Below, piece by piece: positions 1 through 59,527 of a stretch of 59,527 nucleotides of DNA. How positions within the stretch are numbered: the stretch's first letter is position 1; every line of letters begins with the position of its first letter. The notes beneath the pieces are model-generated. The model saw only the letters and a program-made list of their open reading frames with translations. It had not been told where the DNA came from and did no database searches. Made by a program: the position numbers and the translations under genes. Source of the DNA: Methanobacteriota archaeon (GTDB taxonomy: Archaea > Thermoplasmatota > Poseidoniia > Poseidoniales > Poseidoniaceae); contig JAACDG010000072.1 of NCBI GenBank assembly GCA_009937025.1, positions 1 through 59,527 on the forward strand. Direction: 5' to 3'.

Positions 1-2777
1 AAGTGCAATTTTGTAGAGATGCGGTCAATCAAAGCATCGACCAAAATATTTGTATCAACAATGACCAAAGGAACCAACGAAAGATTTCGTAAATATCGGC
101 GGGATGCATTTGGAATCTGTGATTTATTTACTGAGAAAAGAGAAAGTTCAGCCTGTTGTAAACTGCGGATTTCATTTTCACTAAAATACCCGCTGTTTTG
201 AGCACGTTCAAGGAACATCAAACCATCAACAGGACGAACTCTTGCAGCTTCACTGGCAAGAGAATATACTTCTTCAGTCGAAGGTGAACCGTATTGCATC
301 AGTTGATTAAAACGAATATCAAATGTGTTCTTTTGTCTTCGACGGCTTTTATGCAATGAATTCGTTGCTGCAGTAACTCGTCCACAGAAAGGGTCTGTTG
401 GGAGTGGGCGGGGGTGTTCATGTGGATAGGTTTTGAGCATATCCAAATCATCTTCGGCGTGGTAAACTCGCATTACTTCGACCATTTCACCTTCTTCATT
501 TTCTTCAACTTCCATTTTGGTTCTTTTTACGAAGTCCTTCAACAAGCGTGTGGCAGAATTTGTATCCTTTGATTTTGCAGTATAAGAAACTCGGAGATAC
601 AATTGGAATCGCTGGGTAATCGCGCTCTTGAGAGCAGGTTGGGCATCCAGAAGTTCAACTGCTTCTCGCCATTGTTCTGCGAATGCCAAATGAATGAGGG
701 CTTTGCGATACAGTGTGAGAGAGTGCTCATAATCAAAGTCTTCATGGTCACCTGCTTTTCGGTAATCACGTGCTGCATTCAATTCCTCTTTCTTTGATGC
801 ATAAACAGCCGCACGAGCAAGTGTGTGCCAAGGGGATAAGGCATCGTTGGTTTGGTACCATCGAACAAGAGATGGTAACCCAATATCATGTTCCAATACC
901 AGATGGCGGACACTGTGTATGACTCCAGTTGGTATAGCGTCCCTGCTCATCAGGGTGTTGAGTGTTTCAATATGTTCTGAATCGGTGTTGCCGTGCTGGA
1001 GCATTAAAGCCACATGGTTCAAGCGTAATGTTGCGATTACAGCATTGAACAAAACGCGTTCCATTAATGTGAGTTCTGCTGAAGCGATACTTTGTTCAAG
1101 ATTTGAAAGGTGGGTCGAGGATGTAATTCCACTGCCCCCATCTCGAAGGGCTTGACGAACTGGTCCGAACGCTAACAGCCCTTGTTTGTCAAGCACCGTA
1201 GTAAGGCGTTCATCTTCGACATTTTCTCCTTCAAACAGCATTAGCAAAGCTTCAGAGGTTGATGAAAAGGAATCCGGTGCATCCATGCTGTGAACTTGTG
1301 AGAGGGCAACTCTTCGCGCTGCACGAACGTGCATCCACAATTTATGATCGCTTCCTGCATCAACCAAATGGGAGACGAGCAAGGTCTCGTAGGGGTGAGA
1401 CATTGGAACTAAATCGTTCGAAGTGACCATCTTAGCAAGCAAATTCAATTCCATACTTTGCGTGTAAATGTCCATGAGGAGAGGAAAGACACTTTCCCAT
1501 GCTTCGCTTGAATCATCAGAGATATTCTTTGATGCCGCTGAACGTATGTGCAACGGTAATGTTTCCATTTGTATCAAGGCAACAAGTGCTCCATCATCCA
1601 ATATTGGAATTTGTTCAAGAAGCCAATTATTGATGGATTCACTTGAGAGTTCAGAGAGAAGTGGGGCTAATGAGGACAGTTCTGTGTTTTGATCGAGTTT
1701 GAGACTGGTAAGAAGTTCAATTGTTTCCTTTGATTTTCCTTCCTTGTGAAGAGCGTTTAATCGCCACCACATTATTTTCTCAATTTGAACTGCATTCGTC
1801 GTGTGTTGACGTAATAATTCAAGACCTTCAGCGAGTTGTTTTGATGAGAGTTTGGCCGCTTCGGGAGGTGTGTTTTCCCAGGCCAGTAATTGACGTGCTT
1901 CGGACAAAGAATTTTCGCCTTTTGCCGTTCTTGATTTCTTCCAATTCAAAACTTGGCCCTGTTGGAGGCAATACAAATCATTCAATTGTTCAGCCAAATC
2001 AGAATCAACGGCTTTGAGGCGTTCCATGGCTTCGGTAGGGTCTTGGCCTGAAGCCAAAGCAAGCAGTACACTCAATGCAGAGCCTTGCCCTTCGAGTTGC
2101 AAGAGAATATCTGCAGGATGTAATTGCCGTCCAGAAGAGAGTTGGGATGCAATGTTTCTGAGAGCGACTTGGGATTCTGCATCTGACACAACAGGTGATA
2201 ATTCTTCAATTGCGACAATCAAATCTTCTGCAATATGAGGATTGATGAAAGCCGAAGTTAATTTCACTTTCTTGCCGGCTTTCGCCTTGGATGCTTTCGC
2301 TTTAGGAAAAGCCGCGAATTGTCCAAGAAGAGCAGTATGTTGAGCGAGTTCGTGCCAAACTGGATGCACGCCCTTTTCCAAACAAACTTCTCGTAGTGAG
2401 GTTTCAGTGGCGCCCCATTCCTCCTCCCATTCGTCTTTGTTGAGAAGTTTGTGAATGAGAAGGGTAGCAAGTCGATAAGCGGAACTGTACTCTGAAGGGA
2501 TGAGCATTTCGAGAGCAGGTGGGAGGGAATCCATTGGGCCTGACGCGCCTCTGCCTCCTCGGCGATTTCGTCCTCTTCCGCCAGATGAACGGCGACGAGG
2601 AGTGGATTCCGATTCATCTTCATCCGCAGCAGGTAATTCAGTCTCTGCAAGGGCAAGGAGAAGAATAGGCCGCCAAGATTTTTCAAGCAACTGCCAATCA
2701 GCAGATTTTACCACCAATGATTGTCGACGAGGTTTGGTCAAGTTGGTTTTGAAAGCAACTTCAAGACAATTTAACAT
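1..2777 (-). CDS. Large alpha-helical protein with RGG-rich N-terminal segment and C-terminal PIN-like domain start; 3' end runs off the window
   Basis: Absent from the ORF track because no stop lies inside the window. Hand translation of the minus strand from ATG at 2777 (upstream in-frame TGA at 2817-2819) stays open for ~925 codons to position 1. All plus-strand ORFs over 19-2238 are short shadows. Residues 61-80 read RRRSSGGRGRNRRGGRGASG. The last residues read LVPLVIVDTNILVDALIDRISTKLH, resembling the first strand plus acidic residue of a PIN fold. Confidence 0.7.
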   Translation of the reverse strand, partial: MLNCLEVAFKTNLTKPRRQSLVVKSADWQLLEKSWRPILLLALAETELPAADEDESESTPRRRSSGGRGRNRRGGRGASGPMDSLPPALEMLIPSEYSSAYRLATLLIHKLLNKDEWEEEWGATETSLREVCLEKGVHPVWHELAQHTALLGQFAAFPKAKASKAKAGKKVKLTSAFINPHIAEDLIVAIEELSPVVSDAESQVALRNIASQLSSGRQLHPADILLQLEGQGSALSVLLALASGQDPTEAMERLKAVDSDLAEQLNDLYCLQQGQVLNWKKSRTAKGENSLSEARQLLAWENTPPEAAKLSSKQLAEGLELLRQHTTNAVQIEKIMWWRLNALHKEGKSKETIELLTSLKLDQNTELSSLAPLLSELSSESINNWLLEQIPILDDGALVALIQMETLPLHIRSAASKNISDDSSEAWESVFPLLMDIYTQSMELNLLAKMVTSNDLVPMSHPYETLLVSHLVDAGSDHKLWMHVRAARRVALSQVHSMDAPDSFSSTSEALLMLFEGENVEDERLTTVLDKQGLLAFGPVRQALRDGGSGITSSTHLSNLEQSIASAELTLMERVLFNAVIATLRLNHVALMLQHGNTDSEHIETLNTLMSRDAIPTGVIHSVRHLVLEHDIGLPSLVRWYQTNDALSPWHTLARAAVYASKKEELNAARDYRKAGDHEDFDYEHSLTLYRKALIHLAFAEQWREAVELLDAQPALKSAITQRFQLYLRVSYTAKSKDTNSATRLLKDFVKRTKMEVEENEEGEMVEVMRVYHAEDDLDMLKTYPHEHPRPLPTDPFCGRVTAATNSLHKSRRRQKNTFDIRFNQLMQYGSPSTEEVYSLASEAARVRPVDGLMFLERAQNSGYFSENEIRSLQQAELSLFSVNKSQIPNASRRYLRNLSLVPLVIVDTNILVDALIDRISTKLH

Positions 2778-2936
2778 GTGCGTCTCTTCCAAACCTCTCC
2801 CCCCTCTCCCGTTGGCTCAACCTACCCTCCTTCAACCCACCGGCAGGACTACCTTGGACTGAAAACGATTCGTTTTGTCAATAAGTCTGCGAACATCCAT
2901 GAACAAAGAACGCTTGGGGTTCAATGGAGGAATCGC

Positions 2937-3404
2937 ATGGATCTTGTTCGCATTGTAGTTTTATTGCTCCATCCTTTGCTTGCAACAGGTCTACTTGGAG
3001 GGATTTGGTGGCAATACTCGTGGCGAAAAAAAAGCCATGAACTCAAAGGAGATTCTAGGAAAAAGGCTCTCAATCAACATGAAAAATACGGCGACCGATT
3101 GATTTGGGCTGCCTTTTTTGTCATCTGTGTAGCCTTTTTGAGTCAGGCGTTCATTGCTTGGAGAGAAAATGAAAGTATCCTCGCCTCACTTGTTCCTCAA
3201 AGTCTTCATGGATTCATGGGGCCAATTGGTTTTGTCTTGCTGTTTCTGCTCGCACGGATGGGTCGGCGAGCGCGTGATGCTCGAAAGGAAGGTGAAAAAT
3301 TTGCTCATCACGCTTTGAAGCATGGGCGGGCAGCAGATTTGATTATCGTACTTGCTTTTCTCCATGCATTCTTGGGGTTCCTGTATATTTTTGCTGTATT
3401 ATGA
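2937..3404 (+). CDS. Small integral membrane protein (about 4 TM helices, DUF4079-like by eye)
   Basis: ORF 2778..3404. The hydrophobic part starts at the internal ATG 2937 (MDLVRIVVLLLHPLLATGLLGG). The upstream 53 codons are low-complexity and overlap the divergent promoter region. TGA stop. Confidence 0.55.
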   Translation: MDLVRIVVLLLHPLLATGLLGGIWWQYSWRKKSHELKGDSRKKALNQHEKYGDRLIWAAFFVICVAFLSQAFIAWRENESILASLVPQSLHGFMGPIGFVLLFLLARMGRRARDARKEGEKFAHHALKHGRAADLIIVLAFLHAFLGFLYIFAVL

Positions 3405-3405
3405 A

Positions 3406-4404
3406 TCAATTCATAGCGAGTTCTTTGTCCCGATTGCCCCACATTCGCATCCAAATCTCAAGATTTGCTTCAATCCCTGGTGGTTGAATTCGACAACCAC
3501 AGGCATTTGCATGCCCTCCGCCTGTTGAGTCCATAGCAGTTGCTAATCGGGAAAGGTCGAACCTATGTTGGCCATTTTCAAGAAATGAATTGGCATAAAA
3601 ACTAGCCGAAAGTGCTGGACGTCCAGGTGTTTCAATCGAGCCATCTGCATATCCATGAATAATACAGCAAGCATCTGCACGGTCGCCTGCCCAAGCAGTT
3701 ACAAGGTAGCCATTTGAGCGAACTCCTTTCTCATCCATTCGGCAAATTGCAAGACGGTCAATGATTTCTGTATGTTGTTCGACAACGATTTGTGCTGCTT
3801 GCCGTTCTTGTCGGGCTCTTTCGATGTGTGGGGATATCTTTGAATCGTGCAATACTTCATTCAAACTTGCACCTTGTGAAAGCAGGGAAAGTACATACTG
3901 CATATGTTCTGATTCATTCATTGAAAGAGAGCGGGCCAATTGCAGAATAGGGCCGTCTTCAATGAATTCTTCACGGGTGATTTGGCCCGAATCAAGAGCG
4001 TCGACAACCGGCATAATTTCTTCTAAATGCGAGACGTCAAGATAGGGGCTCAGTACATCATATGCAAGGCGAGCAGCAGACGGTGTTGCCTCCCAATGGC
4101 ATGTGCCTCCATCAGCAACAAAACGCGCCTCTTGTTCCTTATTTGGGCGATTGGTTTGATGGTGATCTAAATACCATCCACATTGTGGATGGAAAGGCAA
4201 ATCAACCATTGCTGTTGTTCGGTCGATGAGTGAATCAATTGCCCCAGAACGAACCAAGGCAGCATGTGCAAAATGAACCTCAGCATCTGGATTCGCGGCT
4301 TTGAGCACCGCAGCCGCACACAAACCATCCAAATCGGAGTCAGCAATTATTCGGGAAAATTCAGGCAACCCTGCTCTTTTCAATGGCGATGAAGACGGAT
4401 GCAT
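3406..4404 (-). CDS. DHH/DHHA1-family phosphoesterase (NrnA/exopolyphosphatase-like)
   Basis: Motifs IIADSDLDGL, YLDHHQT and GGGHANACG in canonical order. The track start at 4431 is TTG; the first ATG is 4404. Confidence 0.85.
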   Translation of the reverse strand: MHPSSSPLKRAGLPEFSRIIADSDLDGLCAAAVLKAANPDAEVHFAHAALVRSGAIDSLIDRTTAMVDLPFHPQCGWYLDHHQTNRPNKEQEARFVADGGTCHWEATPSAARLAYDVLSPYLDVSHLEEIMPVVDALDSGQITREEFIEDGPILQLARSLSMNESEHMQYVLSLLSQGASLNEVLHDSKISPHIERARQERQAAQIVVEQHTEIIDRLAICRMDEKGVRSNGYLVTAWAGDRADACCIIHGYADGSIETPGRPALSASFYANSFLENGQHRFDLSRLATAMDSTGGGHANACGCRIQPPGIEANLEIWMRMWGNRDKELAMN

Positions 4405-4491
4405 AACGCCTTGCGTGTGCACGCGCCTCAAGAAGGTTTTCGGGAACAGTACGCCACAATTAACTTGACCTATTGCATCTCTGCTTGCCGC

Positions 4492-4902
4492 ATGGAGACT
4501 TCATGTGGTATCGTCTTGGTCAATTATGGAACTGTCCTTCTTCTCCAATACCCACAAGGGCATTGGGATTTTCCAAAAGGTCATGTTGAAGACTCGGATG
4601 AAGACCATCATGCGACTGCTCGCCGAGAACTGGAGGAAGAGACCGGGATTGATGAAATTATATTCGTCCCAGAATTTGTCGACCGAAGTGAATATTCATA
4701 CAGGCACAAAGGTCGAAAAAGAACAAAGCAAGTGTATTGGTATGTGGCAGAAACCGAACGCATAACAGTGACCCTCTCCAATGAACATCAAGGGCACATG
4801 TGGCTGGATTGGGAGCAAGCAAAAGACCAACTGTCTCACAATGAAACCAAAAAGATTCTCGAAAGTGCCCATCAGCACATGATGAAACTCGGTAAAGAAT
4901 GA
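4492..4902 (+). CDS. Nudix hydrolase, Ap4A-hydrolase (NUDT2)-like
   Basis: Nudix box HWDFPKGHVEDSDEDHHATARRELEEETGI closely resembles the Ap4A hydrolase subgroup. The domain starts at ATG 4492 (METSCGIVLV). Confidence 0.85.
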   Translation: METSCGIVLVNYGTVLLLQYPQGHWDFPKGHVEDSDEDHHATARRELEEETGIDEIIFVPEFVDRSEYSYRHKGRKRTKQVYWYVAETERITVTLSNEHQGHMWLDWEQAKDQLSHNETKKILESAHQHMMKLGKE

Positions 4903-4903
4903 T

Positions 4904-5599
4904 TCAAAGTTGTTCGAAATCATCATCGTTTTGATTCATCTTTCGAATCATAGATCCTGCACCGCTTTCTGGCCCTCTTCGTCCAAGGGGCATCCAAAGA
5001 GCTTCATCATTTCCAAGTTTCAAACAAACCCAACGGCCAAAAACAAAAAGCCAATCGGAAAGTCGGTTGAGATACACAAGTACAATTGGGCGAACTGCGC
5101 CTTCGCCCTCTGATTCTGCCAATCGTAAAACTGTACGTTCAAGACGGCGTGTTACTGTTCGTGCAAGATGGATTACAGCCTCGGGGCCTTGTCCCGAAGG
5201 AAGAATAAAACTGGTGAGAGGTTCAAGTTGTTCAAGCCAAGCATCCATTTCATCAATCAACGTCGAGGCTTGATTGTCGCTAAGTACGGCCATTTGCTCA
5301 GGTATCTGCGATGGCGGACATGCAAGTTCAGCTCCAAGGTCGAAAAGTTCATTTTGAATTCTTGGAAGAGTTTGGTGAGCAATGGATTGAACTCTTTGGA
5401 CAGTCGAACGGCTTCCACCATCGCCATGCTTTGGGAGACGTCCTATTTCCATCAGGCATAAGCCGAAAAGGGCATTTAACTCATCGCATGTTCCTACTGC
5501 TTCCAATCGAATGTCTGCTTTCGAGCGACGCGAGCCATCGACAAGTGAAGTTTCACCTTTATCTCCCGTACCTGTATAGACTCGCGTGATACGTACCAT
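4904..5599 (-). CDS. pduO: ATP:cob(I)alamin adenosyltransferase, PduO/MMAB type
   Basis: N-terminus MVRITRVYTGTGDKGETSLVDGSRRSKAD is the PduO-type signature. Length and helical-bundle character fit. Confidence 0.85.
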   Translation of the reverse strand: MVRITRVYTGTGDKGETSLVDGSRRSKADIRLEAVGTCDELNALFGLCLMEIGRLPKHGDGGSRSTVQRVQSIAHQTLPRIQNELFDLGAELACPPSQIPEQMAVLSDNQASTLIDEMDAWLEQLEPLTSFILPSGQGPEAVIHLARTVTRRLERTVLRLAESEGEGAVRPIVLVYLNRLSDWLFVFGRWVCLKLGNDEALWMPLGRRGPESGAGSMIRKMNQNDDDFEQL

Positions 5600-5623
5600 G
5601 GCTCTGCCCCGAGTAATGCCAAG

Positions 5624-6109
5624 TCATGCTTCTATGAGTGGTTTTCGGGCAAGGAAAGTTGAATCAAGGGGGTGATACCACTCAATATCTTCCTCGCCAA
5701 AACGCCATGAATACAGGGCAAGGTGCTGGTCAACTACTCCATACCATTCAAGTCGCCCTGGTTCCAAACAAGCGATGCGTGTGCCAGTCTCTTCGATGTT
5801 TGAAGTCACATTTTGCCAATGGGCTACCAATTGGGCTAATTGTTCGGCTACCTCGACAACATGTTCGCTTTCAGCTTCCAAAGATTCGAGTAAGACTTCT
5901 AATTCTTCAGTAAGATCATGCGCTTCATCACTCATCGCTTGAAGTTCAGCTAACCATCGAGTAACTTTCGGTAAGTTCTCACGGGCATCTTCAAGAGAAA
6001 CAATTTGAGCACCTTTCGGAAGAGTACGTAATGCATCTTCTTCATTCGCCAATGAACATACATCCATTGGTCGTCCTGAAAAGAAGGGAACATCTGAATG
6101 TTCTTTCAC
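5624..6109 (-). CDS. Hypothetical coiled-coil protein, DUF2203-like
   Basis: Acidic coiled-coil followed by GTRIACLEPGRLEWYGVVDQHLALYSWRFGEEDIEWYHPLDSTFLARKPL, which resembles the DUF2203 C-terminal pattern. GTG start at 6109; alternative ATG at 6067. Confidence 0.5.
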   Translation of the reverse strand: MKEHSDVPFFSGRPMDVCSLANEEDALRTLPKGAQIVSLEDARENLPKVTRWLAELQAMSDEAHDLTEELEVLLESLEAESEHVVEVAEQLAQLVAHWQNVTSNIEETGTRIACLEPGRLEWYGVVDQHLALYSWRFGEEDIEWYHPLDSTFLARKPLIEA

Positions 6110-6205
6110 ATACGTTCCTTAACTTGGAGGGTCTTCAAGTCATCGGAGGGGATGTTTGAATTTCGGCAGTTTAGGGGGGTTTCTAAAAAATCGGCATACC
6201 CTGAT

Positions 6206-6487
6206 TCAAACCATAGAAACATTAGATTGAAAGTTCGGGGTGACTTTTTTTGAAAATTTCATGAATACGATAGTCCCTACTCCAATCCACATGGATAATT
6301 CAATAATTAACACAGCATAATACAGCGGTCCGAATTGCTTGAGGAGCGTAACGGCATCATATGGCACTCCATAAAGCGCCATATACGCGGCTTGAGAAAG
6401 GAGGCTAGACGAGAACCAAATCACTACAGCAAACCACAAAATAGTCCCTGATTTCCATTCCTCTCGTGCTTCAATTGCTTTTCCCAT
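6206..6487 (-). CDS. Small membrane protein (2-3 TM)
   Basis: 93-aa ORF with hydrophobic helices (ILWFAVVIWFSSSLL, LYYAVLIIELSMWIGVGTIVF). ATG start, TGA stop. Confidence 0.5.
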   Translation of the reverse strand: MGKAIEAREEWKSGTILWFAVVIWFSSSLLSQAAYMALYGVPYDAVTLLKQFGPLYYAVLIIELSMWIGVGTIVFMKFSKKVTPNFQSNVSMV

Positions 6488-6534
6488 GTATCTATATTGT
6501 TTTTCTTCCTCTTAAGTCCTTTGTATCCCTGCAT

Positions 6535-6589
6535 AAAAAACCTGAGGTTTTTCGGTAATATGTCCGGAAAGGGCATCTTTGTTTCCGGA
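6535..6589 (-). terminator. Two adjacent hairpins, the second followed by an oligo-T run on the minus strand
   Basis: TCCGGAAA(11 nt)TTTCCGGA at 6563-6589 and AAAAACC-TGA-GGTTTTT at 6536-6552 (T6 on the minus strand). They lie just downstream of the TGA (6597) that closes the in-frame extension of gene 6735..7367. Confidence 0.35.
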
Positions 6590-6734
6590 AAACTACTCAC
6601 TCTTGCTCAGAAGCGTTGAGAGGTGGAAGTTTTACTGAAGCTGAAGGGTCGATTTCCTCAAGGGCTTCGTGAATTGCTTGAATCCATTCAAAGGCTACGG
6701 CTTCTTCACCACCTGAAGCAAGTAATGATTCATG

Positions 6735-7367
6735 CTATTCATTGGCAGTATTTTCATCTTCAACAAATAAATGAATCCGATGAAGGGCGAGATAAGCCAT
6801 GGGATTCAAGTGTTCTTCGTCAGCATCCCAGCCTTTTTCAAAACATGCGATTGCTCCATTGACACCATTGATTTGCCCTCGTTGTAAGGCGACCATGCCG
6901 GCTTGACTCCAGGCAAGGGGTAATCGGCCAATCAAAAGGCCACGGAACACCAACCATGTTTGCCCGCCGCCGAGAACGACCAAAGAGAAGAAGCCTGCCC
7001 ACTGTTCAAACTGATTCAAATCATTCCAGGTTTGAATCATTAATCCCCCGACACCTACGCAGAACAAGAAACCGGAGAAGGGGGCAATGAGAACTTCTCT
7101 GCGTGTTCGAATAAGGTGATAGATGCCAGCAAGAAGGCCAAACGAACCAATTCCTGTGAGCAAAACCAAATGGCCTGTTACTGAGACTGGATTTGGTGCC
7201 ATTTGGCCTACGCCAATCATTGAAGCGACAACGAGGATAAAAAGTCCAAAGCGGCGAGAGGGTTGGGGGAAAGGTTGACTTTTCGACCCGATACATAACA
7301 GAAGTCCAATTGTTACTTCAAAGCCAACCAAAATCCACTGCAAAGTACTCGGATCGATGAATAACAT
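6735..7367 (-). CDS. Membrane protein (5-6 TM) with TPR-like cytoplasmic tail; ends at a TAG followed by an in-frame open extension
   Basis: 210-aa ORF. Multiple hydrophobic helices, then AWSQAGMVALQRGQINGVNGAIACFEKGWDAD (TPR-like). TAG at 6735-6737. Confidence 0.6.
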   Translation of the reverse strand: MLFIDPSTLQWILVGFEVTIGLLLCIGSKSQPFPQPSRRFGLFILVVASMIGVGQMAPNPVSVTGHLVLLTGIGSFGLLAGIYHLIRTRREVLIAPFSGFLFCVGVGGLMIQTWNDLNQFEQWAGFFSLVVLGGGQTWLVFRGLLIGRLPLAWSQAGMVALQRGQINGVNGAIACFEKGWDADEEHLNPMAYLALHRIHLFVEDENTANE

Positions 7368-7415
7368 GAGCTCCCTCTAAATTGCTCGACCTAACGGCAC
7401 TTTTTGACCCTTTGC

Positions 7416-7850
7416 TCACGCCTTATGATAGGCGGTTCCACGAAGAATCTCGGTCGAACGGTATAATTGTTCAACCAAAAGTACACTTGCTAATTCGTGC
7501 GGATAAGTCATTTTCGAAAGTGAAAGGCGTTGAGCATCGTGGGGCATTTTTGTGTTTGGCCATCCCTGTGCGGGACCAATTGCTAAATGCGTTTCTTCAC
7601 CTGCCATTTTCCAGGCTTGGACGTGAGTTGAAAATTCAATCGAATCAAGAGTTTCTCCTCCTTCATCAAGATAAATGACTGTACCTTTTCTTTTTTGAAG
7701 GAGGTCTGCGTATGCTTCAGCGCTCAACTTATCGGAATGATATTCAATCCGAATTCCTCGTGAATGGATACGCTTTGAATACATCTCAATCAATTCACGA
7801 TTTGCTTTCTCTTTTGGCACGCCATGAAGATGAACTATGACTCGAGCCAT
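7416..7850 (-). CDS. rlmH: SPOUT methyltransferase RlmH (rRNA pseudouridine N3-methyltransferase family)
   Basis: YLDEGGETLDSIEFS, HLAIGPAQGW, LSLSKMTYPHELASVLLVEQLYRSTEILRGTAYHK match the RlmH/DUF163 pattern. Likely start at ATG 7850 (MARVIVHLHG). Confidence 0.8.
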   Translation of the reverse strand: MARVIVHLHGVPKEKANRELIEMYSKRIHSRGIRIEYHSDKLSAEAYADLLQKRKGTVIYLDEGGETLDSIEFSTHVQAWKMAGEETHLAIGPAQGWPNTKMPHDAQRLSLSKMTYPHELASVLLVEQLYRSTEILRGTAYHKA

Positions 7851-7934
7851 GGTTTTGCCATAGTGTTCTTCTTCATGAAGCCTCCATATGTATTCGTCCA
7901 AAATATCATAGGGAGGGGGCGGCGAATCCAGAGT

Positions 7935-8270
7935 ATGGGTTGGTGGCCGTTTGGACGGAAGAAGAAGGTCGGGCGCGCGCCTGTGAATGACCCTTTATTG
8001 AAGGACAACAGGATTTTGATTTCAGAATTAAGAGATGTCTGTGAATTGAATTTTGACAATCCTGAAGAAGCCCGTAGACACATTCGAAGAATGCAGGTTG
8101 AATGGAATGATGCTGCTCGCGAGGGTGTTTTGAGTGATGTCAACCGCAGTGGCTTGGATGCTCGTGCATTCCGCCTCCTTACCTGTGAAGATTCAGACTG
8201 GATGGTTTGGCTTGACAACCTTGACTTTTGGAAGCCCGGTTGGAACCCTGAGCCCAATAACGAGGATTGA
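7935..8270 (+). CDS. Hypothetical protein
   Basis: ORF 7824..8270. Start moved to ATG 7935 (MGWWPFGRKKK) to avoid overlap with divergent rlmH. No motif recognised. Confidence 0.45.
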   Translation: MGWWPFGRKKKVGRAPVNDPLLKDNRILISELRDVCELNFDNPEEARRHIRRMQVEWNDAAREGVLSDVNRSGLDARAFRLLTCEDSDWMVWLDNLDFWKPGWNPEPNNED

Positions 8271-8296
8271 AGAAGGGGCGGCAACTCCCTCAATTT

Positions 8297-8989
8297 ATGG
8301 GTCAAACACCTACCCTCCACATGCTCTATTCCTGCCCTTTTTGTTGGAAGGTTCGTGTATTAATTGAACACCTTGGACTTGATGTAGAATACGTCGGCGT
8401 CAATGGAATGAAAATTAAGAAGGAAGTAAGTTTTGCTGGGGACTGGGGCAAGGTGCCGGTTTTTACTGATGAAAAGGGTGAGTTCCATGTTGACTCAACC
8501 CCACTTCTCAAACACATAGATGCAAGTTACAATGGTGGTAAGTTTGCCGCAGTTGGGGACCCAGAACGTCAAGCGCAATGGCTCGATTGGTCCGATACAA
8601 AAATGTCAAAAGCAACGATTCCCATCCTCTATGGAAGCATTGGTTCGGCTTTGAAAACGACGGTAAGAATTTCAAAACTCGAAAAATTGGGATTTTTCTC
8701 AAAGCGATTGTATGCTTGGGCCGGATTCCCGATTATGTGGGGCATCATAGCTCGAAAGCGGGTCAAAAAAGATGGGCGCAAGCCCAAGCAACTCTGGCAT
8801 GATTTACTGACTGAATTCACCGACGCCCATGGCGCTGAGATGTTTTTTGGTGGACAAGGGCCGGACCTCGTAGATTTTTCTGTGTTCGGATACATGCGTT
8901 CAATTTCTCCCTTCCCTCAATTTTCATTACTTGAAGACCATGAGAAAGGCATGGCGTGGTATCAACGAATGCAAGCAACCCTACAATGA
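8297..8989 (+). CDS. Glutaredoxin/GST N-terminal-fold protein (PGES2/Grx2-like)
   Basis: LYSCPFCWKVRVLIEHLGLDVEYVGV ... KVPVFTDEKGEFHVDSTPLLKHID is a CPFC thioredoxin-fold motif with the VP and DS elements. The track start at 8267 is TTG; first ATG is 8297. Confidence 0.7.
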   Translation: MGQTPTLHMLYSCPFCWKVRVLIEHLGLDVEYVGVNGMKIKKEVSFAGDWGKVPVFTDEKGEFHVDSTPLLKHIDASYNGGKFAAVGDPERQAQWLDWSDTKMSKATIPILYGSIGSALKTTVRISKLEKLGFFSKRLYAWAGFPIMWGIIARKRVKKDGRKPKQLWHDLLTEFTDAHGAEMFFGGQGPDLVDFSVFGYMRSISPFPQFSLLEDHEKGMAWYQRMQATLQ

Positions 8990-8998
8990 GGTGGAAAC

Positions 8999-9847
8999 TT
9001 GGTCATTCAATACCGAGATATTGAATTCACTCCAATTCAGGCAGGCAGTACTTTTCTCGGCACTGAAAAGGGCGGATGGATGTATGGTGGCCAACGACCC
9101 CGGCATGAAGTTCAGTGTCCTGAATTTTATGCAATGAAGACTGTTTTATCACAAAGCCAATTGCAACAATTGCTTCGGCTTGATGAAGAAAAAATTCTCT
9201 TGAGCGGAGAGCGTATAGGACATATTTGTCGACACTTATCAGAAGGCTTTGAACCGAAAGAACATGGACTTGATACGGAGAAATCATGGGAAATACGCTG
9301 CCCAAGTGAAGGCGAGTGGCGTCATGCACACGGATTCATCCAATTCCAACTCAACCCTGGAAAAATCGAAGTATTATCGGATGGCGTTTCTAATAATTAT
9401 CGAGGTGCCATGATGGATGCTCGACCACGCTCCTTTACTGGAATTGGCCCAATGGCTGAACATCGAGCAGCAATTGAAACCCACCCAAAGCAAGAAGGCG
9501 TCACTGCACTTTCAAGCGCACCTATGGACCGAGAGTTGAGAGACCTAGTTATCCGTCTTGTCATAACACCTGTTCGCGTAGGTGAACCCGTTTGTGTTCC
9601 TCTCAATGCAGACTTAGCAGCCAATATACGCGGTGAAATGTTTTGGACACTTCTACTTGGAGTCATTCCGTCTTTTGTGATTCCAATCGCCAGAGGAATG
9701 GGGAGTTATGCAATCAATGGATGGGCAAACCTACTCTTTGGCGGATTATGTGCTGGTTTTGTCACAGGGGCTGTTTGGCGTCCGCGCCGGCCCACAATCT
9801 TCTACGATGATGTGGCGGAGTCAATCATCGATGACGGGCGAGACTAA
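8999..9847 (+). CDS. FGE-sulfatase (SUMF1)-like domain protein with C-terminal TM helices
   Basis: IEFTPIQAGSTFLGTEKGG..RPRHEVQCPEFYAMKTVLSQSQ and CPSEGEWRHAHG resemble the formylglycine-generating-enzyme fold pattern. Two C-terminal hydrophobic helices. TTG start. The 3' end overlaps convergent maeB by 27 nt. Confidence 0.5.
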   Translation: MVIQYRDIEFTPIQAGSTFLGTEKGGWMYGGQRPRHEVQCPEFYAMKTVLSQSQLQQLLRLDEEKILLSGERIGHICRHLSEGFEPKEHGLDTEKSWEIRCPSEGEWRHAHGFIQFQLNPGKIEVLSDGVSNNYRGAMMDARPRSFTGIGPMAEHRAAIETHPKQEGVTALSSAPMDRELRDLVIRLVITPVRVGEPVCVPLNADLAANIRGEMFWTLLLGVIPSFVIPIARGMGSYAINGWANLLFGGLCAGFVTGAVWRPRRPTIFYDDVAESIIDDGRD

Positions 9848-12142
9848 AGTTTCCCAATATGAATCTTGACGAATGGCATCAGCAGCACATATTGCGGCCA
9901 TATTGACGATGTGGCGAACACCGTCTTGACGCGCTACAAGTTGCACTGGTTTGTCCATGCCTTCTAAAATTGGGCCCGTCATTTCCGCATCGCCAAGTTC
10001 TTCGAGTAATTTGTAGGCAATGTTAGCCGCAGCAAGGTTTGGCAAAACCAGAACATTTACTGGACCATCGAAATCCATGAACGGGTATTCGGTTTGTACG
10101 TCTCCATTGAGGGCTGTGTCTGCTTGCATTGGCCCATCGATAACCAGTGAAGGGTCAAGTTCCCGAGCAAAGTCTATTGCCTCTTCAATTCGCTCAGAAC
10201 GTTGTGCACGGCTTGAACCAAAATTGGAAAAGGACAACATCGCTACTCTCGGAGCAACACCGAAACGTCGGGCTACCTTCGCAGTCTGCACTGCAATTTC
10301 AGCAAGAGTTCTGCTATCAGGGTAGACATTTACTGTCGCATCTGCGAGGAATATTGTTCGGCCTTTGACGTTCATCATGTAACAGCCAACGACACAATGC
10401 GATTTTTCATCAGGACCGATGAGTTCGAGTGTTGGACGCAAAACATCGCCATAGTTTCGGCTTACTCCACCGACAAAGCCGTCTGCATCACCATTCACGA
10501 CCATTTGACTGGCAAAATAAGGGCGCGATTTGAGCAAACGGTGCGCATCAGCATAGGTCATGCCTTTTCGACTGCGCTTTTGCATCAACTTTTCAGCAAA
10601 AATTCCTTTCCGCCGTTCGTCTTTGCGAGGGTCGAAAACCTCGTATTCGAAATGTAATCCGAGTTCTTCAATCATGTTTTCAATTCGCTTTTTTGGACCC
10701 AATAAAATTGGATAGCAGATTTTCTGATCGACCAACTGGGCAGCAGCCCGTAGAACTTTCTCATTGTCGCCCTCAGGGAATACAATTCGCTTTCCTTTCC
10801 CTCGGACTTGATTGATGATGTGCCTCATAATCGAATAAGAAAGGCCCAGACGAGCTTCTAATTGTTCTCGATAATCGACTATTGAAAATTCCTCGGGCTT
10901 GACGGCAGCAACACCTTCTTGTACTGCGGCTTGAGCAACAGCAGATGCTTCCCAAATCAAAACTCGACGGTCGAATGGTTTGGGGATGATGTATTCGGGA
11001 CCATACTGCATTGTCGCTCCATCGTAAGCGGCTGAAATATAATCTGGAACCGGTTCTTTTGCAAGTTCAGCAAGTGCTACTGTGGCGGCCATTTTCATCC
11101 CTTGAGTAATGTCGCGAGCACGTACATCAAGTGCCCCTCGGAAGATGTAAGGGAAACCGAGTACATTGTTGACTTGGTTTGGATAGTCAGAACGCCCTGT
11201 AGCAATAATGGCATCATCACGGACCTCAAGAATTTCCTCAGGTGTGATTTCAGGCGTTGGGTTTGCAAGAGCGAAAATAATCGGTTTTTTGGCCATCGAA
11301 GCAACCATCTCTTTGCTAACAAGGCCGCCTCTTGAAAGTCCAAGCATCACGTCCGCATCTTGTAATGCATCTGCCAATTCACCTGCTTCTCTGTCATGGG
11401 CAAACGGTGCTTTGTATTCATTTAACTCACCTGCTTCAAGACGGGCTTTGGTGACAATACCTTTGCTGTCAACCATAGATATGTTTTCGCGTGTTACGCC
11501 AATTGCGACATAATGATTGGCGCATGCAATGGCACTCGCACCAGCGCCGATAACGACCACCTTGATGGTATCAAGGCTTTTTTCTTGGAGTTCAACCGCA
11601 TTGAGTAAAGCCGCTGCCGAAATGATAGCGGTGCCATGCTGATCATCATGCATAACCGGTATGTCAGTTGATTCTGCAATTCTTCGTTCGATTTCAAAGC
11701 ATTCTGGAGCTTTGATATCTTCTAGATTTATTCCTCCGAATGTCTTTGAGATATTGACGACCGTTTCAATGAAAGACTCGGGGTCTTCAGTATCGACTTC
11801 AATGTCAAAAACATCGATATCAGCAAATGTCTTCAGTAAAAGGCCCTTTCCCTCCATCACCGGTTTACTGGCAAGAGCGCCGATGTTACCAAGTCCGAGG
11901 ACGGCTGTTCCGTTGGATATGACTGCAACCAAATTTCCTTTCGAAGTATAGCGATATGCGTCCTCGGGACGTTCTGCAATATCCAAACAAGGGTAAGCAA
12001 CACCCGGTGAATAAGCAAGACTCAGTTCATGGGCTGTTGAATGGGGTTTCGTGGGTACAACCTTGATTTTACCACGCGGTTTCGCTTCGTGGTATTCAAG
12101 CGCTTCTTTTCGAAGCAAGCGCTCTTTTTTATCGAGATTCAT
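9821..12142 (-). CDS. maeB: NADP-dependent malic enzyme with C-terminal phosphotransacetylase-like domain
   Basis: 773 aa. N-terminal malic enzyme motifs (LSLAYSPGVA, VISNGTAVLGLGNIG, VVIGAGASAIA) and a ~330-aa PTA-like C-terminal domain typical of MaeB. Confidence 0.95.
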   Translation of the reverse strand: MNLDKKERLLRKEALEYHEAKPRGKIKVVPTKPHSTAHELSLAYSPGVAYPCLDIAERPEDAYRYTSKGNLVAVISNGTAVLGLGNIGALASKPVMEGKGLLLKTFADIDVFDIEVDTEDPESFIETVVNISKTFGGINLEDIKAPECFEIERRIAESTDIPVMHDDQHGTAIISAAALLNAVELQEKSLDTIKVVVIGAGASAIACANHYVAIGVTRENISMVDSKGIVTKARLEAGELNEYKAPFAHDREAGELADALQDADVMLGLSRGGLVSKEMVASMAKKPIIFALANPTPEITPEEILEVRDDAIIATGRSDYPNQVNNVLGFPYIFRGALDVRARDITQGMKMAATVALAELAKEPVPDYISAAYDGATMQYGPEYIIPKPFDRRVLIWEASAVAQAAVQEGVAAVKPEEFSIVDYREQLEARLGLSYSIMRHIINQVRGKGKRIVFPEGDNEKVLRAAAQLVDQKICYPILLGPKKRIENMIEELGLHFEYEVFDPRKDERRKGIFAEKLMQKRSRKGMTYADAHRLLKSRPYFASQMVVNGDADGFVGGVSRNYGDVLRPTLELIGPDEKSHCVVGCYMMNVKGRTIFLADATVNVYPDSRTLAEIAVQTAKVARRFGVAPRVAMLSFSNFGSSRAQRSERIEEAIDFARELDPSLVIDGPMQADTALNGDVQTEYPFMDFDGPVNVLVLPNLAAANIAYKLLEELGDAEMTGPILEGMDKPVQLVARQDGVRHIVNMAAICAADAIRQDSYWETLVSPVIDD

Positions 12143-12225
12143 AGTTGGACCTTACCCAACGAAGCAGGTCTTAGGTTTGAGTGTTGCGTGAAAGGTATCG
12201 GCTTAGGAGTCTATCTGCATACATG

Positions 12226-12259
12226 CATTGGAATGTCGAGGCTAGTATTCATTCCAATG
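12226..12259. promoter_or_regulatory. Perfect 10-bp-stem inverted repeat in the divergent maeB / giant-protein intergenic region
   Basis: CATTGGAATG (12226-12235), 14-nt loop, CATTCCAATG (12250-12259). It shares the TTCCAATG core with the repeats upstream of mcm. Confidence 0.3.
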
Positions 12260-12378
12260 ACAAGAAAATAAAAAGCAAGGTTTTGACGATTGTAGAGTAT
12301 TTTTGACCTCAATTTAATGAGATGCTATTACACGGCAGAGGGGCGCGTTCAAATACCCTAAAACCCCGATTGCAATTC

Positions 12379-15300
12379 ATGAACATGAAAGCGGACACTG
12401 CGACCCTGCCTCGCGACGCTCGAAGAGCACTCCTTCTCGTGGTGTTAATGCTGCTTTCATCGGCAGCACCATTGCTCACAATCCCTGGTGTTTCTGCCCA
12501 TGAATCCAATGCCGATACTATTTGGCCTCAAGAGGGAAGTAACGATACGGGTTGGGTCCAATTGGATGCAGTAGGTGCAAATGCAGTTACAGGCGGTCAA
12601 GCAAGTGCTTCGTGGACTTTAGAATTCGCACCGGGTGCTGACCTGTCCAACATTTCATTCCAAGTTCGAGTCGATGGAAGTGATGGTTTGATGATTGAAG
12701 AGCCAATGCTCGTGGCGAGTGATATTGGCGTCAATTTACTCGACTGGAGAGGGCTTGGCATGCTTGGTTCACAAGACAGTTTTACTGGGCCAAATCCATA
12801 TTCTGGCCGCTTGAGTCCAAACAGCGATTCTGGTGCTACTTGGACGCTACCTTCGGATGCTGAAATTACTGACTTGGTCATCGAGGCTCTTTCACCTGTT
12901 GACCCGCTTGTATCATTAGCACCATTGGAGTTCAACATTGTAACTCATGCAATTCATCCCGATGACGGAAGGATGTATCTTGCAATAGATACTTTCATTT
13001 TGACATTAGATTATTCGAACGACCCAGTTATTATCGATGTCCTTGATTTTGAGTATGATATCCATGATTTGGTGATTGATACGACCAACAATCTGCTCCA
13101 TGTCCTCACCGATGACGGCCTTTTCTTCGCATTTTCTCTTGATGATACAAGCGAGCAACCAGGCCTTCCAACTCCTTCGCTTTCACTACCAGCCCTCGAT
13201 AAATTCATGATTGCTTCCGACGGTAATGTCTATGCTGCAAACGAAAACGGTATTGCGCAATGGGACGGTTTGAGTTGGAACTATCCTATGACAAAAACCA
13301 CATTTGGAGCAGCTTTAGACATGGTTGAAGTGAACAATATCCTCTACATTTCTTTTGCCGATGAAGGGGTTGTGAGATGGGATATAAACTCCGGAAGTCC
13401 ACTCTCGACCTGGTCAACTGCAAACAGCCTTCACTCGGATGAAATTACTGAAATGATAGTCTCGGGAAATCAACTCCTGCTCGCATCTCCAAACAATGGA
13501 TTGGCGCGTTATGATTGGAGTTCTGGTTTTTGGCTCTCAACTTGGAATGATGGAAATTGGCTCACCAGTAACACCATCAATGGTGTGGTTCGTTCCGGTT
13601 CTGATTTGTTCATTCTAAGTGGAGATACGTTGCACGAGTATGATACAAGTGTTGGCGTCTTTGCTTCATCTCAACCAATCTCAAGTTTTGGATTATCAGG
13701 TGATGGACAAGATCTCTTTGCATGGCCCGCTGCAGGAACACGTGCGCCAGGAGTTGAAACTTTGGTGCTTGGAAATGGATTTGGTTCGTTTGCTGAGTTA
13801 ACTCCAGGTTCGACTCCGCTTCAAACTGGAACGCTCCTGCTTGGGAGCGGACCCACTTCTTCAAGCATGCAAGATGCTACAGAACTCAACGGCGTAGTCT
13901 TCGTTGCTGCCGATGATTACATGAATCGTTTTGATACACAAGCCTCACGTTGGCTCCAGCCCGTTTATCTTGGAACAATAGTCAATCATTTGATGAACGA
14001 TGGTTCACATGTCTTCATCGCTTCTGAAAGTGGATTACATCAAATGCACAACAACGGAACATTGCTTCAAACGTGGGATTCATCAAATTCTGACCTGAAT
14101 GATGACAACATCATCCGTGTTGACTCAGACGGGTCAACCGTTGTTGGAATCACGGGGCAGGGCCAAATGATCCGTATCGATTTGACAGGAGCATTGACTC
14201 CTGCTGCTCCAGTCTACGATACCGCTGCTGTTGACCTTGCGTTGTTCAGTAATACGGTACATTTAGCGACAGATACCAGTGGAGTTCTTCGATATGACCT
14301 TGCCAATGACTCATGGCTAACACCATGGATTTCCACAGGCGTCAATGATGCAAATAACGTACCTGTTGCCGTCACTGGCGACATTCTTTACTTTGGAATT
14401 CCTGGATACGGCGTAGCACGAAAAGACCTTGCAACAGGTGAATTAATGTCTCCTCTCATCGAGTTGAGCAATACTGGACAAGGCTCAGCTAATGCTGTTC
14501 TCCCAAATGACAACATCTACGCTTTAGAAGCGGATGGAAGTAACCTCTACATCGGAACCAGTAACGGTGCTATTGAATGGGATGGAACGAGTTCCACATC
14601 CTTCCAACTAGGCAGTCGATGGAATACTCGACCTCAACAATATTTCGATTTCGCTGTATCTGGAGGAACTGTGTACGCTGGAACAAATATCGGTGTTTGT
14701 GCTTGGCCAACAAGTCAAATCTCCTCTACTTCCCCGGATTGCCTCAACGTATACGACGGAATGCCGAACTGGGCAACTTATTCTGTTGAAGCCGATAGTT
14801 ACGGCTACATTTTCGGAGGAACGACGTCCGGGGTTGGAATTATCACTGCATCTCCTTACGATGTCATTGGAGAATGGGAGGCAGGCGAGCAGACTCAGAA
14901 TGCTCCTGCCGCAGTGGTCGGAGATATTGCCTTCATTGCTCTAGACGGAATTGGAATTGCCCGATATGATATCCCCAATAACGCATGGCTCACCCTTTGG
15001 ACAGAGGATAATTATCTCGACAATGGTAACGAAGATGCGACTGCTCTTTCTGTTGATGTGAATCCAAATTATATTTGGGTTGGAGGTTCAGACGGATTCC
15101 AACTTCTCAACGCAACAACTGGTTTTGAAGTGTATGATATCGAAAAAACCAGCAGCCTCTTTGCTGGAAATGGCGACCCTCTCGACATGATTCTCCATGG
15201 AAATACCATGTATTACCATGACGGGACAAGCAGCGATAATATCTATCGCTTTGATGCCCTCAACTTTACTGCACTCTCGGCCTTAGATGCTGGAGCACAA

Positions 15301-18300
15301 GTTGATGAAAACAATGGAGATGTCAATGGCTTGAACATTATTGATGGGATTTTAATGGCAAGTGTCTCTTCACCAAACTGGTGGCAAGTTGACGGTTCCG
15401 GAGGTATTGCTCAATGGAATACCAGCAACGGTTCTTGGGGCGAGAGTATCTTACCTATTGGCCAAGTAGACCGAGTCACTGCATACGAATCTACAACAGG
15501 AAACTTGTGGATATCTTGGGGCGAAAGCAACTTGGAACTCATCGCACCAAACGGTACGACCATCGGAACTTGGGATGACAACGACTTTGATTTCCCGATT
15601 CGAGAAATTCTTGAATACAATGGAGAAGTCTTGTTTGCTACTGAAGATGGAGTGGCTCGATACAATGAGTCCAGCAACCAATGGCTCACGATGTGGGAGG
15701 AAGGGGCTGGCTTACCAAACAATGCTGGAAACAGAATCTATGAGTTGTGGACCGATGGATACAACCTTGTTGTAGGAGGCGGGGACGTCAGTGGCTTTGG
15801 ACAATTCCAAGGTGGAGCGGTTTCTCATTGGGATGGTAGCGCTTGGACTCAATTTGATTTAGGACAAAGCGGCACCCCCAACGGTTATCCAATCTCTATG
15901 GCCCTCTGTGGCGGTGTACTCAATATTGGTATTTACGCTAACAACGGCGGTGTTGCTCGATTAGATTTGGCGAACAGTTCCATTATTGGCTCGTTCACTC
16001 GCGCTGATTGGAATGAAAATTATGGAGAAGTTGCAGGTGTTGCCTGCGATACTACTGATACGCTTTATATCGCCTTTTATGAAGATCAAGCAGACGTGAA
16101 GAAATACAGTTTCTCAACAGGTAATTGGCTTACACCAATTACTTCTGGAACCAATGGCTTACCGAGCGACCGTGTTTGGTGGGACTCGATTGGATACGCA
16201 AACGGTGGCCTCGTTCTTGGACACGGTATCGGCTTGTCAGGAAATAACATCATCGGTGGAGGATTCTCACTCATTGCCACTTCTGGGAATTCAAATGCTC
16301 AAGCCAGTGTCAATGGTGCTGGGTCTTCTGTAACTTCATTCCAATGGTTGGGAAGTGAATGGTTGGTTGGACAAGCGGGCGGTTCTTCAGGATTCAGTAA
16401 AGTCGAGACCATTAGTCCTCTTGGACAAAATACGATTGCTGCACTACCTGGCTTAGTCAGTGGTCAAGTAACAACAATGACTGGAAACGGTACACATTTG
16501 TGGATTACAACTGCAGGTACAAACCAAGGATTTGGTCAATCAAGTGGCGCTGGACTCTTACAAGGGGAACGGCAAGCCGATGGAACAATTCTGTGGCAAG
16601 ATGGTTGGACGATGACTGCAAACAGTAAGGCCCCAGACACCGAACTGATTGGCACTGACCTCTATATCACAACCACTCCAACTGGATTGTACAAACTTGA
16701 CACAACCACAGGAATTGTCACACGTTTGAACGGTGGATTGCACAATAACCTCGATGGAATGGTTCGTGTTGGTACTACCCTTGTTCTTGGACTCATGGGA
16801 AGTGGAGGCTCCGCTCCTGGGGTACAACTCTATGATATTCAAACTGGTTACGGAAACGGGAAACTCATCGGAGGCCTACCTTCGAACGCCATCAATAATT
16901 TTGCTGCAACTCCAGACACACTCTACATCGCCACCAACGGTGGTGTTGGTCGTTGGGATTATGCGGCGGCTGATTGGATCAATCCTTTGACAACTACCGA
17001 TGGACTCCCTACCAACATCGTTGAAGATGTTCTTGTCGAAGGAAATTACCTTTGGATGACGACAACTGCTGGCTTGGTTCAAATGAACCTCACAACCAAT
17101 GCTACAACGTTGTACACTTCTGCTTCAGGGCTCATGGGGACTTCCACCATGTCTCTCACATCTTACTCTCCTCCGTCAACCACAGGCGAAACAACACTGT
17201 TCATCGGGCATGATGGAGCTGGAAGTGAACGCCCTGCTGTTACGACTATTGGTTTGACTTCTGGAACAATTATTGGCCATGAATTTGACCAATTACCATC
17301 CAATAATATCGATGCTTTGGCAAGTGATTACTGGGGCATACATATCGCCACAGACATCGGGCCAATGACCCATTGGAACAGTACCTCTTCGTTCTTTGAA
17401 AACGGAATTCCGTCCTACCAAATCTTTGGTTGGCCTGTACAAAAAATGGTCAGCGACGGAAACCATATTTTGATATTCGGTGGAAACGGTATTTCAATTG
17501 TAGAAGCTCGAACAAGTTCACATCAAAACCTCAAAATGATATCCATGCCGATGCTTACAGGCGGTACAATTTCATCGGATTATATTTGGCTCACGTCAGC
17601 CTGGGAAGGATTATTTGGATACGAAAATAACCCTCAATACACCGAAATTGAACGTCAATCTGTTCGGTATGCAGACCCCCTGAATGTTGGATTTAATTTG
17701 GTGACTCAAGATATTACCGATATGACACATCCAGGAATGAGTATTACACTTGCTGACCTCAACTCAACAGTTGCTCTCGACCCAACACAAGGTGTTGTTG
17801 GAACCAATGGAATCTTATTCCAAACCGTTCCGTTGGCATTCACCTCTCCGGTGAATAATGCCGCTACATGGGCTCAATCAAAGAGCCTCAAGTACAATGC
17901 AACAATCGAACTTGCAAACACGCCTGATTTTGAAACTACAATGCAACTCGCTGTTGATAACGGTGTTATCATCAACGGAACTCAATTCTTGCAGTTGACA
18001 CTCCGTTCTCCTTCAAACGGTTCGTTGCAAGTTCGCCTCATCTACGATTACGTCCGTACTGAAACGCCGATTACCATGACCGATATCGTTGACCGTCCTG
18101 ACGATGGCGGTGGCGCCTTGATAGCGAATTGGAGCCTTGTTCACGATGATAACTTTGCTCGATACCTGATTTACGTCAATGAAGGACCATTCCCGAACGC
18201 TTTACCACTTACTGCCAATGACCTTTCTGGACGCACAATTGACAAAGCAATTTCATTGCATAGTCGACTCTCGAGCGAAGTCACCACGGCCAATGGAACC

Positions 18301-20676
18301 CCATTAGTTGATGGTGTACAATACTATGCTGTCGTCGTTGTTGAGTATGATGATGGCCACCTAGGTACACCATCACCAATCATGGGTCCTGCTTCACCAA
18401 CCGATGAGGTTCCACTCTCACCTTTGTGGGCAAATGCTGGACCTCACGAAGGCGGTGCTGATGGCGACCTTGATATTGAATGGGCACGTTGTACTTCGAT
18501 TGATTTGACAAGTACATTGATTTATGCTTCAACCACTTCAATGACCGATGTACTCGGATTGTTGCCTGAGGCAGAAGTCATGAAGACGGAAGGAAATACA
18601 ACTGTTCTCTCCCTTGATGCAGGTCAACCATATTGGCTTGCATTGACCTGTGTCGATGAATCTGGTCAAGAAGATGTGATGAATCCAACAATCATTGGAC
18701 CAGTTGTTCCAACTGGTGGCTTAAACGACAACACGGCACCTCCAAAGATGGAGAATGTAACTGCGATTGACACGCCTGACGACGATGGCGGAAGAATCAC
18801 CGTCTCATGGGATGTCAATCCAGCTGAAGATTGCACCTTCTATGCAATCTATATTCGATTGTCGGCAGGTAATTTTGATGGCGAGACGATTCCATCCACA
18901 TCTGTTGCAAACAGCGATTATTCTCAAGCAAAAATCATCGATGACTGTTCTGAAACTTCAACGACTGTTACGAGCATCGATGGTGTTGGACTCCAAGATG
19001 GACAAGCGTACCATGTTGGCGTTGTTGCTTTCGATGATTGGTTGAACGCTAATTTAGAAGATGTGGATGTCGTACAAGTCACACCTCTGCGCAACACTGC
19101 TGGAAGTGGAACCACTCCTGAGCGTGTTGGCACAGTCAATGCCTTTGACCACCCTGACGATGATGGAACAGCAATTGATGTCATCTGGTCAATTTCAGAT
19201 GCTGATGACTTCTCCCATTACATCGTATGGGCTGCGGACCAGCCAATCTCTGACCTCTCCGTGGCCTGGGCTGCATTCGGTGACGATGATGAAAAATGTG
19301 CATGTTTGAAAATTAACAAACAATGGATTGATGAAGATTACAACCCGATTGAATTATCGATTTCAACTGCCCTTTATGGTGGAGAGACGATTCTCGATGC
19401 AACGCCACAAATCATCAAACCCGATGTTGAACTCTATGTGGTTGTAACCGTTCATGACCTCGCTGGAAATGTCTACCTCACCGACTTACCTCAAGCGACT
19501 GTTACTCCGATCAATAATTTGCAAGATGTAACTGCACCTGCTCCTCTTGAAACACTTGAATTGTATGACCGGCCAAACGACGACGGTAGTGCTTTATTGC
19601 TTGACTTTGAACTAAGTGATGAAAGTGATGTTGCCGCATACGAAGTCTATGCTGCTACATGGATTTTTGACGCGGTTGGCATGGGGACTACTGGCCCTTC
19701 AACACCGATTGCGGTCCTCTCTCGACTTCCCGAACTCCCACTTACAATCGACATTGTAGCAGGAGATACACCGGTGATTGCTGGTCAAGAAATATGGGTT
19801 GCAGTCGTTGTTCGAGACACTGCAGGAAATGCTCAAGAAATCAATTTAGTGAGTGTTTCGGCTCAATCGATTGATGATGGAATTGATGATTTAGGCGGTT
19901 ATCTTGATGAAATTGAAGATGTGGTTTTGTCGTGGAATTCAGAAACAAATATTTTGGTCGAATGGAGTCATTCCGATGACTCAAGTGTTCGTGGCTATCG
20001 CGTGTATATTTCAAATACCGATTTCTCTACAACTTCCGATGCTGACTTTGTTGCTGAAGTGAAGGCCTCTAATTCGTTCCTTATCACGCCAAATAATTAC
20101 GACCCTCTGGTCAATACATCCGCTTGGTATGTTGCTGTAACTCCGTTTGATGACCTCTTTGAAAGAGAAGAAGTCGACGCCCTCATGCTCGATGTCTTTG
20201 GAAATGAGAATCAAAATGGGAATGAGAATCAAGACTCGGCCAATGAAAATGATTTCTCATCTCTCCTGACAACTCCAAACTTGTTGGCTGCAGGATTATT
20301 GGTCATCGCTCTTCTCTTATTGGTCGCTATTGTTCGCTCTCGTGGAGGACAACGTAGTCGAAATCAATCGCTTGAATTGCAAGAAGCAACTTGGGGCATA
20401 CAGGATGATGATTGGGGAAGCGTATCTCCCCCAACACCTCCGACGATGGAAAGTAAATCTGTACCAAATATCGACCAAAACCAAGGCAATGATATCTATG
20501 CAGCAGCTCAGCGTATTGAGAATCAAGACATGTATGGACGCCCAGCATACCAATCCCAGCAACCGGTTATGCAACCCACTCAGAATAATGCATTGCTGAA
20601 TGACTTGGCAGAGCCTACGTCTCCCCAACTCCCTCAAGCGAGCATTGATACATCATTCTTGGATGACTTGCTTTGA
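12379..20676 (+). CDS. Giant cell-surface protein: signal peptide, long beta-propeller-type repeat region, FN3-like modules, C-terminal TM anchor and Q-rich tail
   Basis: ORF 12322..20676 (2784 aa). The signal-like segment follows ATG 12379 (MNMKADTATLPRDARRALLLVVLMLLSSAAPLLTIPGVSA). Recurrent G[VIL]xR[YW]D...W pattern (GLARYDWSSGFW, GVLRYDLANDSW, GIARYDIPNNAW, GVARYNESSNQW) resembles Reg_prop-like propeller blades. Four modules start D-x-P-[DN]-D-[DG]-G. TM LLAAGLLVIALLLLVAIV lies near the C-terminus. Confidence 0.9.
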   Translation: MNMKADTATLPRDARRALLLVVLMLLSSAAPLLTIPGVSAHESNADTIWPQEGSNDTGWVQLDAVGANAVTGGQASASWTLEFAPGADLSNISFQVRVDGSDGLMIEEPMLVASDIGVNLLDWRGLGMLGSQDSFTGPNPYSGRLSPNSDSGATWTLPSDAEITDLVIEALSPVDPLVSLAPLEFNIVTHAIHPDDGRMYLAIDTFILTLDYSNDPVIIDVLDFEYDIHDLVIDTTNNLLHVLTDDGLFFAFSLDDTSEQPGLPTPSLSLPALDKFMIASDGNVYAANENGIAQWDGLSWNYPMTKTTFGAALDMVEVNNILYISFADEGVVRWDINSGSPLSTWSTANSLHSDEITEMIVSGNQLLLASPNNGLARYDWSSGFWLSTWNDGNWLTSNTINGVVRSGSDLFILSGDTLHEYDTSVGVFASSQPISSFGLSGDGQDLFAWPAAGTRAPGVETLVLGNGFGSFAELTPGSTPLQTGTLLLGSGPTSSSMQDATELNGVVFVAADDYMNRFDTQASRWLQPVYLGTIVNHLMNDGSHVFIASESGLHQMHNNGTLLQTWDSSNSDLNDDNIIRVDSDGSTVVGITGQGQMIRIDLTGALTPAAPVYDTAAVDLALFSNTVHLATDTSGVLRYDLANDSWLTPWISTGVNDANNVPVAVTGDILYFGIPGYGVARKDLATGELMSPLIELSNTGQGSANAVLPNDNIYALEADGSNLYIGTSNGAIEWDGTSSTSFQLGSRWNTRPQQYFDFAVSGGTVYAGTNIGVCAWPTSQISSTSPDCLNVYDGMPNWATYSVEADSYGYIFGGTTSGVGIITASPYDVIGEWEAGEQTQNAPAAVVGDIAFIALDGIGIARYDIPNNAWLTLWTEDNYLDNGNEDATALSVDVNPNYIWVGGSDGFQLLNATTGFEVYDIEKTSSLFAGNGDPLDMILHGNTMYYHDGTSSDNIYRFDALNFTALSALDAGAQVDENNGDVNGLNIIDGILMASVSSPNWWQVDGSGGIAQWNTSNGSWGESILPIGQVDRVTAYESTTGNLWISWGESNLELIAPNGTTIGTWDDNDFDFPIREILEYNGEVLFATEDGVARYNESSNQWLTMWEEGAGLPNNAGNRIYELWTDGYNLVVGGGDVSGFGQFQGGAVSHWDGSAWTQFDLGQSGTPNGYPISMALCGGVLNIGIYANNGGVARLDLANSSIIGSFTRADWNENYGEVAGVACDTTDTLYIAFYEDQADVKKYSFSTGNWLTPITSGTNGLPSDRVWWDSIGYANGGLVLGHGIGLSGNNIIGGGFSLIATSGNSNAQASVNGAGSSVTSFQWLGSEWLVGQAGGSSGFSKVETISPLGQNTIAALPGLVSGQVTTMTGNGTHLWITTAGTNQGFGQSSGAGLLQGERQADGTILWQDGWTMTANSKAPDTELIGTDLYITTTPTGLYKLDTTTGIVTRLNGGLHNNLDGMVRVGTTLVLGLMGSGGSAPGVQLYDIQTGYGNGKLIGGLPSNAINNFAATPDTLYIATNGGVGRWDYAAADWINPLTTTDGLPTNIVEDVLVEGNYLWMTTTAGLVQMNLTTNATTLYTSASGLMGTSTMSLTSYSPPSTTGETTLFIGHDGAGSERPAVTTIGLTSGTIIGHEFDQLPSNNIDALASDYWGIHIATDIGPMTHWNSTSSFFENGIPSYQIFGWPVQKMVSDGNHILIFGGNGISIVEARTSSHQNLKMISMPMLTGGTISSDYIWLTSAWEGLFGYENNPQYTEIERQSVRYADPLNVGFNLVTQDITDMTHPGMSITLADLNSTVALDPTQGVVGTNGILFQTVPLAFTSPVNNAATWAQSKSLKYNATIELANTPDFETTMQLAVDNGVIINGTQFLQLTLRSPSNGSLQVRLIYDYVRTETPITMTDIVDRPDDGGGALIANWSLVHDDNFARYLIYVNEGPFPNALPLTANDLSGRTIDKAISLHSRLSSEVTTANGTPLVDGVQYYAVVVVEYDDGHLGTPSPIMGPASPTDEVPLSPLWANAGPHEGGADGDLDIEWARCTSIDLTSTLIYASTTSMTDVLGLLPEAEVMKTEGNTTVLSLDAGQPYWLALTCVDESGQEDVMNPTIIGPVVPTGGLNDNTAPPKMENVTAIDTPDDDGGRITVSWDVNPAEDCTFYAIYIRLSAGNFDGETIPSTSVANSDYSQAKIIDDCSETSTTVTSIDGVGLQDGQAYHVGVVAFDDWLNANLEDVDVVQVTPLRNTAGSGTTPERVGTVNAFDHPDDDGTAIDVIWSISDADDFSHYIVWAADQPISDLSVAWAAFGDDDEKCACLKINKQWIDEDYNPIELSISTALYGGETILDATPQIIKPDVELYVVVTVHDLAGNVYLTDLPQATVTPINNLQDVTAPAPLETLELYDRPNDDGSALLLDFELSDESDVAAYEVYAATWIFDAVGMGTTGPSTPIAVLSRLPELPLTIDIVAGDTPVIAGQEIWVAVVVRDTAGNAQEINLVSVSAQSIDDGIDDLGGYLDEIEDVVLSWNSETNILVEWSHSDDSSVRGYRVYISNTDFSTTSDADFVAEVKASNSFLITPNNYDPLVNTSAWYVAVTPFDDLFEREEVDALMLDVFGNENQNGNENQDSANENDFSSLLTTPNLLAAGLLVIALLLLVAIVRSRGGQRSRNQSLELQEATWGIQDDDWGSVSPPTPPTMESKSVPNIDQNQGNDIYAAAQRIENQDMYGRPAYQSQQPVMQPTQNNALLNDLAEPTSPQLPQASIDTSFLDDLL

Positions 20677-20679
20677 GGC

Positions 20680-21474
20680 GTGTCAATGCGTGAAGGCAAT
20701 TCCGAGAATCCTCGTGAGAGTGTATTCACTACAGCGTTGTGGGACGGAGCATTCTCCCTTGCTGATTGGGAACTCCATGAACGTCGATTGATTGAACATG
20801 CGAAGCGTTTGCGTCTTGAACTTCCTTCGGATTTAAGACAACACCTACTCCGTTTTTTCGAACAAGAAGTTGATGTAAACCAACCACTGCCTTCCTTTGA
20901 ACCCAAGATGTTGGTTCGAATTGAATGTTTTCGCTCTGGACACATTTCTATCGAAACTCGTCGACTTACCCTTCGAAACGAAACCATAGATGCAATCACT
21001 TTCCCTGCCCCTCGGTGGTCTTCGAAAGTGCATGGAACAAAACATGGTGATTGGAATCCATACCTTGAAGCGCAACAAGTTGCAGAAAAACGAGGCGTTG
21101 ATTTGGCTTTTCTCGTACATGATTTTGCAATTGTCGATGCTGATCGAGCGATGCCCCTTGTACTTGATGAAGATGGAATCGCCTGGGCAACAGCCCCTGC
21201 AGAAGGCGGTGTTGCAAGTATTACCTTCGAAACTCTAGTTGGAGGACTTGAAGCGGCAGGAATACCAATTCAATATGGGCGATTAAACGAAAGATTGGTG
21301 GCGAGAGCTGTCGAAGTTACAGCGATTGGAAGCGGTATTGGAGCGTGTAGAGTTCTTTCGCTCGATGATGAACAACTCGGTGAAGGAATGGCTCTCACCG
21401 CCCAATGTCAATCGCTTTTAGCGGAACATTATCGAGACAAAGCAACGTGGTTTGATGTGAGGTTGGGGGAATGA
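20680..21474 (+). CDS. pabC: Class IV aminotransferase-fold protein, aminodeoxychorismate lyase (PabC)-like
   Basis: GTKHGDWNPYLEAQQVAEKRGVDLAFLVHDFAIVDADRAMPLVL..GGVASITFETLV fits the fold-type IV pattern. GTG start 4 nt after the giant gene stop. ATGA overlap with the downstream pabB-pabA fusion. Confidence 0.6.
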   Translation: MSMREGNSENPRESVFTTALWDGAFSLADWELHERRLIEHAKRLRLELPSDLRQHLLRFFEQEVDVNQPLPSFEPKMLVRIECFRSGHISIETRRLTLRNETIDAITFPAPRWSSKVHGTKHGDWNPYLEAQQVAEKRGVDLAFLVHDFAIVDADRAMPLVLDEDGIAWATAPAEGGVASITFETLVGGLEAAGIPIQYGRLNERLVARAVEVTAIGSGIGACRVLSLDDEQLGEGMALTAQCQSLLAEHYRDKATWFDVRLGE

Positions 21475-23708
21475 GTCAACACTTTCTATCCCTTCATGCG
21501 CATTGGCGAGACATTGGCTTACTTGGAGAAAAAGCGGTTCATTATGGAGGGCCAGATGAGTTGTTATTCTACTCAGGGGGCCCACAATCACATCTCGCTC
21601 AATTTTCTATTCTTTGCGGCCCATCTCGAAAACGGGTACTTGTACGTCAACCAAGTCAGAAGACTACTCCTTCGGCCCAACAACACAGTCCGTTGAATGG
21701 AGAAGTGCGATTGGTGAAAGAAAAACAACCGTTCGTCGCTCAAGTTGAAGAATGGAAGCATGGGTGTTGGTATCATTCAACGTCGATCTTCGCACAATCA
21801 TTATCGGAACTGTTGGAAAAACTTCGCCCCTTGACTTCTGAAGTATGCTTCGACTCCGCTCCAGAGTCTTCGTTGCCTCAACGGCCCTTTTGGGCAGGTG
21901 CCTTCGCCTATGATATGGTGCAGTGGACTCGCCCACTCCAACTCCAACATGTGCCAGATGAAGGGGAATTACTCACGATATTGTGGCTTGTCGAACGAAT
22001 CGCTGTCCACGATAAAGCGACGGATGCCATTTCCACTCACGCTCCCGCCGAGGATCTCTGGGGTCAGAAAACTCGTCAAAACATGACCCCTGTGTCCGCA
22101 TTACAGCCTTTAGCGGAGCCATCTGCTTCAATTGAAACAAGTTCGATGAGTGATGAACAACATGAACAATCGATTGAAGCAATACGTGAAAGCATTCGGT
22201 CGGGACAGATGTATCAAGTCAATGTTGGACGCTGGTGGAGTGGCGACATACATGAACACCCTCGGGCCATCTTTCAACGCTTGAATGAGGACAACCCCGC
22301 ACCTTTCTCAGCCTATCTTGAAGCACCTGATTTGGGATTTTCTCTTGTATGTTCATCGCCGGAATCATTGCTCAAATGCGACGGTGAATCGGTGTTTACC
22401 TCTCCGATAAAGGGAACGCGTCCTCGAGGGAATAATTCTCTGCATGAAGAAGAACTTCGTATAGAAATGGTCAATGATGAAAAAGAACGCTCCGAACATA
22501 GAATGCTGGTTGACTTGATGAGAAATGATATTTCTTCTGTATCAAAAGTTGGGAGTGTTCAGGTTGAACGGTTTGATGTTGAAGCATATTCAAACGTCCA
22601 ACACCTTGTTTCTCACCTTTCAGGAGTATTAGAAGATGGAGTTTCTGGCCTTGATGCATTACAAGCGGTTTTTCCAGGAGGGAGTATCACAGGTTGCCCA
22701 AGAACGGTCGTCTGTTCCGCAATCGATGAACTCGAACAACGACCGAGGTCTTTTTGGACAGGCTCAATAGGATGGATTGATCTAACAACAGGGGCAGGTT
22801 CATGGAATATTTTGATTCGAACCTTAATCGCCCGAAAACTTCGCAACCAATGGCATGCAGATGTTGCAGCCGGTGGAGGAATTACCATTGGCTCGGACCC
22901 AAAGGCCGAAGTGGAAGAAGCAAAATGGAAAGCGGCTGCACTTCGAAAAGCATGTGGATGGATTGAAAACGATAATTCAAAACTGCCTGTTGGTGAACTT
23001 TCGATTCATCAATTGGAAAGGGAAAAAGTACCAAAAGCAGTCGGTGAAGGGAAGGTTCGATTTGCCGATGAGCATACAGTTGCCGAAGGTTGTGTTTTGT
23101 TGGTTGATAATCTGGATTCATTCACCCTCAATATTGCTCATGCTCTTGCCGGGTTGGGGCATGATGTTTTGATTTACAAAGCTCGAGATGGAGGACCTGA
23201 ATCGGTTTGGAATTCAACCTCGTGTGCTGAATTCGTGTCTCGCTTCCAACCTTCGCATATTGTACTCGGCCCTGGCCCCGGAGTCCCAACTGATTCCCCA
23301 CTTACAATGGGGATTGCACAATTAGCAATCTCCGGGAAGATATCCATTCCAATTCTTGGAATATGTTTGGGTCATCAAGCATTGGGTTTGGCAGGTGGGA
23401 TGGCTTTGGTGCGTTCTCCAAATGGGCCAGTACATGGTACCCCACGTGCATGTGCACACACAAATTCAGGGTTGTTTTCAACCCTGCAATCTCCTTCATT
23501 ATTCACTCGCTATAATTCATTGAGCATCACCTCAGTAGAGGGTGGACCATACATCGAAACTGCACATGAAGTCGGGACTGATATTGTGATGGGCATTCAG
23601 CATCCAGAGTTACAGATACATGGAATACAATTTCACCCAGAGTCTGTTGGTTCACAAGAAGGACTTGTTTTGCTGAAGAATTTCCTTATGCTCGAAGCGG
23701 ATGCTTGA
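21471..23708 (+). CDS. pabBA: Aminodeoxychorismate synthase, fused component I (PabB) - glutamine amidotransferase (PabA)
   Basis: Chorismate-binding motifs SPESLL, TSPIKGTRPRG (Lys as in PabB, not the Ala of TrpE), EKERSEHRMLVDLMRND, GGSITGCP. C-terminal class I GATase (LLVDNLDSFTLNI, PILGICLGHQAL, IQFHPES). Confidence 0.85.
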   Translation: MSQHFLSLHAHWRDIGLLGEKAVHYGGPDELLFYSGGPQSHLAQFSILCGPSRKRVLVRQPSQKTTPSAQQHSPLNGEVRLVKEKQPFVAQVEEWKHGCWYHSTSIFAQSLSELLEKLRPLTSEVCFDSAPESSLPQRPFWAGAFAYDMVQWTRPLQLQHVPDEGELLTILWLVERIAVHDKATDAISTHAPAEDLWGQKTRQNMTPVSALQPLAEPSASIETSSMSDEQHEQSIEAIRESIRSGQMYQVNVGRWWSGDIHEHPRAIFQRLNEDNPAPFSAYLEAPDLGFSLVCSSPESLLKCDGESVFTSPIKGTRPRGNNSLHEEELRIEMVNDEKERSEHRMLVDLMRNDISSVSKVGSVQVERFDVEAYSNVQHLVSHLSGVLEDGVSGLDALQAVFPGGSITGCPRTVVCSAIDELEQRPRSFWTGSIGWIDLTTGAGSWNILIRTLIARKLRNQWHADVAAGGGITIGSDPKAEVEEAKWKAAALRKACGWIENDNSKLPVGELSIHQLEREKVPKAVGEGKVRFADEHTVAEGCVLLVDNLDSFTLNIAHALAGLGHDVLIYKARDGGPESVWNSTSCAEFVSRFQPSHIVLGPGPGVPTDSPLTMGIAQLAISGKISIPILGICLGHQALGLAGGMALVRSPNGPVHGTPRACAHTNSGLFSTLQSPSLFTRYNSLSITSVEGGPYIETAHEVGTDIVMGIQHPELQIHGIQFHPESVGSQEGLVLLKNFLMLEADA

Positions 23709-23745
23709 AGAATCGGGCGCGATTGGAGAGAGTTGAGGGAGTATC

Positions 23746-24132
23746 ATGCCGACGTGCCGATATTGTTCAAGTACCTATTCTCGAGAGCAGTTCATTCATG
23801 GAAATGGTCCAAAGGCGCAGGTCTGTGTTCGATGTAGCCTCGAGAAAGGTTTAGTGTCGAAAGAAGATGCTCCGAACATGTATGACGAAGCTCTCAGCAG
23901 TGCGCGATTACAAATTATGGCGCGCCGATACAGTGTCTTTCTGTATATTCCATTATTGTGGACCCTTTGGATTATGGTCTTGAGTGATGTCAATCCTTGG
24001 GGTTGGTACTTCCTTGCTTTACTCATTGTTTTGACTTTACTTGCCCCGGTTTGGTTCATCTATCGCAGTGGGCAATACTCCGGCGACATGGCTCGTCTAA
24101 CGCCTGCATATGACCGCCCTGAAGGTCATTGA
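23746..24132 (+). CDS. Zinc-ribbon membrane protein (CxxC...CxxC then 2 TM)
   Basis: MPTCRYCSS...QVCVRCS, then hydrophobic helices. GAGGGAG Shine-Dalgarno-like sequence 6 nt upstream. Confidence 0.55.
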   Translation: MPTCRYCSSTYSREQFIHGNGPKAQVCVRCSLEKGLVSKEDAPNMYDEALSSARLQIMARRYSVFLYIPLLWTLWIMVLSDVNPWGWYFLALLIVLTLLAPVWFIYRSGQYSGDMARLTPAYDRPEGH

Positions 24133-25416
24133 TCACGATTTTGCGTGAATTTTGAGAACGTCGCCATCACTCATTTCGTGCTCTGCCCCGACGACACGTC
24201 GAGTTCTTCCATCCACGCCTCGGATGAATCCATCGCCAAGGTCACTGTGAACTTTGTAAGCCAGTACTTTCGCTTGAATCCCCGCGGGGACGACGAAAGC
24301 ATCTGGCAATACTTTGCCATCGCCATCTGTCCAATGTGTTTCATCTTGAACGGGATAGACGACGATGTGCTCTAATTCGTCGAATAAAACGGTATCGAGG
24401 AGTGTGGAAACTCCCGTTCCATCATTTGCAGAAAGCCGTTCAAGCATGTGGTTCAGGGCTTTGAGTTGGGGTTCAGAAAGAGAATCTCGGTTGGTGAATT
24501 CAAATGAGTTTTGACCTGGAACATACGAGATTAATTCAGCTGATGCGGCTCGGCGAAGAGCCAATTCCACGTCTGCCATACAAGGCATGAGCGTCCCATT
24601 AGCAGAAATACTTTGAAGCACACCCGGAGGCGCAATATCGAACTTATTTGCAGCAATATGAATCGGGAAAAGAGCTGTGCGGACATGCCTGGCAAGTGCT
24701 GCAATGGTTTCTTGACTCCAATCCCAAGGGCTCCCTAACTCCTCATGTTCATTTTTGAATGCTTCAAATGAGGTGGCTATGGATTGAGATGTTGAACCAA
24801 GGCCGGTTAATTGCTCATGGATATAGGTGACTAAGCCTTTCTCACCTTCAGCTTGTACTCGACGCACACCACGTGTCCATCCATCACTCAATAATCCCGC
24901 AATCCAAGCATCCAATTCTTTTCCAAGGAATTCTATTTCTTCGGCAATACGTTGTTGAGCGACTTCTTTGCTTTGATTCGCACCCTGTGGGTTTCCTTCA
25001 AGGTCAGTTGTTCCAGCAGCATCAACAACTTGGATGAGGGCATCACAATTGGCTAAATCAGCAAGGAAGGCGTTTCCTCTCCCTCTGCCTTCACTCGCCC
25101 CAGGAACAAGCCCTGCGATATCAACCAAAAAGCAAGGAACAAGTCGACGATGGGCAATACATGAACCAGTTCTCGGTTCACAGAGACTGCCTTGTCGAGG
25201 GTCATCATCAGCGATACCTTCGATTCGCCCTTCTGCCTCCAAACGTTGACGAATGTCTTTGCAGGGGCAATGTATTCGGGCTGCAACAAAAGCAACGCCT
25301 ACATTCGGTTCAATGGTACAAAAAGGGTAATTTGCAATATCGACTTTTGCTAAAGTCGCTGCACTGAAAAAAGTGGATTTGCCAACATTCGGTTTGCCGA
25401 CCAATCCGATTTTCAC
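24133..25416 (-). CDS. ychF: YchF/OLA1-type P-loop NTPase with C-terminal TGS-like domain
   Basis: G1 motif GLVGKPNVGKSTFF, YPFCTIEPNVG, DIAGLVPGASEG. GTG start. Confidence 0.8.
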   Translation of the reverse strand: MKIGLVGKPNVGKSTFFSAATLAKVDIANYPFCTIEPNVGVAFVAARIHCPCKDIRQRLEAEGRIEGIADDDPRQGSLCEPRTGSCIAHRRLVPCFLVDIAGLVPGASEGRGRGNAFLADLANCDALIQVVDAAGTTDLEGNPQGANQSKEVAQQRIAEEIEFLGKELDAWIAGLLSDGWTRGVRRVQAEGEKGLVTYIHEQLTGLGSTSQSIATSFEAFKNEHEELGSPWDWSQETIAALARHVRTALFPIHIAANKFDIAPPGVLQSISANGTLMPCMADVELALRRAASAELISYVPGQNSFEFTNRDSLSEPQLKALNHMLERLSANDGTGVSTLLDTVLFDELEHIVVYPVQDETHWTDGDGKVLPDAFVVPAGIQAKVLAYKVHSDLGDGFIRGVDGRTRRVVGAEHEMSDGDVLKIHAKS

Positions 25417-25440
25417 TGTAATCCCGCCATGTGAGCGTGG

Positions 25441-27408
25441 TCACTCTTCCTCAGAATCTAGAATATCGTTTCGTATCTTAGCGAGCATGATGTCCAATTC
25501 AGGGAGGTTAATGCGGCCGTCGCCATCAAGGTCAACTGCGGAAACCAATCGGCCCATTTCCCAAGGTGGAAGATTTGCAATGTCTGACTTCATCAGCGCT
25601 TGTTGGAATTCATAAGCATCGATTTGCCCCGAGTCATCCAAATCAATAGCATTGAAAAATTCAAAAATTGATTGCTTTGATTGTTTCAAGAATTGTGCAA
25701 GCATGACAAGTTCTTCAGGGACTGGGAATTCTGTAATCTCATCATTGTGAAGTTGGGCTGAAACTCGGATGATGGAGGGGCCACCATCATCTTCTTCGAT
25801 TTCTCCAATGTGAAGTGTTGTATCAACACCAACTCCCCGGCCCAACAAGGTACGGATCGAAGTTGAGCCTTCAACTAAGGTATACGAGGCAATATCGCTG
25901 GAAACAGATATGTCGGAATACGAAGGATTGTTTGGTCGGCCAGTGTGAATCATTGACAATGCTGCAAGAATACTTGCGAGGGTTACCAAATAGAACATAG
26001 CTGCAGAAACCAAGAAGAATCCTTCAGATGAAGCAACGGCGTCTTCAACACCGGAATTGGAAACTGCATATGCCGTGAAGTCTCCCATGAGAGCTGCTAT
26101 GGTTGAAGCAACACCGCCAACAAGGGTGAACCAAACAGCAAGTTGGGCATTGTTTGCCTTTGCCAGTTTCTTTCCTGCTATCAATGGGTAAGATGTGAAA
26201 AGGGCAGCGAGCATCATCAAACCTCCAACTGTAGAGATGAATCCTGTATCGACTGTATGTGCCATCGAACCAAGTTTATCCATGCCTACAAAAGTGTCCA
26301 TTCCAGTAAAGAATCCTCCAATGGCATAGATTGGAAGAAGCATCATTGCTGCTGTTGCTGCAAAGGCACCTGGGCTTTTTACGATTCTTTCAGGGTTCGA
26401 GGCTGCAGTAGCAACCATGTTGAAGGAACCTGCAAGCAAGGGGAGAAGACCCAATGTCATGAGAAGAGCCCCGATGTTTTGCAAAAATTCTCCCGCATCA
26501 GCAGAAGAAAGGAAGAAGGGTGGAACCGTTATGAAAAGGAACAATATACTGGTTTTCTGCATCGACTCAGACCAAACTGGCTTTCCAGCAGTGAATGGAA
26601 TGATGTGGTAAGCGGCAGCGAAAATCAAAGCCAAAGGAACCCATCCTGTTAAGACTCGTTCAGCCATCCAAACAGTTTGTGTCGAGTCGACAAGTTCTCC
26701 GAAGAAAGCGAACAGCATAGCCATAACCTTAGCAACCAATGCGAGAACCAAAAACCAGGTTGTTGGTGAAATGTTTTCATGTTCGCGGTCACCAATCGTG
26801 ATGAATACATTGATGAGAAGAGCAATGTGAAGCATTGACCCAACAACCAAAGTTGAGATGTTTTGGATTGCCTCCAAAACACTTGCTTCGTTTGCTATTG
26901 TAATGAAGGAAAAGATTGCTGGTAGAAGCAGGACTGCAACTGTAGATGCGGTGAGAAGAACAGCGACCATGGACGCACTTGCTTCACTTGCAAGTCGGCC
27001 TTTAGAAGCACGAGAGATTGCAACAAGTGCTGCACCAACCAAGATGTAATTCAATGCGGTCGAGAAGAAGACCCCCGTATAATCAGTCAACATCGACCCA
27101 TCATCATAACTCCAACCAATACTGGAAAGTGAGTTCAAGGCGGTAGGGTCGTAACGGTGCCAAATGCCGAGGAACATACCAAGACAGGCCATGAAAAACC
27201 AAGCCATTCCAAAGCGGAGCCATGTTTTTGAACCACTTCCAGGCTTGTCGCTGAAGAGATCAATCAATCCCGCTGGAGCTTTGTTTAACAAAAACATTCC
27301 AACCTGTCGAAGAGAAGTTGTCATACCTCCAATTCCTCGGACCATGTAATTCGAAACCAGAGCAAGAGAGGCAATCAAAAGAATTGCTGAGATAAATACT
27401 GTTTCCAT
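25441..27408 (-). CDS. Polytopic membrane protein (a dozen or more hydrophobic helices by eye) with C-terminal pair of canonical EF-hands
   Basis: EF loops DLDDSGQIDAYE (25609-25644) and DLDGDGRINLPE (25498-25533) both satisfy the D-x-D-x-[DS]-G-x-I-x3-E consensus. GGAGGTG RBS at 27415-27421. Confidence 0.8.
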   Translation of the reverse strand: METVFISAILLIASLALVSNYMVRGIGGMTTSLRQVGMFLLNKAPAGLIDLFSDKPGSGSKTWLRFGMAWFFMACLGMFLGIWHRYDPTALNSLSSIGWSYDDGSMLTDYTGVFFSTALNYILVGAALVAISRASKGRLASEASASMVAVLLTASTVAVLLLPAIFSFITIANEASVLEAIQNISTLVVGSMLHIALLINVFITIGDREHENISPTTWFLVLALVAKVMAMLFAFFGELVDSTQTVWMAERVLTGWVPLALIFAAAYHIIPFTAGKPVWSESMQKTSILFLFITVPPFFLSSADAGEFLQNIGALLMTLGLLPLLAGSFNMVATAASNPERIVKSPGAFAATAAMMLLPIYAIGGFFTGMDTFVGMDKLGSMAHTVDTGFISTVGGLMMLAALFTSYPLIAGKKLAKANNAQLAVWFTLVGGVASTIAALMGDFTAYAVSNSGVEDAVASSEGFFLVSAAMFYLVTLASILAALSMIHTGRPNNPSYSDISVSSDIASYTLVEGSTSIRTLLGRGVGVDTTLHIGEIEEDDGGPSIIRVSAQLHNDEITEFPVPEELVMLAQFLKQSKQSIFEFFNAIDLDDSGQIDAYEFQQALMKSDIANLPPWEMGRLVSAVDLDGDGRINLPELDIMLAKIRNDILDSEEE

Positions 27409-27414
27409 TCATCA

Positions 27415-27421
27415 CACCTCC
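27415..27421 (-). promoter_or_regulatory. Shine-Dalgarno-like GGAGGTG ahead of the EF-hand membrane protein gene
   Basis: The minus strand reads TAAGGAGGTGTGATGAATG: the TAA stop of the small TM gene, GGAGGTG, a 6-nt spacer, then ATG. Confidence 0.5.
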
Positions 27422-27694
27422 TTAGTCAACAATGACCTCGCTGAGAAGAGAGGCAACAATCGCACCCACTCCAATTAATATGCCAATGAGGTAATACCAA
27501 ATTCCGCTACCTCCAAGATTTCCAATCAAAGGAACAATTTCTCCAAGCAAAGGAAGGTTATCCCATCCGAAAACATTTGTAAAGAGGGCAAGGATGCCGA
27601 GAAGTCCTACTGAGAAGAGGGTTAAAAACACTCGACTGCTCGACGGTTCGCCTGTTCCAACAGTTACATCTGGTAGCGTTGTTGTATTTGTCAT
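27422..27694 (-). CDS. Small membrane protein (2-3 TM), co-transcribed partner of the EF-hand membrane protein
   Basis: 90-aa ORF with hydrophobic helices, 13 nt upstream of the next gene with an RBS in the spacer. Confidence 0.55.
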   Translation of the reverse strand: MTNTTTLPDVTVGTGEPSSSRVFLTLFSVGLLGILALFTNVFGWDNLPLLGEIVPLIGNLGGSGIWYYLIGILIGVGAIVASLLSEVIVD

Positions 27695-27710
27695 CTGTAT
27701 TCACCCTCAC

Positions 27711-27729
27711 ATGACCCCATAGGGGTCAT
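27711..27729. promoter_or_regulatory. Perfect hairpin/palindrome ATGACCCC-ATA-GGGGTCAT
   Basis: 8-bp GC-rich stem with 3-nt loop, between the stop of the radical SAM gene (27802) and the start of the small TM gene (27694). No T-run follows, so terminator versus operator is open. Confidence 0.3.
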
Positions 27730-27801
27730 TCCGCCCACTCGTAATGCGGTGATAAACATTCACTCGCCTCAAGAAGCATTTCTGCGATTGAAAGCGTATC
27801 C

Positions 27802-28968
27802 TCAAGGAGAACGGAGTCTGTTGAGAAGATTGCCTCGCCGGTGCTTGGAAATACCCAGTGGGACAGGGAGTGCTTGCTCCAAAAGAACCTCTTCTTTCCA
27901 AGCCAGTTCACATGAGCAGGACAGCCCTTCAAATTCTTCAAGTTCGCCTGAAACAGCATAACGTTCGATCGCTGCTACGACGACTGAATCGCAAGAGCCG
28001 CAATTGTGAGCCCCTCGAACTCTTCCTCCAGCAGTGGGGTGGATGATGAGGCGGCACACTTGGTCTTCATCGCCGTTTTTCCCACCGTTTGGATGAATTG
28101 TTGGATGGACACGTCGAATCATTTCAACCAAAGACCAAAGCCAAGGAGGGCGATATTCGTTATTTCTGTGAAGACGGTCAATGATTGTCCCTCGTTGAAT
28201 ATTCATTGGATTCACGGAGATTTCATCACTTCGTTGGGCGACGTCTTCAATCCATTTGACGCCATGATTCAACGCATCTGCTTCGCTCATGAAAGGTGGT
28301 TTAAACATCAGATATGTTTTGATGCGAATGTCATACTTCTGGAGGTTGACAACGGCTCTATCCCAGGATTTGGTCGTAAAGCCCTTATTGACATGGAAGC
28401 GGAGGACTTCATCATCATAGGCTTCAAGTCCAATAGCCACTGCAAAACTTTGATTCAATTGTGTAGCCCAAGCAAGTTTCTCTTCAGTCAGTTGTTCACA
28501 TCGACTTTCAACAATCAATTCCTTGCCAAGTTCCTGACAATCTCGCAAAACCGTTTCTTGAAATTCAACGGGTATCTCTCGGTCTTCAAGCAAAGAGCCG
28601 CTCGTGTAGACTTTGACCATGGCATGGTCTTTGAAATCACTGAACTTTTCTTTTGCATATGCCCATTGTGCATGCAAGTCTTCATTGGTAACATCATCGC
28701 GAGTATCGTTGAAATATCCGCAAAAAGTACACCCGCTGGACCACCACCAATGGCACCCCTTGGTACGTAGAATAACAGTCACTGCGCTGCATGGGGTTCC
28801 ATCAGCTAGCGTTTCGGGAGTGTAGTAAACCGTTGCTGGCTCACTTGCATCCCAAGATTGTTGACGGGCTCGTGCCCAAGGAGTATTTGCAGGTGCCTTG
28901 ACCAAATCGTGAATACGGGCGCCTTTGTTGCCCTCTCCGACTAAAGTCAATGATTTCGGCCCCGACAT
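27802..28968 (-). CDS. Radical SAM protein, TIGR01210/RaSEA-like (archaeosine synthesis partner of ArcS)
   Basis: ILRTKGCHWWWSSGCTFCGYFNDT cysteine motif as recalled for this archaeal radical SAM family. Likely start at ATG 28968 (MSGPKSL). The specific family call needs an HMM check. Confidence 0.55.
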   Translation of the reverse strand: MSGPKSLTLVGEGNKGARIHDLVKAPANTPWARARQQSWDASEPATVYYTPETLADGTPCSAVTVILRTKGCHWWWSSGCTFCGYFNDTRDDVTNEDLHAQWAYAKEKFSDFKDHAMVKVYTSGSLLEDREIPVEFQETVLRDCQELGKELIVESRCEQLTEEKLAWATQLNQSFAVAIGLEAYDDEVLRFHVNKGFTTKSWDRAVVNLQKYDIRIKTYLMFKPPFMSEADALNHGVKWIEDVAQRSDEISVNPMNIQRGTIIDRLHRNNEYRPPWLWSLVEMIRRVHPTIHPNGGKNGDEDQVCRLIIHPTAGGRVRGAHNCGSCDSVVVAAIERYAVSGELEEFEGLSCSCELAWKEEVLLEQALPVPLGISKHRRGNLLNRLRSP

Positions 28969-29037
28969 CGTGCTCCCCACCGTGAAGTGGCTCGGCTTTG
29001 ATGTTTCAATCCACCGCACGAATACATCGATTCAATC

Positions 29038-29883
29038 TTATGCTGGAATATACAAAATAGACGAACCTGCTTGAACAAATTCTCCTTTTGGATATTGAGG
29101 ATTTTGTTCCTCGGCTGAACATACGTTTGGTTTGAAAAGAGACGCTGGAGCACGAATATCAACTCGAGAACCCAAGCGAATCATTCCATAGCGCTGTCCT
29201 CGGCGAACTTCCTCATCAACTTGGAGCCACGGGACAATGGTTCGCGCAAGGGCTCCCGAAATTTGAGTCACTTCGACAAATGTTTCTGCTTCATTCTTGA
29301 ATACGCTTCGAACCCGCTCATTGTATTGACTTTCTTTTTTGTATGCTGCAACAAAAGGTCCGCGCTTTAATCCCTTTCCTGTTCGGTGTTCCATTCGAAG
29401 TAAGGTTCCGGCCATTGGAGCACGATTGACATGAACATCCAATGGAGACATGAACACCGCGATTCGATACACATCGTGTTCAGATTCCTGGCCTTTTGAA
29501 ACAGCTTCAAATTGTTGTTCGGTTTCAAACTTCAATGGATTGGATAAGGGTTCTGGGAACCAATCTCCAGTCAAAGGGTCCGAGGTACATTTCTTTGATT
29601 CGAGTTCTTCTCTCGATGGTCGTCGTCCAATCGCACGTTCACGCCGAACAAACATGACGTGTCCGTCAGCAGGACTCACCAGAATCCCTTCATCACGAGG
29701 TATCGGGCGGTCAGGGTCTCTCCAAAAATTCGCAAAGAAAGCAGAAAGCATGAAGCAAAAAATTCCAAAAAATGGAATTAAACCAAACAAGGGGTCAATC
29801 GTTGCTCCAATAATTAAGGCGCTTCCACCCATCAAAAGGGTGATGAGGACTGGAGCGTGGCCGCCATGGGCCAGACCTGCCAT
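29038..29883 (-). CDS. psd: Phosphatidylserine (archaetidylserine) decarboxylase proenzyme
   Basis: N-terminal TM helices, VSPADGHV, MSPLDVHVNRAPMAG and the LGSRVD self-cleavage-type motif near the C-terminus. Confidence 0.8.
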   Translation of the reverse strand: MAGLAHGGHAPVLITLLMGGSALIIGATIDPLFGLIPFFGIFCFMLSAFFANFWRDPDRPIPRDEGILVSPADGHVMFVRRERAIGRRPSREELESKKCTSDPLTGDWFPEPLSNPLKFETEQQFEAVSKGQESEHDVYRIAVFMSPLDVHVNRAPMAGTLLRMEHRTGKGLKRGPFVAAYKKESQYNERVRSVFKNEAETFVEVTQISGALARTIVPWLQVDEEVRRGQRYGMIRLGSRVDIRAPASLFKPNVCSAEEQNPQYPKGEFVQAGSSILYIPA

Positions 29884-29892
29884 CGAATCGCC

Positions 29893-30693
29893 TCACTCAG
29901 AAGCCCAAGGGTCTTCGCCATCTGCCCAAGTAGCAGCTGAGGTTGTTTCGGTAGCTGCAGGTTCTTCTTCAGCGGCCGCTTCCTCATTTGCTTCTGCTTC
30001 TGCTTCTGCTTCTGCGGCTTCAGGTGTTTCGTCCTTGGTTAATTCTTCAGCAGCACTTTCTTCTACTGCATCGGTGGATTCTTCGGCATCTGATGTTGAA
30101 ATATCTTCAGCCTCTTCTATTGTCATTTCAGCTGCTCGAGCATCGACCATTTCATCAATACGTTCAGTGAAAGCACGGGCCATGTGCTGAGACTTTCGCT
30201 CCGCTTCAATAGCTCGTTCAATCATTTCATAACGGACCTTGATGGCTTTGTTAAGGTCTTCAAAAATTTGCATATGGTCGACATACCAATCATCACGTGC
30301 TTTCATTTCCTTAACAGCAAGGTGAAGGTCATTATCAAGTTCTTCCGCGATTCCAAAGACCTTACCCAATCGGTCTTTTTCACGGGTGTACTTCTCTTCC
30401 ATCATTTCAAGTTCAGGTTCGAGACGTTCAACGTTCTTACTCGACTTTGCTGCTCGAAGTTCAAGTTCTCGCATGCGGTTGTCTTTCTCATCAAGCAGAC
30501 TTTGCAGTGAATCTTTTTCAACTGCTCCTTCGATAATTTCTTTTTCAAGAACTTCGATAGTAGCAAGTGCATCGTTCAAATCTTGTTGCGTACTTTGAAA
30601 CGCTTCGTAGAGAACGTCAATTTTGACTTTTAAATCTTCAACTGTTTCTGTCGATTCAATGTCGGCTGGGGGGATGGTTCCTTCTTCAGTCAT
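29893..30693 (-). CDS. Coiled-coil protein with highly acidic Ala/Glu-rich C-terminal tail
   Basis: The track start at 30747 is TTG; ATG at 30693 (MTEEGTIPP). Heptad-like central region; tail EAAEAEAEAEANEEAAAEEE. Confidence 0.65.
   Translation of the reverse strand: MTEEGTIPPADIESTETVEDLKVKIDVLYEAFQSTQQDLNDALATIEVLEKEIIEGAVEKDSLQSLLDEKDNRMRELELRAAKSSKNVERLEPELEMMEEKYTREKDRLGKVFGIAEELDNDLHLAVKEMKARDDWYVDHMQIFEDLNKAIKVRYEMIERAIEAERKSQHMARAFTERIDEMVDARAAEMTIEEAEDISTSDAEESTDAVEESAAEELTKDETPEAAEAEAEAEANEEAAAEEEPAATETTSAATWADGEDPWASE
29990..30015. repeat. Hexanucleotide microsatellite (GCTTCT)x4 inside the acidic tail coding region
   Basis: gcttctgcttctgcttctgcttctgc read directly; encodes EAEAEAEA on the minus strand. 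Confidence 0.8.
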
Positions 30694-30798
30694 TGTCTCA
30701 CCCGGAGGCAAGCCTCCATGAACACCCACACACCTCCACCCTATCAAGCCGACGCTTGAAAGCGCTGTTAAAAGGCCCGCATTTTACCTTCTTTTTCA

Positions 30799-31761
30799 TC
30801 AACGGAAGGAGTCGGTGATGGCGACCAATTCACGAGCAATACTCACTTCACCCATTGAATGGCCTGCATCGGGAACAAGAATGAGATTACTGTTTGGCAT
30901 TGCTTTGTGCAATTCCCAAGCACTGCGAGCAGGGCACACCACGTCGTATCGGCCTTGAACAATATTTGTCGGGATATGTTGAATGGTTTCGACGTGATTG
31001 AGGATATGGGCTTCTTCAAGGAAAATAGCATTGATGAAATAATGGCATTCAATTCGAGCGAAGGCGACTGCAAAATCAAGGTCTTCGGCTTTTTCAAGAT
31101 ACGAATCGTCAGGGAACAGGCGACTGGTTGCCATTTCCCAACGTGTCCATTCCTTTGCTGCAGCACGTCGAATGTTGACATCTTCGCTGGTGAGACGCGT
31201 GTGATAGGCTTTGACGAGGTCTCCTTGTTCTTGCTGAGGAATATGTTCACGGTAAGCCTCAAATGCATCTGGGAATATATGGCTCGCTCCATCTTGATAG
31301 AACCATTGAAGTTCACTCTTCCGACACATGAAAATACCTCGAAGCATCAAACTAAGTGCGCGTCCGGGGTGCTCTTGAGCATAGACTAAAGCAAGCGTTG
31401 AGCCCCATGAACCACCAAATACATGCCATCGCTCAATTCCAAACGACTCCCGAAGTTGTTCGATGTCACGGACGGATGCTTGTGTGTTGTTTTCAGTCAA
31501 TTCTGCATACGGGGTTGATTTGCCACATCCTCGCTGGTCGAATTGAATAATGTTGTAAGCATTCGCATCGAAGTATTGCCTGTAAGAGGGCTGCCCTCCA
31601 CCTCCAGGTCCGCCATGAATCACGATGACGGGGATGCCATTGGGGTTACCACTTTTCTCCCATGCAATGGTATGCAATTCTGAAACATTCAACATGCCGC
31701 TTTCATAAGGTTCAATCGAGGGATAGAGTACATCAGCGAGGGTTGAAGTAACATCGAGCAT
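30799..31761 (-). CDS. pip: Prolyl aminopeptidase (proline iminopeptidase, S33 alpha/beta hydrolase)
   Basis: IHGGPGGG, QFDQRGCGKSTP, NTQASVRDIEQLRE, FGGSWGSTLAL are the classic Pip signatures. Confidence 0.9.
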   Translation of the reverse strand: MLDVTSTLADVLYPSIEPYESGMLNVSELHTIAWEKSGNPNGIPVIVIHGGPGGGGQPSYRQYFDANAYNIIQFDQRGCGKSTPYAELTENNTQASVRDIEQLRESFGIERWHVFGGSWGSTLALVYAQEHPGRALSLMLRGIFMCRKSELQWFYQDGASHIFPDAFEAYREHIPQQEQGDLVKAYHTRLTSEDVNIRRAAAKEWTRWEMATSRLFPDDSYLEKAEDLDFAVAFARIECHYFINAIFLEEAHILNHVETIQHIPTNIVQGRYDVVCPARSAWELHKAMPNSNLILVPDAGHSMGEVSIARELVAITDSFR

Positions 31762-31799
31762 GAAGTTTCCAAAAGTCGGTAACGCATGTTCTTTTCGTA

Positions 31800-32456
31800 A
31801 TGGACACCTTCTTGGAATGTATCGGCCCGGTTGAGAATATGAGCCAACGAGATGCCACGGATGTATTCAGCGAATGGGCCGATAAAGGGAAGGATGCAGG
31901 AATGGAGAAAGGGCATGCCCGTTCTGTTCATGCCATGCTTGAACTTGCTGGGATACCGCGTAATTCCCACTATTCCGCCATCGATGTCGGTTGTGGAAAT
32001 GGGTGGGTTTGTCGTACAATCGCTGAAGATAAAATGTGCTCACATGTTGTTGGCGTAGATGGTTCATCACGGATGGTTGAAAAGGCCCATGCTCTTGATG
32101 AACAGGGTGAATATCACCTTGCATTGCTGCCTGATTGGGAGCCTTCTGGACGGTTTGATTTGATTCATAGCATGGAATTTCTTTACTATTTACATGACCC
32201 TCAAACGATGTTGAAACTGTTCAATGAAAAATGGTTGAACAACGGTGGAATGCTTGTTGCAGGTGTTGATCACTACCTTGAGAATGAGAACAGTTTGAGT
32301 TGGCCAGAAGCATTGAATGTGCATATGACGACACTCAGTATTGACCAATGGAAAACAGCGATGGTTGATGCTGGATTTATCGATGTTGAAGTTCATCAAG
32401 TTGGCAAAAAAGAGGGCTTTATTGGAACACTTGTCCTTCTGGGCAAGAAAGGATAA
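31800..32456 (+). CDS. Class I SAM-dependent methyltransferase
   Basis: Motif I AIDVGCGNGW plus downstream DLIHSMEFLYY. Stop lies 1 nt from the convergent addA-like stop. Confidence 0.75.
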   Translation: MDTFLECIGPVENMSQRDATDVFSEWADKGKDAGMEKGHARSVHAMLELAGIPRNSHYSAIDVGCGNGWVCRTIAEDKMCSHVVGVDGSSRMVEKAHALDEQGEYHLALLPDWEPSGRFDLIHSMEFLYYLHDPQTMLKLFNEKWLNNGGMLVAGVDHYLENENSLSWPEALNVHMTTLSIDQWKTAMVDAGFIDVEVHQVGKKEGFIGTLVLLGKKG

Positions 32457-32457
32457 C

Positions 32458-35400
32458 TCAATCTTCGGAGTCAATGAGACCCAGAGGAGTTCCTTCCGGC
32501 CCGCAAAGGCGTATTTCGCCTCTTGAAAACGGACATTGTGAGCATATATCGGCGGATTCTGCCGGCAAACGCGGTGGTTCTTCGAGAGCATCGGGTATTG
32601 CTGCAAGTTGAGCCATCCAATGGAGGTGGGTGCTCAATGTTGTTTTTGCTTCTGCATATTCGTCATCGGTCAATTGAACCATTCGACCTGAGGCTCCAAT
32701 GAGTAACGATGGAGGGAGCACTCGCCGTCGTTCAGATTCTGGCTTTTGTTGCTCGATGGCTTCCAATGCCACTGAATACAACGTCAATTGTAATCGGTGT
32801 TCGTCTAAAATAGCACGTTCTGCTGATGTTGATGGGAACGGTGCGAGGATGTCTCCTTCGAACGTTTGAAGACGACTGCCGGCACTGGAGTTTTCGGGAT
32901 TGAATACATCTCGACATCCTTTGGTTTTCAAATCAACAACTTGCAAGCAACCTTTTCCTTCGTGGTCTCGTAAAGCCAAAACCAAATCAGCACGGCCATC
33001 GAAGACCACATCAACATGGTCGACAAGGGCTTGTGGACGTGGGCCATCAACTGAGAATGATGTTCGGACGACGCCATCGAAAGCAACATTATGACTGAAA
33101 TAAAAGGGCAGTTCTGTCCTTAATCCTTCGACACAATATCCAAAATGGTTTTCTCCCTTGGCAAATCGACCAAGAAGTCCTTTTCGAACTAGAGTCCCTA
33201 AATGAGCTAAACGTTCAAAGGTCGCTGCAAAGAGTTCGGGGTTTGATTCTCCTTCCGTAATGCCTTCCTCTGCCAATACTCGTCGTATTGTTTTTTCATC
33301 ATCGAGTAGGTCTTTGCCATCATACGTCCATGCTGCAGGTAGTGGCGTTACTGGTGGGGTGTTCATTTGTGAAGGATTTTGTAAACCAATTTCGACCAAT
33401 CGGTGCATAAGTGTTCCAAAGACGGTCGCAGGCGGGTACAGTGAGGCAGGTGTTTGGCCTGTAGCCGGGTTTGAGAACCTGTTCAAAGGTTCTGGATTCC
33501 AACCTCTAACCTCTGACAGCCAATGTCTGCGGGGGCATGCGAAACTCGTATCCAATCCGTGTGAAGTCATCCGCATAATATCACTCACCTGCAAAAATTG
33601 AGCAGGTAGATTTTCTTCCGATGAAATCTTTTCAAGTTGTGCTTCAAGACTGTTCCATTTTTGCAGAGGGGTTTGGACATCAAGGTCTGGAAAACAAGCC
33701 GGAGAATGGTAAAGGTGAATCGATTCAATGGCATCCCCTCCAAGGTATGAATTCTGAATCAACGCGGCTGGATTCAAGGAAAGTTCTGCTTCTTCATACC
33801 GTTTGAGAGGTTCCCCGCAAACATCACCATCGAGAAGCCATGGAGAATCCACTTGACCGTTAGAATGAGAAAGGCTTCTCAATCCATCCAGCCACATTGA
33901 GCCCATTGTCTTCATCGATGGTTTACTCTTCAATTCAAGGTGGTGTGTTTTTGGGTCAATAAGTGCTGTATTATTTGGTGAGCCAACGACAATCAATCGG
34001 TTTTCTACCCGCGTCAATGCAACATAAAATTCTCTTCGCCGTTCGGCTTGACGTTGAGCATGGTCCATGCGTTTGGCGAATTCCCATAGTCCATCATCCG
34101 GCCTTTCTCGAGAGGTCCAAGGATTGATTCGGCCGGCAACAACTTGGGGTGTGACCAATACATTGTTTCGTGCGGCAAGAGATGCATCTGATTTACCTGC
34201 ATGGAATATTCCTGCTACGATTACGACAGGTGCTTGAAGGCCTTTTGCTCCGTGAATAGTCATAATTTGAACAGCCCCACCCGACGGTGTCGTGATTGCT
34301 GATGGACCCTTATTTCCAAGGCCGTTCAAGGCCTTCATTCGGTGGAAAATAGCCGATGCCTCATGACCTAACTCACTTCCAATCGTAGCAGCGAGTGAAC
34401 ACCACGCCTCAGCGTTTTGGCGAGAAGTATCGTCAGGATAAGCGACAAGTAAATCCGAACAATCTAAAACAGTATCAAAGACGTCGTGTATGGCTCCTTG
34501 GTGGACCAAATATTCCATGTGTGCTACCAGTCTTTTCACTGAATCATTCGGCGCATGTTGTTGTATCTTCTGCCACCAAGAGCCTTCTGCGGTTGAGGTG
34601 AGTAATGCATGGGCTTGAGCATCGTTAAAACCAAGAATTGACGAGCGAGCAAGTGATAAAGCGGCATGGCGGGAATGTGGGAAAGCGATCAATTCCAAGC
34701 ACGCAAGAAGTGGGGCGGCAACGGGCCGTTGAAGCAAAGCTCCTTGGCGGTCCGCCATAACAGGTATTCCTCGAGACTGTAATCTTTGAATCAAATCAGG
34801 CATATGCTTCCGTGAATGAACAAGAATGATGATGTCTTCTGGACGAATGTTTTCTTTCTTTGAATCGACCTTTGAATAGGCGAGTTTCTCAGCGTTCCAA
34901 ACTTGAGTTTCTCTGTTTTGAATGAGGGCTTGTAAACGCGCTGCAATCAATTCATGTTCGAGGTGTGCGCTTTTGGCCTTCGGGTCGGCAAAGGTATCTA
35001 TTCGCTTTTGAAGGTCGAACCCTGGTGCTTCAACGCCAATTTGAAGTGGAAGAAGCCATTCGAGAGTGCCTGTATTTGACGAATTTCTGGCTGACCGAAG
35101 TTGTTGGGGTTCTGCGTGCCAATCCCCTGGTAAGACATAATGTCTTGAATCGAAGACGTCGTCGAACATCCCGTTCATTGTTCGAACCAAATTGTGGAGG
35201 GTTCGGTGGTTTGAAGTCAGGTCGATATGGCCAAGTAAGCGACGCTCCCGACGAATTGTGTCTACGGGAGTGAACGTATCTTCATCGTCTTCAAATGCAA
35301 CACTCACGTGTTCCCATAATTTGGATTTGACAATACTTCCATCAATTTCATCGCCCCTGATGAACGATTCGCCTGCACCAACAGGACGAGGGTCTCGTGC

Positions 35401-37413
35401 CTCACCATCACTTCGTAAATGGTTCAAGCGAGGTTCGCTTTGTTCGATGAGATTTGCCTGCTTAATGGCCTCAACTGTTCGTCGCATGACGGTGACTTCT
35501 GCTTGACGGAAACGATAGATACTCTGTTTCATATCTCCGACGATGCAAACGGTTGGGTCCCACGGTCCAAGTGGTCGTTGAGGTTCTTCTGATTCGAGTC
35601 GTCGGTGCCCCCAAAGTCGAGCTAATAAGCGGAAATGGGCGGGGTTTGTATCTTGGTATTCATCGATAATGAACGCTCGATATTGGCGACGAATTGTTTG
35701 AAGCGTGAAGAATCGCCGTTGAAGGTCTTCAAAACACGATTGGTCGTCACCGGCAATTCTCATTGCGCGTGAAATATGTTGATCTGACCAAGGTTCATCA
35801 CCAAGATTGTCAAGTGCATGAACAACTGCTGAAGGGTAGACGTGTCGGACAATGTCAGGGCATCGAGCAAGCAATAAATCAGCAACCAGTTTTTGGATAT
35901 CATCATAATCATGTACAGATTCATGGGCTTTACGAAGTGTCAAAATATCTTGGCACCCACGATGAACAAGCAATAAATCATCGAGCACATTGGTTTGCAA
36001 GTCATGTGAAATCCGAAGTCTTCCCGTTGGCGCAAGGTCGCTGAATGTCGTTGGGACTTCTTGATGACGAAGTTCACAACCTACTGGCATATGCGGTAGG
36101 TCGGAAATTGGGTCCAGTAAGAAAGCACTCTTGCCCAATAAGCATACCAAACGCCCAAGGCGTCCATTGAGTTCAGTGTTCAGGGAATTCGAGAAGGTAA
36201 TGGCCTCTCTTTCAACCGCATCCTTAATGGCTTTTGAAACGCCTTTGGTCGCTGATTTACTCAGCAAACCAGGATGCCATTCTGCACAATGTCGTGCTTG
36301 AGGGAATATGCCTTTGGGCAAATATTTCGGTTCTTCCTCCTCCAATTGGTTCGTAGTCGTTGCAGCAAGGGCACCTTGCCATACCCACTGTAAGCAAGCA
36401 CTGGGTTCAGTTGGCAAAGTTTGGCGGGCCAATGCGTTCATATGGTTAAATCGCGTAAGAGTTGTACCGATTTGTGCTTCGCATGCTTGAACATAATGGG
36501 CTGAATGGCCCTGATAGGCATTGACCCATTGCGATAAAATCCCCTGAACTCTGTGAGCAAAATCGACAACATCGTTGCGAACTGGTTCCAAGAACATGTC
36601 CATCAACACCTCGTGAGGCATTTGTCCTTCTCCCGACCAGTTTACACCCATGGATTGAGCTCGAGCGAGCATTGCATGATGGGCTTCTTCGACGAATAAC
36701 GACTTGCCTAACATTCCACTGAGAACAACTGCTGAACGCTCTTGCCCTCCAAGGAGTATAGCGAGCCTGTTTCTTGCTTCAATAAAAGCGCCAATGTTAC
36801 CACGCACACCTGCTTCATAGGCATCATCGATGGTTCGAATTCGCCATGCAGAATGGAGTGTTTCTTGAACTAAGAGTGGTGAACGTTCTTCCGAAATTTG
36901 TTCACGGCTTACGTGAATGGCCACTAAATCCAAATGCGGTGAAACAAGTTGTGAAAGGAATGCGTCAATGGTGGAAATCGGTGCTTCGTCAAGGGCTGAC
37001 ATCAATGTCTCGATATCCCCTTCTTCTATCCGGGGGTCGAAAATTCCCTCATCATCCCCTTTTTTCAGTGCAGTTGCTCGACTTTGTCCGACGCGATAAC
37101 GGATTCGAGCTTTCAATTCAGCAGCCGCTTTTTTGGTAAAAGTAATGGCAACGACTTCACTTGGCAACAAGCCTTTCCATTCTTTGGGGGAGGTGCGTTG
37201 TCGAGGAGGTGCCCGCAAAAGCCCACTTCCCTTTGGCAACTCCCGAGGACCGGGTGGAAGAATTTGTGTTGCACGTTGTTCTGCAGAAAGAAGATGCTGG
37301 ACGTAGCGCTCAGCCATGACTGTTGTTTTTCCAGTACCGGCTCCAGCATCCAAAGCAATGTGTTTGTCAAGATCTAATCCAAGTCGTTGACTGCGATTGA
37401 AACGGATGGTCAT
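32458..37413 (-). CDS. addA: AddA/RecB-like UvrD-family helicase with C-terminal PD-(D/E)XK nuclease domain (1651 aa)
   Basis: Helicase motifs DAGAGTGKTT, IIDEYQDTN, TIHGAKGLQAPVV, YVALTRVENRL. Nuclease motifs GRADLVL, VVDLKT, QLTLYSVAL. Cysteines FACPRRHW ... CSQCPFSRGEIRLC. ATGA overlap with the upstream gene. Confidence 0.85.
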   Translation of the reverse strand: MTIRFNRSQRLGLDLDKHIALDAGAGTGKTTVMAERYVQHLLSAEQRATQILPPGPRELPKGSGLLRAPPRQRTSPKEWKGLLPSEVVAITFTKKAAAELKARIRYRVGQSRATALKKGDDEGIFDPRIEEGDIETLMSALDEAPISTIDAFLSQLVSPHLDLVAIHVSREQISEERSPLLVQETLHSAWRIRTIDDAYEAGVRGNIGAFIEARNRLAILLGGQERSAVVLSGMLGKSLFVEEAHHAMLARAQSMGVNWSGEGQMPHEVLMDMFLEPVRNDVVDFAHRVQGILSQWVNAYQGHSAHYVQACEAQIGTTLTRFNHMNALARQTLPTEPSACLQWVWQGALAATTTNQLEEEEPKYLPKGIFPQARHCAEWHPGLLSKSATKGVSKAIKDAVEREAITFSNSLNTELNGRLGRLVCLLGKSAFLLDPISDLPHMPVGCELRHQEVPTTFSDLAPTGRLRISHDLQTNVLDDLLLVHRGCQDILTLRKAHESVHDYDDIQKLVADLLLARCPDIVRHVYPSAVVHALDNLGDEPWSDQHISRAMRIAGDDQSCFEDLQRRFFTLQTIRRQYRAFIIDEYQDTNPAHFRLLARLWGHRRLESEEPQRPLGPWDPTVCIVGDMKQSIYRFRQAEVTVMRRTVEAIKQANLIEQSEPRLNHLRSDGEARDPRPVGAGESFIRGDEIDGSIVKSKLWEHVSVAFEDDEDTFTPVDTIRRERRLLGHIDLTSNHRTLHNLVRTMNGMFDDVFDSRHYVLPGDWHAEPQQLRSARNSSNTGTLEWLLPLQIGVEAPGFDLQKRIDTFADPKAKSAHLEHELIAARLQALIQNRETQVWNAEKLAYSKVDSKKENIRPEDIIILVHSRKHMPDLIQRLQSRGIPVMADRQGALLQRPVAAPLLACLELIAFPHSRHAALSLARSSILGFNDAQAHALLTSTAEGSWWQKIQQHAPNDSVKRLVAHMEYLVHQGAIHDVFDTVLDCSDLLVAYPDDTSRQNAEAWCSLAATIGSELGHEASAIFHRMKALNGLGNKGPSAITTPSGGAVQIMTIHGAKGLQAPVVIVAGIFHAGKSDASLAARNNVLVTPQVVAGRINPWTSRERPDDGLWEFAKRMDHAQRQAERRREFYVALTRVENRLIVVGSPNNTALIDPKTHHLELKSKPSMKTMGSMWLDGLRSLSHSNGQVDSPWLLDGDVCGEPLKRYEEAELSLNPAALIQNSYLGGDAIESIHLYHSPACFPDLDVQTPLQKWNSLEAQLEKISSEENLPAQFLQVSDIMRMTSHGLDTSFACPRRHWLSEVRGWNPEPLNRFSNPATGQTPASLYPPATVFGTLMHRLVEIGLQNPSQMNTPPVTPLPAAWTYDGKDLLDDEKTIRRVLAEEGITEGESNPELFAATFERLAHLGTLVRKGLLGRFAKGENHFGYCVEGLRTELPFYFSHNVAFDGVVRTSFSVDGPRPQALVDHVDVVFDGRADLVLALRDHEGKGCLQVVDLKTKGCRDVFNPENSSAGSRLQTFEGDILAPFPSTSAERAILDEHRLQLTLYSVALEAIEQQKPESERRRVLPPSLLIGASGRMVQLTDDEYAEAKTTLSTHLHWMAQLAAIPDALEEPPRLPAESADICSQCPFSRGEIRLCGPEGTPLGLIDSED

Positions 37414-40400
37414 TGTTCATCACCTCCAAGAGATGCCGATGGGCAAATTTGTCGTACTGAACAATATGAGCAATGTTTGCCCGGGGTAGCGTTGACATGA
37501 CCTTGACGAGCGGTTTCAATGGCTCTACCTGCTGTTCGGATTCGTTCCGAAATCCAAGAACGGAAGCCATTATGCGATGAAAAGTCCTCACCTGGCAAGC
37601 GGTGATGGGTTTGAGTATAGGTCGTCCTCTCTCCAAGTTGACAACCTTCGAGATACTTGAGGATGGATTCATCGAGTTCGACATAGTGAGTTGTCGATTC
37701 TCCGATCTCAGTGACGCCAACGCCAACTACGCGGTCTCCTGGGTGGCTCTTTTCCCATGCTCGAGCATACAACCCAAGTTGTACTTCATCAAACAAACTT
37801 TTGCGGTGTCGATTGCCTTTATCGGATGCTTTCGGACCGTTAACGGTTTTCAAATCACGAATAATTACCAATCGATTTGCTGGTTGTGCTTTTTCAAAAT
37901 GATGTGGAAGCACTTCAGATGCCGCAGTCTTCGCTAATATGCCGTCTGCTCTGGCTTGAATTTGCTGTTCTTGACTGAGAAGAATTGCATCTACTCGGTC
38001 AACGCGGCCTGATAAATTGATTTGAATGGGTTTCCCTTCATCGTCTTTGCCAGCGACTTGAACATGTCTGGACTTACCTTCACTCAACATCCATTCACAA
38101 GCCAAAGGCGCAGATGCCTTCAATTCGAAATCCGCCGAAACCATTCGCCCAAGACGCCCGCTCGGTTCAAGGTCAATCTCACCTTCAAGGTGCATTCGCC
38201 ACTCATTGGGCGTCACGCCAAGCATTTCTCTGCATCGATGTACGGCAACTGCATCGTTACGCGCCAACCAAGGAACTTCACTTCCAAGATATGACAACAC
38301 ACTGCCCCAAAGTTCAGGGATACTTTTCATTGGACCTTGATGAAGAGGAAGGGGGATTTCGACAGCATCAGCTGCTGTGATGACGCCGTGAGCATTCAAC
38401 ATGGCCGCTTCGGCATCGTGAATCATCGTACCTCTCGCTCGGGAATCCACATCTTCGCTTTGGACATCTTCTGGTTCGGCTTTCAATTGCTTATCCATCC
38501 AAGCCATACGTGGGCATTTAAGCCAAGACTGAAGACGGCTTTGGGACCAAGCATCTCGTTTCATTCCTGTTGATTTGAAGCCAAATGTGGCATTCAAAAC
38601 AGAACTTTTCAAATTTAACGCGGGAAGTGGTCGGGGGTCTATGGCTGGACCTTTGAATTTGGAATTGCGTTTCAAACCGAGATGTGGCCAATTTTCTTGC
38701 TGCCTTGAACCGATATTCACTTGTGATGCAGAAGGTTGTAGGACAAGGTCATCGGCACTTACCAAGTGTTCTCGATTATCCCACGTGAAATATTCACCGT
38801 TCTCCAAATCTCTCATCATCGGTTGACGTAGGCTACGGTCGGTTTGAATTTGGATTTCATGAGCCATTGCTAAGGAAGTTGAAGAAAGAACTGAACCACT
38901 CGGTGTATTTCCTTCAAGTAATTCAAGGCCGAGACGTTGACGTTCGTCTCTTCCTCGATGGCCTGCACGGTCCCCAATTGTTCTCCCACCAATCATAGCC
39001 ATGGTGAAGGGCCTTGGAGTAAGCCAAACGAAACCCCCGCCGTGTTCATCTTTCGTCCAATGCCATGTTCGGTGTCGTTGCCCTTCTTGGTGTTCAGAAT
39101 CAGAAAGAAAAGATGGTGCGGGTTGGAATGATGCTAAAGAGCCGTCATGTCGGGTTTCGGTTAACCATTCAGCAAGAGGTGCGCTTGGACCACCACCTTC
39201 CTCCGCACTTGTATCGAAGAAAATGACTTCATGTGCAGCGTTTAACAGATGTCGTAGATGATGTCTCCCTCGCCGAACTGCAAGGTCTGAATTGTAGAGA
39301 CCAAGTTGGATTTGGGCTGGTGCATCAAGCCATGGAACTTTGGAAGTTTTCATCGACCATGAGTTCACATCTAAACCGACCAAGAGTATCAAATCGGCTT
39401 CGACACCGTGTGCTTGCTCAGGTGTAAGAATTTGGATATCTTTACCCCGTGAACGAGAACGAGGCAAGGAGGTTTGGGCAACAAGGCGGTCAAAATAATC
39501 AATGAAAGGTTGGCCCCTTTCAGGAAGTGTATATCCTGCTTTTTCTAGTAAAATCTTAGTTGCTTCATGCGATTCGCGGATGATTTGTAATCCTGCTAGC
39601 GAACGGTCATGCTTTGCAGTTCGGTTGGACAGTTCAATCCAATCGATATGCCCATACATTTGATCAAGCCATTCGACGCCTGAATCTGGTCGAGACGGGA
39701 GAGGGAGGGGGTGTTCCGTTGAACAACCAACTGGATTTGATGGGAGGCGAGAAAGCGTTTCTTGGTCCAACAATGGCGTCCATATTTCCGCTATACAATG
39801 TAACCACCATTGGGTCTCTTCCAATGCCTGGCGAGCACGTTCTATATTCTCACCAAGTTGTGGAGTTGCTTGGGCAAGTGTTCCAAGCCAGCGCAAAAGT
39901 GAGCCGTGGCCCCCCCGTACGTGAAATGAACGAGCTATGTTTTCTAGAATATTCGAATGGGGACGGGGCTTCCATAATGGTTCAGAAGGATGTGAAAGGT
40001 GTTCGACCGCCCCGTTTTCTAAGGGTAAACTTTGGTATTCATACAAGGAACGGAGCCGATGAAGGGACCATGCATCCATGCCATTTCCAAGTTTCATCGC
40101 ACGAGCCAAACCGGCAACTGCAGGTATTTCATCCAACCTTTTCTGTTCATTCCCACATTGATAGCCAAGTGATTCGAGTCGAGAATGCCATTGGTCTTGC
40201 TTTGTATCAGCAGCCCCATCGATGATGAGCACACGACCACCTTGGCTATTGAGCCCGTAGGAGCGAAGTAATTCAATGGCCGCTTCCATCGAATGTGCCC
40301 CTCGTTCCAACGTGATTCTATGCAGTGAAGTGTTTCTCTGCTTGCCCCGACGTGAATACCAATGGATTTCATTCGGTGGCGCCCAGACGTCATGGGGAGG

Positions 40401-41171
40401 TACCCAGTCCGGCAAATTCTCAGAAGTGGAATACTCCCATTCTGCGTCAAACAAGTAGGCTCCGTGGTGTCCGAGACGGAAGGAACCTGCAGAGCATACT
40501 TGATGAATGGGGCGCTTTTTAGAAAGTTCGGCAAAAAAACTACGCTCGCTTTCCGAGTAATCCGGGGCTGAATCAAGAACAAGAATTCCTCGAACATCAT
40601 TGAGAGTAAATGGGCACTCTGAACTCGCTTTTAACGCGTCAATTACTCGAGCGAAGGCATGATGTGGATGGGTGCCACCTAACTTCTCTTCAAGTTCACA
40701 AAGGAGTGTGTCGAATTCCTTTGCCCCGGGGTCTCCATCCCATGACCATGGGTTGTTCAATTGATGCAAAGTTCGATGCAAAGAGAGTATTCTTTCTGTG
40801 TGGTAAGGAGACCACTTGCTCCCTTCAATAGCAGAAAACAAGAGTGGTAACTCGCAGTTTTCAGCTGCACGTTTGGTGTGAGCGTGAATAACAGCAAAGA
40901 TATCCGCATCACTCCCAAACAACGGTGGAAGACCGAGATCGAGTATAAGCAACTGAAGCAGCCTCACTGTCGTCAAATGATGTGTTGTATCGACCGAAGA
41001 ATTGGATTGAGACAGACGGAGTAAGGTTTGGTTCCGGCTTGCTTCATTCGGGTGAAGTACCAAGATATCGTCGGCAACTCCGTTGACAAGAGATTCAAAA
41101 AACCAAGGCGGTAAGTTGTCTCCGGCATCAATCGCTTCAAGCGTGATTGATACTGCCTTTCCATCCCCCAT
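37410..41171 (-). CDS. addB: AddB-like subunit: degenerate helicase-like N-terminal region plus C-terminal RecB/Cas4-type nuclease with 4-Cys cluster signature (1253 aa)
   Basis: No Walker A seen. C-terminus has WLKCPRMAW, IIRDLKT, QLGLYARAW and CSYCSVRQIC, matching the AddB/Cas4 C-x(n)-CxxCx5C iron-sulfur pattern. Confidence 0.75.
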   Translation of the reverse strand: MGDGKAVSITLEAIDAGDNLPPWFFESLVNGVADDILVLHPNEASRNQTLLRLSQSNSSVDTTHHLTTVRLLQLLILDLGLPPLFGSDADIFAVIHAHTKRAAENCELPLLFSAIEGSKWSPYHTERILSLHRTLHQLNNPWSWDGDPGAKEFDTLLCELEEKLGGTHPHHAFARVIDALKASSECPFTLNDVRGILVLDSAPDYSESERSFFAELSKKRPIHQVCSAGSFRLGHHGAYLFDAEWEYSTSENLPDWVPPHDVWAPPNEIHWYSRRGKQRNTSLHRITLERGAHSMEAAIELLRSYGLNSQGGRVLIIDGAADTKQDQWHSRLESLGYQCGNEQKRLDEIPAVAGLARAMKLGNGMDAWSLHRLRSLYEYQSLPLENGAVEHLSHPSEPLWKPRPHSNILENIARSFHVRGGHGSLLRWLGTLAQATPQLGENIERARQALEETQWWLHCIAEIWTPLLDQETLSRLPSNPVGCSTEHPLPLPSRPDSGVEWLDQMYGHIDWIELSNRTAKHDRSLAGLQIIRESHEATKILLEKAGYTLPERGQPFIDYFDRLVAQTSLPRSRSRGKDIQILTPEQAHGVEADLILLVGLDVNSWSMKTSKVPWLDAPAQIQLGLYNSDLAVRRGRHHLRHLLNAAHEVIFFDTSAEEGGGPSAPLAEWLTETRHDGSLASFQPAPSFLSDSEHQEGQRHRTWHWTKDEHGGGFVWLTPRPFTMAMIGGRTIGDRAGHRGRDERQRLGLELLEGNTPSGSVLSSTSLAMAHEIQIQTDRSLRQPMMRDLENGEYFTWDNREHLVSADDLVLQPSASQVNIGSRQQENWPHLGLKRNSKFKGPAIDPRPLPALNLKSSVLNATFGFKSTGMKRDAWSQSRLQSWLKCPRMAWMDKQLKAEPEDVQSEDVDSRARGTMIHDAEAAMLNAHGVITAADAVEIPLPLHQGPMKSIPELWGSVLSYLGSEVPWLARNDAVAVHRCREMLGVTPNEWRMHLEGEIDLEPSGRLGRMVSADFELKASAPLACEWMLSEGKSRHVQVAGKDDEGKPIQINLSGRVDRVDAILLSQEQQIQARADGILAKTAASEVLPHHFEKAQPANRLVIIRDLKTVNGPKASDKGNRHRKSLFDEVQLGLYARAWEKSHPGDRVVGVGVTEIGESTTHYVELDESILKYLEGCQLGERTTYTQTHHRLPGEDFSSHNGFRSWISERIRTAGRAIETARQGHVNATPGKHCSYCSVRQICPSASLGGDEQ

Positions 41172-41320
41172 CGGTCTCGCCTCAACACCACCACAGTTGT
41201 CGACTGTTCTTGAAGCCTCTCGGTAAAATTGGGTCCGAACAGCAGTGGAATGTTATATTTCTTGACTTTGTTATGGAAAAAAGGGCCTTTTATGTGCGAA
41301 ATTCGCTCTTTTTGGAATTT

Positions 41321-41330
41321 CTTTATATAC
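41321..41330 (-). promoter_or_regulatory. TATA-like box (TATATAAA on minus strand) for the addB-addA-like operon
   Basis: ctttatatac on the plus strand, ~150 nt upstream of the ATG at 41171. Confidence 0.25.
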
Positions 41331-41361
41331 TGTCGAGTGGTTATTTGGGTGTTAGTTTGTT

Positions 41362-41380
41362 AACATGAACGGTTCATGTT
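41362..41380. promoter_or_regulatory. Perfect 19-bp palindrome AACATGAAC-G-GTTCATGTT
   Basis: Read directly. It sits in the 377-nt divergent intergenic region, abutting a TATA-like GTATATTTT at 41383-41391. Confidence 0.35.
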
Positions 41381-41548
41381 GCGTATATTTTGGTCTTGAT
41401 AGCCGACAGCCTTAAATAAGATGGCTTATCATATAGGTATGCTGAGCCGGAAAAAGCGGCCACACCGAACAAATGGCACTCGCCATCAGAGTCGGTTGGA
41501 CGCGAAAACAAGCTCACAAACCCACCAACAAGAACGGAGATAATAAAT

Positions 41549-42754
41549 ATGTCAGAAGATAAGAAAGTAAAGAAGGAAGAACTCACTCAATGTGACGAGT
41601 GTTGTAGCAAAGAATTGAAGCGCGTGCCCGACAAAGGTGAAGTTTGGTGCTTAGATTGTGGCCTTGTTCACAAAGAACAACGCATTGAAGCAAACGATAA
41701 CGGCGCCGCCCTGTTTGGCGAAAACGCTCATTACCAATCAGTTCGAAACGATGGAGACATCAACCGCTCTATTGGCGGAACAGGCCCAAAGATGAAGTTT
41801 GGTTCCAAGGGTGTTCGCGACCGTCGCAAGTATCACTTGCTCGAAAAGATTGACCGAAGCTCAGTCCGTAACCCTCACCCATTTGCCCGACGCGTCAAAA
41901 AGAACACCGAAACACTGTATGGACGTAACACTCTGCACCTTCTTGAGTGGCTTATCGACATGGCTTGCAAGCCATTGACCGCTGAACAAGAATTGATTCG
42001 TAAGAAGCAAAACAAGTCAATGAACACTCGCTTGGGAATGCCAAAGCAATCCATCTGTCGAAAGGAGAAGGGTATCAAGGGCACTTCTGAAGAACAGAAT
42101 GCTGTCATTATTGCTGCCGCCATTGTCGAACTTGCTGGAGAACTTGGACTCATGCCAAAGTTCGACCGACGAGCAACCATGGAACAGGCTGGAATTGTTC
42201 CAAAGCAAATCATGAACGCTCGAATTCGTATCCTTCAACACTGGAAAGCACGCGTCTCCATGGGCTGGGCTGCTATGCCTCCTCGTAAGAGTGCAAACGA
42301 CCGCCGTGAAGATGCTATTGTACAAGCGATGGAGCATATATTCGACATGCTAGATGGACATCTTGAACGAGAAGACTTCGAGCGCGTACTGTATGAGACT
42401 GAAGCACGTCTAGCCCTTCTACAGGAAGGTACCGGTCAAGCATTGACCATCAATGTTGAAGAACGCATGTTAGTGTCCGTTTGCGTGTATGCCAGCCTTG
42501 TCACTTTTGGACTTCAATCCGGTGCTGCTGACCTTTTGGCAGATGTATTTGGATTAACAAGCAGCGGTATTCGTTCACGCTTCGACGCATTGGTCAAGCA
42601 GTCTGAATCTGGTGAATTACAAGACAACGGCGCTTTTGACATGAAGCAAACCTGTAAGGAATTGTTGAATGAGTCACAGAAGCAGAATGCTTTGATAGCC
42701 AAGTTCCGACTCGGAAGAGTATGCGGAAAGCGTCCCACCTCGTCGGAATCTTGA
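41549..42754 (+). CDS. tfb: Divergent TFIIB/TFB-family protein (Zn ribbon plus two degenerate cyclin-like repeats, with insertions)
   Basis: N-terminal CDECCS..x15..CLDCGLV ribbon. AVIIAAAIVELAGELGLMPKFDRRATMEQAGIVPKQIMNARIRIL and MLVSVCVYASLVTFGLQSGAADLLADVFGLTSSGIRSRFDAL resemble the two TFB cyclin-repeat signatures (compare GVTEVTIRNRYKEL). Confidence 0.55.
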   Translation: MSEDKKVKKEELTQCDECCSKELKRVPDKGEVWCLDCGLVHKEQRIEANDNGAALFGENAHYQSVRNDGDINRSIGGTGPKMKFGSKGVRDRRKYHLLEKIDRSSVRNPHPFARRVKKNTETLYGRNTLHLLEWLIDMACKPLTAEQELIRKKQNKSMNTRLGMPKQSICRKEKGIKGTSEEQNAVIIAAAIVELAGELGLMPKFDRRATMEQAGIVPKQIMNARIRILQHWKARVSMGWAAMPPRKSANDRREDAIVQAMEHIFDMLDGHLEREDFERVLYETEARLALLQEGTGQALTINVEERMLVSVCVYASLVTFGLQSGAADLLADVFGLTSSGIRSRFDALVKQSESGELQDNGAFDMKQTCKELLNESQKQNALIAKFRLGRVCGKRPTSSES

Positions 42755-43635
42755 TTTTGGCTGCACTAAGTTCAACGGTCAGTGTTGCTGCGCCACCAAC
42801 TACAACCGATGCCGGTATGGTGTTTGGCGGCCAATGGTTTGAAGCAAATCAATCTGGGACGTCAACTGTGAATCTCAGTGATTTGTCTCCTGTTGTTGAA
42901 GTCTATACTGCAACCTGGTGTTCGAATTGTGTCGATGTCGAGCATGCTCTGGATGGTATCGAAAATGAAACTGGGATACAACAGTATCACATTCACCGAG
43001 CCATCAATGAAGGACAAGACCCGCTTGGAAGTATCGCCGTCGATCAAAGGTTCCATGACCGTTATGGCGTCATGGCGCCACCTGTCGTCGTATTCAATGG
43101 CTCGACAATGAAAGTCGGGAGCGTGACTGATGCTGCGTCCCTGGAAAGTGAATTCACTGGACTTGCACAGCAAAACACCGACATTTCAGGTACTTCGACG
43201 TTTGGTTGGAACATGACAAGCAACACAACAGGAGTCGCCACTTGGACTCTCGACCTTGGGAATCTCGGCCTTCCAGATGAAGGTTCACTGGTTGCCTATG
43301 CGTGGATTGTGGAGGATTCTGCGAACTTCGAAGAAGGTACAAATGGACTTGAAGATTATCCGCATGTGGTCCGTGGCATTCTTGAACTGGGCGAAGTCAA
43401 TCATACTGCAAACTCAGCCCCTTCCTCGGGGACTTCAAGCATAACGCTCCCAGATGCTCATGATGGGAATGATTTGTCGGTTCACTTAATTTATCAATTC
43501 AATATTCCAGCCGATGTTGATGAGCCAGAAGTCCCTCCGTTGGTTGAAAGTGAGTCTGAAAGAGCTCTGCCTGCAATGTCGCTTGTTACGAGCCTCGGCA
43601 TCGTTCTTGGAGCGGCCTTGGTTCGTAGAGACTGA
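42721..43635 (+). CDS. Secreted/anchored thioredoxin-fold-like protein (WCSNC motif), signal peptide and C-terminal TM
   Basis: MRKASHLVGILILAALSSTVSVAA signal, VEVYTATWCSNCVDVEHAL CxxC motif, C-terminal ALPAMSLVTSLGIVLGAALV anchor. Overlaps the tfb-like 3' end by 34 nt. Confidence 0.6.
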   Translation: MRKASHLVGILILAALSSTVSVAAPPTTTDAGMVFGGQWFEANQSGTSTVNLSDLSPVVEVYTATWCSNCVDVEHALDGIENETGIQQYHIHRAINEGQDPLGSIAVDQRFHDRYGVMAPPVVVFNGSTMKVGSVTDAASLESEFTGLAQQNTDISGTSTFGWNMTSNTTGVATWTLDLGNLGLPDEGSLVAYAWIVEDSANFEEGTNGLEDYPHVVRGILELGEVNHTANSAPSSGTSSITLPDAHDGNDLSVHLIYQFNIPADVDEPEVPPLVESESERALPAMSLVTSLGIVLGAALVRRD

Positions 43636-43637
43636 AA

Positions 43638-46028
43638 CTAAGGCACGAAGTCCTCAGGACCATTGCGATTGTTTCGATCGCGTAAATCTTGTTCAAGTTC
43701 CAATCTAAAGTTTGGCACTTCTCTCGGTGTTTGACACACTTGCAAATAATGCCACCACCATGGTGGTGAACCAGGCGCACCCAGTGTTTCCTGGGCACGA
43801 TTGAGCAAGAGTGTCAGGTCCCGCCGCGCATTGTTTCGAGGATGGTCTCTACGAACAAAAGCAAGAGCGTTTCCTTGGTGCCCTTGTTCAACATAGCCTA
43901 GCAGGGTTGCAAATCTACGAATTATTCGACGCTCTTGGGCGTTACGAATCGTGATGGCGAGATGACAGTTTTCGAAAGACAGAACAGTACCGTCAACAAC
44001 TCCCATTCTGAAAGTAGCCCCAATTGGGTGCATCATGAGCGCCTCCCAGATTCGTGGAAAGACCTCACAATGTCTTCGCTCCCCGTTCCTAATATCTCCA
44101 ATGGGGAGCCCATTCTGTTCCGGTTCTACATTTCGAGCCTGTATCCAATCTTCTCTACCCCGGAAGTGGTGGAAGAAGTTGTGAATATGATCTTCCCGTG
44201 TTTCAGAAGCGATTTCATTGAATGATTGATGCCATAATTCAATCAATTGAGGGTGAGGGGGGGCAGCGTCGGCTGCAAGCGCATGTTGAATCACGATGTC
44301 GGATTGACACCTTTGCGCTCCACCGCCATTATCTGCCTGCCATCGTCTTTGATTAAATGCTAAATTACGACGAAATAAATGTTCCATATGCCGGTTCGCG
44401 TTGAAAGGAGGGTTTTGCTCAATTCGTTGTGTGTTGCTGTGAGGCAACCAAGTTATTTCAGAGCCTCTTCCCAATATGTTGTTTGCTACGACTTCCTTGA
44501 ACGATTCAAGGGCCCTTGCATCGATGAGGCGGAGGTGTTTTTCAGTAGTTCTTTGTGGGAAGCCTAGAGGAGAAGAAAGCGCTACATGTTGCATAAGACT
44601 GTCAATTTCTGCTGACGTGTTTGTGTCATCAAGAAGCGTTAGAATCACCGATACAAGGGTGTCTCCTAGCGGAACTGCTGAATGGAAATTCCCATCATGG
44701 ATGCATATTGGATGTGTGCGCCGAGATTTGAGGCCATCACTAGCCTCGATAAGGAAAGGAGCACCATGAGCACCTCGGGCAATTCGAACATCGTAATAAT
44801 GCCCAAGGCGGCCGATGACTAAGATGTGTTCGTGATGGATGAAAACTCGGTCTGGATTTCCATCGATGACTTCGTGTAAGAATTGTATTGAGCGGCGCAA
44901 AGGTGCTGAAATTTGCGGAGTTTTAGATTTATGAGATGTCCAGTTGTATTGTAAAGCGTAGAGTAATTCGCCTGCTTTTGAAGTGAGTGGCGAATATGCG
45001 CTGGCAAGCATGAGGGCCCAAACCCCCGGTTCATCGGGAACGGCTGTTTTTCGAGAAGCGTTGTTTTTTGTGCGAACGATGATTTTGAATTTATTTCCAA
45101 CAATGGTGAATGGCCATGGCCGTTTCGTATCAAGTTGTAGACTTGGAACATAGGTATTCCAGCGACTAATCCAAGGATATTCATGGAGGTTTTCGAGGTT
45201 TGAAGGCGGGCGCTTGAATGCTTCACGAATCAATCCATCGAATTTTGAGCGGTCTGGCGTTCCGAGTTGGTTTCGGACATCACGTGCCCAAATACTCAGT
45301 GGATTCGACAAATAGTTTTCTGGAGCGGTGAGGTGTTCTTCAGCCATCCATTCAATCCAAGTAAACAAGGATGAAACTCCAGGTTTGTCGAGTGAATTAT
45401 TCACTCTGCCGCGGCGCATTTGTCTGCGGAGTATACGAGGAGGTAGGCGTGGTTCGACACCGTCGGTTTTCAAGGAGCCAAATGCGACAAATATCTTCGT
45501 TAAATCCCATCCAAGCCGAGTTTTTTTAGAAGAGAGGACATTGAGTAAAGACACGATTGGGACCTGCGCCGGCATTGTCCGCCCATTTACCAACAGGCGC
45601 CCTCCCATGATGGAAATTTGAACGCCGTCATGAAGAATAAAGCCGCAATGAAGGTGGATGCGTTGTGTGTTGTTGAGGCGAACGCCGTCTGAAATCCGTT
45701 GAATGATTTCCTTCAATTCATCGCCGGTACAAGGAGAAGAAATGACTGGATCAAGTGTGTCATCTGGTAATCTCGCCCACTGTACATCTGCGTGTTCAAA
45801 GGTAGTCTTTTGCAAGTGTTTCCAACGTTGCTGAGATGTTTGGTTTGGTCCGCCGAGAAGTTCTTGTGAATACAAATGATTCGATTCATCAACTTCATGT
45901 GTCCATTTCTGTCCCCTTTTTGACACCGTCAACGAATTACACAACCGGCAGGGGTTTGATGGCGCTTGATGGTCGCAAATTGAACAAAAGTTATTGCGAG
46001 AGTTGCTAGCCATACGATGTTTTTTCAT
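43638..46028 (-). CDS. Large orphan protein (~796 aa), His/Trp/Arg/Asn-rich, N-terminal CxxC-x8-CxxC knuckle; no family recognised
   Basis: ORF 43638..46145. Start moved to ATG 46028 (MKKHRMASNS), 17 nt after the ltaE stop, because the longer form overlaps ltaE by 100 nt. CSICDHQAPSNPCRLC, FIHHEHILVIGRLGHYYD, HIHNFFHHFRGRED. TAG stop 2 nt from the convergent neighbour's stop. Confidence 0.7.
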   Translation of the reverse strand: MKKHRMASNSRNNFCSICDHQAPSNPCRLCNSLTVSKRGQKWTHEVDESNHLYSQELLGGPNQTSQQRWKHLQKTTFEHADVQWARLPDDTLDPVISSPCTGDELKEIIQRISDGVRLNNTQRIHLHCGFILHDGVQISIMGGRLLVNGRTMPAQVPIVSLLNVLSSKKTRLGWDLTKIFVAFGSLKTDGVEPRLPPRILRRQMRRGRVNNSLDKPGVSSLFTWIEWMAEEHLTAPENYLSNPLSIWARDVRNQLGTPDRSKFDGLIREAFKRPPSNLENLHEYPWISRWNTYVPSLQLDTKRPWPFTIVGNKFKIIVRTKNNASRKTAVPDEPGVWALMLASAYSPLTSKAGELLYALQYNWTSHKSKTPQISAPLRRSIQFLHEVIDGNPDRVFIHHEHILVIGRLGHYYDVRIARGAHGAPFLIEASDGLKSRRTHPICIHDGNFHSAVPLGDTLVSVILTLLDDTNTSAEIDSLMQHVALSSPLGFPQRTTEKHLRLIDARALESFKEVVANNILGRGSEITWLPHSNTQRIEQNPPFNANRHMEHLFRRNLAFNQRRWQADNGGGAQRCQSDIVIQHALAADAAPPHPQLIELWHQSFNEIASETREDHIHNFFHHFRGREDWIQARNVEPEQNGLPIGDIRNGERRHCEVFPRIWEALMMHPIGATFRMGVVDGTVLSFENCHLAITIRNAQERRIIRRFATLLGYVEQGHQGNALAFVRRDHPRNNARRDLTLLLNRAQETLGAPGSPPWWWHYLQVCQTPREVPNFRLELEQDLRDRNNRNGPEDFVP

Positions 46029-46044
46029 CGAGGATATATAAGTC

Positions 46045-47085
46045 TCACAAAGTGGAAAAGGCAGCGAGTATTCTCTGAATATCTTCATCGGTAATGTGGA
46101 GATGAACGACGATGCGGCAAGCATGTGGTTGAATGTCCATAACATCGATTCCGGAATTCTTCAGTTGTTCCATAACATGTGTAGCTGGAACTTCTGATTG
46201 AAAATACACCATGTTTGTTTCAACCGTCTGCATATCAACGTCAAATCCGTCGATTTCATTGATTGCTTCTGCCAACACCTTCGCCCTCTTGTGGTCCTCT
46301 TCAAGCCGTTGAATGTTATTGTCAAGTGCATACAAACATGCCGCAGCGAGAATGCCTGCTTGACGCATGCCTCCACCAAACATCTTCCTCCAACGATGTG
46401 CTCGTGCAATGAACGCTTTTGAGCCGACAAGAACTGAACCAACTGGGGCCCCGAGTCCTTTTGAAAAGCAAATGGAAACCGAATCATAATCTCGTACCAT
46501 TCGGTCAACTGGAGTTTGTGTGGCTATTGCGGCATTGAATATTCGAGCGCCGTCCATATGTGTTGCACAATCGTTTGCTTTGGCAAGAGCAGCAATCTCG
46601 TCCAACGTTTCCTGAGGATAGCAAGCCCCGCCACCTCTGTTGGAGGTGTTTTCAACACAAACAAGTGAACCATCGGGGTAATGCGATAGAGAGCCTGCCT
46701 GTTTACGGATGGCCTGTTCTACATCTTCCACTCGCATCAAGCCACCATGGGCATCAACCAAGGCAATTGATGCGCCGCATAAGGCGGCATAACCTCCACC
46801 TTCGTAGAGATAAATATGGCTGTTTTTAGCAGTGATAATTTCATCACCAGGTGAGGTATGAGCGCGAAGGGCAATAGCATTCGACATCGTCCCAGAAGGT
46901 ACAAACAAGCCTGCTTCCTTCCCACACATTGCCGCTAAGCGCTGTTCCAAGAGGGTAACCGTCACATCGTCTCCAAGTACGTCATCGCCTACAACAGCGC
47001 TGTTCATCGCTTCACGCATCGGCGGCGTCGGTTGGGTGACGGTGTCTGAACGAAGGTCAACACGGTCTGAAGGATAATCACGCAT
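46045..47085 (-). CDS. ltaE: Low-specificity L-threonine aldolase (PLP-dependent)
   Basis: [30 protein letters not shown] and the fold-type I length and pattern. Confidence 0.9.
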
Positions 47086-47129
47086 GCCACTCGCAAAGCG
47101 TCTCTATTCATCAAATCGATGGATTCGTA

Positions 47130-47546
47130 TTAGAGTAATTTCAATTCGCCGGTGATATGCTCAAGTTCTGATTCTGTAGCGGGACCGAGTGCCAAAACAG
47201 TAAGTGACCCGCTTGGAATTTGAGTGTGCCCCGCATCACGAACAATCGTTGTCGGAATTCCAGCTGCTTTCGCTTGCTTTTCAAGAGCGAGGAGGTGTTC
47301 AGCGTCCTGTCCTTTGAGGCAGACTTTCTTTTGCCCAGTGGCCAACCATTGTTCAAGATGCAATGGTTTCTCTGCTCCTGCCTTCATTGTAGCCATAACG
47401 GCTCCATGTCCGACTTGTGCTGCTATCTTGCCTTTGCCCATCTTCAATCCCTGATTGACTATGCCGACCATTTTACAAGGGCCTAACGGGCGCTCTCCTG
47501 AAAGAACTGGTGCGGTAATTCGATGCAAAAAAGAACGGAAACCCAT
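47130..47546 (-). CDS. pth2: Peptidyl-tRNA hydrolase, archaeal/eukaryotic Pth2 type (copy A)
   Basis: MVGIVNQGLKMGKGKIAAQVGHGAV ... VRDAGHTQIPSGSLTVLALGP. The conserved domain begins at the internal ATG 47471, so the 25-aa N-terminal extension is uncertain. Confidence 0.85.
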   Translation of the reverse strand: MGFRSFLHRITAPVLSGERPLGPCKMVGIVNQGLKMGKGKIAAQVGHGAVMATMKAGAEKPLHLEQWLATGQKKVCLKGQDAEHLLALEKQAKAAGIPTTIVRDAGHTQIPSGSLTVLALGPATESELEHITGELKLL

Positions 47547-47554
47547 GCAACCAC

Positions 47555-47929
47555 CTAATACGGTTTCAATTCTGAAACAAGAGCATCAATTGCTCGCCGA
47601 GGTGCAGGGCCAATACCGAGCACTGTTATCGTTCCAGGAGGTACTTCTGTATGAGCTGCATCTTTCACCAGATAAGTGACAAGACCTGCAACTTGAGCCT
47701 GCCCGGCAAGACGTTGTAATGTTGCCAAATCATCTGCACGAAGGCATATTTTTCGAGCACCAGCGTTTCGCCAACGTTCAACAAGACGTGCATGTGTTTT
47801 TCGAGCATTCATTGTGCAAGATACCGCAGCATGAGAACATTGAACTGCAAGTTTCCCTGCAGACATTTTCAAATCATGGCGGGCGATAAAAACCATCGAG
47901 GGCTCATCAACCGTCGATACCATGGCCAT
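47555..47929 (-). CDS. pth2: Peptidyl-tRNA hydrolase Pth2 paralogue (copy B)
   Basis: MVFIARHDLKMSAGKLAVQCSHAAV ... VKDAAHTEVPPGTITVLGIGP aligns along its length with copy A (roughly 40 percent identity by eye). TAG stop. Confidence 0.8.
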   Translation of the reverse strand: MAMVSTVDEPSMVFIARHDLKMSAGKLAVQCSHAAVSCTMNARKTHARLVERWRNAGARKICLRADDLATLQRLAGQAQVAGLVTYLVKDAAHTEVPPGTITVLGIGPAPRRAIDALVSELKPY

Positions 47930-47948
47930 TCACCACCGCAAATTCGAT

Positions 47949-48566
47949 TTATTCAAGCGTTGGTTCTTCTTGAAGCAAACCAGAGAACCAGCTGCCCATC
48001 CAAACGACAAAGACGAAGTTACCTACCATGTGAAGGAAGTCAAACGGTAATCCATGAACCAAATACGTGATGAATTCAGTAATGCCAATTGTACCATCAA
48101 GGATAGAGAACGAGACGACCAAATCAAACCAAAATGCTGCAACGAGGGAGGCGATACACGCTCTTCGGAGATTCAAGCCTGAAGATGTCACAAGGGACAA
48201 ACGGGAGCCTGCAAAAGCAATACTCGCCCATCCTGCTGCTTGGAAAAGCGTCCACCAACCGTCGCCGATGAAGAAATTCGAAATCATAGCAACGAGTACT
48301 GCAAAGGCTGCACCACGTCGAGCACCGAGTTGGGCACCGACCAAGAGTGCGGCCACGGTAACCGGTTGCACATTGGGGAGCGGTTGCATGACGACTCGAA
48401 GTAAAGAGACTGAGAGAACAAGACTCATCAGGAATAAAGAATCAAAAATTGGACGCTTGGTTGGCTTGGCCAAGAGCCAAAAAGCACAACCCAACAAAAC
48501 GACGTCCATGAGCAGAGCCGCAAGGGGTGAAAGAGCGGGACCGTGTACGCCCATTGCTTGGAACAT
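47949..48566 (-). CDS. Integral membrane protein, ECF-transporter S-component-like (5-6 TM)
   Basis: Hydrophobic throughout; LPNVQPVTVAALLVGAQLGARRGAAF resembles the S-component pattern. The track start at 48578 is TTG; ATG at 48566. Confidence 0.45.
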   Translation of the reverse strand: MFQAMGVHGPALSPLAALLMDVVLLGCAFWLLAKPTKRPIFDSLFLMSLVLSVSLLRVVMQPLPNVQPVTVAALLVGAQLGARRGAAFAVLVAMISNFFIGDGWWTLFQAAGWASIAFAGSRLSLVTSSGLNLRRACIASLVAAFWFDLVVSFSILDGTIGITEFITYLVHGLPFDFLHMVGNFVFVVWMGSWFSGLLQEEPTLE

Positions 48567-48607
48567 GATTCGACCCAAGAGGGTTGATGATTTGAGGCTT
48601 ACCTAAG

Positions 48608-50350
48608 TTATACAGGAGACCAACGGACTATTGAGGCTGATTCAATTTTTGATTGGTCAGAAGAAACGACGCCTTTAGAGCCATCGACAGCAAATACCCA
48701 GCCTTCTGCTTCAACCCCATCAATCGAGTCGACATACATGCCGAGTTCTGTTGATGAACTGGAAAGTTCAAAGCCGAACTCGTTACAAGCCGCTTGAGTC
48801 AAAGAAAAGACCGTTTCATGGCCCACGAAGCCTCCAAGAACGTGTTCTTCGCCATCGATTTCAATAATTACGATTTGTGTACCTAGCCATGTATCTGGCC
48901 ATTGTTCATTCCATTCTTCAGAAGCCGAAGTCTCAGGGAATTTTTCATCAAATGTTTGAGACCATTGTGTCGATAAATCCGGGACGATAAGTACGCATAG
49001 AATGAGAATGAATAAACTGAACATTCTAACAAACCATTCTTTTTTGCCATTCAAAAGAGACACTGTGGATGAACCAAGCAAGAGATACATGACAAAAACA
49101 AGGCCTTGTACACTCGAACTAAATTCATGATTCGGAGACGATTCATGATTTGGAGACGATTGATTATTTGGAGGTGATTCATTATTCGGGGGCAATTCAT
49201 TTGTAGCATCTTCGCTGTAAACTCGAAGTACTCCGTGGTCATTTCCAAATGCGGTAAACAACACGCCCCCAACAATATACTGGAGCGGTGCTGCGGTACC
49301 ATAACCTTGAATGCCAACATCAAGAGATTGGACGGTGAGGTTTTCTCGCCCATCGAAAGTGAAAAGGCCCCATGTTGAATCAAATGTATTCGATGGTGCG
49401 TATATCATTCCATTTTCATACCATCCTATTTCCCCATTGGTGTGAAAGGGAACTTCGTCAAGAATTTCACATTCAGTTGAACAGATGAAGATTCGAACCG
49501 CGGAGGAGTCGCCGGTCAGAACATAATCTCCTTGCAAACTCGGAAGAGCGGGCGATGGGCCTGTCGGAAACTGCTGCAGGACATGCCCATCATTCGGTTC
49601 AACAATGGCGATGAGGCCGCTTGAATCTTGTTGAGCATGAAGAAAAATTCCGGCATCGGTGAGCAAAGGCGCATGACGGATTTTCCCAAGTTGGAGGTCA
49701 TATGAAGTCGCCATACCTGTACGATTTACATGCCAAAGTTGGCCTGATTCATCACCGATGAAATATCCTGTGTCGTCAACAGCAACCCCATTCCTCCAAC
49801 CAAGTCCGGTTTCAGTCCACCATTGTTGTTGACCATCTGCAAGACAATATTGACCAATTCCTTGGCGCGTTGGAACAATGACAAATTCGCCATCGAGAGC
49901 GAGTTGGCCGGTCACGCCCCATCCAATAACTTCGGTTTGTATCGACCAAAGTACTTCACCATTCGAAGGGTTGAGTGCTTCAATCACTCCATTGGTCCAC
50001 CCGACTAATATCATCTCAGGCCACATTCCACATTCACCTTCACCGGGTTGGACAAGAAGCAATGGCGACATGTCATTATTAGTTGAAGCGGGGTTCAAAC
50101 GTTGCCATGTTTTGTTTCCATTTGTATCAAATGCGGTAACTGCTGGTTCGCTGTTTCCGGATGTACGAACAACAATTTGCTCGTCAGCGAACAAAGGTGA
50201 AGTCGAAATATAGCCTGTTTCAAAGTCATATTCCCAAGCGAGAGCATGAGAATCATTCCAGGGGTTTGTCGTTTCTTGAGCAAGAAGTGTTGGCACAAGA
50301 AGAAGGCTGATGAACAGCAACGCCATCAAGCGTCGAAACACTTTGATCAC
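48608..50350 (-). CDS. Secreted PQQ/BamB-like beta-propeller protein with two TM helices and C-terminal DUF4430-like (transcobalamin-beta-like) domain
   Basis: Signal MIKVFRRLMALLFISLLLVPTLLAQE; repeated G.xxW motifs (NGEVLWS, DGQQQWW). C-terminus GMYVDSIDGVEAEGWVFAVDGSKGVVSSDQSKIESASIVRWSPV fits DUF4430. The GTG start overlaps the gatE stop (GTGA). Confidence 0.65.
   Translation of the reverse strand: MIKVFRRLMALLFISLLLVPTLLAQETTNPWNDSHALAWEYDFETGYISTSPLFADEQIVVRTSGNSEPAVTAFDTNGNKTWQRLNPASTNNDMSPLLLVQPGEGECGMWPEMILVGWTNGVIEALNPSNGEVLWSIQTEVIGWGVTGQLALDGEFVIVPTRQGIGQYCLADGQQQWWTETGLGWRNGVAVDDTGYFIGDESGQLWHVNRTGMATSYDLQLGKIRHAPLLTDAGIFLHAQQDSSGLIAIVEPNDGHVLQQFPTGPSPALPSLQGDYVLTGDSSAVRIFICSTECEILDEVPFHTNGEIGWYENGMIYAPSNTFDSTWGLFTFDGRENLTVQSLDVGIQGYGTAAPLQYIVGGVLFTAFGNDHGVLRVYSEDATNELPPNNESPPNNQSSPNHESSPNHEFSSSVQGLVFVMYLLLGSSTVSLLNGKKEWFVRMFSLFILILCVLIVPDLSTQWSQTFDEKFPETSASEEWNEQWPDTWLGTQIVIIEIDGEEHVLGGFVGHETVFSLTQAACNEFGFELSSSSTELGMYVDSIDGVEAEGWVFAVDGSKGVVSSDQSKIESASIVRWSPV
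49123..49194. repeat. Imperfect 18-nt tandem repeat x4 in the propeller-to-TM linker
   Basis: attcatgattcggagacg / attcatgatttggagacg / attgattatttggaggtg / attcattattcgggggca. It encodes PPNNES-PPNNQS-SPNHES-SPNHEF on the minus strand. Confidence 0.75.
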
Positions 50351-52377
50351 TCCGATATTTTCTGAATGGCTTCTCGAAGAAGAGCGCTGACCACTTTGCC
50401 ATCCGCCGCCCCTACCGCTTGCATAACAACGCCCATCAAAGGACCCATTGCGCCCATGCCCCGCTCTTTGACAAAGTCCGCTCGCTCAGCAACGATGCTT
50501 TCGATGACTGCACCTAAATCACCTTCATCTGCTGGCTTGAAGCCATGTGCTTCACCGTATTCGGCAATCTCTTCACTGCTTGGAGTCATATCTTTGAAAT
50601 GCTCAATGATTTCATTCATAGATTCGCGAGTGATGAAACCGGCTTCCTTCACCGCCATGACATCAGCACAAAGTTCAGGATTTGCTGTATCGTTTTCGAG
50701 CACGACACTGGCCCATCCTTTGTGTGGTAATTGGGAAGCGTATTCAACAAAGATATCGTCCAATTCCCTCGCCAATAATTGGCTTGCTTGGTCATTCGAA
50801 ACTTCATACTCAGACATACGTTCAGCTCTTTGGTCATCGGTCATCGGTATCGATTGGAGCGTCTGTTGCCATCGCTCATCACTGAGGGCGAATACGGGAA
50901 CATCGGTTTCAGGATACATACGAGCGCCACCGGGCAAAGGACGCATGGGTGTAGTTGTTCCATCATCAGGAGCGCCTTTCTTAATCACGACATTTCGAAC
51001 TTCTTGCGGTATTCGGTGCCAAGCCAAACGGGCTCGAGTGAGTACGCTTTCAAGTGCTAACTCTGCCTGCCAAAGTGGTGCTAAACACAGGATGAAACCG
51101 TCATCCACTCCAAGGTCGAGGAGGTTTCGAACGGCTTTGACATGTTCTGCTTCGATACCATAGGCGGGCAATTCATCAGAATGGAAGACGCCTTTGACAC
51201 CTGCTAATTTTGCAGCGCCTGCCAATTCACGACCAAGTCGTGGCATTTGTGCCCCTTCCTTATCTGAAGTTTTTTGTCCGAACTTTCCAGCAAGCCCGGG
51301 AAGTGGGAGTGCCAACATGATTGAGCCTTGCTTCAAACCGGTTTGGACCATTTTTGAATCGCATGAAGTGAAGCATTCGCTGACATCATTCAACGCAAGT
51401 GGAAGGTGTTTTTCGACCGCTTGTGAAACCTGTTGTTCGAGGGGTGCCTCATCGCTTCTTCGGTCAGGTGGGAGAAGCGGTAAGGATAATTGAGTTCGCA
51501 ATTCATTCGCAAGTCTGTAGAAGTGCAATTGGCGAGCCATTTCAAGACGGATAATACGAGGAATCCAAGATAAATCTTGGCAACCTTTGATTTCAACACG
51601 GTCTCCACAAGCCAAAGAAACATTGAGGTCTTGTCGAATGCTACCAAGGCCTCTGCGAACTTTTCGGGTTTGACGCAAACATCGGCCGAGTGCCATCGAG
51701 GTTTCTTTGGCGTGTTCAGGCGTGAGAACATCGGGTGCAGTCGCAATTTCAATCAATGGTAAACCCAATCTGTCTAAATTGTAGAGGACCTGTTCACCAT
51801 CTCCCGTTGAGATGGTGTCGAGTTTACGAGCACTGTCTTCTTCAAGGCACAAAACATCAACTCCAACTGGGCCGGTTTCTGTTTGAAGAACGCCGTCAAC
51901 TGAAACCAAAGACGTGCGCTGGAAGCCGCTTGTGTTTGAACCATCAACCACGGTCTTTCTCATCGTTTGAAGAAGAGAAACTGGTTTTGCATTGAGTAAT
52001 GCTGAGACGGTTAAAGCGATCGACACTGCTTCACCATCGTGAGGCAGAGGAGGTTGTTCATCCAATTCAATCAAACCAGAGTTTGGTGATTGAACATAGA
52101 CAAATGAACGGTTGCGGCGTGTTTCAAAGCGTGCAGCGATATCGATTGCTCCGCCTTCACCTCGTGCAGCCCTCAAACGACGATGAAAACGATTCCATTG
52201 TTCAGGAACCGTGTCGATTGTAACATCGTAAAGTACGCCTGGTTGGCGCGAATGAAGTTTTCCTGTTGCCAGTTGTTGATGAACCTCAATGCCGCACATA
52301 AAGCCCAATTCGCTAGGGACAAGCCCGCTCGCGTCATCGACACTACCTATTGGCTCAGTGCGAATTGGGTCGGCCAT
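50347..52377 (-). CDS. gatE: Glutamyl-tRNA(Gln) amidotransferase subunit E
   Basis: FMCGIEVHQQL, the inserted AspRS-like region and a C-terminal YqeY/GatB-like tail. The track start at 52404 is TTG; first ATG is 52377 (MADPIRTEP). Confidence 0.9.
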   Translation of the reverse strand: MADPIRTEPIGSVDDASGLVPSELGFMCGIEVHQQLATGKLHSRQPGVLYDVTIDTVPEQWNRFHRRLRAARGEGGAIDIAARFETRRNRSFVYVQSPNSGLIELDEQPPLPHDGEAVSIALTVSALLNAKPVSLLQTMRKTVVDGSNTSGFQRTSLVSVDGVLQTETGPVGVDVLCLEEDSARKLDTISTGDGEQVLYNLDRLGLPLIEIATAPDVLTPEHAKETSMALGRCLRQTRKVRRGLGSIRQDLNVSLACGDRVEIKGCQDLSWIPRIIRLEMARQLHFYRLANELRTQLSLPLLPPDRRSDEAPLEQQVSQAVEKHLPLALNDVSECFTSCDSKMVQTGLKQGSIMLALPLPGLAGKFGQKTSDKEGAQMPRLGRELAGAAKLAGVKGVFHSDELPAYGIEAEHVKAVRNLLDLGVDDGFILCLAPLWQAELALESVLTRARLAWHRIPQEVRNVVIKKGAPDDGTTTPMRPLPGGARMYPETDVPVFALSDERWQQTLQSIPMTDDQRAERMSEYEVSNDQASQLLARELDDIFVEYASQLPHKGWASVVLENDTANPELCADVMAVKEAGFITRESMNEIIEHFKDMTPSSEEIAEYGEAHGFKPADEGDLGAVIESIVAERADFVKERGMGAMGPLMGVVMQAVGAADGKVVSALLREAIQKISE

Positions 52378-52453
52378 ATTATGGCGGAGTCGTTCATCCT
52401 TCAAGACTACAACCCTTCACTCTCAAGAAACTGTTGAGAATCTGAGGGTGACT

Positions 52454-53698
52454 TCACTCAATTCGAGTTCGGCCAACAAATGTTGCAGCTGAGAGTATGC
52501 CGAATAATGTCAGAGCGACACCTATACTTGGAAGAAGTGAATCTTCTATCGGCACTGGGTCAGAGACCGCCTCAAGGGATTCTTCACAAAGTATCCAATG
52601 GCCATCAGTACCTGGTTCGACTGAACCAGTTAAACCTCCGCCCTCTGAAAGGTATAGAGTGCCAGAACCAGCTGGCCATTCAACGACGTAATTACCTGGG
52701 TAATTGATTTGTGTAGCGTCCCAAACTGGCATTCCATTTACATTCCAAGTCTCTTTACAAGGACAAGAATATGGAGTCCAAAATTCATAGTCTTGGTCTT
52801 CGCCTGGTGCGGTTGCAATCAAACCATTTGAATCGACGTATGTCGCTTGGTAATACATGCCCGAGTTCACTGGATATTCGTAAATATCACCAACAGAAAC
52901 CAAAGTTGTAGAATTCCAAACGCCCGATGTAGTAATTCCTTCACAAGGCCCTGGGTTTACCCCATTTCCATTACAAAGGACCCAGTGATTATCAACGCCT
53001 GGTTCTCCAGCGCCTGTGGTCACTCCTAATGGTTCCAAAGGCATATACAAATTACCAGAACCTGCAGGATGTTCAACAACATAGTTTCCTGGATAAGCAG
53101 TACCAGCAACCCACACAGGTTCTCCATTTGCCGCCCAAGTTTCCTTACATGGGCAAGAATAAGGCACCCAGAATTCATCTGCACTGCCGTCTTCAACAGG
53201 GTTTGCAACCCAGTCCGGTCCACCATTTGCATCCTCATGAGTGAAGATGATCTGGTAATAAGTACCTGAATTTGCAGGATATTCGTAAATGTCCCCAACT
53301 GCTCCTGAAGTTGTGTTATCCCAAACTGATACATTTAGACCAGCACAAGGGTTTCCTGAAGGCTGGTTTGGTTCTTCTCCATTACAAAGAACCCAGTGAT
53401 TATCAACGCCTGGTTCTCCAGCGCCTGTGGTCACTCCTAATGATTCCAAAGGTATGTACAAATTACCAGAACCTGCAGGATGTTCGACTACATAGTTTCC
53501 GGGATAAGCAGTACCAGCAACCCACACAGGTTGTCCATTTGCCGCCCAAGTTTCCTTACATGGACAGTCAATCGGAGACCAAACATCCATATCGATGTCT
53601 GGAGCACTTACGCTCCAGAAAGGACCTCCTGCATTGACTTGGTAATACGTTCCTGAATTGACAGGATATTCGTAGACTTCACCGGATGTGACATTCAT
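52454..53698 (-). CDS. C-terminal portion of a repetitive cell-surface protein (CBM5/12-like modules, C-terminal TM anchor); no signal peptide of its own
   Basis: Repeated CPCKETWAANG.PVWVAGTAYPGNYVVEHPAGSGNLY and VW.xTT..xGDIYEYPxNSGxYYQ modules. Anchor LLPSIGVALTLFGILSAATFV. Same frame as the upstream ORF across a single TAG. Confidence 0.7.
   Translation of the reverse strand: MNVTSGEVYEYPVNSGTYYQVNAGGPFWSVSAPDIDMDVWSPIDCPCKETWAANGQPVWVAGTAYPGNYVVEHPAGSGNLYIPLESLGVTTGAGEPGVDNHWVLCNGEEPNQPSGNPCAGLNVSVWDNTTSGAVGDIYEYPANSGTYYQIIFTHEDANGGPDWVANPVEDGSADEFWVPYSCPCKETWAANGEPVWVAGTAYPGNYVVEHPAGSGNLYMPLEPLGVTTGAGEPGVDNHWVLCNGNGVNPGPCEGITTSGVWNSTTLVSVGDIYEYPVNSGMYYQATYVDSNGLIATAPGEDQDYEFWTPYSCPCKETWNVNGMPVWDATQINYPGNYVVEWPAGSGTLYLSEGGGLTGSVEPGTDGHWILCEESLEAVSDPVPIEDSLLPSIGVALTLFGILSAATFVGRTRIE
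52968..53155. repeat. Internal direct repeat copy A (~188 nt, ~95 percent identical to 53379..53566)
   Basis: Hand alignment at an offset of 411 nt (137 codons) gives about 9 mismatches in ~188 nt. Confidence 0.8.
53379..53566. repeat. Internal direct repeat copy B
   Basis: See copy A. Both encode ...NHWVLCNG... / CPCKETWAANG.PVWVAGTAYPGNYVVEHPAGSGNLY. Confidence 0.8.
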
Positions 53699-53779
53699 TG
53701 AGGAGTCCCAAACACCAACAACCGTGAGGCCCGCACATTCAGTGCCATTGGCCGGTTCATCTGGTGAACTGCAGAGTTC

Positions 53780-53782
53780 CTA
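53780..53782 (-). other. In-frame amber (TAG) codon at a conserved Trp position, joining ORFs 53780..55432 and 52454..53698
   Basis: 53782 minus 53698 = 84 nt = 28 codons, so the frame is the same. The context reads DPE-TAG-ELC, against W-x-x-C in six paralogous linkers. Confidence 0.85.
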
Positions 53783-55432
53783 TTCTGGATCTGTACCTGG
53801 TTCGTCTCCAGGGCCTGGTGCAGGCGAAGTGATATACAGCATCGAAGAGCCAGCAGGCCATTCAACGACAGAGTTAGGAGAATACGTTACTGAAGCATCC
53901 CAGACTGGACTGCCAGCAGCCACCCATTCTTCTTCACATGGGCAATCAACTGGAGCCCAAATATCCAAATTAGTAGTAGGGGAGTCGACATTTTGGTCGA
54001 GATATCCTTGAATTATAACTTCGTAATAATTTCCTGAGTTGGCTGGGTATTCGTAAACTTCACCGGTTGAAACTCGGGATAAATTGTCCCATACGCCTAC
54101 TGAGGCTGAACTGCCACATGGGCCGCCGCCTGCAGGTTCTCCTCCACCACAAAGTTCCCATTCATTGCCATCGGCAAAGGGTTGGGTTGGTGTTACGCCT
54201 GTTGTTGTTTGGCTAACAATCGCCATCCAGATGTCTCCGGTTCCAATTGGATACTCGACCATCATTCCAACATCGTAAACTGTGTTTGAATCCCATACTG
54301 GGCTACCAGCTGTCAACCAAATGTCATCACAATCACAGTACTTTTCTGACCATGCATCAAGATCCATTCCTGGCTCACCAACGATTTGGTTGTTGATTCC
54401 GGGAGAGACAGTATAGAAGTGTCCAGACCCGGTTGGGAATTCATAAATTTCTCCTGCAGATACAAGAGTTGTGTTATACCAGGGCATGCCTCCATAGCCG
54501 TTGAATTCCTCACATGGGCCACCGCTTGGCTCCTCACTAGGACAAAGTCTCCATTTATCGGTCTGATTTGGGGCATCGACGGGATAAGCGACCCAAGCAA
54601 TGTAGAGTGTGCCAGAGCCGGCTGGCCATTCAACAACTGAATTTGATGGGTAGGTCGCAGTAGAATCCCATACTGGCTCTCCACTATCGCTCCAGATATC
54701 CATACAATCACAATACTCTTCATCCCAAGCATCCAAATCGACACCAGGCTCTCCTACTGTTTGATTACTGATGGAAGGAGCCACCATGTAGAAATTGCTC
54801 GAATCTGCTGGATACTCGTAGATGTCCCCTTCGGAAACTAGCACTGTACTATCCCATACAGTAATGACCATTCCAATCAATTCATCACAAGGTGTTGAAT
54901 CTTCATGTGTACACTGAACCCAAAGGTCATTGCCTACAACTGGTTCATCTCCAGCCATGGTTCCAGCGTCTTGTGCAATCCAAGCACTACCGTTGTGAAG
55001 GACGATTCGCCACGCTTCATAAGGAACGGTAGCATCCCAACTAATGCCACTTGCTTCAGCAATTTCCAAACACGAGCAAGGGCCTATCCAATGGCCTTCT
55101 TCTACGGAACCACCAGATGAATTAATTTGAGTTTGGTAAAATTGGCCTGAGTTTGCTGGCCATTCAACAATGTCATCGACTGCATACGTGGCGCTGCTAT
55201 CCCATAGAGGTCCACCCATTCCGTCGCTAATTCCATTGAAAGAACAATCTGAATCAACGGAATTATTTCCATTCATCCCATTGCTTGCATTGCCTTGCCG
55301 CCCTGAAAATTTCACATTTTGTTCGCTATTATCTTCATAACCATTGTTTTTTTCTTCAAACGTATCCATTCCTGCAAGCGATACCTGTAAAGTAAGTAAA
55401 GCCACAATTATCAAACATATTGCATTCCGCAT
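53780..55432 (-). CDS. N-terminal portion of the repetitive cell-surface protein (signal peptide plus CBM5/12-like modules); lacks an anchor
   Basis: Signal MRNAICLIIVALLTLQVSLAG. Modules such as PVWDSTATYPSNSVVEWPAGSGTLYIAW match the chitin-binding type 3 / CBM5_12 pattern W..x..Y..G..V.[YW].G..Y. Confidence 0.75.
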   Translation of the reverse strand: MRNAICLIIVALLTLQVSLAGMDTFEEKNNGYEDNSEQNVKFSGRQGNASNGMNGNNSVDSDCSFNGISDGMGGPLWDSSATYAVDDIVEWPANSGQFYQTQINSSGGSVEEGHWIGPCSCLEIAEASGISWDATVPYEAWRIVLHNGSAWIAQDAGTMAGDEPVVGNDLWVQCTHEDSTPCDELIGMVITVWDSTVLVSEGDIYEYPADSSNFYMVAPSISNQTVGEPGVDLDAWDEEYCDCMDIWSDSGEPVWDSTATYPSNSVVEWPAGSGTLYIAWVAYPVDAPNQTDKWRLCPSEEPSGGPCEEFNGYGGMPWYNTTLVSAGEIYEFPTGSGHFYTVSPGINNQIVGEPGMDLDAWSEKYCDCDDIWLTAGSPVWDSNTVYDVGMMVEYPIGTGDIWMAIVSQTTTGVTPTQPFADGNEWELCGGGEPAGGGPCGSSASVGVWDNLSRVSTGEVYEYPANSGNYYEVIIQGYLDQNVDSPTTNLDIWAPVDCPCEEEWVAAGSPVWDASVTYSPNSVVEWPAGSSMLYITSPAPGPGDEPGTDPE

Positions 55433-55453
55433 ACCTTCTACTCACCATGCAGG

Positions 55454-55463
55454 TATATATTTA
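55454..55463 (-). promoter_or_regulatory. TATA-like box (AAATATATAC on minus strand) ~25 nt upstream of the surface-protein ATG
   Basis: AT-rich element whose spacing from ATG 55432 would suit a leaderless or short-leader archaeal transcript. Confidence 0.3.
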
Positions 55464-55485
55464 TTCTTCATTGACTCATATATCC

Positions 55486-55503
55486 GTAATGAAAAGTCAT
55501 TAC
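55486..55503 (-). terminator. Hairpin GTAATGA-(4 nt)-TCATTAC downstream of the mcm stop
   Basis: 7-bp stem, 4-nt loop, ~47 nt after the mcm TGA, in an AT-rich spacer. Confidence 0.25.
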
Positions 55504-55549
55504 ATATGAGAAAGGGAGAGGTTTTCCAAGGATTCACTGGAAAAGAGCA

Positions 55550-57739
55550 TCAAGCAATTTGCAATGTATCATAGCCTGAAGGTCGAAGCATTCGGCCGTG
55601 TTGGCAGAGCTTTTCAATGACATCTTCTGCAGTTGAACGGTTAATGTCGTAACGTTCTGCTTCGTTGAATACATCCAAGAGTTGGGCTATGCCGCCGTTG
55701 TTTGCAGACAAAGATGCGACGATTTCCATAATGGCTTTCTCTCGATTACGGACGGACCCTTTCTTGCCGGTGACAAGCGTTGTTTCATCGAAATTACCAC
55801 CCATCAAGTCTTCTCGCCAAAGACGAGTCATCAGAACTGCCCGTTCTGCATCTTCCAGCGTAGCCACTTGCGAGAGACGGATACGAGCGCTGGCTTCTGC
55901 TAAACGAGCCAAAGCCTCAAGAGAACGTGCGGTGATGGCAACGCTGTCGTTTGAGTCGCCGGTTTGTTTTCGAGTCTCAACATAAAATTTGACGATGATG
56001 TCTCGCGCTTCTTGTTCAAGATGGGGGTGAACTGTTCGCTTGGAATAAGCAATGTATTTTCGGATTAAATCCCGAGAGAGAACTTCGCCATGTTCCGAAG
56101 TGTGTTCTATGCCGGAACGAGATGTGCCCTTGGTTGGGTCAGGGGCGCTGCCTTCACTGACCAATAATTCACTTGTACCCTGCAAACGATTACTGATGAT
56201 GTGTTGTGCAATCTTCGCATCTTTCTCTGTTTCGGGGTCATCGGTTAACAACCCAATGATGTCAAATCGAGAAACCAAAGGAGGGGCGAGATTGATTTGT
56301 GCGGTGAATGGAACTTCTGAAACTGGCTCAAATCGACCGTTTTTCGGATTCGCTGCCGCAAGTACTGCGCAACGGGTACGAAGGCTCGCGTTGATTCCTG
56401 CTTTCGATATCGAAATTGGCTGTTGTTCCATCGCTTCGTGCATACTCGAACGGTCGCCTTCATTCATTTTGTCGAATTCGTCAATAGCCGCGAGTCCAAG
56501 GTCAGCAAGAACCAATGCTCCAGCCTCTAAAGTCCAACGCCCATCAGCAGCAGCATCCTGAACTGCGGCAGCGGTAAGACCTGCGGCCGATGCTGATTGG
56601 CCCGAGGTAAAGCGACCACGAGGAGAAATTGTCGACATGTAACTGAGCAGTTGGGATTTTGCAACACCAGGGTCACCCATGAGCAAAATATGGATGTCGC
56701 CACGGTTTCTTGTGCCGTCGGAATTGAGTCGGGCCACGCCACCAAATAATTGCAACATCAACGATTGCTTGACTGAAGTCATGCCAAAAATCGAAGGGGC
56801 GATGCTGTTGGTAAACAACTCGTAAATATCGGGACGGCGTGCCAACTCTTTGATTTCTAATTCCTCATCTTCGGTAATGACGATTTCCTCAAGAGGGATG
56901 TTTTGTCGCTCAAGTGAATGAATCCGCAAAAATATATCGAAAACTGGGGTGTCTTTTCCACCCTTTCTTTGAGACCGAATAAACAAAACTCCGTTTGCTT
57001 TGACACGGTCTCCTGGGTTGAGTTTACCTGCCAAATCATGTTCAGCGATACAGATGATTCGTTCAGGCTGAATCCCACCCTTCATTTGTTCAGGTAATTC
57101 CTGCAATTCCATAAATTGTGAATTGATGAGGATAGAATCTTTTTGATTCAATTCAAAGCGAGTTTGACGCTTTGCTCGACCGCATCCACCGTCTAATTGC
57201 TGGCATTCGATTGGTTCGATGAGTTCTTGTTCATTTGGTTGATTGACAATCATCGAATGGCCGCAGGCAACACATTCGAACGTCGCAGCATAGATACGGG
57301 GTCGGACGCCTGAAATTTTGGTCGTAACAGCGTCGATTGCAAGCATCATGCCAATGTCATCTGCGCGTAGTTGTGATACGGTTCGGACTTGGTCAACGGG
57401 GAGGTGAACAATGCGAACGAATGGGTACATCGTGCTGTGTCCAGCGTCCAAAAGGAATTGGCGTAAAGCTTGGTTCGAGGCATGGAAATGAAGTTCCGGG
57501 TGTTGAACGATGTCATGGGCAAACTCGTGGTCAAATCCTTCAATAACACGATACGAAACTTCAAGCGATTGTTCATCGGGCCACATCTGAGCAAGGTTGT
57601 GCACCGATTCTGCGAAGTGGTCTTGAATCAAAGAAGTCCAACGAGCAGGGAGGTCGAATTCTTGAAGCATTTTGCGCACCTGATAAACGCGGGAGAGGCT
57701 CCCGACTTCCAAACAATATCGCCAACGGTATTTAGCCAT
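55550..57739 (-). CDS. mcm: MCM replicative helicase
   Basis: Zn-motif region CVACGH...CQQLDGGC, Walker A ILLMGDPGVAKSQLL, Walker B AAIDEFDKM, arginine finger SRFDII, C-terminal winged-helix-like tail. Confidence 0.95.
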   Translation of the reverse strand: MAKYRWRYCLEVGSLSRVYQVRKMLQEFDLPARWTSLIQDHFAESVHNLAQMWPDEQSLEVSYRVIEGFDHEFAHDIVQHPELHFHASNQALRQFLLDAGHSTMYPFVRIVHLPVDQVRTVSQLRADDIGMMLAIDAVTTKISGVRPRIYAATFECVACGHSMIVNQPNEQELIEPIECQQLDGGCGRAKRQTRFELNQKDSILINSQFMELQELPEQMKGGIQPERIICIAEHDLAGKLNPGDRVKANGVLFIRSQRKGGKDTPVFDIFLRIHSLERQNIPLEEIVITEDEELEIKELARRPDIYELFTNSIAPSIFGMTSVKQSLMLQLFGGVARLNSDGTRNRGDIHILLMGDPGVAKSQLLSYMSTISPRGRFTSGQSASAAGLTAAAVQDAAADGRWTLEAGALVLADLGLAAIDEFDKMNEGDRSSMHEAMEQQPISISKAGINASLRTRCAVLAAANPKNGRFEPVSEVPFTAQINLAPPLVSRFDIIGLLTDDPETEKDAKIAQHIISNRLQGTSELLVSEGSAPDPTKGTSRSGIEHTSEHGEVLSRDLIRKYIAYSKRTVHPHLEQEARDIIVKFYVETRKQTGDSNDSVAITARSLEALARLAEASARIRLSQVATLEDAERAVLMTRLWREDLMGGNFDETTLVTGKKGSVRNREKAIMEIVASLSANNGGIAQLLDVFNEAERYDINRSTAEDVIEKLCQHGRMLRPSGYDTLQIA

Positions 57740-57756
57740 GACCTCGCGAAAATCCT

Positions 57757-57777
57757 ACCCCTCCGTTTCCATTGGAA
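57757..57777 (-). promoter_or_regulatory. Origin-recognition-box (ORB)-like element TTCCAATGGAAACGGAGGGGT
   Basis: The minus strand shows a perfect TTCCA/TGGAA dyad, then AAC, then GGAGGGGT, 18 nt upstream of the mcm ATG. Confidence 0.4.
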
Positions 57778-57794
57778 AAGAGATGGTTTGACGC

Positions 57795-57812
57795 GCCCCG
57801 TTTACATTGGAA
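57795..57812 (-). promoter_or_regulatory. Second, degenerate ORB-like element TTCCAATGTAAACGGGGC
   Basis: Same orientation, 35 nt from the first. Shares TTCCAATG.AAACGG and a G-rich tail. Confidence 0.3.
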
Positions 57813-57836
57813 ATTGATGTCCACTGCCAAATTGCC

Positions 57837-58901
57837 ATGACCGCAGATAACATGAGGAAGGAGAGCGTCGCTTGGGGTATGCCGAAGCATGCATTTGCAC
57901 CCGTTGAAGGTCGTATCGAGAGATGGGTCTTGGACTCCCCGCTTTTAGAAAACCGGCTGGGCGACCCGACTGAGCGTGAAATCCTCACCCACATTTCTCC
58001 CGAAGGAACCGCTTTGATGGAACAAGGAACCGCTTTGCCAGTGCTGATTTATTTGGCTCCATTCACTTCATCAGGACCTGCTCGTGCAGGATGGAAAGCA
58101 TTCGCTGAAACATTGCCCCAGCGTCATGAGCGTCTGGTTAAATCTGGCAAAATGAAGCCGGTCATCTTGGTCATGCCGGATACATTTACTACGCTTGGAG
58201 GAAACCAATTTGTTGATTCACCAGTGCTGGGAAAGTGGTCATCTTGGCTTGCAGAAGCTCTGAAGCCAGCCATTCAAACGCGCTATTCGACCAATGAAAA
58301 GTTTGGGTTAATTGGAAAATCTTCTGGAGGATACGGCGCATTGGTCAATGCCATGCTGCAACCCAATTCATGGAATGCTGTTGCGAGTCATTCAGGTGAT
58401 GTTGGTTTCGAGACAATGTTTTTGCCGACCTTTGCCGAAACGTTGACTCATGTCCACAGATTTGGCGGGGTTGCACCCTATGTCCAACATGTTCGCGATG
58501 CTGCGGCTCTTTCGGGACCTGATTTTCATTCACTGATGATTTGTGCAATGGCTGCATCATACGACCCTCGCGCACCAAGTCCAGGGAATCCTCTTGGAAT
58601 TGTCTTACCACTTGATGAGAAGACCGCTGTCATCGAAAACGAAGCATGGTCTCGCTGGATGGATTTTGACCCGTTGATGCTTGTCGAATCCAATCATTCT
58701 GCACTGGCGAAGTTGGATTGTCTATTGATTGATTGTGGGAGTCGAGACCAATACCATATCCAATATGGAAGTCGGCGATTTGTCGAACGTTTGGCGGCAT
58801 TTGGAATCGAACATACTTGGGAAGAATTTGATGGCACCCATTCTGGAATTGATTTTAGATTAGATACAAGTTTTTCGCAATTGTCGAAGGTCTTGTCCTA
58901 A
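57837..58901 (+). CDS. Alpha/beta hydrolase, putative esterase (enterochelin-esterase/esterase D-like)
   Basis: GLIGKSSGGYGAL nucleophile elbow and downstream His-containing C-terminus. The track start at 57807 is TTG; first ATG is 57837. Confidence 0.75.
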   Translation: MTADNMRKESVAWGMPKHAFAPVEGRIERWVLDSPLLENRLGDPTEREILTHISPEGTALMEQGTALPVLIYLAPFTSSGPARAGWKAFAETLPQRHERLVKSGKMKPVILVMPDTFTTLGGNQFVDSPVLGKWSSWLAEALKPAIQTRYSTNEKFGLIGKSSGGYGALVNAMLQPNSWNAVASHSGDVGFETMFLPTFAETLTHVHRFGGVAPYVQHVRDAAALSGPDFHSLMICAMAASYDPRAPSPGNPLGIVLPLDEKTAVIENEAWSRWMDFDPLMLVESNHSALAKLDCLLIDCGSRDQYHIQYGSRRFVERLAAFGIEHTWEEFDGTHSGIDFRLDTSFSQLSKVLS

Positions 58902-58956
58902 TTTCAACAAGGGTTCGAGGCGGTTAGTTCTTCAAACGCCTTCTTTTGAAGGTGGT

Positions 58957-59527
58957 ATGGCCGAGCCCATGGACTATGCAAGTGCGGGCGTCGATATTGA
59001 CCTTGAAGGGTCTGCTGTAGCCTCTCTCATCGCTTCACTGAGCGCATCCAGTCGACCAGCAGGTACTCCGGGAGCCCCTGTTGATTTACCCGGCGGATTT
59101 GGTGGATTAATCGAGTTCGGCGATTCTTTACTCGCTCTTGCTACGGATGGAGTCGGAAGTAAATTACAAATCGCTTCTTTACTCAAACAATGGGGTGGAG
59201 TTGGTATTGATTGTATGGCGATGAATGTCAATGATTTACTGTGCGTTGGAGCAGAGCCAATTGCATTTGTCGATTATGTAGCGGTGCCAAAACCCGACCC
59301 TGAAACCCATGCAGCACTCGGAGCGTCATTGGCAGAGGCGTGTCGTTTGGCTCGAGTAACCTTAGCCGGTGGAGAGACTGCCTCCCTGCCTGGCATCGTT
59401 ACCGAACTCGACCTTTCTGGCACTGCACTTGGCTATGTTAAGAAAGGCAATGCGATCACTGGAGAACATTTGGAATCTGGAGATGTTCTTATCGGCTTAC
59501 CTTCTTCTGGCGTTCATTCAAATGGCT
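58957..59527 (+). CDS. purM: Phosphoribosylformylglycinamidine cyclo-ligase (AIR synthetase), 5' part; runs off the window
   Basis: Not in the track (no stop in the window). Hand translation from ATG 58957 gives MAEPMDYASAGVDID...ATDGVGSKLQIA...GIDCMAMNVNDLLCVGAEPIAFVDY...LAGGETASLPG...PSSGVHSNG, the canonical PurM motifs. Confidence 0.9.
   Translation, partial: MAEPMDYASAGVDIDLEGSAVASLIASLSASSRPAGTPGAPVDLPGGFGGLIEFGDSLLALATDGVGSKLQIASLLKQWGGVGIDCMAMNVNDLLCVGAEPIAFVDYVAVPKPDPETHAALGASLAEACRLARVTLAGGETASLPGIVTELDLSGTALGYVKKGNAITGEHLESGDVLIGLPSSGVHSNG

Follow-up and report, generated by a model that had tools for sequence, protein, structure and literature searches.

A surface-protein gene split by a private TGG to TAG change at a conserved tryptophan codon in a Poseidoniaceae contig

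The stretch of DNA analysed here, which we call the window, is a 59,527-nt contig of Poseidoniaceae (Marine Group II). Translation of its minus strand from 55432 to 52454 gives a frame of 992 codons that a single internal stop interrupts; with its TGA stop, this surface-protein gene occupies 52454..55432. It is flanked on one side by MCM (55550..57739) and on the other by GatE (50347..52404), and the order MCM, surface-protein gene, GatE is identical in the related loci L001, L044 and L045. The internal stop is a TAG at codon 551 (53780..53782, minus strand), in the residue context GTDPE-X-ELCSSPDEPANGTE where X is the interrupted codon. It ends an upstream ORF of 550 aa (53780..55432, minus strand) that begins with a typical signal peptide, MRNAICLIIVALLTLQVSLAG. 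A downstream ORF of 414 aa (52454..53698, minus strand) starts at an internal Met, has an N-terminus that is not hydrophobic, and closes with LPSIGVALTLFGILSAATFVGRTRIE, a transmembrane (TM) helix followed by a basic tail. Between the ORFs lies a bridge of 27 codons (53699..53779, minus strand; residues 552-578) that reads ELCSSPDEPANGTECAGLTVVGVWDSS. The initial annotation had put both ORFs in the same frame across this bridge, and translation agrees; its placement of the signal peptide in the upstream ORF only, and of the TM anchor at the C-terminus of the downstream ORF, can likewise be read from the sequence.

The intact protein runs from the signal peptide through a repeat array to a C-terminal anchor. 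The signal peptide (residues 1-21; 55370..55432, minus strand) is a helix at 2-21 in the AlphaFold model, and the N-terminal segment is conserved in homologues. The array (52586..55246, minus strand) has seven units of ~125-137 aa, each closing with a W-x-x-C motif, the Trp positions being 171, 294, 425, (551), 680, 817 and 946; the six paralogous contexts of this motif given in the initial annotation are exactly as listed there. Each unit comprises two small beta modules, predicted to have a CBM5/12-like fold, plus a C-[PD]-C motif. The AlphaFold model (pLDDT 64.6 overall, ~70-85 in the domains) has low-confidence linkers directly after each W-x-x-C; W551 itself is within the strand 551-555 and the linker starts at 556. 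The anchor (residues 966-992; 52457..52537, minus strand) consists of LLPSIG, a hydrophobic helix placed by the model at 970-986, and a basic tail (GRTRIE), and the arrangement of [IL]PSIG, TM helix and basic tail is conserved among homologues.

The modules were compared with carbohydrate-binding domains in both sequence and structure. The Pfam profile CBM_5_12 (PF02839) scored 16.3 bits (E = 0.0099), below its 26.2-bit gathering cut-off, and Foldseek matched the chitin-binding domains of ChiB and ChiC with probability 1.0 and 1.2-1.9 A rmsd over 48-52 residues, at single-domain E values of 0.1-0.4 for a model of medium confidence. With the same medium-confidence query model, the tandem CBM12 of Vibrio COD was matched at E = 5e-4. 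The full protein matched no NCBIfam family at E <= 0.1, including no C-terminal sorting-signal model, and had no match in a PDB sequence search. Repeat number differs among homologues, from 4 to 7 units; lengths of 985-1000 aa are the norm, and the shorter ones, of 579-890 aa, are mostly whole proteins with a smaller number of units. The combination of 4-7 paired CBM5/12-like units with a signal peptide and an [IL]PSIG-TM-basic anchor suggests a putative adhesin of these particle-associated heterotrophs. The intact gene encodes a Poseidoniaceae-wide, syntenic surface protein, plausibly an adhesin for polysaccharides or particles.

Relatives, from near-identical to distant, bear out the proposal of the initial annotation that one surface-protein gene was broken by a TGG to TAG change at a conserved Trp; in all relatives aligned, codon 551 is TGG or the residue is Trp. 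The closest comparison is with scaffold_92 (L044), which is 99.85% identical to the window across 17,074 gap-free bp (range 99.85-99.93%). Inside the surface-protein gene the two differ at only two positions, 53781 and one synonymous site. The change at codon 551 is a G to A transition on the coding strand (C to T at 53781 on the plus strand); the coding-strand base is G in L044, L045, L001 and L032, and the window alone has A. A 992-aa protein from another assembly, P0127, differs from the merged frame solely in having W551, and this agreement at 991 of 992 residues means that the split frame is not a chance one. Proteins P0125 to P0129, of the same 90% cluster, are 992-993 aa long and all have W; the window's own 550-aa product is listed in that cluster as P0123. 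More widely, the aligned column is W in all 95 homologues having a residue there, and at all 43 related loci the gene is free of in-frame stops. A degenerate pattern requiring the TAG had no match in two public collections, genome_contigs and metagenome_contigs, so the window itself is absent from them and they hold no second TAG allele. Exact-product look-ups for the 550-aa ORF, the 414-aa ORF, both Pth2 genes and the 210-aa ORF found none of these recorded. Taken together, TGG in a near-identical assembly, Trp in 95/95 homologues, stops in 0/43 loci and the unmatched pattern establish, by sequence comparison, that the TAG allele at codon 551 is derived and private to the window record; by the same comparison, every relative examined has an intact gene. 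The bridge codons (53699..53779), through which the relatives read without a break, belong to the gene's ordinary coding sequence. One homologue, P0093, is split by a frameshift elsewhere in the gene, in a pilon-polished long-read assembly; this is most likely an assembly error too.

These comparisons also bear on two readings in which the split would be functional. One, offered in the initial annotation, is a two-gene arrangement, with a secreted N-terminal protein and a separately initiated anchored protein, for which the ATG sitting 28 codons past the TAG could serve as a start. That ATG is a commonly conserved internal repeat Met (present in 68 of the 110 homologues aligned) and not a new start, the downstream product would have no signal peptide, the orthologues are all single ORFs, and the Trp lost to the TAG is conserved and the final one of a folded module, placed by the model in strand 551-555. 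We consider such an arrangement scarcely credible. The other is phase-variable ON/OFF switching, suggested in the initial annotation alongside recent mutation, and repetitive surface proteins in bacteria are indeed often phase-variable. Here, there is no homopolymer, short tandem repeat or invertible segment at 53781, only chance repeats of 9-12 nt nearby, and a tandem-repeat search of the surface gene returned only a 2-copy 9-mer at 55279. A point transition is no reversible high-frequency switch, and the OFF allele was found at 0/43 loci, in none of ~95 homologous proteins and in none of the TAG pattern scans. The suggestion of phase variation therefore fell away, and its probability appears vanishingly small.

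Codon 551 is not the only lesion of its kind in the window. A second truncated gene (6597..7367, minus strand), matching no NCBIfam family, corresponds to a 256-aa membrane protein in relatives and has a TAG at codon 211 (6735..6737). The initial annotation had noted an open extension past this TAG; it is real, and six related assemblies have TGG there, with C at position 6736 where the window has T, so that this too is a private TGG to TAG change. A third private nonsense change (47949..47951, minus strand) is GAA to TAA, with loss of the last 10 codons of a DUF6580 gene. Private missense changes include two in the essential gene MCM, T441P within its EQQ[T/S]ISI motif and W496G directly after SRFDII, both of them radical substitutions in conserved motifs. 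Window proteins without private amino-acid changes have exact copies in 4 and 8 other contigs, while those with private changes were never matched exactly. The hexamer GAATGG, common to both TAG sites, occurs in 81 copies in the window, only 2 of them changed, so that a systematic error at this motif is not the cause.

Could UAG be partly decoded, by a tRNA-Trp with a CUA anticodon or as pyrrolysine, so that the full-length protein is still made? In favour of such amber suppression or programmed read-through, both in-frame TAGs of the window fall at Trp codons, two such events being more than a random-substitution model predicts (P ~0.01-0.025, post hoc), and TAG is the rarest stop. The 39 complete called genes of the intact scaffold_92 end in TGA (30), TAA (7) or TAG (2). 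The initial annotation was right on the rarity of TAG; of the four TAG stops that it counted, two (53780 and 6735) are themselves premature, given the two TAG stops of scaffold_92. Against suppression, a genome 99.9% identical has TGG at both in-frame TAG sites, and there are genuine TAG stops elsewhere in the window. Pth2 ends in TAG (47555..47557, minus strand), conserved in L001 and also TAG in scaffold_92; the family profile aligns as far as its position 115 of 117, which falls on residue 122 of 124, the TAG lies two residues past the profile end, and the next gene begins 8 nt downstream. A 796-aa gene likewise ends in TAG, conserved in relatives and abutting a convergent gene. Judged by this conservation, TAG is a true stop elsewhere in the window. 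Moreover, the third private nonsense change is a TAA, and there is a general excess of radical missense changes; suppression explains neither. No tRNA genes occur within the 59.5-kb window, and in literature naming both Poseidoniales and pyrrolysine, the Poseidoniales passages of the top match deal with membrane lipids, not pyrrolysine. A TAG at a Trp codon is a classic false positive in recoding screens, since TGG and CAG are the sole sense codons one transition away from TAG. The read-through option of the initial annotation is not supported, given the conserved Pth2 stop and the TAA, and we regard it as very unlikely.

The TAG is better viewed within the full set of private changes. About 57 substitutions occur only in the window record, roughly one per kb; among 25,496 shared positions the window has 30 singletons and two other near-identical assemblies have 3 and 6, which puts the window on a long private branch. 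The private coding changes comprise ~28 missense, 3 nonsense and 22 synonymous. This differs both from shared natural polymorphisms (10 missense vs 49 synonymous; Fisher P = 1e-5) and from the singletons of the other assemblies (3 missense vs 18 synonymous; Fisher P = 0.003), and the 3 nonsense changes are in line with the 1.5-2.4 expected under a fully random model. Against scaffold_92 the window has 63 differences in 53,636 bp, with transitions to transversions at 32:31 vs 50:19 in the shared polymorphisms (P = 0.012); A:T to C:G accounts for 16 of the 63 and G:C to T:A for 8, and there are no indels in 53.6 kb. Relative to the other assemblies, private nonsense changes and radical missense changes are evidently in excess in the record, and in both coding effects and base spectrum the private substitutions look largely unfiltered by selection. 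Three further observations on this set run counter to an artefact: (i) a phasing-like signature, in which the derived base equals a neighbouring base, is not enriched overall (24/63 vs a 43% null); (ii) the two TGG to TAG changes, and the four hits in TGG codons, somewhat exceed the random model (P ~0.01-0.03, post hoc); and (iii) part of the set looks natural, e.g. a mostly synonymous cluster at 3550..3829.

That the TAG is a non-programmed private substitution of some kind we hold with high confidence. Its most likely origin, given private changes that are apparently unselected, would be an artefact of sequence production, a reading that we favour without being sure of it: template damage, amplification error or low-coverage consensus error may have caused TGG to be read as TAG. 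We infer that the excess of damaging changes would reflect such error and not real mutations in the sampled cell. Two points count against an artefact. Long-read error of the typical kind is ruled out by the absence of indels in 53.6 kb, so that only a process confined to substitutions is left, and ~0.7 errors per kb is more than is usual in a finished Illumina consensus or after single-cell amplification with phi29.

Alternatively, and somewhat doubtfully, the TGG to TAG change may be a genuine, very recent loss of function in the sampled cell or strain. The 550-aa fragment would then be secreted and unanchored, in a lineage that carries many unpurged mutations and may be a mutator whose spectrum is that of oxidative damage (MutT/MutY-like). 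A simple transition suffices for the change, and the 43 TGG codons of the surface gene make a large target; the gene is evolutionarily plastic, with 4 to 7 units among homologues, and surface proteins are frequently lost. Tip branches among close genomes show elevated dN/dS, and defects in 8-oxoG handling raise the A:T to C:G and G:C to T:A classes; both count for real mutation. Yet scaled to a genome of ~2 Mb, the load would reach the order of 100 nonsense codons, along with the radical changes in MCM motifs, which is hard to square with viability in a free-living cell whose population is large, and the other assemblies of this population that were compared, up to six of them, lack every one of the private variants. 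Of the options in the initial annotation, then, recent nonsense mutation and consensus error are the ones left standing, and production error is the one to which we incline. Perhaps, at long odds, the record represents a natural variant with a partly suppressed UAG (e.g. by an anticodon mutant of tRNA-Trp) or a hypermutator lineage with a MutT-like A:T to C:G signature; this idea is kept alive by the two in-frame TAGs, each in place of a Trp codon, and by the four hits in TGG codons.

The value of the case is mainly in quality control. The annotated 550- and 414-aa proteins are halves of one gene and unfit to be treated as separate family members, and because many of the private changes are damaging, analyses of variants, dN/dS or stop recoding that include the window record would be misled. 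A by-product is the description of the intact Poseidoniaceae surface-protein gene.

Comparison with known systems places both the lesion and the protein. Archaeal pyrrolysine or amber recoding, as with the UAG of Methanosarcina methylamine methyltransferase genes, shares with our case an in-frame UAG with conserved coding sequence downstream, but there the UAG is conserved in orthologues and the genome has pylTSBCD, whereas here every relative has TGG. Bacterial surface proteins that vary in phase by repeat slippage or invertible promoters are likewise repetitive, exported and anchored, and resemble the window's protein in the OFF state; the lesion in the window differs in being a point transition, with no slippage tract or invertible element and no ON/OFF polymorphism found. 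The anchor has the layout of PGF-CTERM/archaeosortase anchors, with a short conserved motif ([IL]PSIG), a hydrophobic helix and a basic tail, although its motif differs from PGF and the NCBIfam sorting-signal models gave no match. The beta modules share the pattern W...Y..G..V.Y.G..Y...P....W with the CBM5/12 (ChtBD3) domains of Serratia ChiB, Streptomyces ChiC and Vibrio COD, and the Trp replaced by TAG is the counterpart of the final conserved Trp in such a module; they differ from those domains in their sub-cut-off Pfam score, in being paired with Cys-rich C-[PD]-C connectors within units of ~125 aa, and in the lack of a catalytic domain. The closest parallel for the split itself is with the ordinary split ORFs that sequence error or recent pseudogenisation leaves in draft records of MAGs and SAGs; these are likewise one base away from near-identical intact relatives, form two adjacent same-frame ORFs that the annotation treats as two proteins, and occur in one record only. 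Nothing essential separates our case from these, except that within its 59.5 kb the window also has a TAA and a second TGG to TAG change, a sign of trouble across the whole record.

Across its 992 codons, the surface gene (55432..52454, minus strand) stays in one reading frame that a single TAG interrupts, at codon 551 (53782..53780, minus strand). A signal peptide opens the 550-aa ORF on the upstream side; the 414-aa ORF on the downstream side starts at an internal ATG 28 codons past the TAG and ends in LPSIG followed by a hydrophobic helix and basic tail. Copies of a W-x-x-C motif lie at residues 171, 294, 425, 551, 680, 817 and 946, and a motif scan returned exactly the contexts quoted in the initial annotation, whose description of one frame split by a single TAG, with signal peptide upstream and anchor downstream, is therefore accurate according to translation of the window. 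The gene lies between MCM (55550..57739, minus strand) and GatE (50347..52404), an order kept in related contigs, and its homologues with source names come from Candidatus Poseidoniaceae (Marine Group II archaea).

The TAG had been taken to replace a conserved Trp, and orthologues bear this out. A search with the merged protein, its TAG read as W, found at least 120 homologues, mostly single ORFs of 985-1000 aa, and in a MAFFT alignment the codon-551 column is W in 95 of the 95 that have a residue there. P0123 (source NCBI) is the window's own 550-aa product, and its 90% cluster also includes full-length members. Of its 992 positions, full-length P0127 shares 991 with the merged window protein and departs from it only at W551, and a second full-length homologue, P0125, is 99.8% identical. 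The DNA coding for P0127 is ENA ERZ23498998 scaffold_92 (78,670 bp), which matches the window at 99.85% without gaps over the 17,074 bp stretch with the surface gene; inside the gene, the two differ only at 53781 (TGG vs TAG) and at one synonymous site. Coding-strand G is also found at this position in the related loci L045, L001 and L032, so the window's A is derived. In-frame stops in the surface gene are absent from all 43 related loci, which come from species-representative genomes and metagenomes, and a degenerate pattern demanding TAG between EPGTDPE and ELC had no match in the genome or metagenome contig collections. The TAG is almost certainly a private, derived and non-programmed substitution.

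An AlphaFold2 model of P0001 (94% identical; 32-sequence alignment) has medium confidence, with a mean pLDDT of 64.6 and domain blocks at about 70-85. W551 sits in its beta strand 551-555, and low-confidence linkers start right past each W-x-x-C; by this model, the TAG does not lie in a spacer but costs a folded module its last conserved Trp. In the PDB, Foldseek found tandem CBM12 domains in Vibrio chitin oligosaccharide deacetylase (E = 5e-4) and chitin-binding domains in Streptomyces ChiC and Serratia ChiB (48-52 residues aligned at 1.2-1.9 A), in agreement with a weak, sub-threshold Pfam CBM_5_12 match; sequence searches gave no PDB match and no NCBIfam family. A signal peptide and an [IL]PSIG-TM-basic tail are common to all homologues, whose repeat units number 4 to 7, and the protein is probably anchored and glycan-binding. 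We note two peculiar homologues: (i) A full-length copy occurs in a contig labelled 'Flavobacteriales bacterium CPC84' (NYSX01000075.1), which is probably mis-binned. (ii) A homologue at 1959..4911 of L056, a 765 kb contig of a pilon-polished long-read assembly, is broken into overlapping 360-aa and 636-aa calls; the split implies a frameshift, probably an assembly indel, and its position and synteny differ from those in the window.

The initial annotation had also allowed for a phase-variable on/off state of the protein. The surroundings of 53781 lack the homopolymers, short tandem repeats and inverted-repeat pairs that serve phase variation, and no TAG allele turned up in the collections searched; a switch is contradicted, and we give it practically no credence. 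Nor does a secreted fragment accompanied by a re-initiated, anchored one fare better: at 53698, the ATG encodes a Met within the repeat that 68 of 110 aligned homologues share, and single ORFs prevail among homologues, which contradicts a functional two-gene split and makes it just as implausible.

The TAG is one of many changes private to the window record. Scaffold_92 covers window positions 1-15,599, 20,799-41,761 and 42,454-59,527, and differs at 63 of 53,636 positions, with zero indels. Within the 25,496 positions common to three near-identical assemblies, the window has 30 singletons and the other two 3 and 6; its changes are substitution-only, at about 0.7-1.1 per kb. Another TAG with an open extension, pointed out earlier at 6735, proved to be a second private TGG-to-TAG change (6735..6737, minus strand; changed base 6736), which cuts short, at codon 211, a gene for a membrane protein (6597..7367, minus strand; no NCBIfam family found) that runs to 256 aa in six other assemblies. 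GAA precedes the TAG at both sites. A private GAA-to-TAA (47949..47951, minus strand; changed base 47951) costs a DUF6580 gene its last 10 codons, which overlap the Pth2 start in relatives.

Tallied over the three regions, the private changes are missense in about 28 cases, nonsense in 3, synonymous in 22 and intergenic in 3, compared with 10 missense vs 49 synonymous among same-population polymorphisms common to at least two assemblies (Fisher P = 1e-5) and 3 vs 18 among singletons of the other assemblies (P = 0.003). Random substitutions simulated on the gene models at the observed base spectrum were 70% missense, 25.5% synonymous and 4.2% nonsense; about 40-57 unselected hits would give three nonsense changes. 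Transitions and transversions stand at 32:31 for the window differences vs 50:19 for shared polymorphisms (P = 0.012), and A:T to C:G accounts for 16 of the 63 differences from scaffold_92. In MCM, an essential protein, private missense changes hit strongly conserved positions: T441P falls inside the motif EQQ[T/S]ISI(S/A)KAGI, and W496G directly past SRFDII (SRFD is the arginine-finger motif); all relatives and solved MCMs have T/S at 441 and a hydrophobic residue at 496. These radical changes to the replicative helicase map to 56419 and 56254. Exact-protein look-ups retrieved window proteins free of private amino-acid changes from 4 and 8 other contigs, and none of those carrying such changes. 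Six private changes, four of them synonymous, cluster within 280 bp at 3550..3829 (gene 3406..4404, minus strand), a pattern more like natural variation or a small patch of recombination than random error.

Suppression or read-through of UAG had been proposed as well. The 39 complete called genes of scaffold_92 stop at TGA (30), TAA (7) or TAG (2), and both TAG-ended genes also end in TAG in the window and in L001 (95.6% identical). One is Pth2 (47555..47929), where the match to the equivalog profile reaches position 115 out of 117 and stops two residues short of the TAG, with the following gene beginning 8 nt downstream; the other is a 796-aa gene (43638..) that adjoins a convergent one. In this lineage, TAG is thus decoded as a stop, and suppression is very unlikely. 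It keeps its slight weight only because both in-frame TAGs stand in place of Trp and TGG codons were hit four times (3000, 6736, 53781 and 56254; two to TAG, two to GGG) among about 57 private coding changes, for which a random model gives P of about 0.01-0.03, post hoc. The window holds no tRNA genes, and in the top-ranked of six papers co-mentioning Poseidoniales and pyrrolysine, the Poseidoniales passages concern membrane lipids, not pyrrolysine.

Because the private excess is near-random in coding effect, including three nonsense changes in 54 kb and the radical MCM changes, we moderately favor an artefact of sequence production as the origin of the TAG. Template damage or amplification error may have been fixed from very few templates; alternatively, a low-coverage consensus could be responsible. 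A real, very recent mutation in a mutation-loaded or mutator cell is possible but appreciably less probable, and would yield a secreted, unanchored 550-aa fragment with loss of the anchored protein. Most likely, then, the split gene is no biological feature but an ordinary disruption in a draft record; its practical value is as a caution on the window record and, for recoding screens, on TAGs that stand in frame at Trp codons.

Other genes of the window deserve mention. The adjoining genes 47555..47929 and 47130..47546 (minus strand), in different frames, both match the Pth2 (archaeal peptidyl-tRNA hydrolase) family, an arrangement kept in relatives. A giant ORF (12322..20676, plus strand; 2784 aa here and, by the gene call, 2765 aa in the relative) is unbroken despite the substitution load. 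Two very large genes at 32458..41171 (minus strand; 1651 and 1253 aa) have UvrD-helicase and PD-(D/E)XK nuclease domains, a layout resembling that of the AddAB helicase-nuclease, here in an archaeon.

Follow-up and report, generated by a model that had tools for sequence, protein, structure and literature searches.

Does an origin recognition box (ORB) in front of a replicative helicase gene mark a replication origin, or does it control the gene? The question is raised by the spacer upstream of mcm in a 59,527-nt stretch of DNA from a Poseidoniaceae archaeon (referred to here as the window, i.e., the whole stretch that was analyzed). The original prediction placed two ORB-like motifs in this spacer and proposed two functions for them, an origin beside mcm or regulation of mcm transcription by Orc1/Cdc6. 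In the surface ocean, marine group II archaea (Poseidoniales) rank among the most abundant archaea; they are uncultured, and, to our knowledge, their replication is known only from gene inventories. A full-text search of the open literature found no paper linking an ORB or Orc1 to an mcm promoter and none on marine group II origins.

Gene starts and extent of the mcm spacer

The spacer had been described as 97 nt long, a length built on over-extended open reading frames (ORFs); comparison with relatives gives 208 nt (57671 to 57878). Three observations place the mcm start at the ATG at 57670 (Met24 of the ORF). First, MCM relatives align from about residue 20 to 25. Second, the ATG at 57739 is missing in three related loci (L001, L002, and L005). 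Third, a GGTG or GGAGGTG sequence before Met24 is conserved across loci. On the other side of the spacer, most alignments of the divergent esterase begin at residue 15, and its start is therefore assigned to the ATG at 57879. Apart from the window, 71 relatives' loci have the esterase gene as the divergent neighbor of mcm. The revised features are as follows.

55550 to 57670, minus strand: mcm coding sequence, 706 aa from the revised start (MLQEFDL...), assigned from Pfam matches to MCM_OB, MCM, and MCM_lid and from relatives' alignments
57677 to 57681, minus strand: Shine-Dalgarno-like AGGTG that precedes the revised mcm start by 6 nt
57671 to 57878, no strand: divergent promoter spacer between the revised starts, 208 nt, GC content of 0.51, no AT-rich unwinding element
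57879 to 58901, plus strand: divergent esterase gene (Pfam match to PF00756) with revised start (MPKHAF...)

ORB-like elements in the spacer

The ORB-related elements of the spacer all lie on the mcm strand.

57757 to 57777, minus strand: ORB1, a full origin recognition box, TTCCAATGGAAACGGAGGGGT, with an exact match to the full pattern, the spacing of published consensus sequences, and a conserved position
57795 to 57812, minus strand: ORB2, a mini-ORB, TTCCAATGTAAACGGGGC, a direct repeat 35 nt upstream of ORB1 that lacks a G-string
57817 to 57829, minus strand: the "−50 element," TGGCAGTGGACAT, a weak dyad resembling a mini-ORB, 50 nt upstream of ORB1

Both motifs of the original prediction were recovered as it had described them, on the mcm strand at 57777 to 57757 and 57812 to 57795, in direct orientation, and 35 nt apart; the third, weaker element was absent from that description. 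ORB1 consists of the dyad TCCAATGGA, followed by AAC, a linker of 3 nt, and a G-string (GGGGT) at the end that faces mcm. On the minus strand, the spacer reads ...TTTGGCAGTGGACATCAATTTCCAATGTAAACGGGGCGCGTCAAACCATCTCTTTTCCAATGGAAACGGAGGGGTAGGATTTTCGCGAGGTCATGGCTAAATACCG... from the esterase side to the mcm side. The window ends 1.8 kb past ORB1.

Comparison with curated consensus sequences, a check named in advance, gave a match with canonical spacing. The pan-archaeal ORB consensus is CTTCCAGTGGAAACGAAAGGGGT (Pelve et al., as quoted in PMC4153887), and that of the Methanomassiliicoccales, a sister lineage, is GTTCCAGTGGAAATGG-AGGGGTA (PMC4153887). The dyad core TCCA-N-TGGA followed by AAAC/T is present in ORB1 as TTCCAATGGAAAC (57777 to 57765). 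With the Methanomassiliicoccales consensus, ORB1 shares the dyad, AAAC, an identical 3-nt linker (GGA-GGGGT in ORB1), and GGGGTA. The P. furiosus ORB1 fragment from binding assays has the core TTCCAGTGGAAAT in common with ORB1 of the window and has a longer linker (PMC1904270). This alignment, together with the strict conservation described below, bears out the identification of ORB1 as an ORB.

ORB1 is also the exact match to the full ORB pattern, TCCANTGGAAAYNNNGGGGT, for which the calculated chance expectation in the window is ∼5e-5. When up to 3 mismatches were allowed, the 59.5-kb window yielded only ORB1 and its own dyad on the opposite strand, and the mean for shuffled sequence was 0.96. 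No second full ORB was found in the window or in 1.02 Mb of mcm-flanking loci; around the mcm box itself, no further full ORB occurs within ∼55 kb to one side or 6 kb to the other.

ORB2 differs from the 13-nt core at one position (TGG to TGT), lies 4 mismatches from the full pattern, and overlaps the predicted esterase TATA box described below. With a position-weight matrix derived from the cores of the main ORBs, for which a score of ≥14 was taken as mini-ORB quality, ORB2 scored 14.5, compared to 13 to 23 for the main ORBs. The second copy proposed originally is thus present at its position and in its orientation, but it is of mini-ORB grade only and has no G-string.

Conservation upstream of mcm

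We collected 80 loci around MCM relatives (63 to 96% protein identity), 76 of which included ≥150 nt of upstream DNA. All relatives of the window MCM belonged to the Poseidoniaceae (marine group IIa [MGIIa]), and the closest had labels such as Poseidonia sp. Each of the 76 loci has an ORB at this position ahead of mcm, with the family consensus yTCCAGTGGAAAyrAAGGGGTr, only minor variants (TTGCAGTGGAAAC, TTCCACAGGAAAC, and CTCCACCGGAAAC), and invariant linker length and G-string spacing (76/76). Its orientation is also constant, with the G-string always toward mcm. Among 32 nonredundant spacers of <80% mutual identity, the ORB is the sole near-invariant block and its flanks are essentially randomized. 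Exact matches to the pattern do arise in databases of very large size: one was found in a bacterial gene (L148), where the ORB lies in a 934-aa ORF encoding PKD domains and a type IX secretion signal, and this was rejected as a bacterial chance match. Nevertheless, a functionless chance resemblance at mcm has a negligible probability, given the small expectation for the window and the conservation of the box at one position in all 76 loci and in two further lineages while the surrounding sequence has been randomized.

The companion elements are less constant. The matrix detected a second site of mini-ORB grade in ∼35 of the 76 loci, 33 to 38 nt from the ORB and in a clade-dependent orientation: direct at 33 nt in the window and part of its genus, inverted at 35 to 37 nt in L012, L014, L028, and L034 to L036, and direct at 38 nt in L061 to L080. 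The same matrix scan found no second site in seven loci of the window's own genus (L003, L004, L007, L011, L013, L015, and L016), and ORB2 is therefore considered real but clade specific. The −50 element is conserved at −50 or −51 in most clades. A C/D-box RNA and a coding function were considered for the conserved block at 57817 to 57850 and rejected on inspection; neither a reading frame nor an ATG is conserved there.

The arrangement extends beyond the Poseidoniaceae. In the Thalassarchaeaceae (MGIIb), the divergent neighbor of mcm is a gene for a PCC-domain protein instead of the esterase, and the mcm ORB, yTCCACTGGAAGCAATGGGGT, is still located 94 nt ahead of the mcm ATG and 21 nt ahead of TTCATAGG, with a mini-ORB, TTGCAGTAGAAGC, 53 nt further upstream. 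A third lineage, represented by a marine Thermoplasmatota contig (L172) whose MCM is 40% identical to that of the window and 54 to 58% identical to Thalassarchaeaceae MCMs, has the same mcm/ORB layout. The ORB is retained with mcm whether the neighbor is the esterase gene (MGIIa) or the PCC-domain gene (MGIIb); it tracks mcm and not the neighboring gene.

Promoter context of ORB1

Conservation and position were used to assign the following putative promoter elements.

57728 to 57735, minus strand: predicted TATA box of mcm, CTAAATAC, 22 nt past the G-string of ORB1
57721 to 57728, minus strand: conserved block CCGTTGGC (GTTGRC or GTCGAC in relatives), from the conservation profile of the 32 nonredundant spacers
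57800 to 57807, plus strand: predicted esterase TATA box, GTTTACAT, separated from the dyad end of ORB1 by 22 nt

The TATA-like octamer of mcm is the second most conserved block of the spacer and appears in relatives as CATAAAC, CATATAC, or TTATATG. The CCGTTGGC block falls between this predicted TATA box and the predicted transcription start. On the esterase side, a T-rich or TTTA-type sequence is found at a fixed offset in MGIIa relatives. ORB1 would thus lie midway between two divergent TATA boxes and span approximately −72 to −51 relative to the putative transcription start of mcm.

The distance from the G-string to the mcm start codon varies from 64 to 90 nt across loci. The distance from the GGGG run to the start of the TATA-like sequence is 22 to 25 nt in 71 of the 76 loci and 21 nt in the Thalassarchaeaceae, always in the same orientation. 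The phasing of the ORB to a TATA-like box, its fixed orientation, and its linkage to mcm despite the change of neighbor favor a role in the promoter. A counterargument is that a site squeezed between tightly packed divergent promoters would show a fixed spacing whatever its role.

Transcript data for the region consist of low-depth, strandless contigs from Logan metatranscriptomes, three of which (X2, X4, and X7) cross the whole spacer, including the ORB, and perhaps represent DNA carryover; two end at 57718. A search for structured RNA in the interval from 55300 to 58100 gave no Rfam match at an E value of ≤1, apart from one spurious snoRNA far under threshold.

Origin hallmarks at the mcm site

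The main alternative to promoter control is that the mcm-esterase spacer is a primary or secondary origin, in which Orc1 at ORB1 and the mini-ORBs would load MCM and negative supercoiling from the two divergent promoters would replace an AT-rich unwinding element. Archaea can have several origins (PMC4010727), and the grouping of a full ORB and one or two mini-ORB-like sites within 75 nt, with a second site that recurs in about half of the relatives' loci and is inverted in some clades, counts in favor of this proposal. The second site shifts in position, orientation, and presence even within one genus, however, and the single full ORB has no inverted full partner at mcm; the extra sites in the window are direct repeats of mini-ORB grade.

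The base composition of the spacer does not favor an origin either. As the original prediction had cautioned, the spacer is not AT rich: its GC content of 0.51 is above the average of the window (0.468), and its lowest 40-nt GC content is 0.375. AT richness was expressed as the minimum 60-nt GC content within 300 nt on each side of the ORB minus the GC content of the locus. The median of this index was −0.116 at 74 mcm loci, equivalent to that at random positions in the same loci (−0.12), while the median at 27 Orc1-linked ORB loci was −0.232; the value for the window was −0.05. None of the 74 relatives' mcm loci contained an AT-rich unwinding element. The AT-rich stretch at 55451 to 55510, put forward earlier as the nearest of its kind, was rejected as an unwinding element: it is the region of the terminator of mcm and the promoter of the next gene, with a TATA-like sequence, AATAAATATATA, and no full ORB.

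Initiator genes are also missing from the surroundings. No Orc1-like ORF was found among the ORFs of the window, in agreement with a second caveat of the original prediction, or within about 6 kb on each side in the 80 mcm loci. A scan of public metagenome contigs for the full ORB pattern gave 120 loci. In 29 of them, the ORB adjoins an Orc1/Cdc6-like gene, and a gene for the PolD small subunit is frequently close by; these 29 loci serve as a positive control for the pattern. By every sequence criterion tested, the mcm site is not organized like an origin.

A candidate origin in the ferredoxin/beta-CASP spacer

The metagenome scan also revealed two loci (L157 and L140) in which a pair of inverted full ORBs precedes a gene for a beta-CASP nuclease. 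This nuclease shares 89% identity with an NCBI protein labeled "Candidatus Poseidoniaceae archaeon," and the locus was assigned to the Poseidoniaceae on this basis and not by tetranucleotide frequencies alone. Taxonomic assignment by tetranucleotide frequency alone was unreliable at an r of ∼0.89: the Orc1 of one locus (L120) proved to be of the Bathyarchaeia/Thermoproteota type, and one bacterial contig scored 0.86. For L238 to L240, the best tetranucleotide match was this window (r = 0.936), which suggests that they belong to the same genus.

Five lineages (L201, L211, L238, L239, and L241; GC contents of 0.43 to 0.55) carry an inverted ORB pair, 135 to 144 nt apart, in the ferredoxin/beta-CASP spacer with the dyads pointing inward. 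The DNA between the paired ORBs has a GC content of 0.28 to 0.41 and a minimum 60-nt GC content of 0.15 to 0.32. No orc1 gene was found within 10 kb of the inverted pair. In its layout, the ferredoxin/beta-CASP pair is far more origin-like than the mcm site.

Four considerations thus disfavor an origin at mcm, namely the lone full ORB, the lack of an AT-rich element, the lack of an initiator gene nearby, and the better pair elsewhere. Together with the phasing of ORB1 to the TATA box, these lead us to regard a primary or secondary origin in the mcm-esterase spacer as unlikely, and this half of the original proposal is not favored.

The two spacers are nevertheless connected by a second element. 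The −50 motif, T[TG][GC]CAGTGGACA[CT], is found at no other position in the window, nor elsewhere in a total of 965 kb from Poseidoniaceae loci, yet four of the five inverted-pair loci have a copy next to the start of the ferredoxin gene, so the mcm spacer and the ferredoxin/beta-CASP spacer share an element in addition to the ORB. The occurrence of this motif at mcm and otherwise only at the candidate origin counts in favor of a replication role. The recurrent second and third ORB-like sites and the shared −50 element would also fit helicase loading in a more restricted form, in which the spacer is a minimal helicase-loading site or origin without an unwinding element, Orc1 at ORB1 and the −50 mini-ORB loads newly made MCM in cis, and opening is driven by supercoiling from promoters ∼65 nt apart. 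This version seems to us distinctly unlikely; if true, Poseidoniales would possess, beside the helicase gene, a second origin that depends on transcription.

Predicted control of mcm by Orc1

Control of mcm is the function that we favor among those proposed originally. On balance, the conservation, the TATA phasing, the fixed orientation, and the linkage to mcm suggest that ORB1 is probably a site at which Orc1/Cdc6, or a close paralogue, regulates the mcm promoter, although our confidence in this is modest. The binding of Orc1 is an inference from sequence and comparison, and any effect on mcm may be either activation or repression.

The mechanism that we envisage is as follows. The winged helix of Orc1 would sit on the ORB1 dyad with the AAA+ domain on the G-string side, and the DNA would be bent. 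The G-string is reportedly the AAA+ side in the Aeropyrum ORC1-ORB structure; if the same holds here, then the AAA+ domain would face the mcm promoter. Orc1 would thereby occupy an activator-type position just upstream of the expected BRE/TATA region, and the bound protein may modulate how TBP, TFB, and RNA polymerase are recruited at mcm. The rate of helicase synthesis would then depend on initiator levels or on the initiator's nucleotide state. ORB2 and the −50 element, the weaker mini-ORBs that vary among clades, could add cooperative binding and may touch the esterase promoter. Two published observations are relevant to this model: the winged helix contacts the conserved mini-ORB core, while the initiator-specific motif of the AAA+ domain contacts adjacent DNA (PMC3089459), and marine group II archaea have a slow-evolving gene of the Orc1/Cdc6.1 type (PMC4153887).

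Relation to known systems

The oriC1-type ORBs, i.e., those of Sulfolobus oriC1, Pyrococcus oriC, Aeropyrum ori1, and the predicted Methanomassiliicoccales origins, have the same architecture as ORB1, with the dyad TCCAGTGGA, AAAC/T, a short linker, and GGGGT. They are grouped, with inverted members around an AT-rich element beside orc1/cdc6. The mcm site differs in having one full ORB in a 208-nt spacer of normal GC content, with no initiator gene nearby.

Reuse of an origin box in promoters is familiar from bacteria, in which DnaA boxes occur in the promoters of dnaA (autoregulation), nrdAB, and other genes and couple the expression of replication genes to the status of the initiator. The comparison is one of logic only, as DnaA belongs to a different protein family and a different domain of life. 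Among archaea, the Sulfolobales protein Orc1-2 regulates promoters through a motif that is not known to be an ORB, and we know of no description of mcm control via an ORB for this protein. According to two reports (PMC6061795 and PMC9738581), Orc1-2 is likewise an Orc1/Cdc6-family promoter regulator, acting in a global DNA damage response, but it is a dedicated, noninitiator paralogue. This precedent is in line with the promoter role favored here and also lends some plausibility to the idea that the mcm box is read by a noninitiator Orc1 paralogue that took over the ORB, or by another winged-helix regulator, and that the true initiator is inactive here. The mcm ORB is, however, indistinguishable from the ORBs of the candidate origin in the same family, and Orc1-1 has been reported on ORB and mini-ORB sites, while Orc1-2 is not among such reported initiators. 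We therefore consider a dedicated regulator of this kind distinctly improbable.

ORBs away from origins, which are further precedents for the reading favored here, have been reported in two other archaeal groups. The ORB/mini-ORB cluster at dp1 of Thermococcales (Matsunaga et al. 2007, PMC1904270) likewise lies at a replication gene, outside the oriC repeats, and within a region bound by Cdc6/Orc1 in vivo. It comprises several repeats in coding sequence within 5 kb of oriC and cdc6, whereas the mcm box is isolated and intergenic. In "Ca. Methanomassiliicoccus intestinalis," ORB3 (downstream of ftsZ) and ORB4 are likewise each a lone canonical ORB lying far away from the origin predicted for that genome (Borrel et al. 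2014, PMC4153887), but they are known from one genome, with no conservation, promoter context, or link to mcm reported. Such sites, i.e., the lone ORBs of a related order and the dp1 cluster inside its Cdc6-bound region, would be compatible with a third kind of role, in which Orc1/Cdc6 binds ORB1 neither for transcription nor for initiation and the box is a titration sink (datA-like) or an anchor for chromosome organization or cohesion. A sink or an anchor would not have to keep a constant orientation and a 22-nt distance to the mcm TATA box, nor would it have to follow mcm when the neighbor differs, and we judge it very unlikely here.

Implications for Poseidoniales

The results have three implications. 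(i) That a canonical initiator box keeps a constant place in the mcm promoter throughout the order suggests a simple circuit, with helicase supply set by the initiator. (ii) The ferredoxin/beta-CASP pair can now be told apart from the mcm site, and this provides defined DNA fragments for binding assays. (iii) The candidate origin offers a reference point for estimating growth rates from metagenomic read depth.

The mcm locus

Both ORFs bordering the mcm spacer, the intergenic DNA between mcm and a divergent esterase gene, were over-extended at their 5' ends (window 57671-57739 and 57837-57878). The most likely starts are the ATG at 57670 for mcm, giving a protein of 706 amino acids, and the ATG at 57879 for the esterase, giving one of 340 amino acids. 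With these starts the spacer is 208 nt long, not 97 nt.

On the other side of mcm (window 55433-55549), the stop codon is immediately followed by a degenerate ORB-like string, TTTTCCAGTGAATCCTTGGAAAAC. Next comes AT-rich DNA that carries a strong TATA-like sequence, AATAAATATATA, ahead of the downstream gene. The first ATG in this gene, at 55432, is too near AATAAATATATA for a normal promoter, and the gene's start may therefore be mis-set as well. The ORF concerned (550 amino acids, window 53780-55432, minus strand) had no Pfam match.

In Thalassarchaeaceae (MGIIb; loci L231-L237), the divergent neighbor of mcm encodes a 144-amino-acid PCC-domain protein (PF03479), and mcm is followed by, and overlaps, gatE (GatB_N, GatB_Yqey). 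These loci keep the ORB and, 53 nt upstream of it, a mini-ORB.

Genes adjoining ORBs in metagenomes

Among the metagenome ORB hits (L081-L200), 29 loci have Orc1/Cdc6 next to the ORB, and 10 have a PolD small-subunit-like gene there. Two families of small proteins also recur beside ORBs, one of ∼145 amino acids (28 loci) and one of ∼250 amino acids (16 loci); by eye, both look like winged-helix proteins. One exact match to the ORB pattern (L148:8606-8625) falls within a bacterial gene whose product combines PKD domains with a type IX secretion signal; when a database is very large, a lone exact match can thus be due to chance.

Inverted ORB pair and shared element in Poseidoniaceae

In five Poseidoniaceae lineages, the spacer of ∼320 nt between genes for a ferredoxin and a beta-CASP nuclease contains two inverted full ORBs, 135 to 144 nt apart, with inward-facing dyads:

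L201:9788-9962, inverted ORB pair
L211:9775-9958, inverted ORB pair
L238 and L239:9779-9958, inverted ORB pair
L241:9841-10015, inverted ORB pair

A 13-nt element, T[TG][GC]CAGTGGACA[CT], was confined to the mcm spacer and to DNA next to the ferredoxin start at loci with the inverted pair, and one base separates it from the ORB core variant TTGCAGTGGAAAC:

window 57817-57829, minus strand, mcm spacer
L201:9638, beside ferredoxin start
L238 and L239:9662, beside ferredoxin start
L241:9691, beside ferredoxin start

The element had no match in 965 kb of other Poseidoniaceae DNA.

No orc1 gene was found within 10 kb of the ferredoxin/beta-CASP ORB pair. The DNA separating the paired ORBs has a GC content of 0.28 to 0.41, and the AT-richest 60-nt windows (GC, 0.15 to 0.32) lie between the ORBs or just outside them. 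Judged from sequence, this pair is the best candidate that we have seen for a chromosomal origin in Poseidoniaceae.
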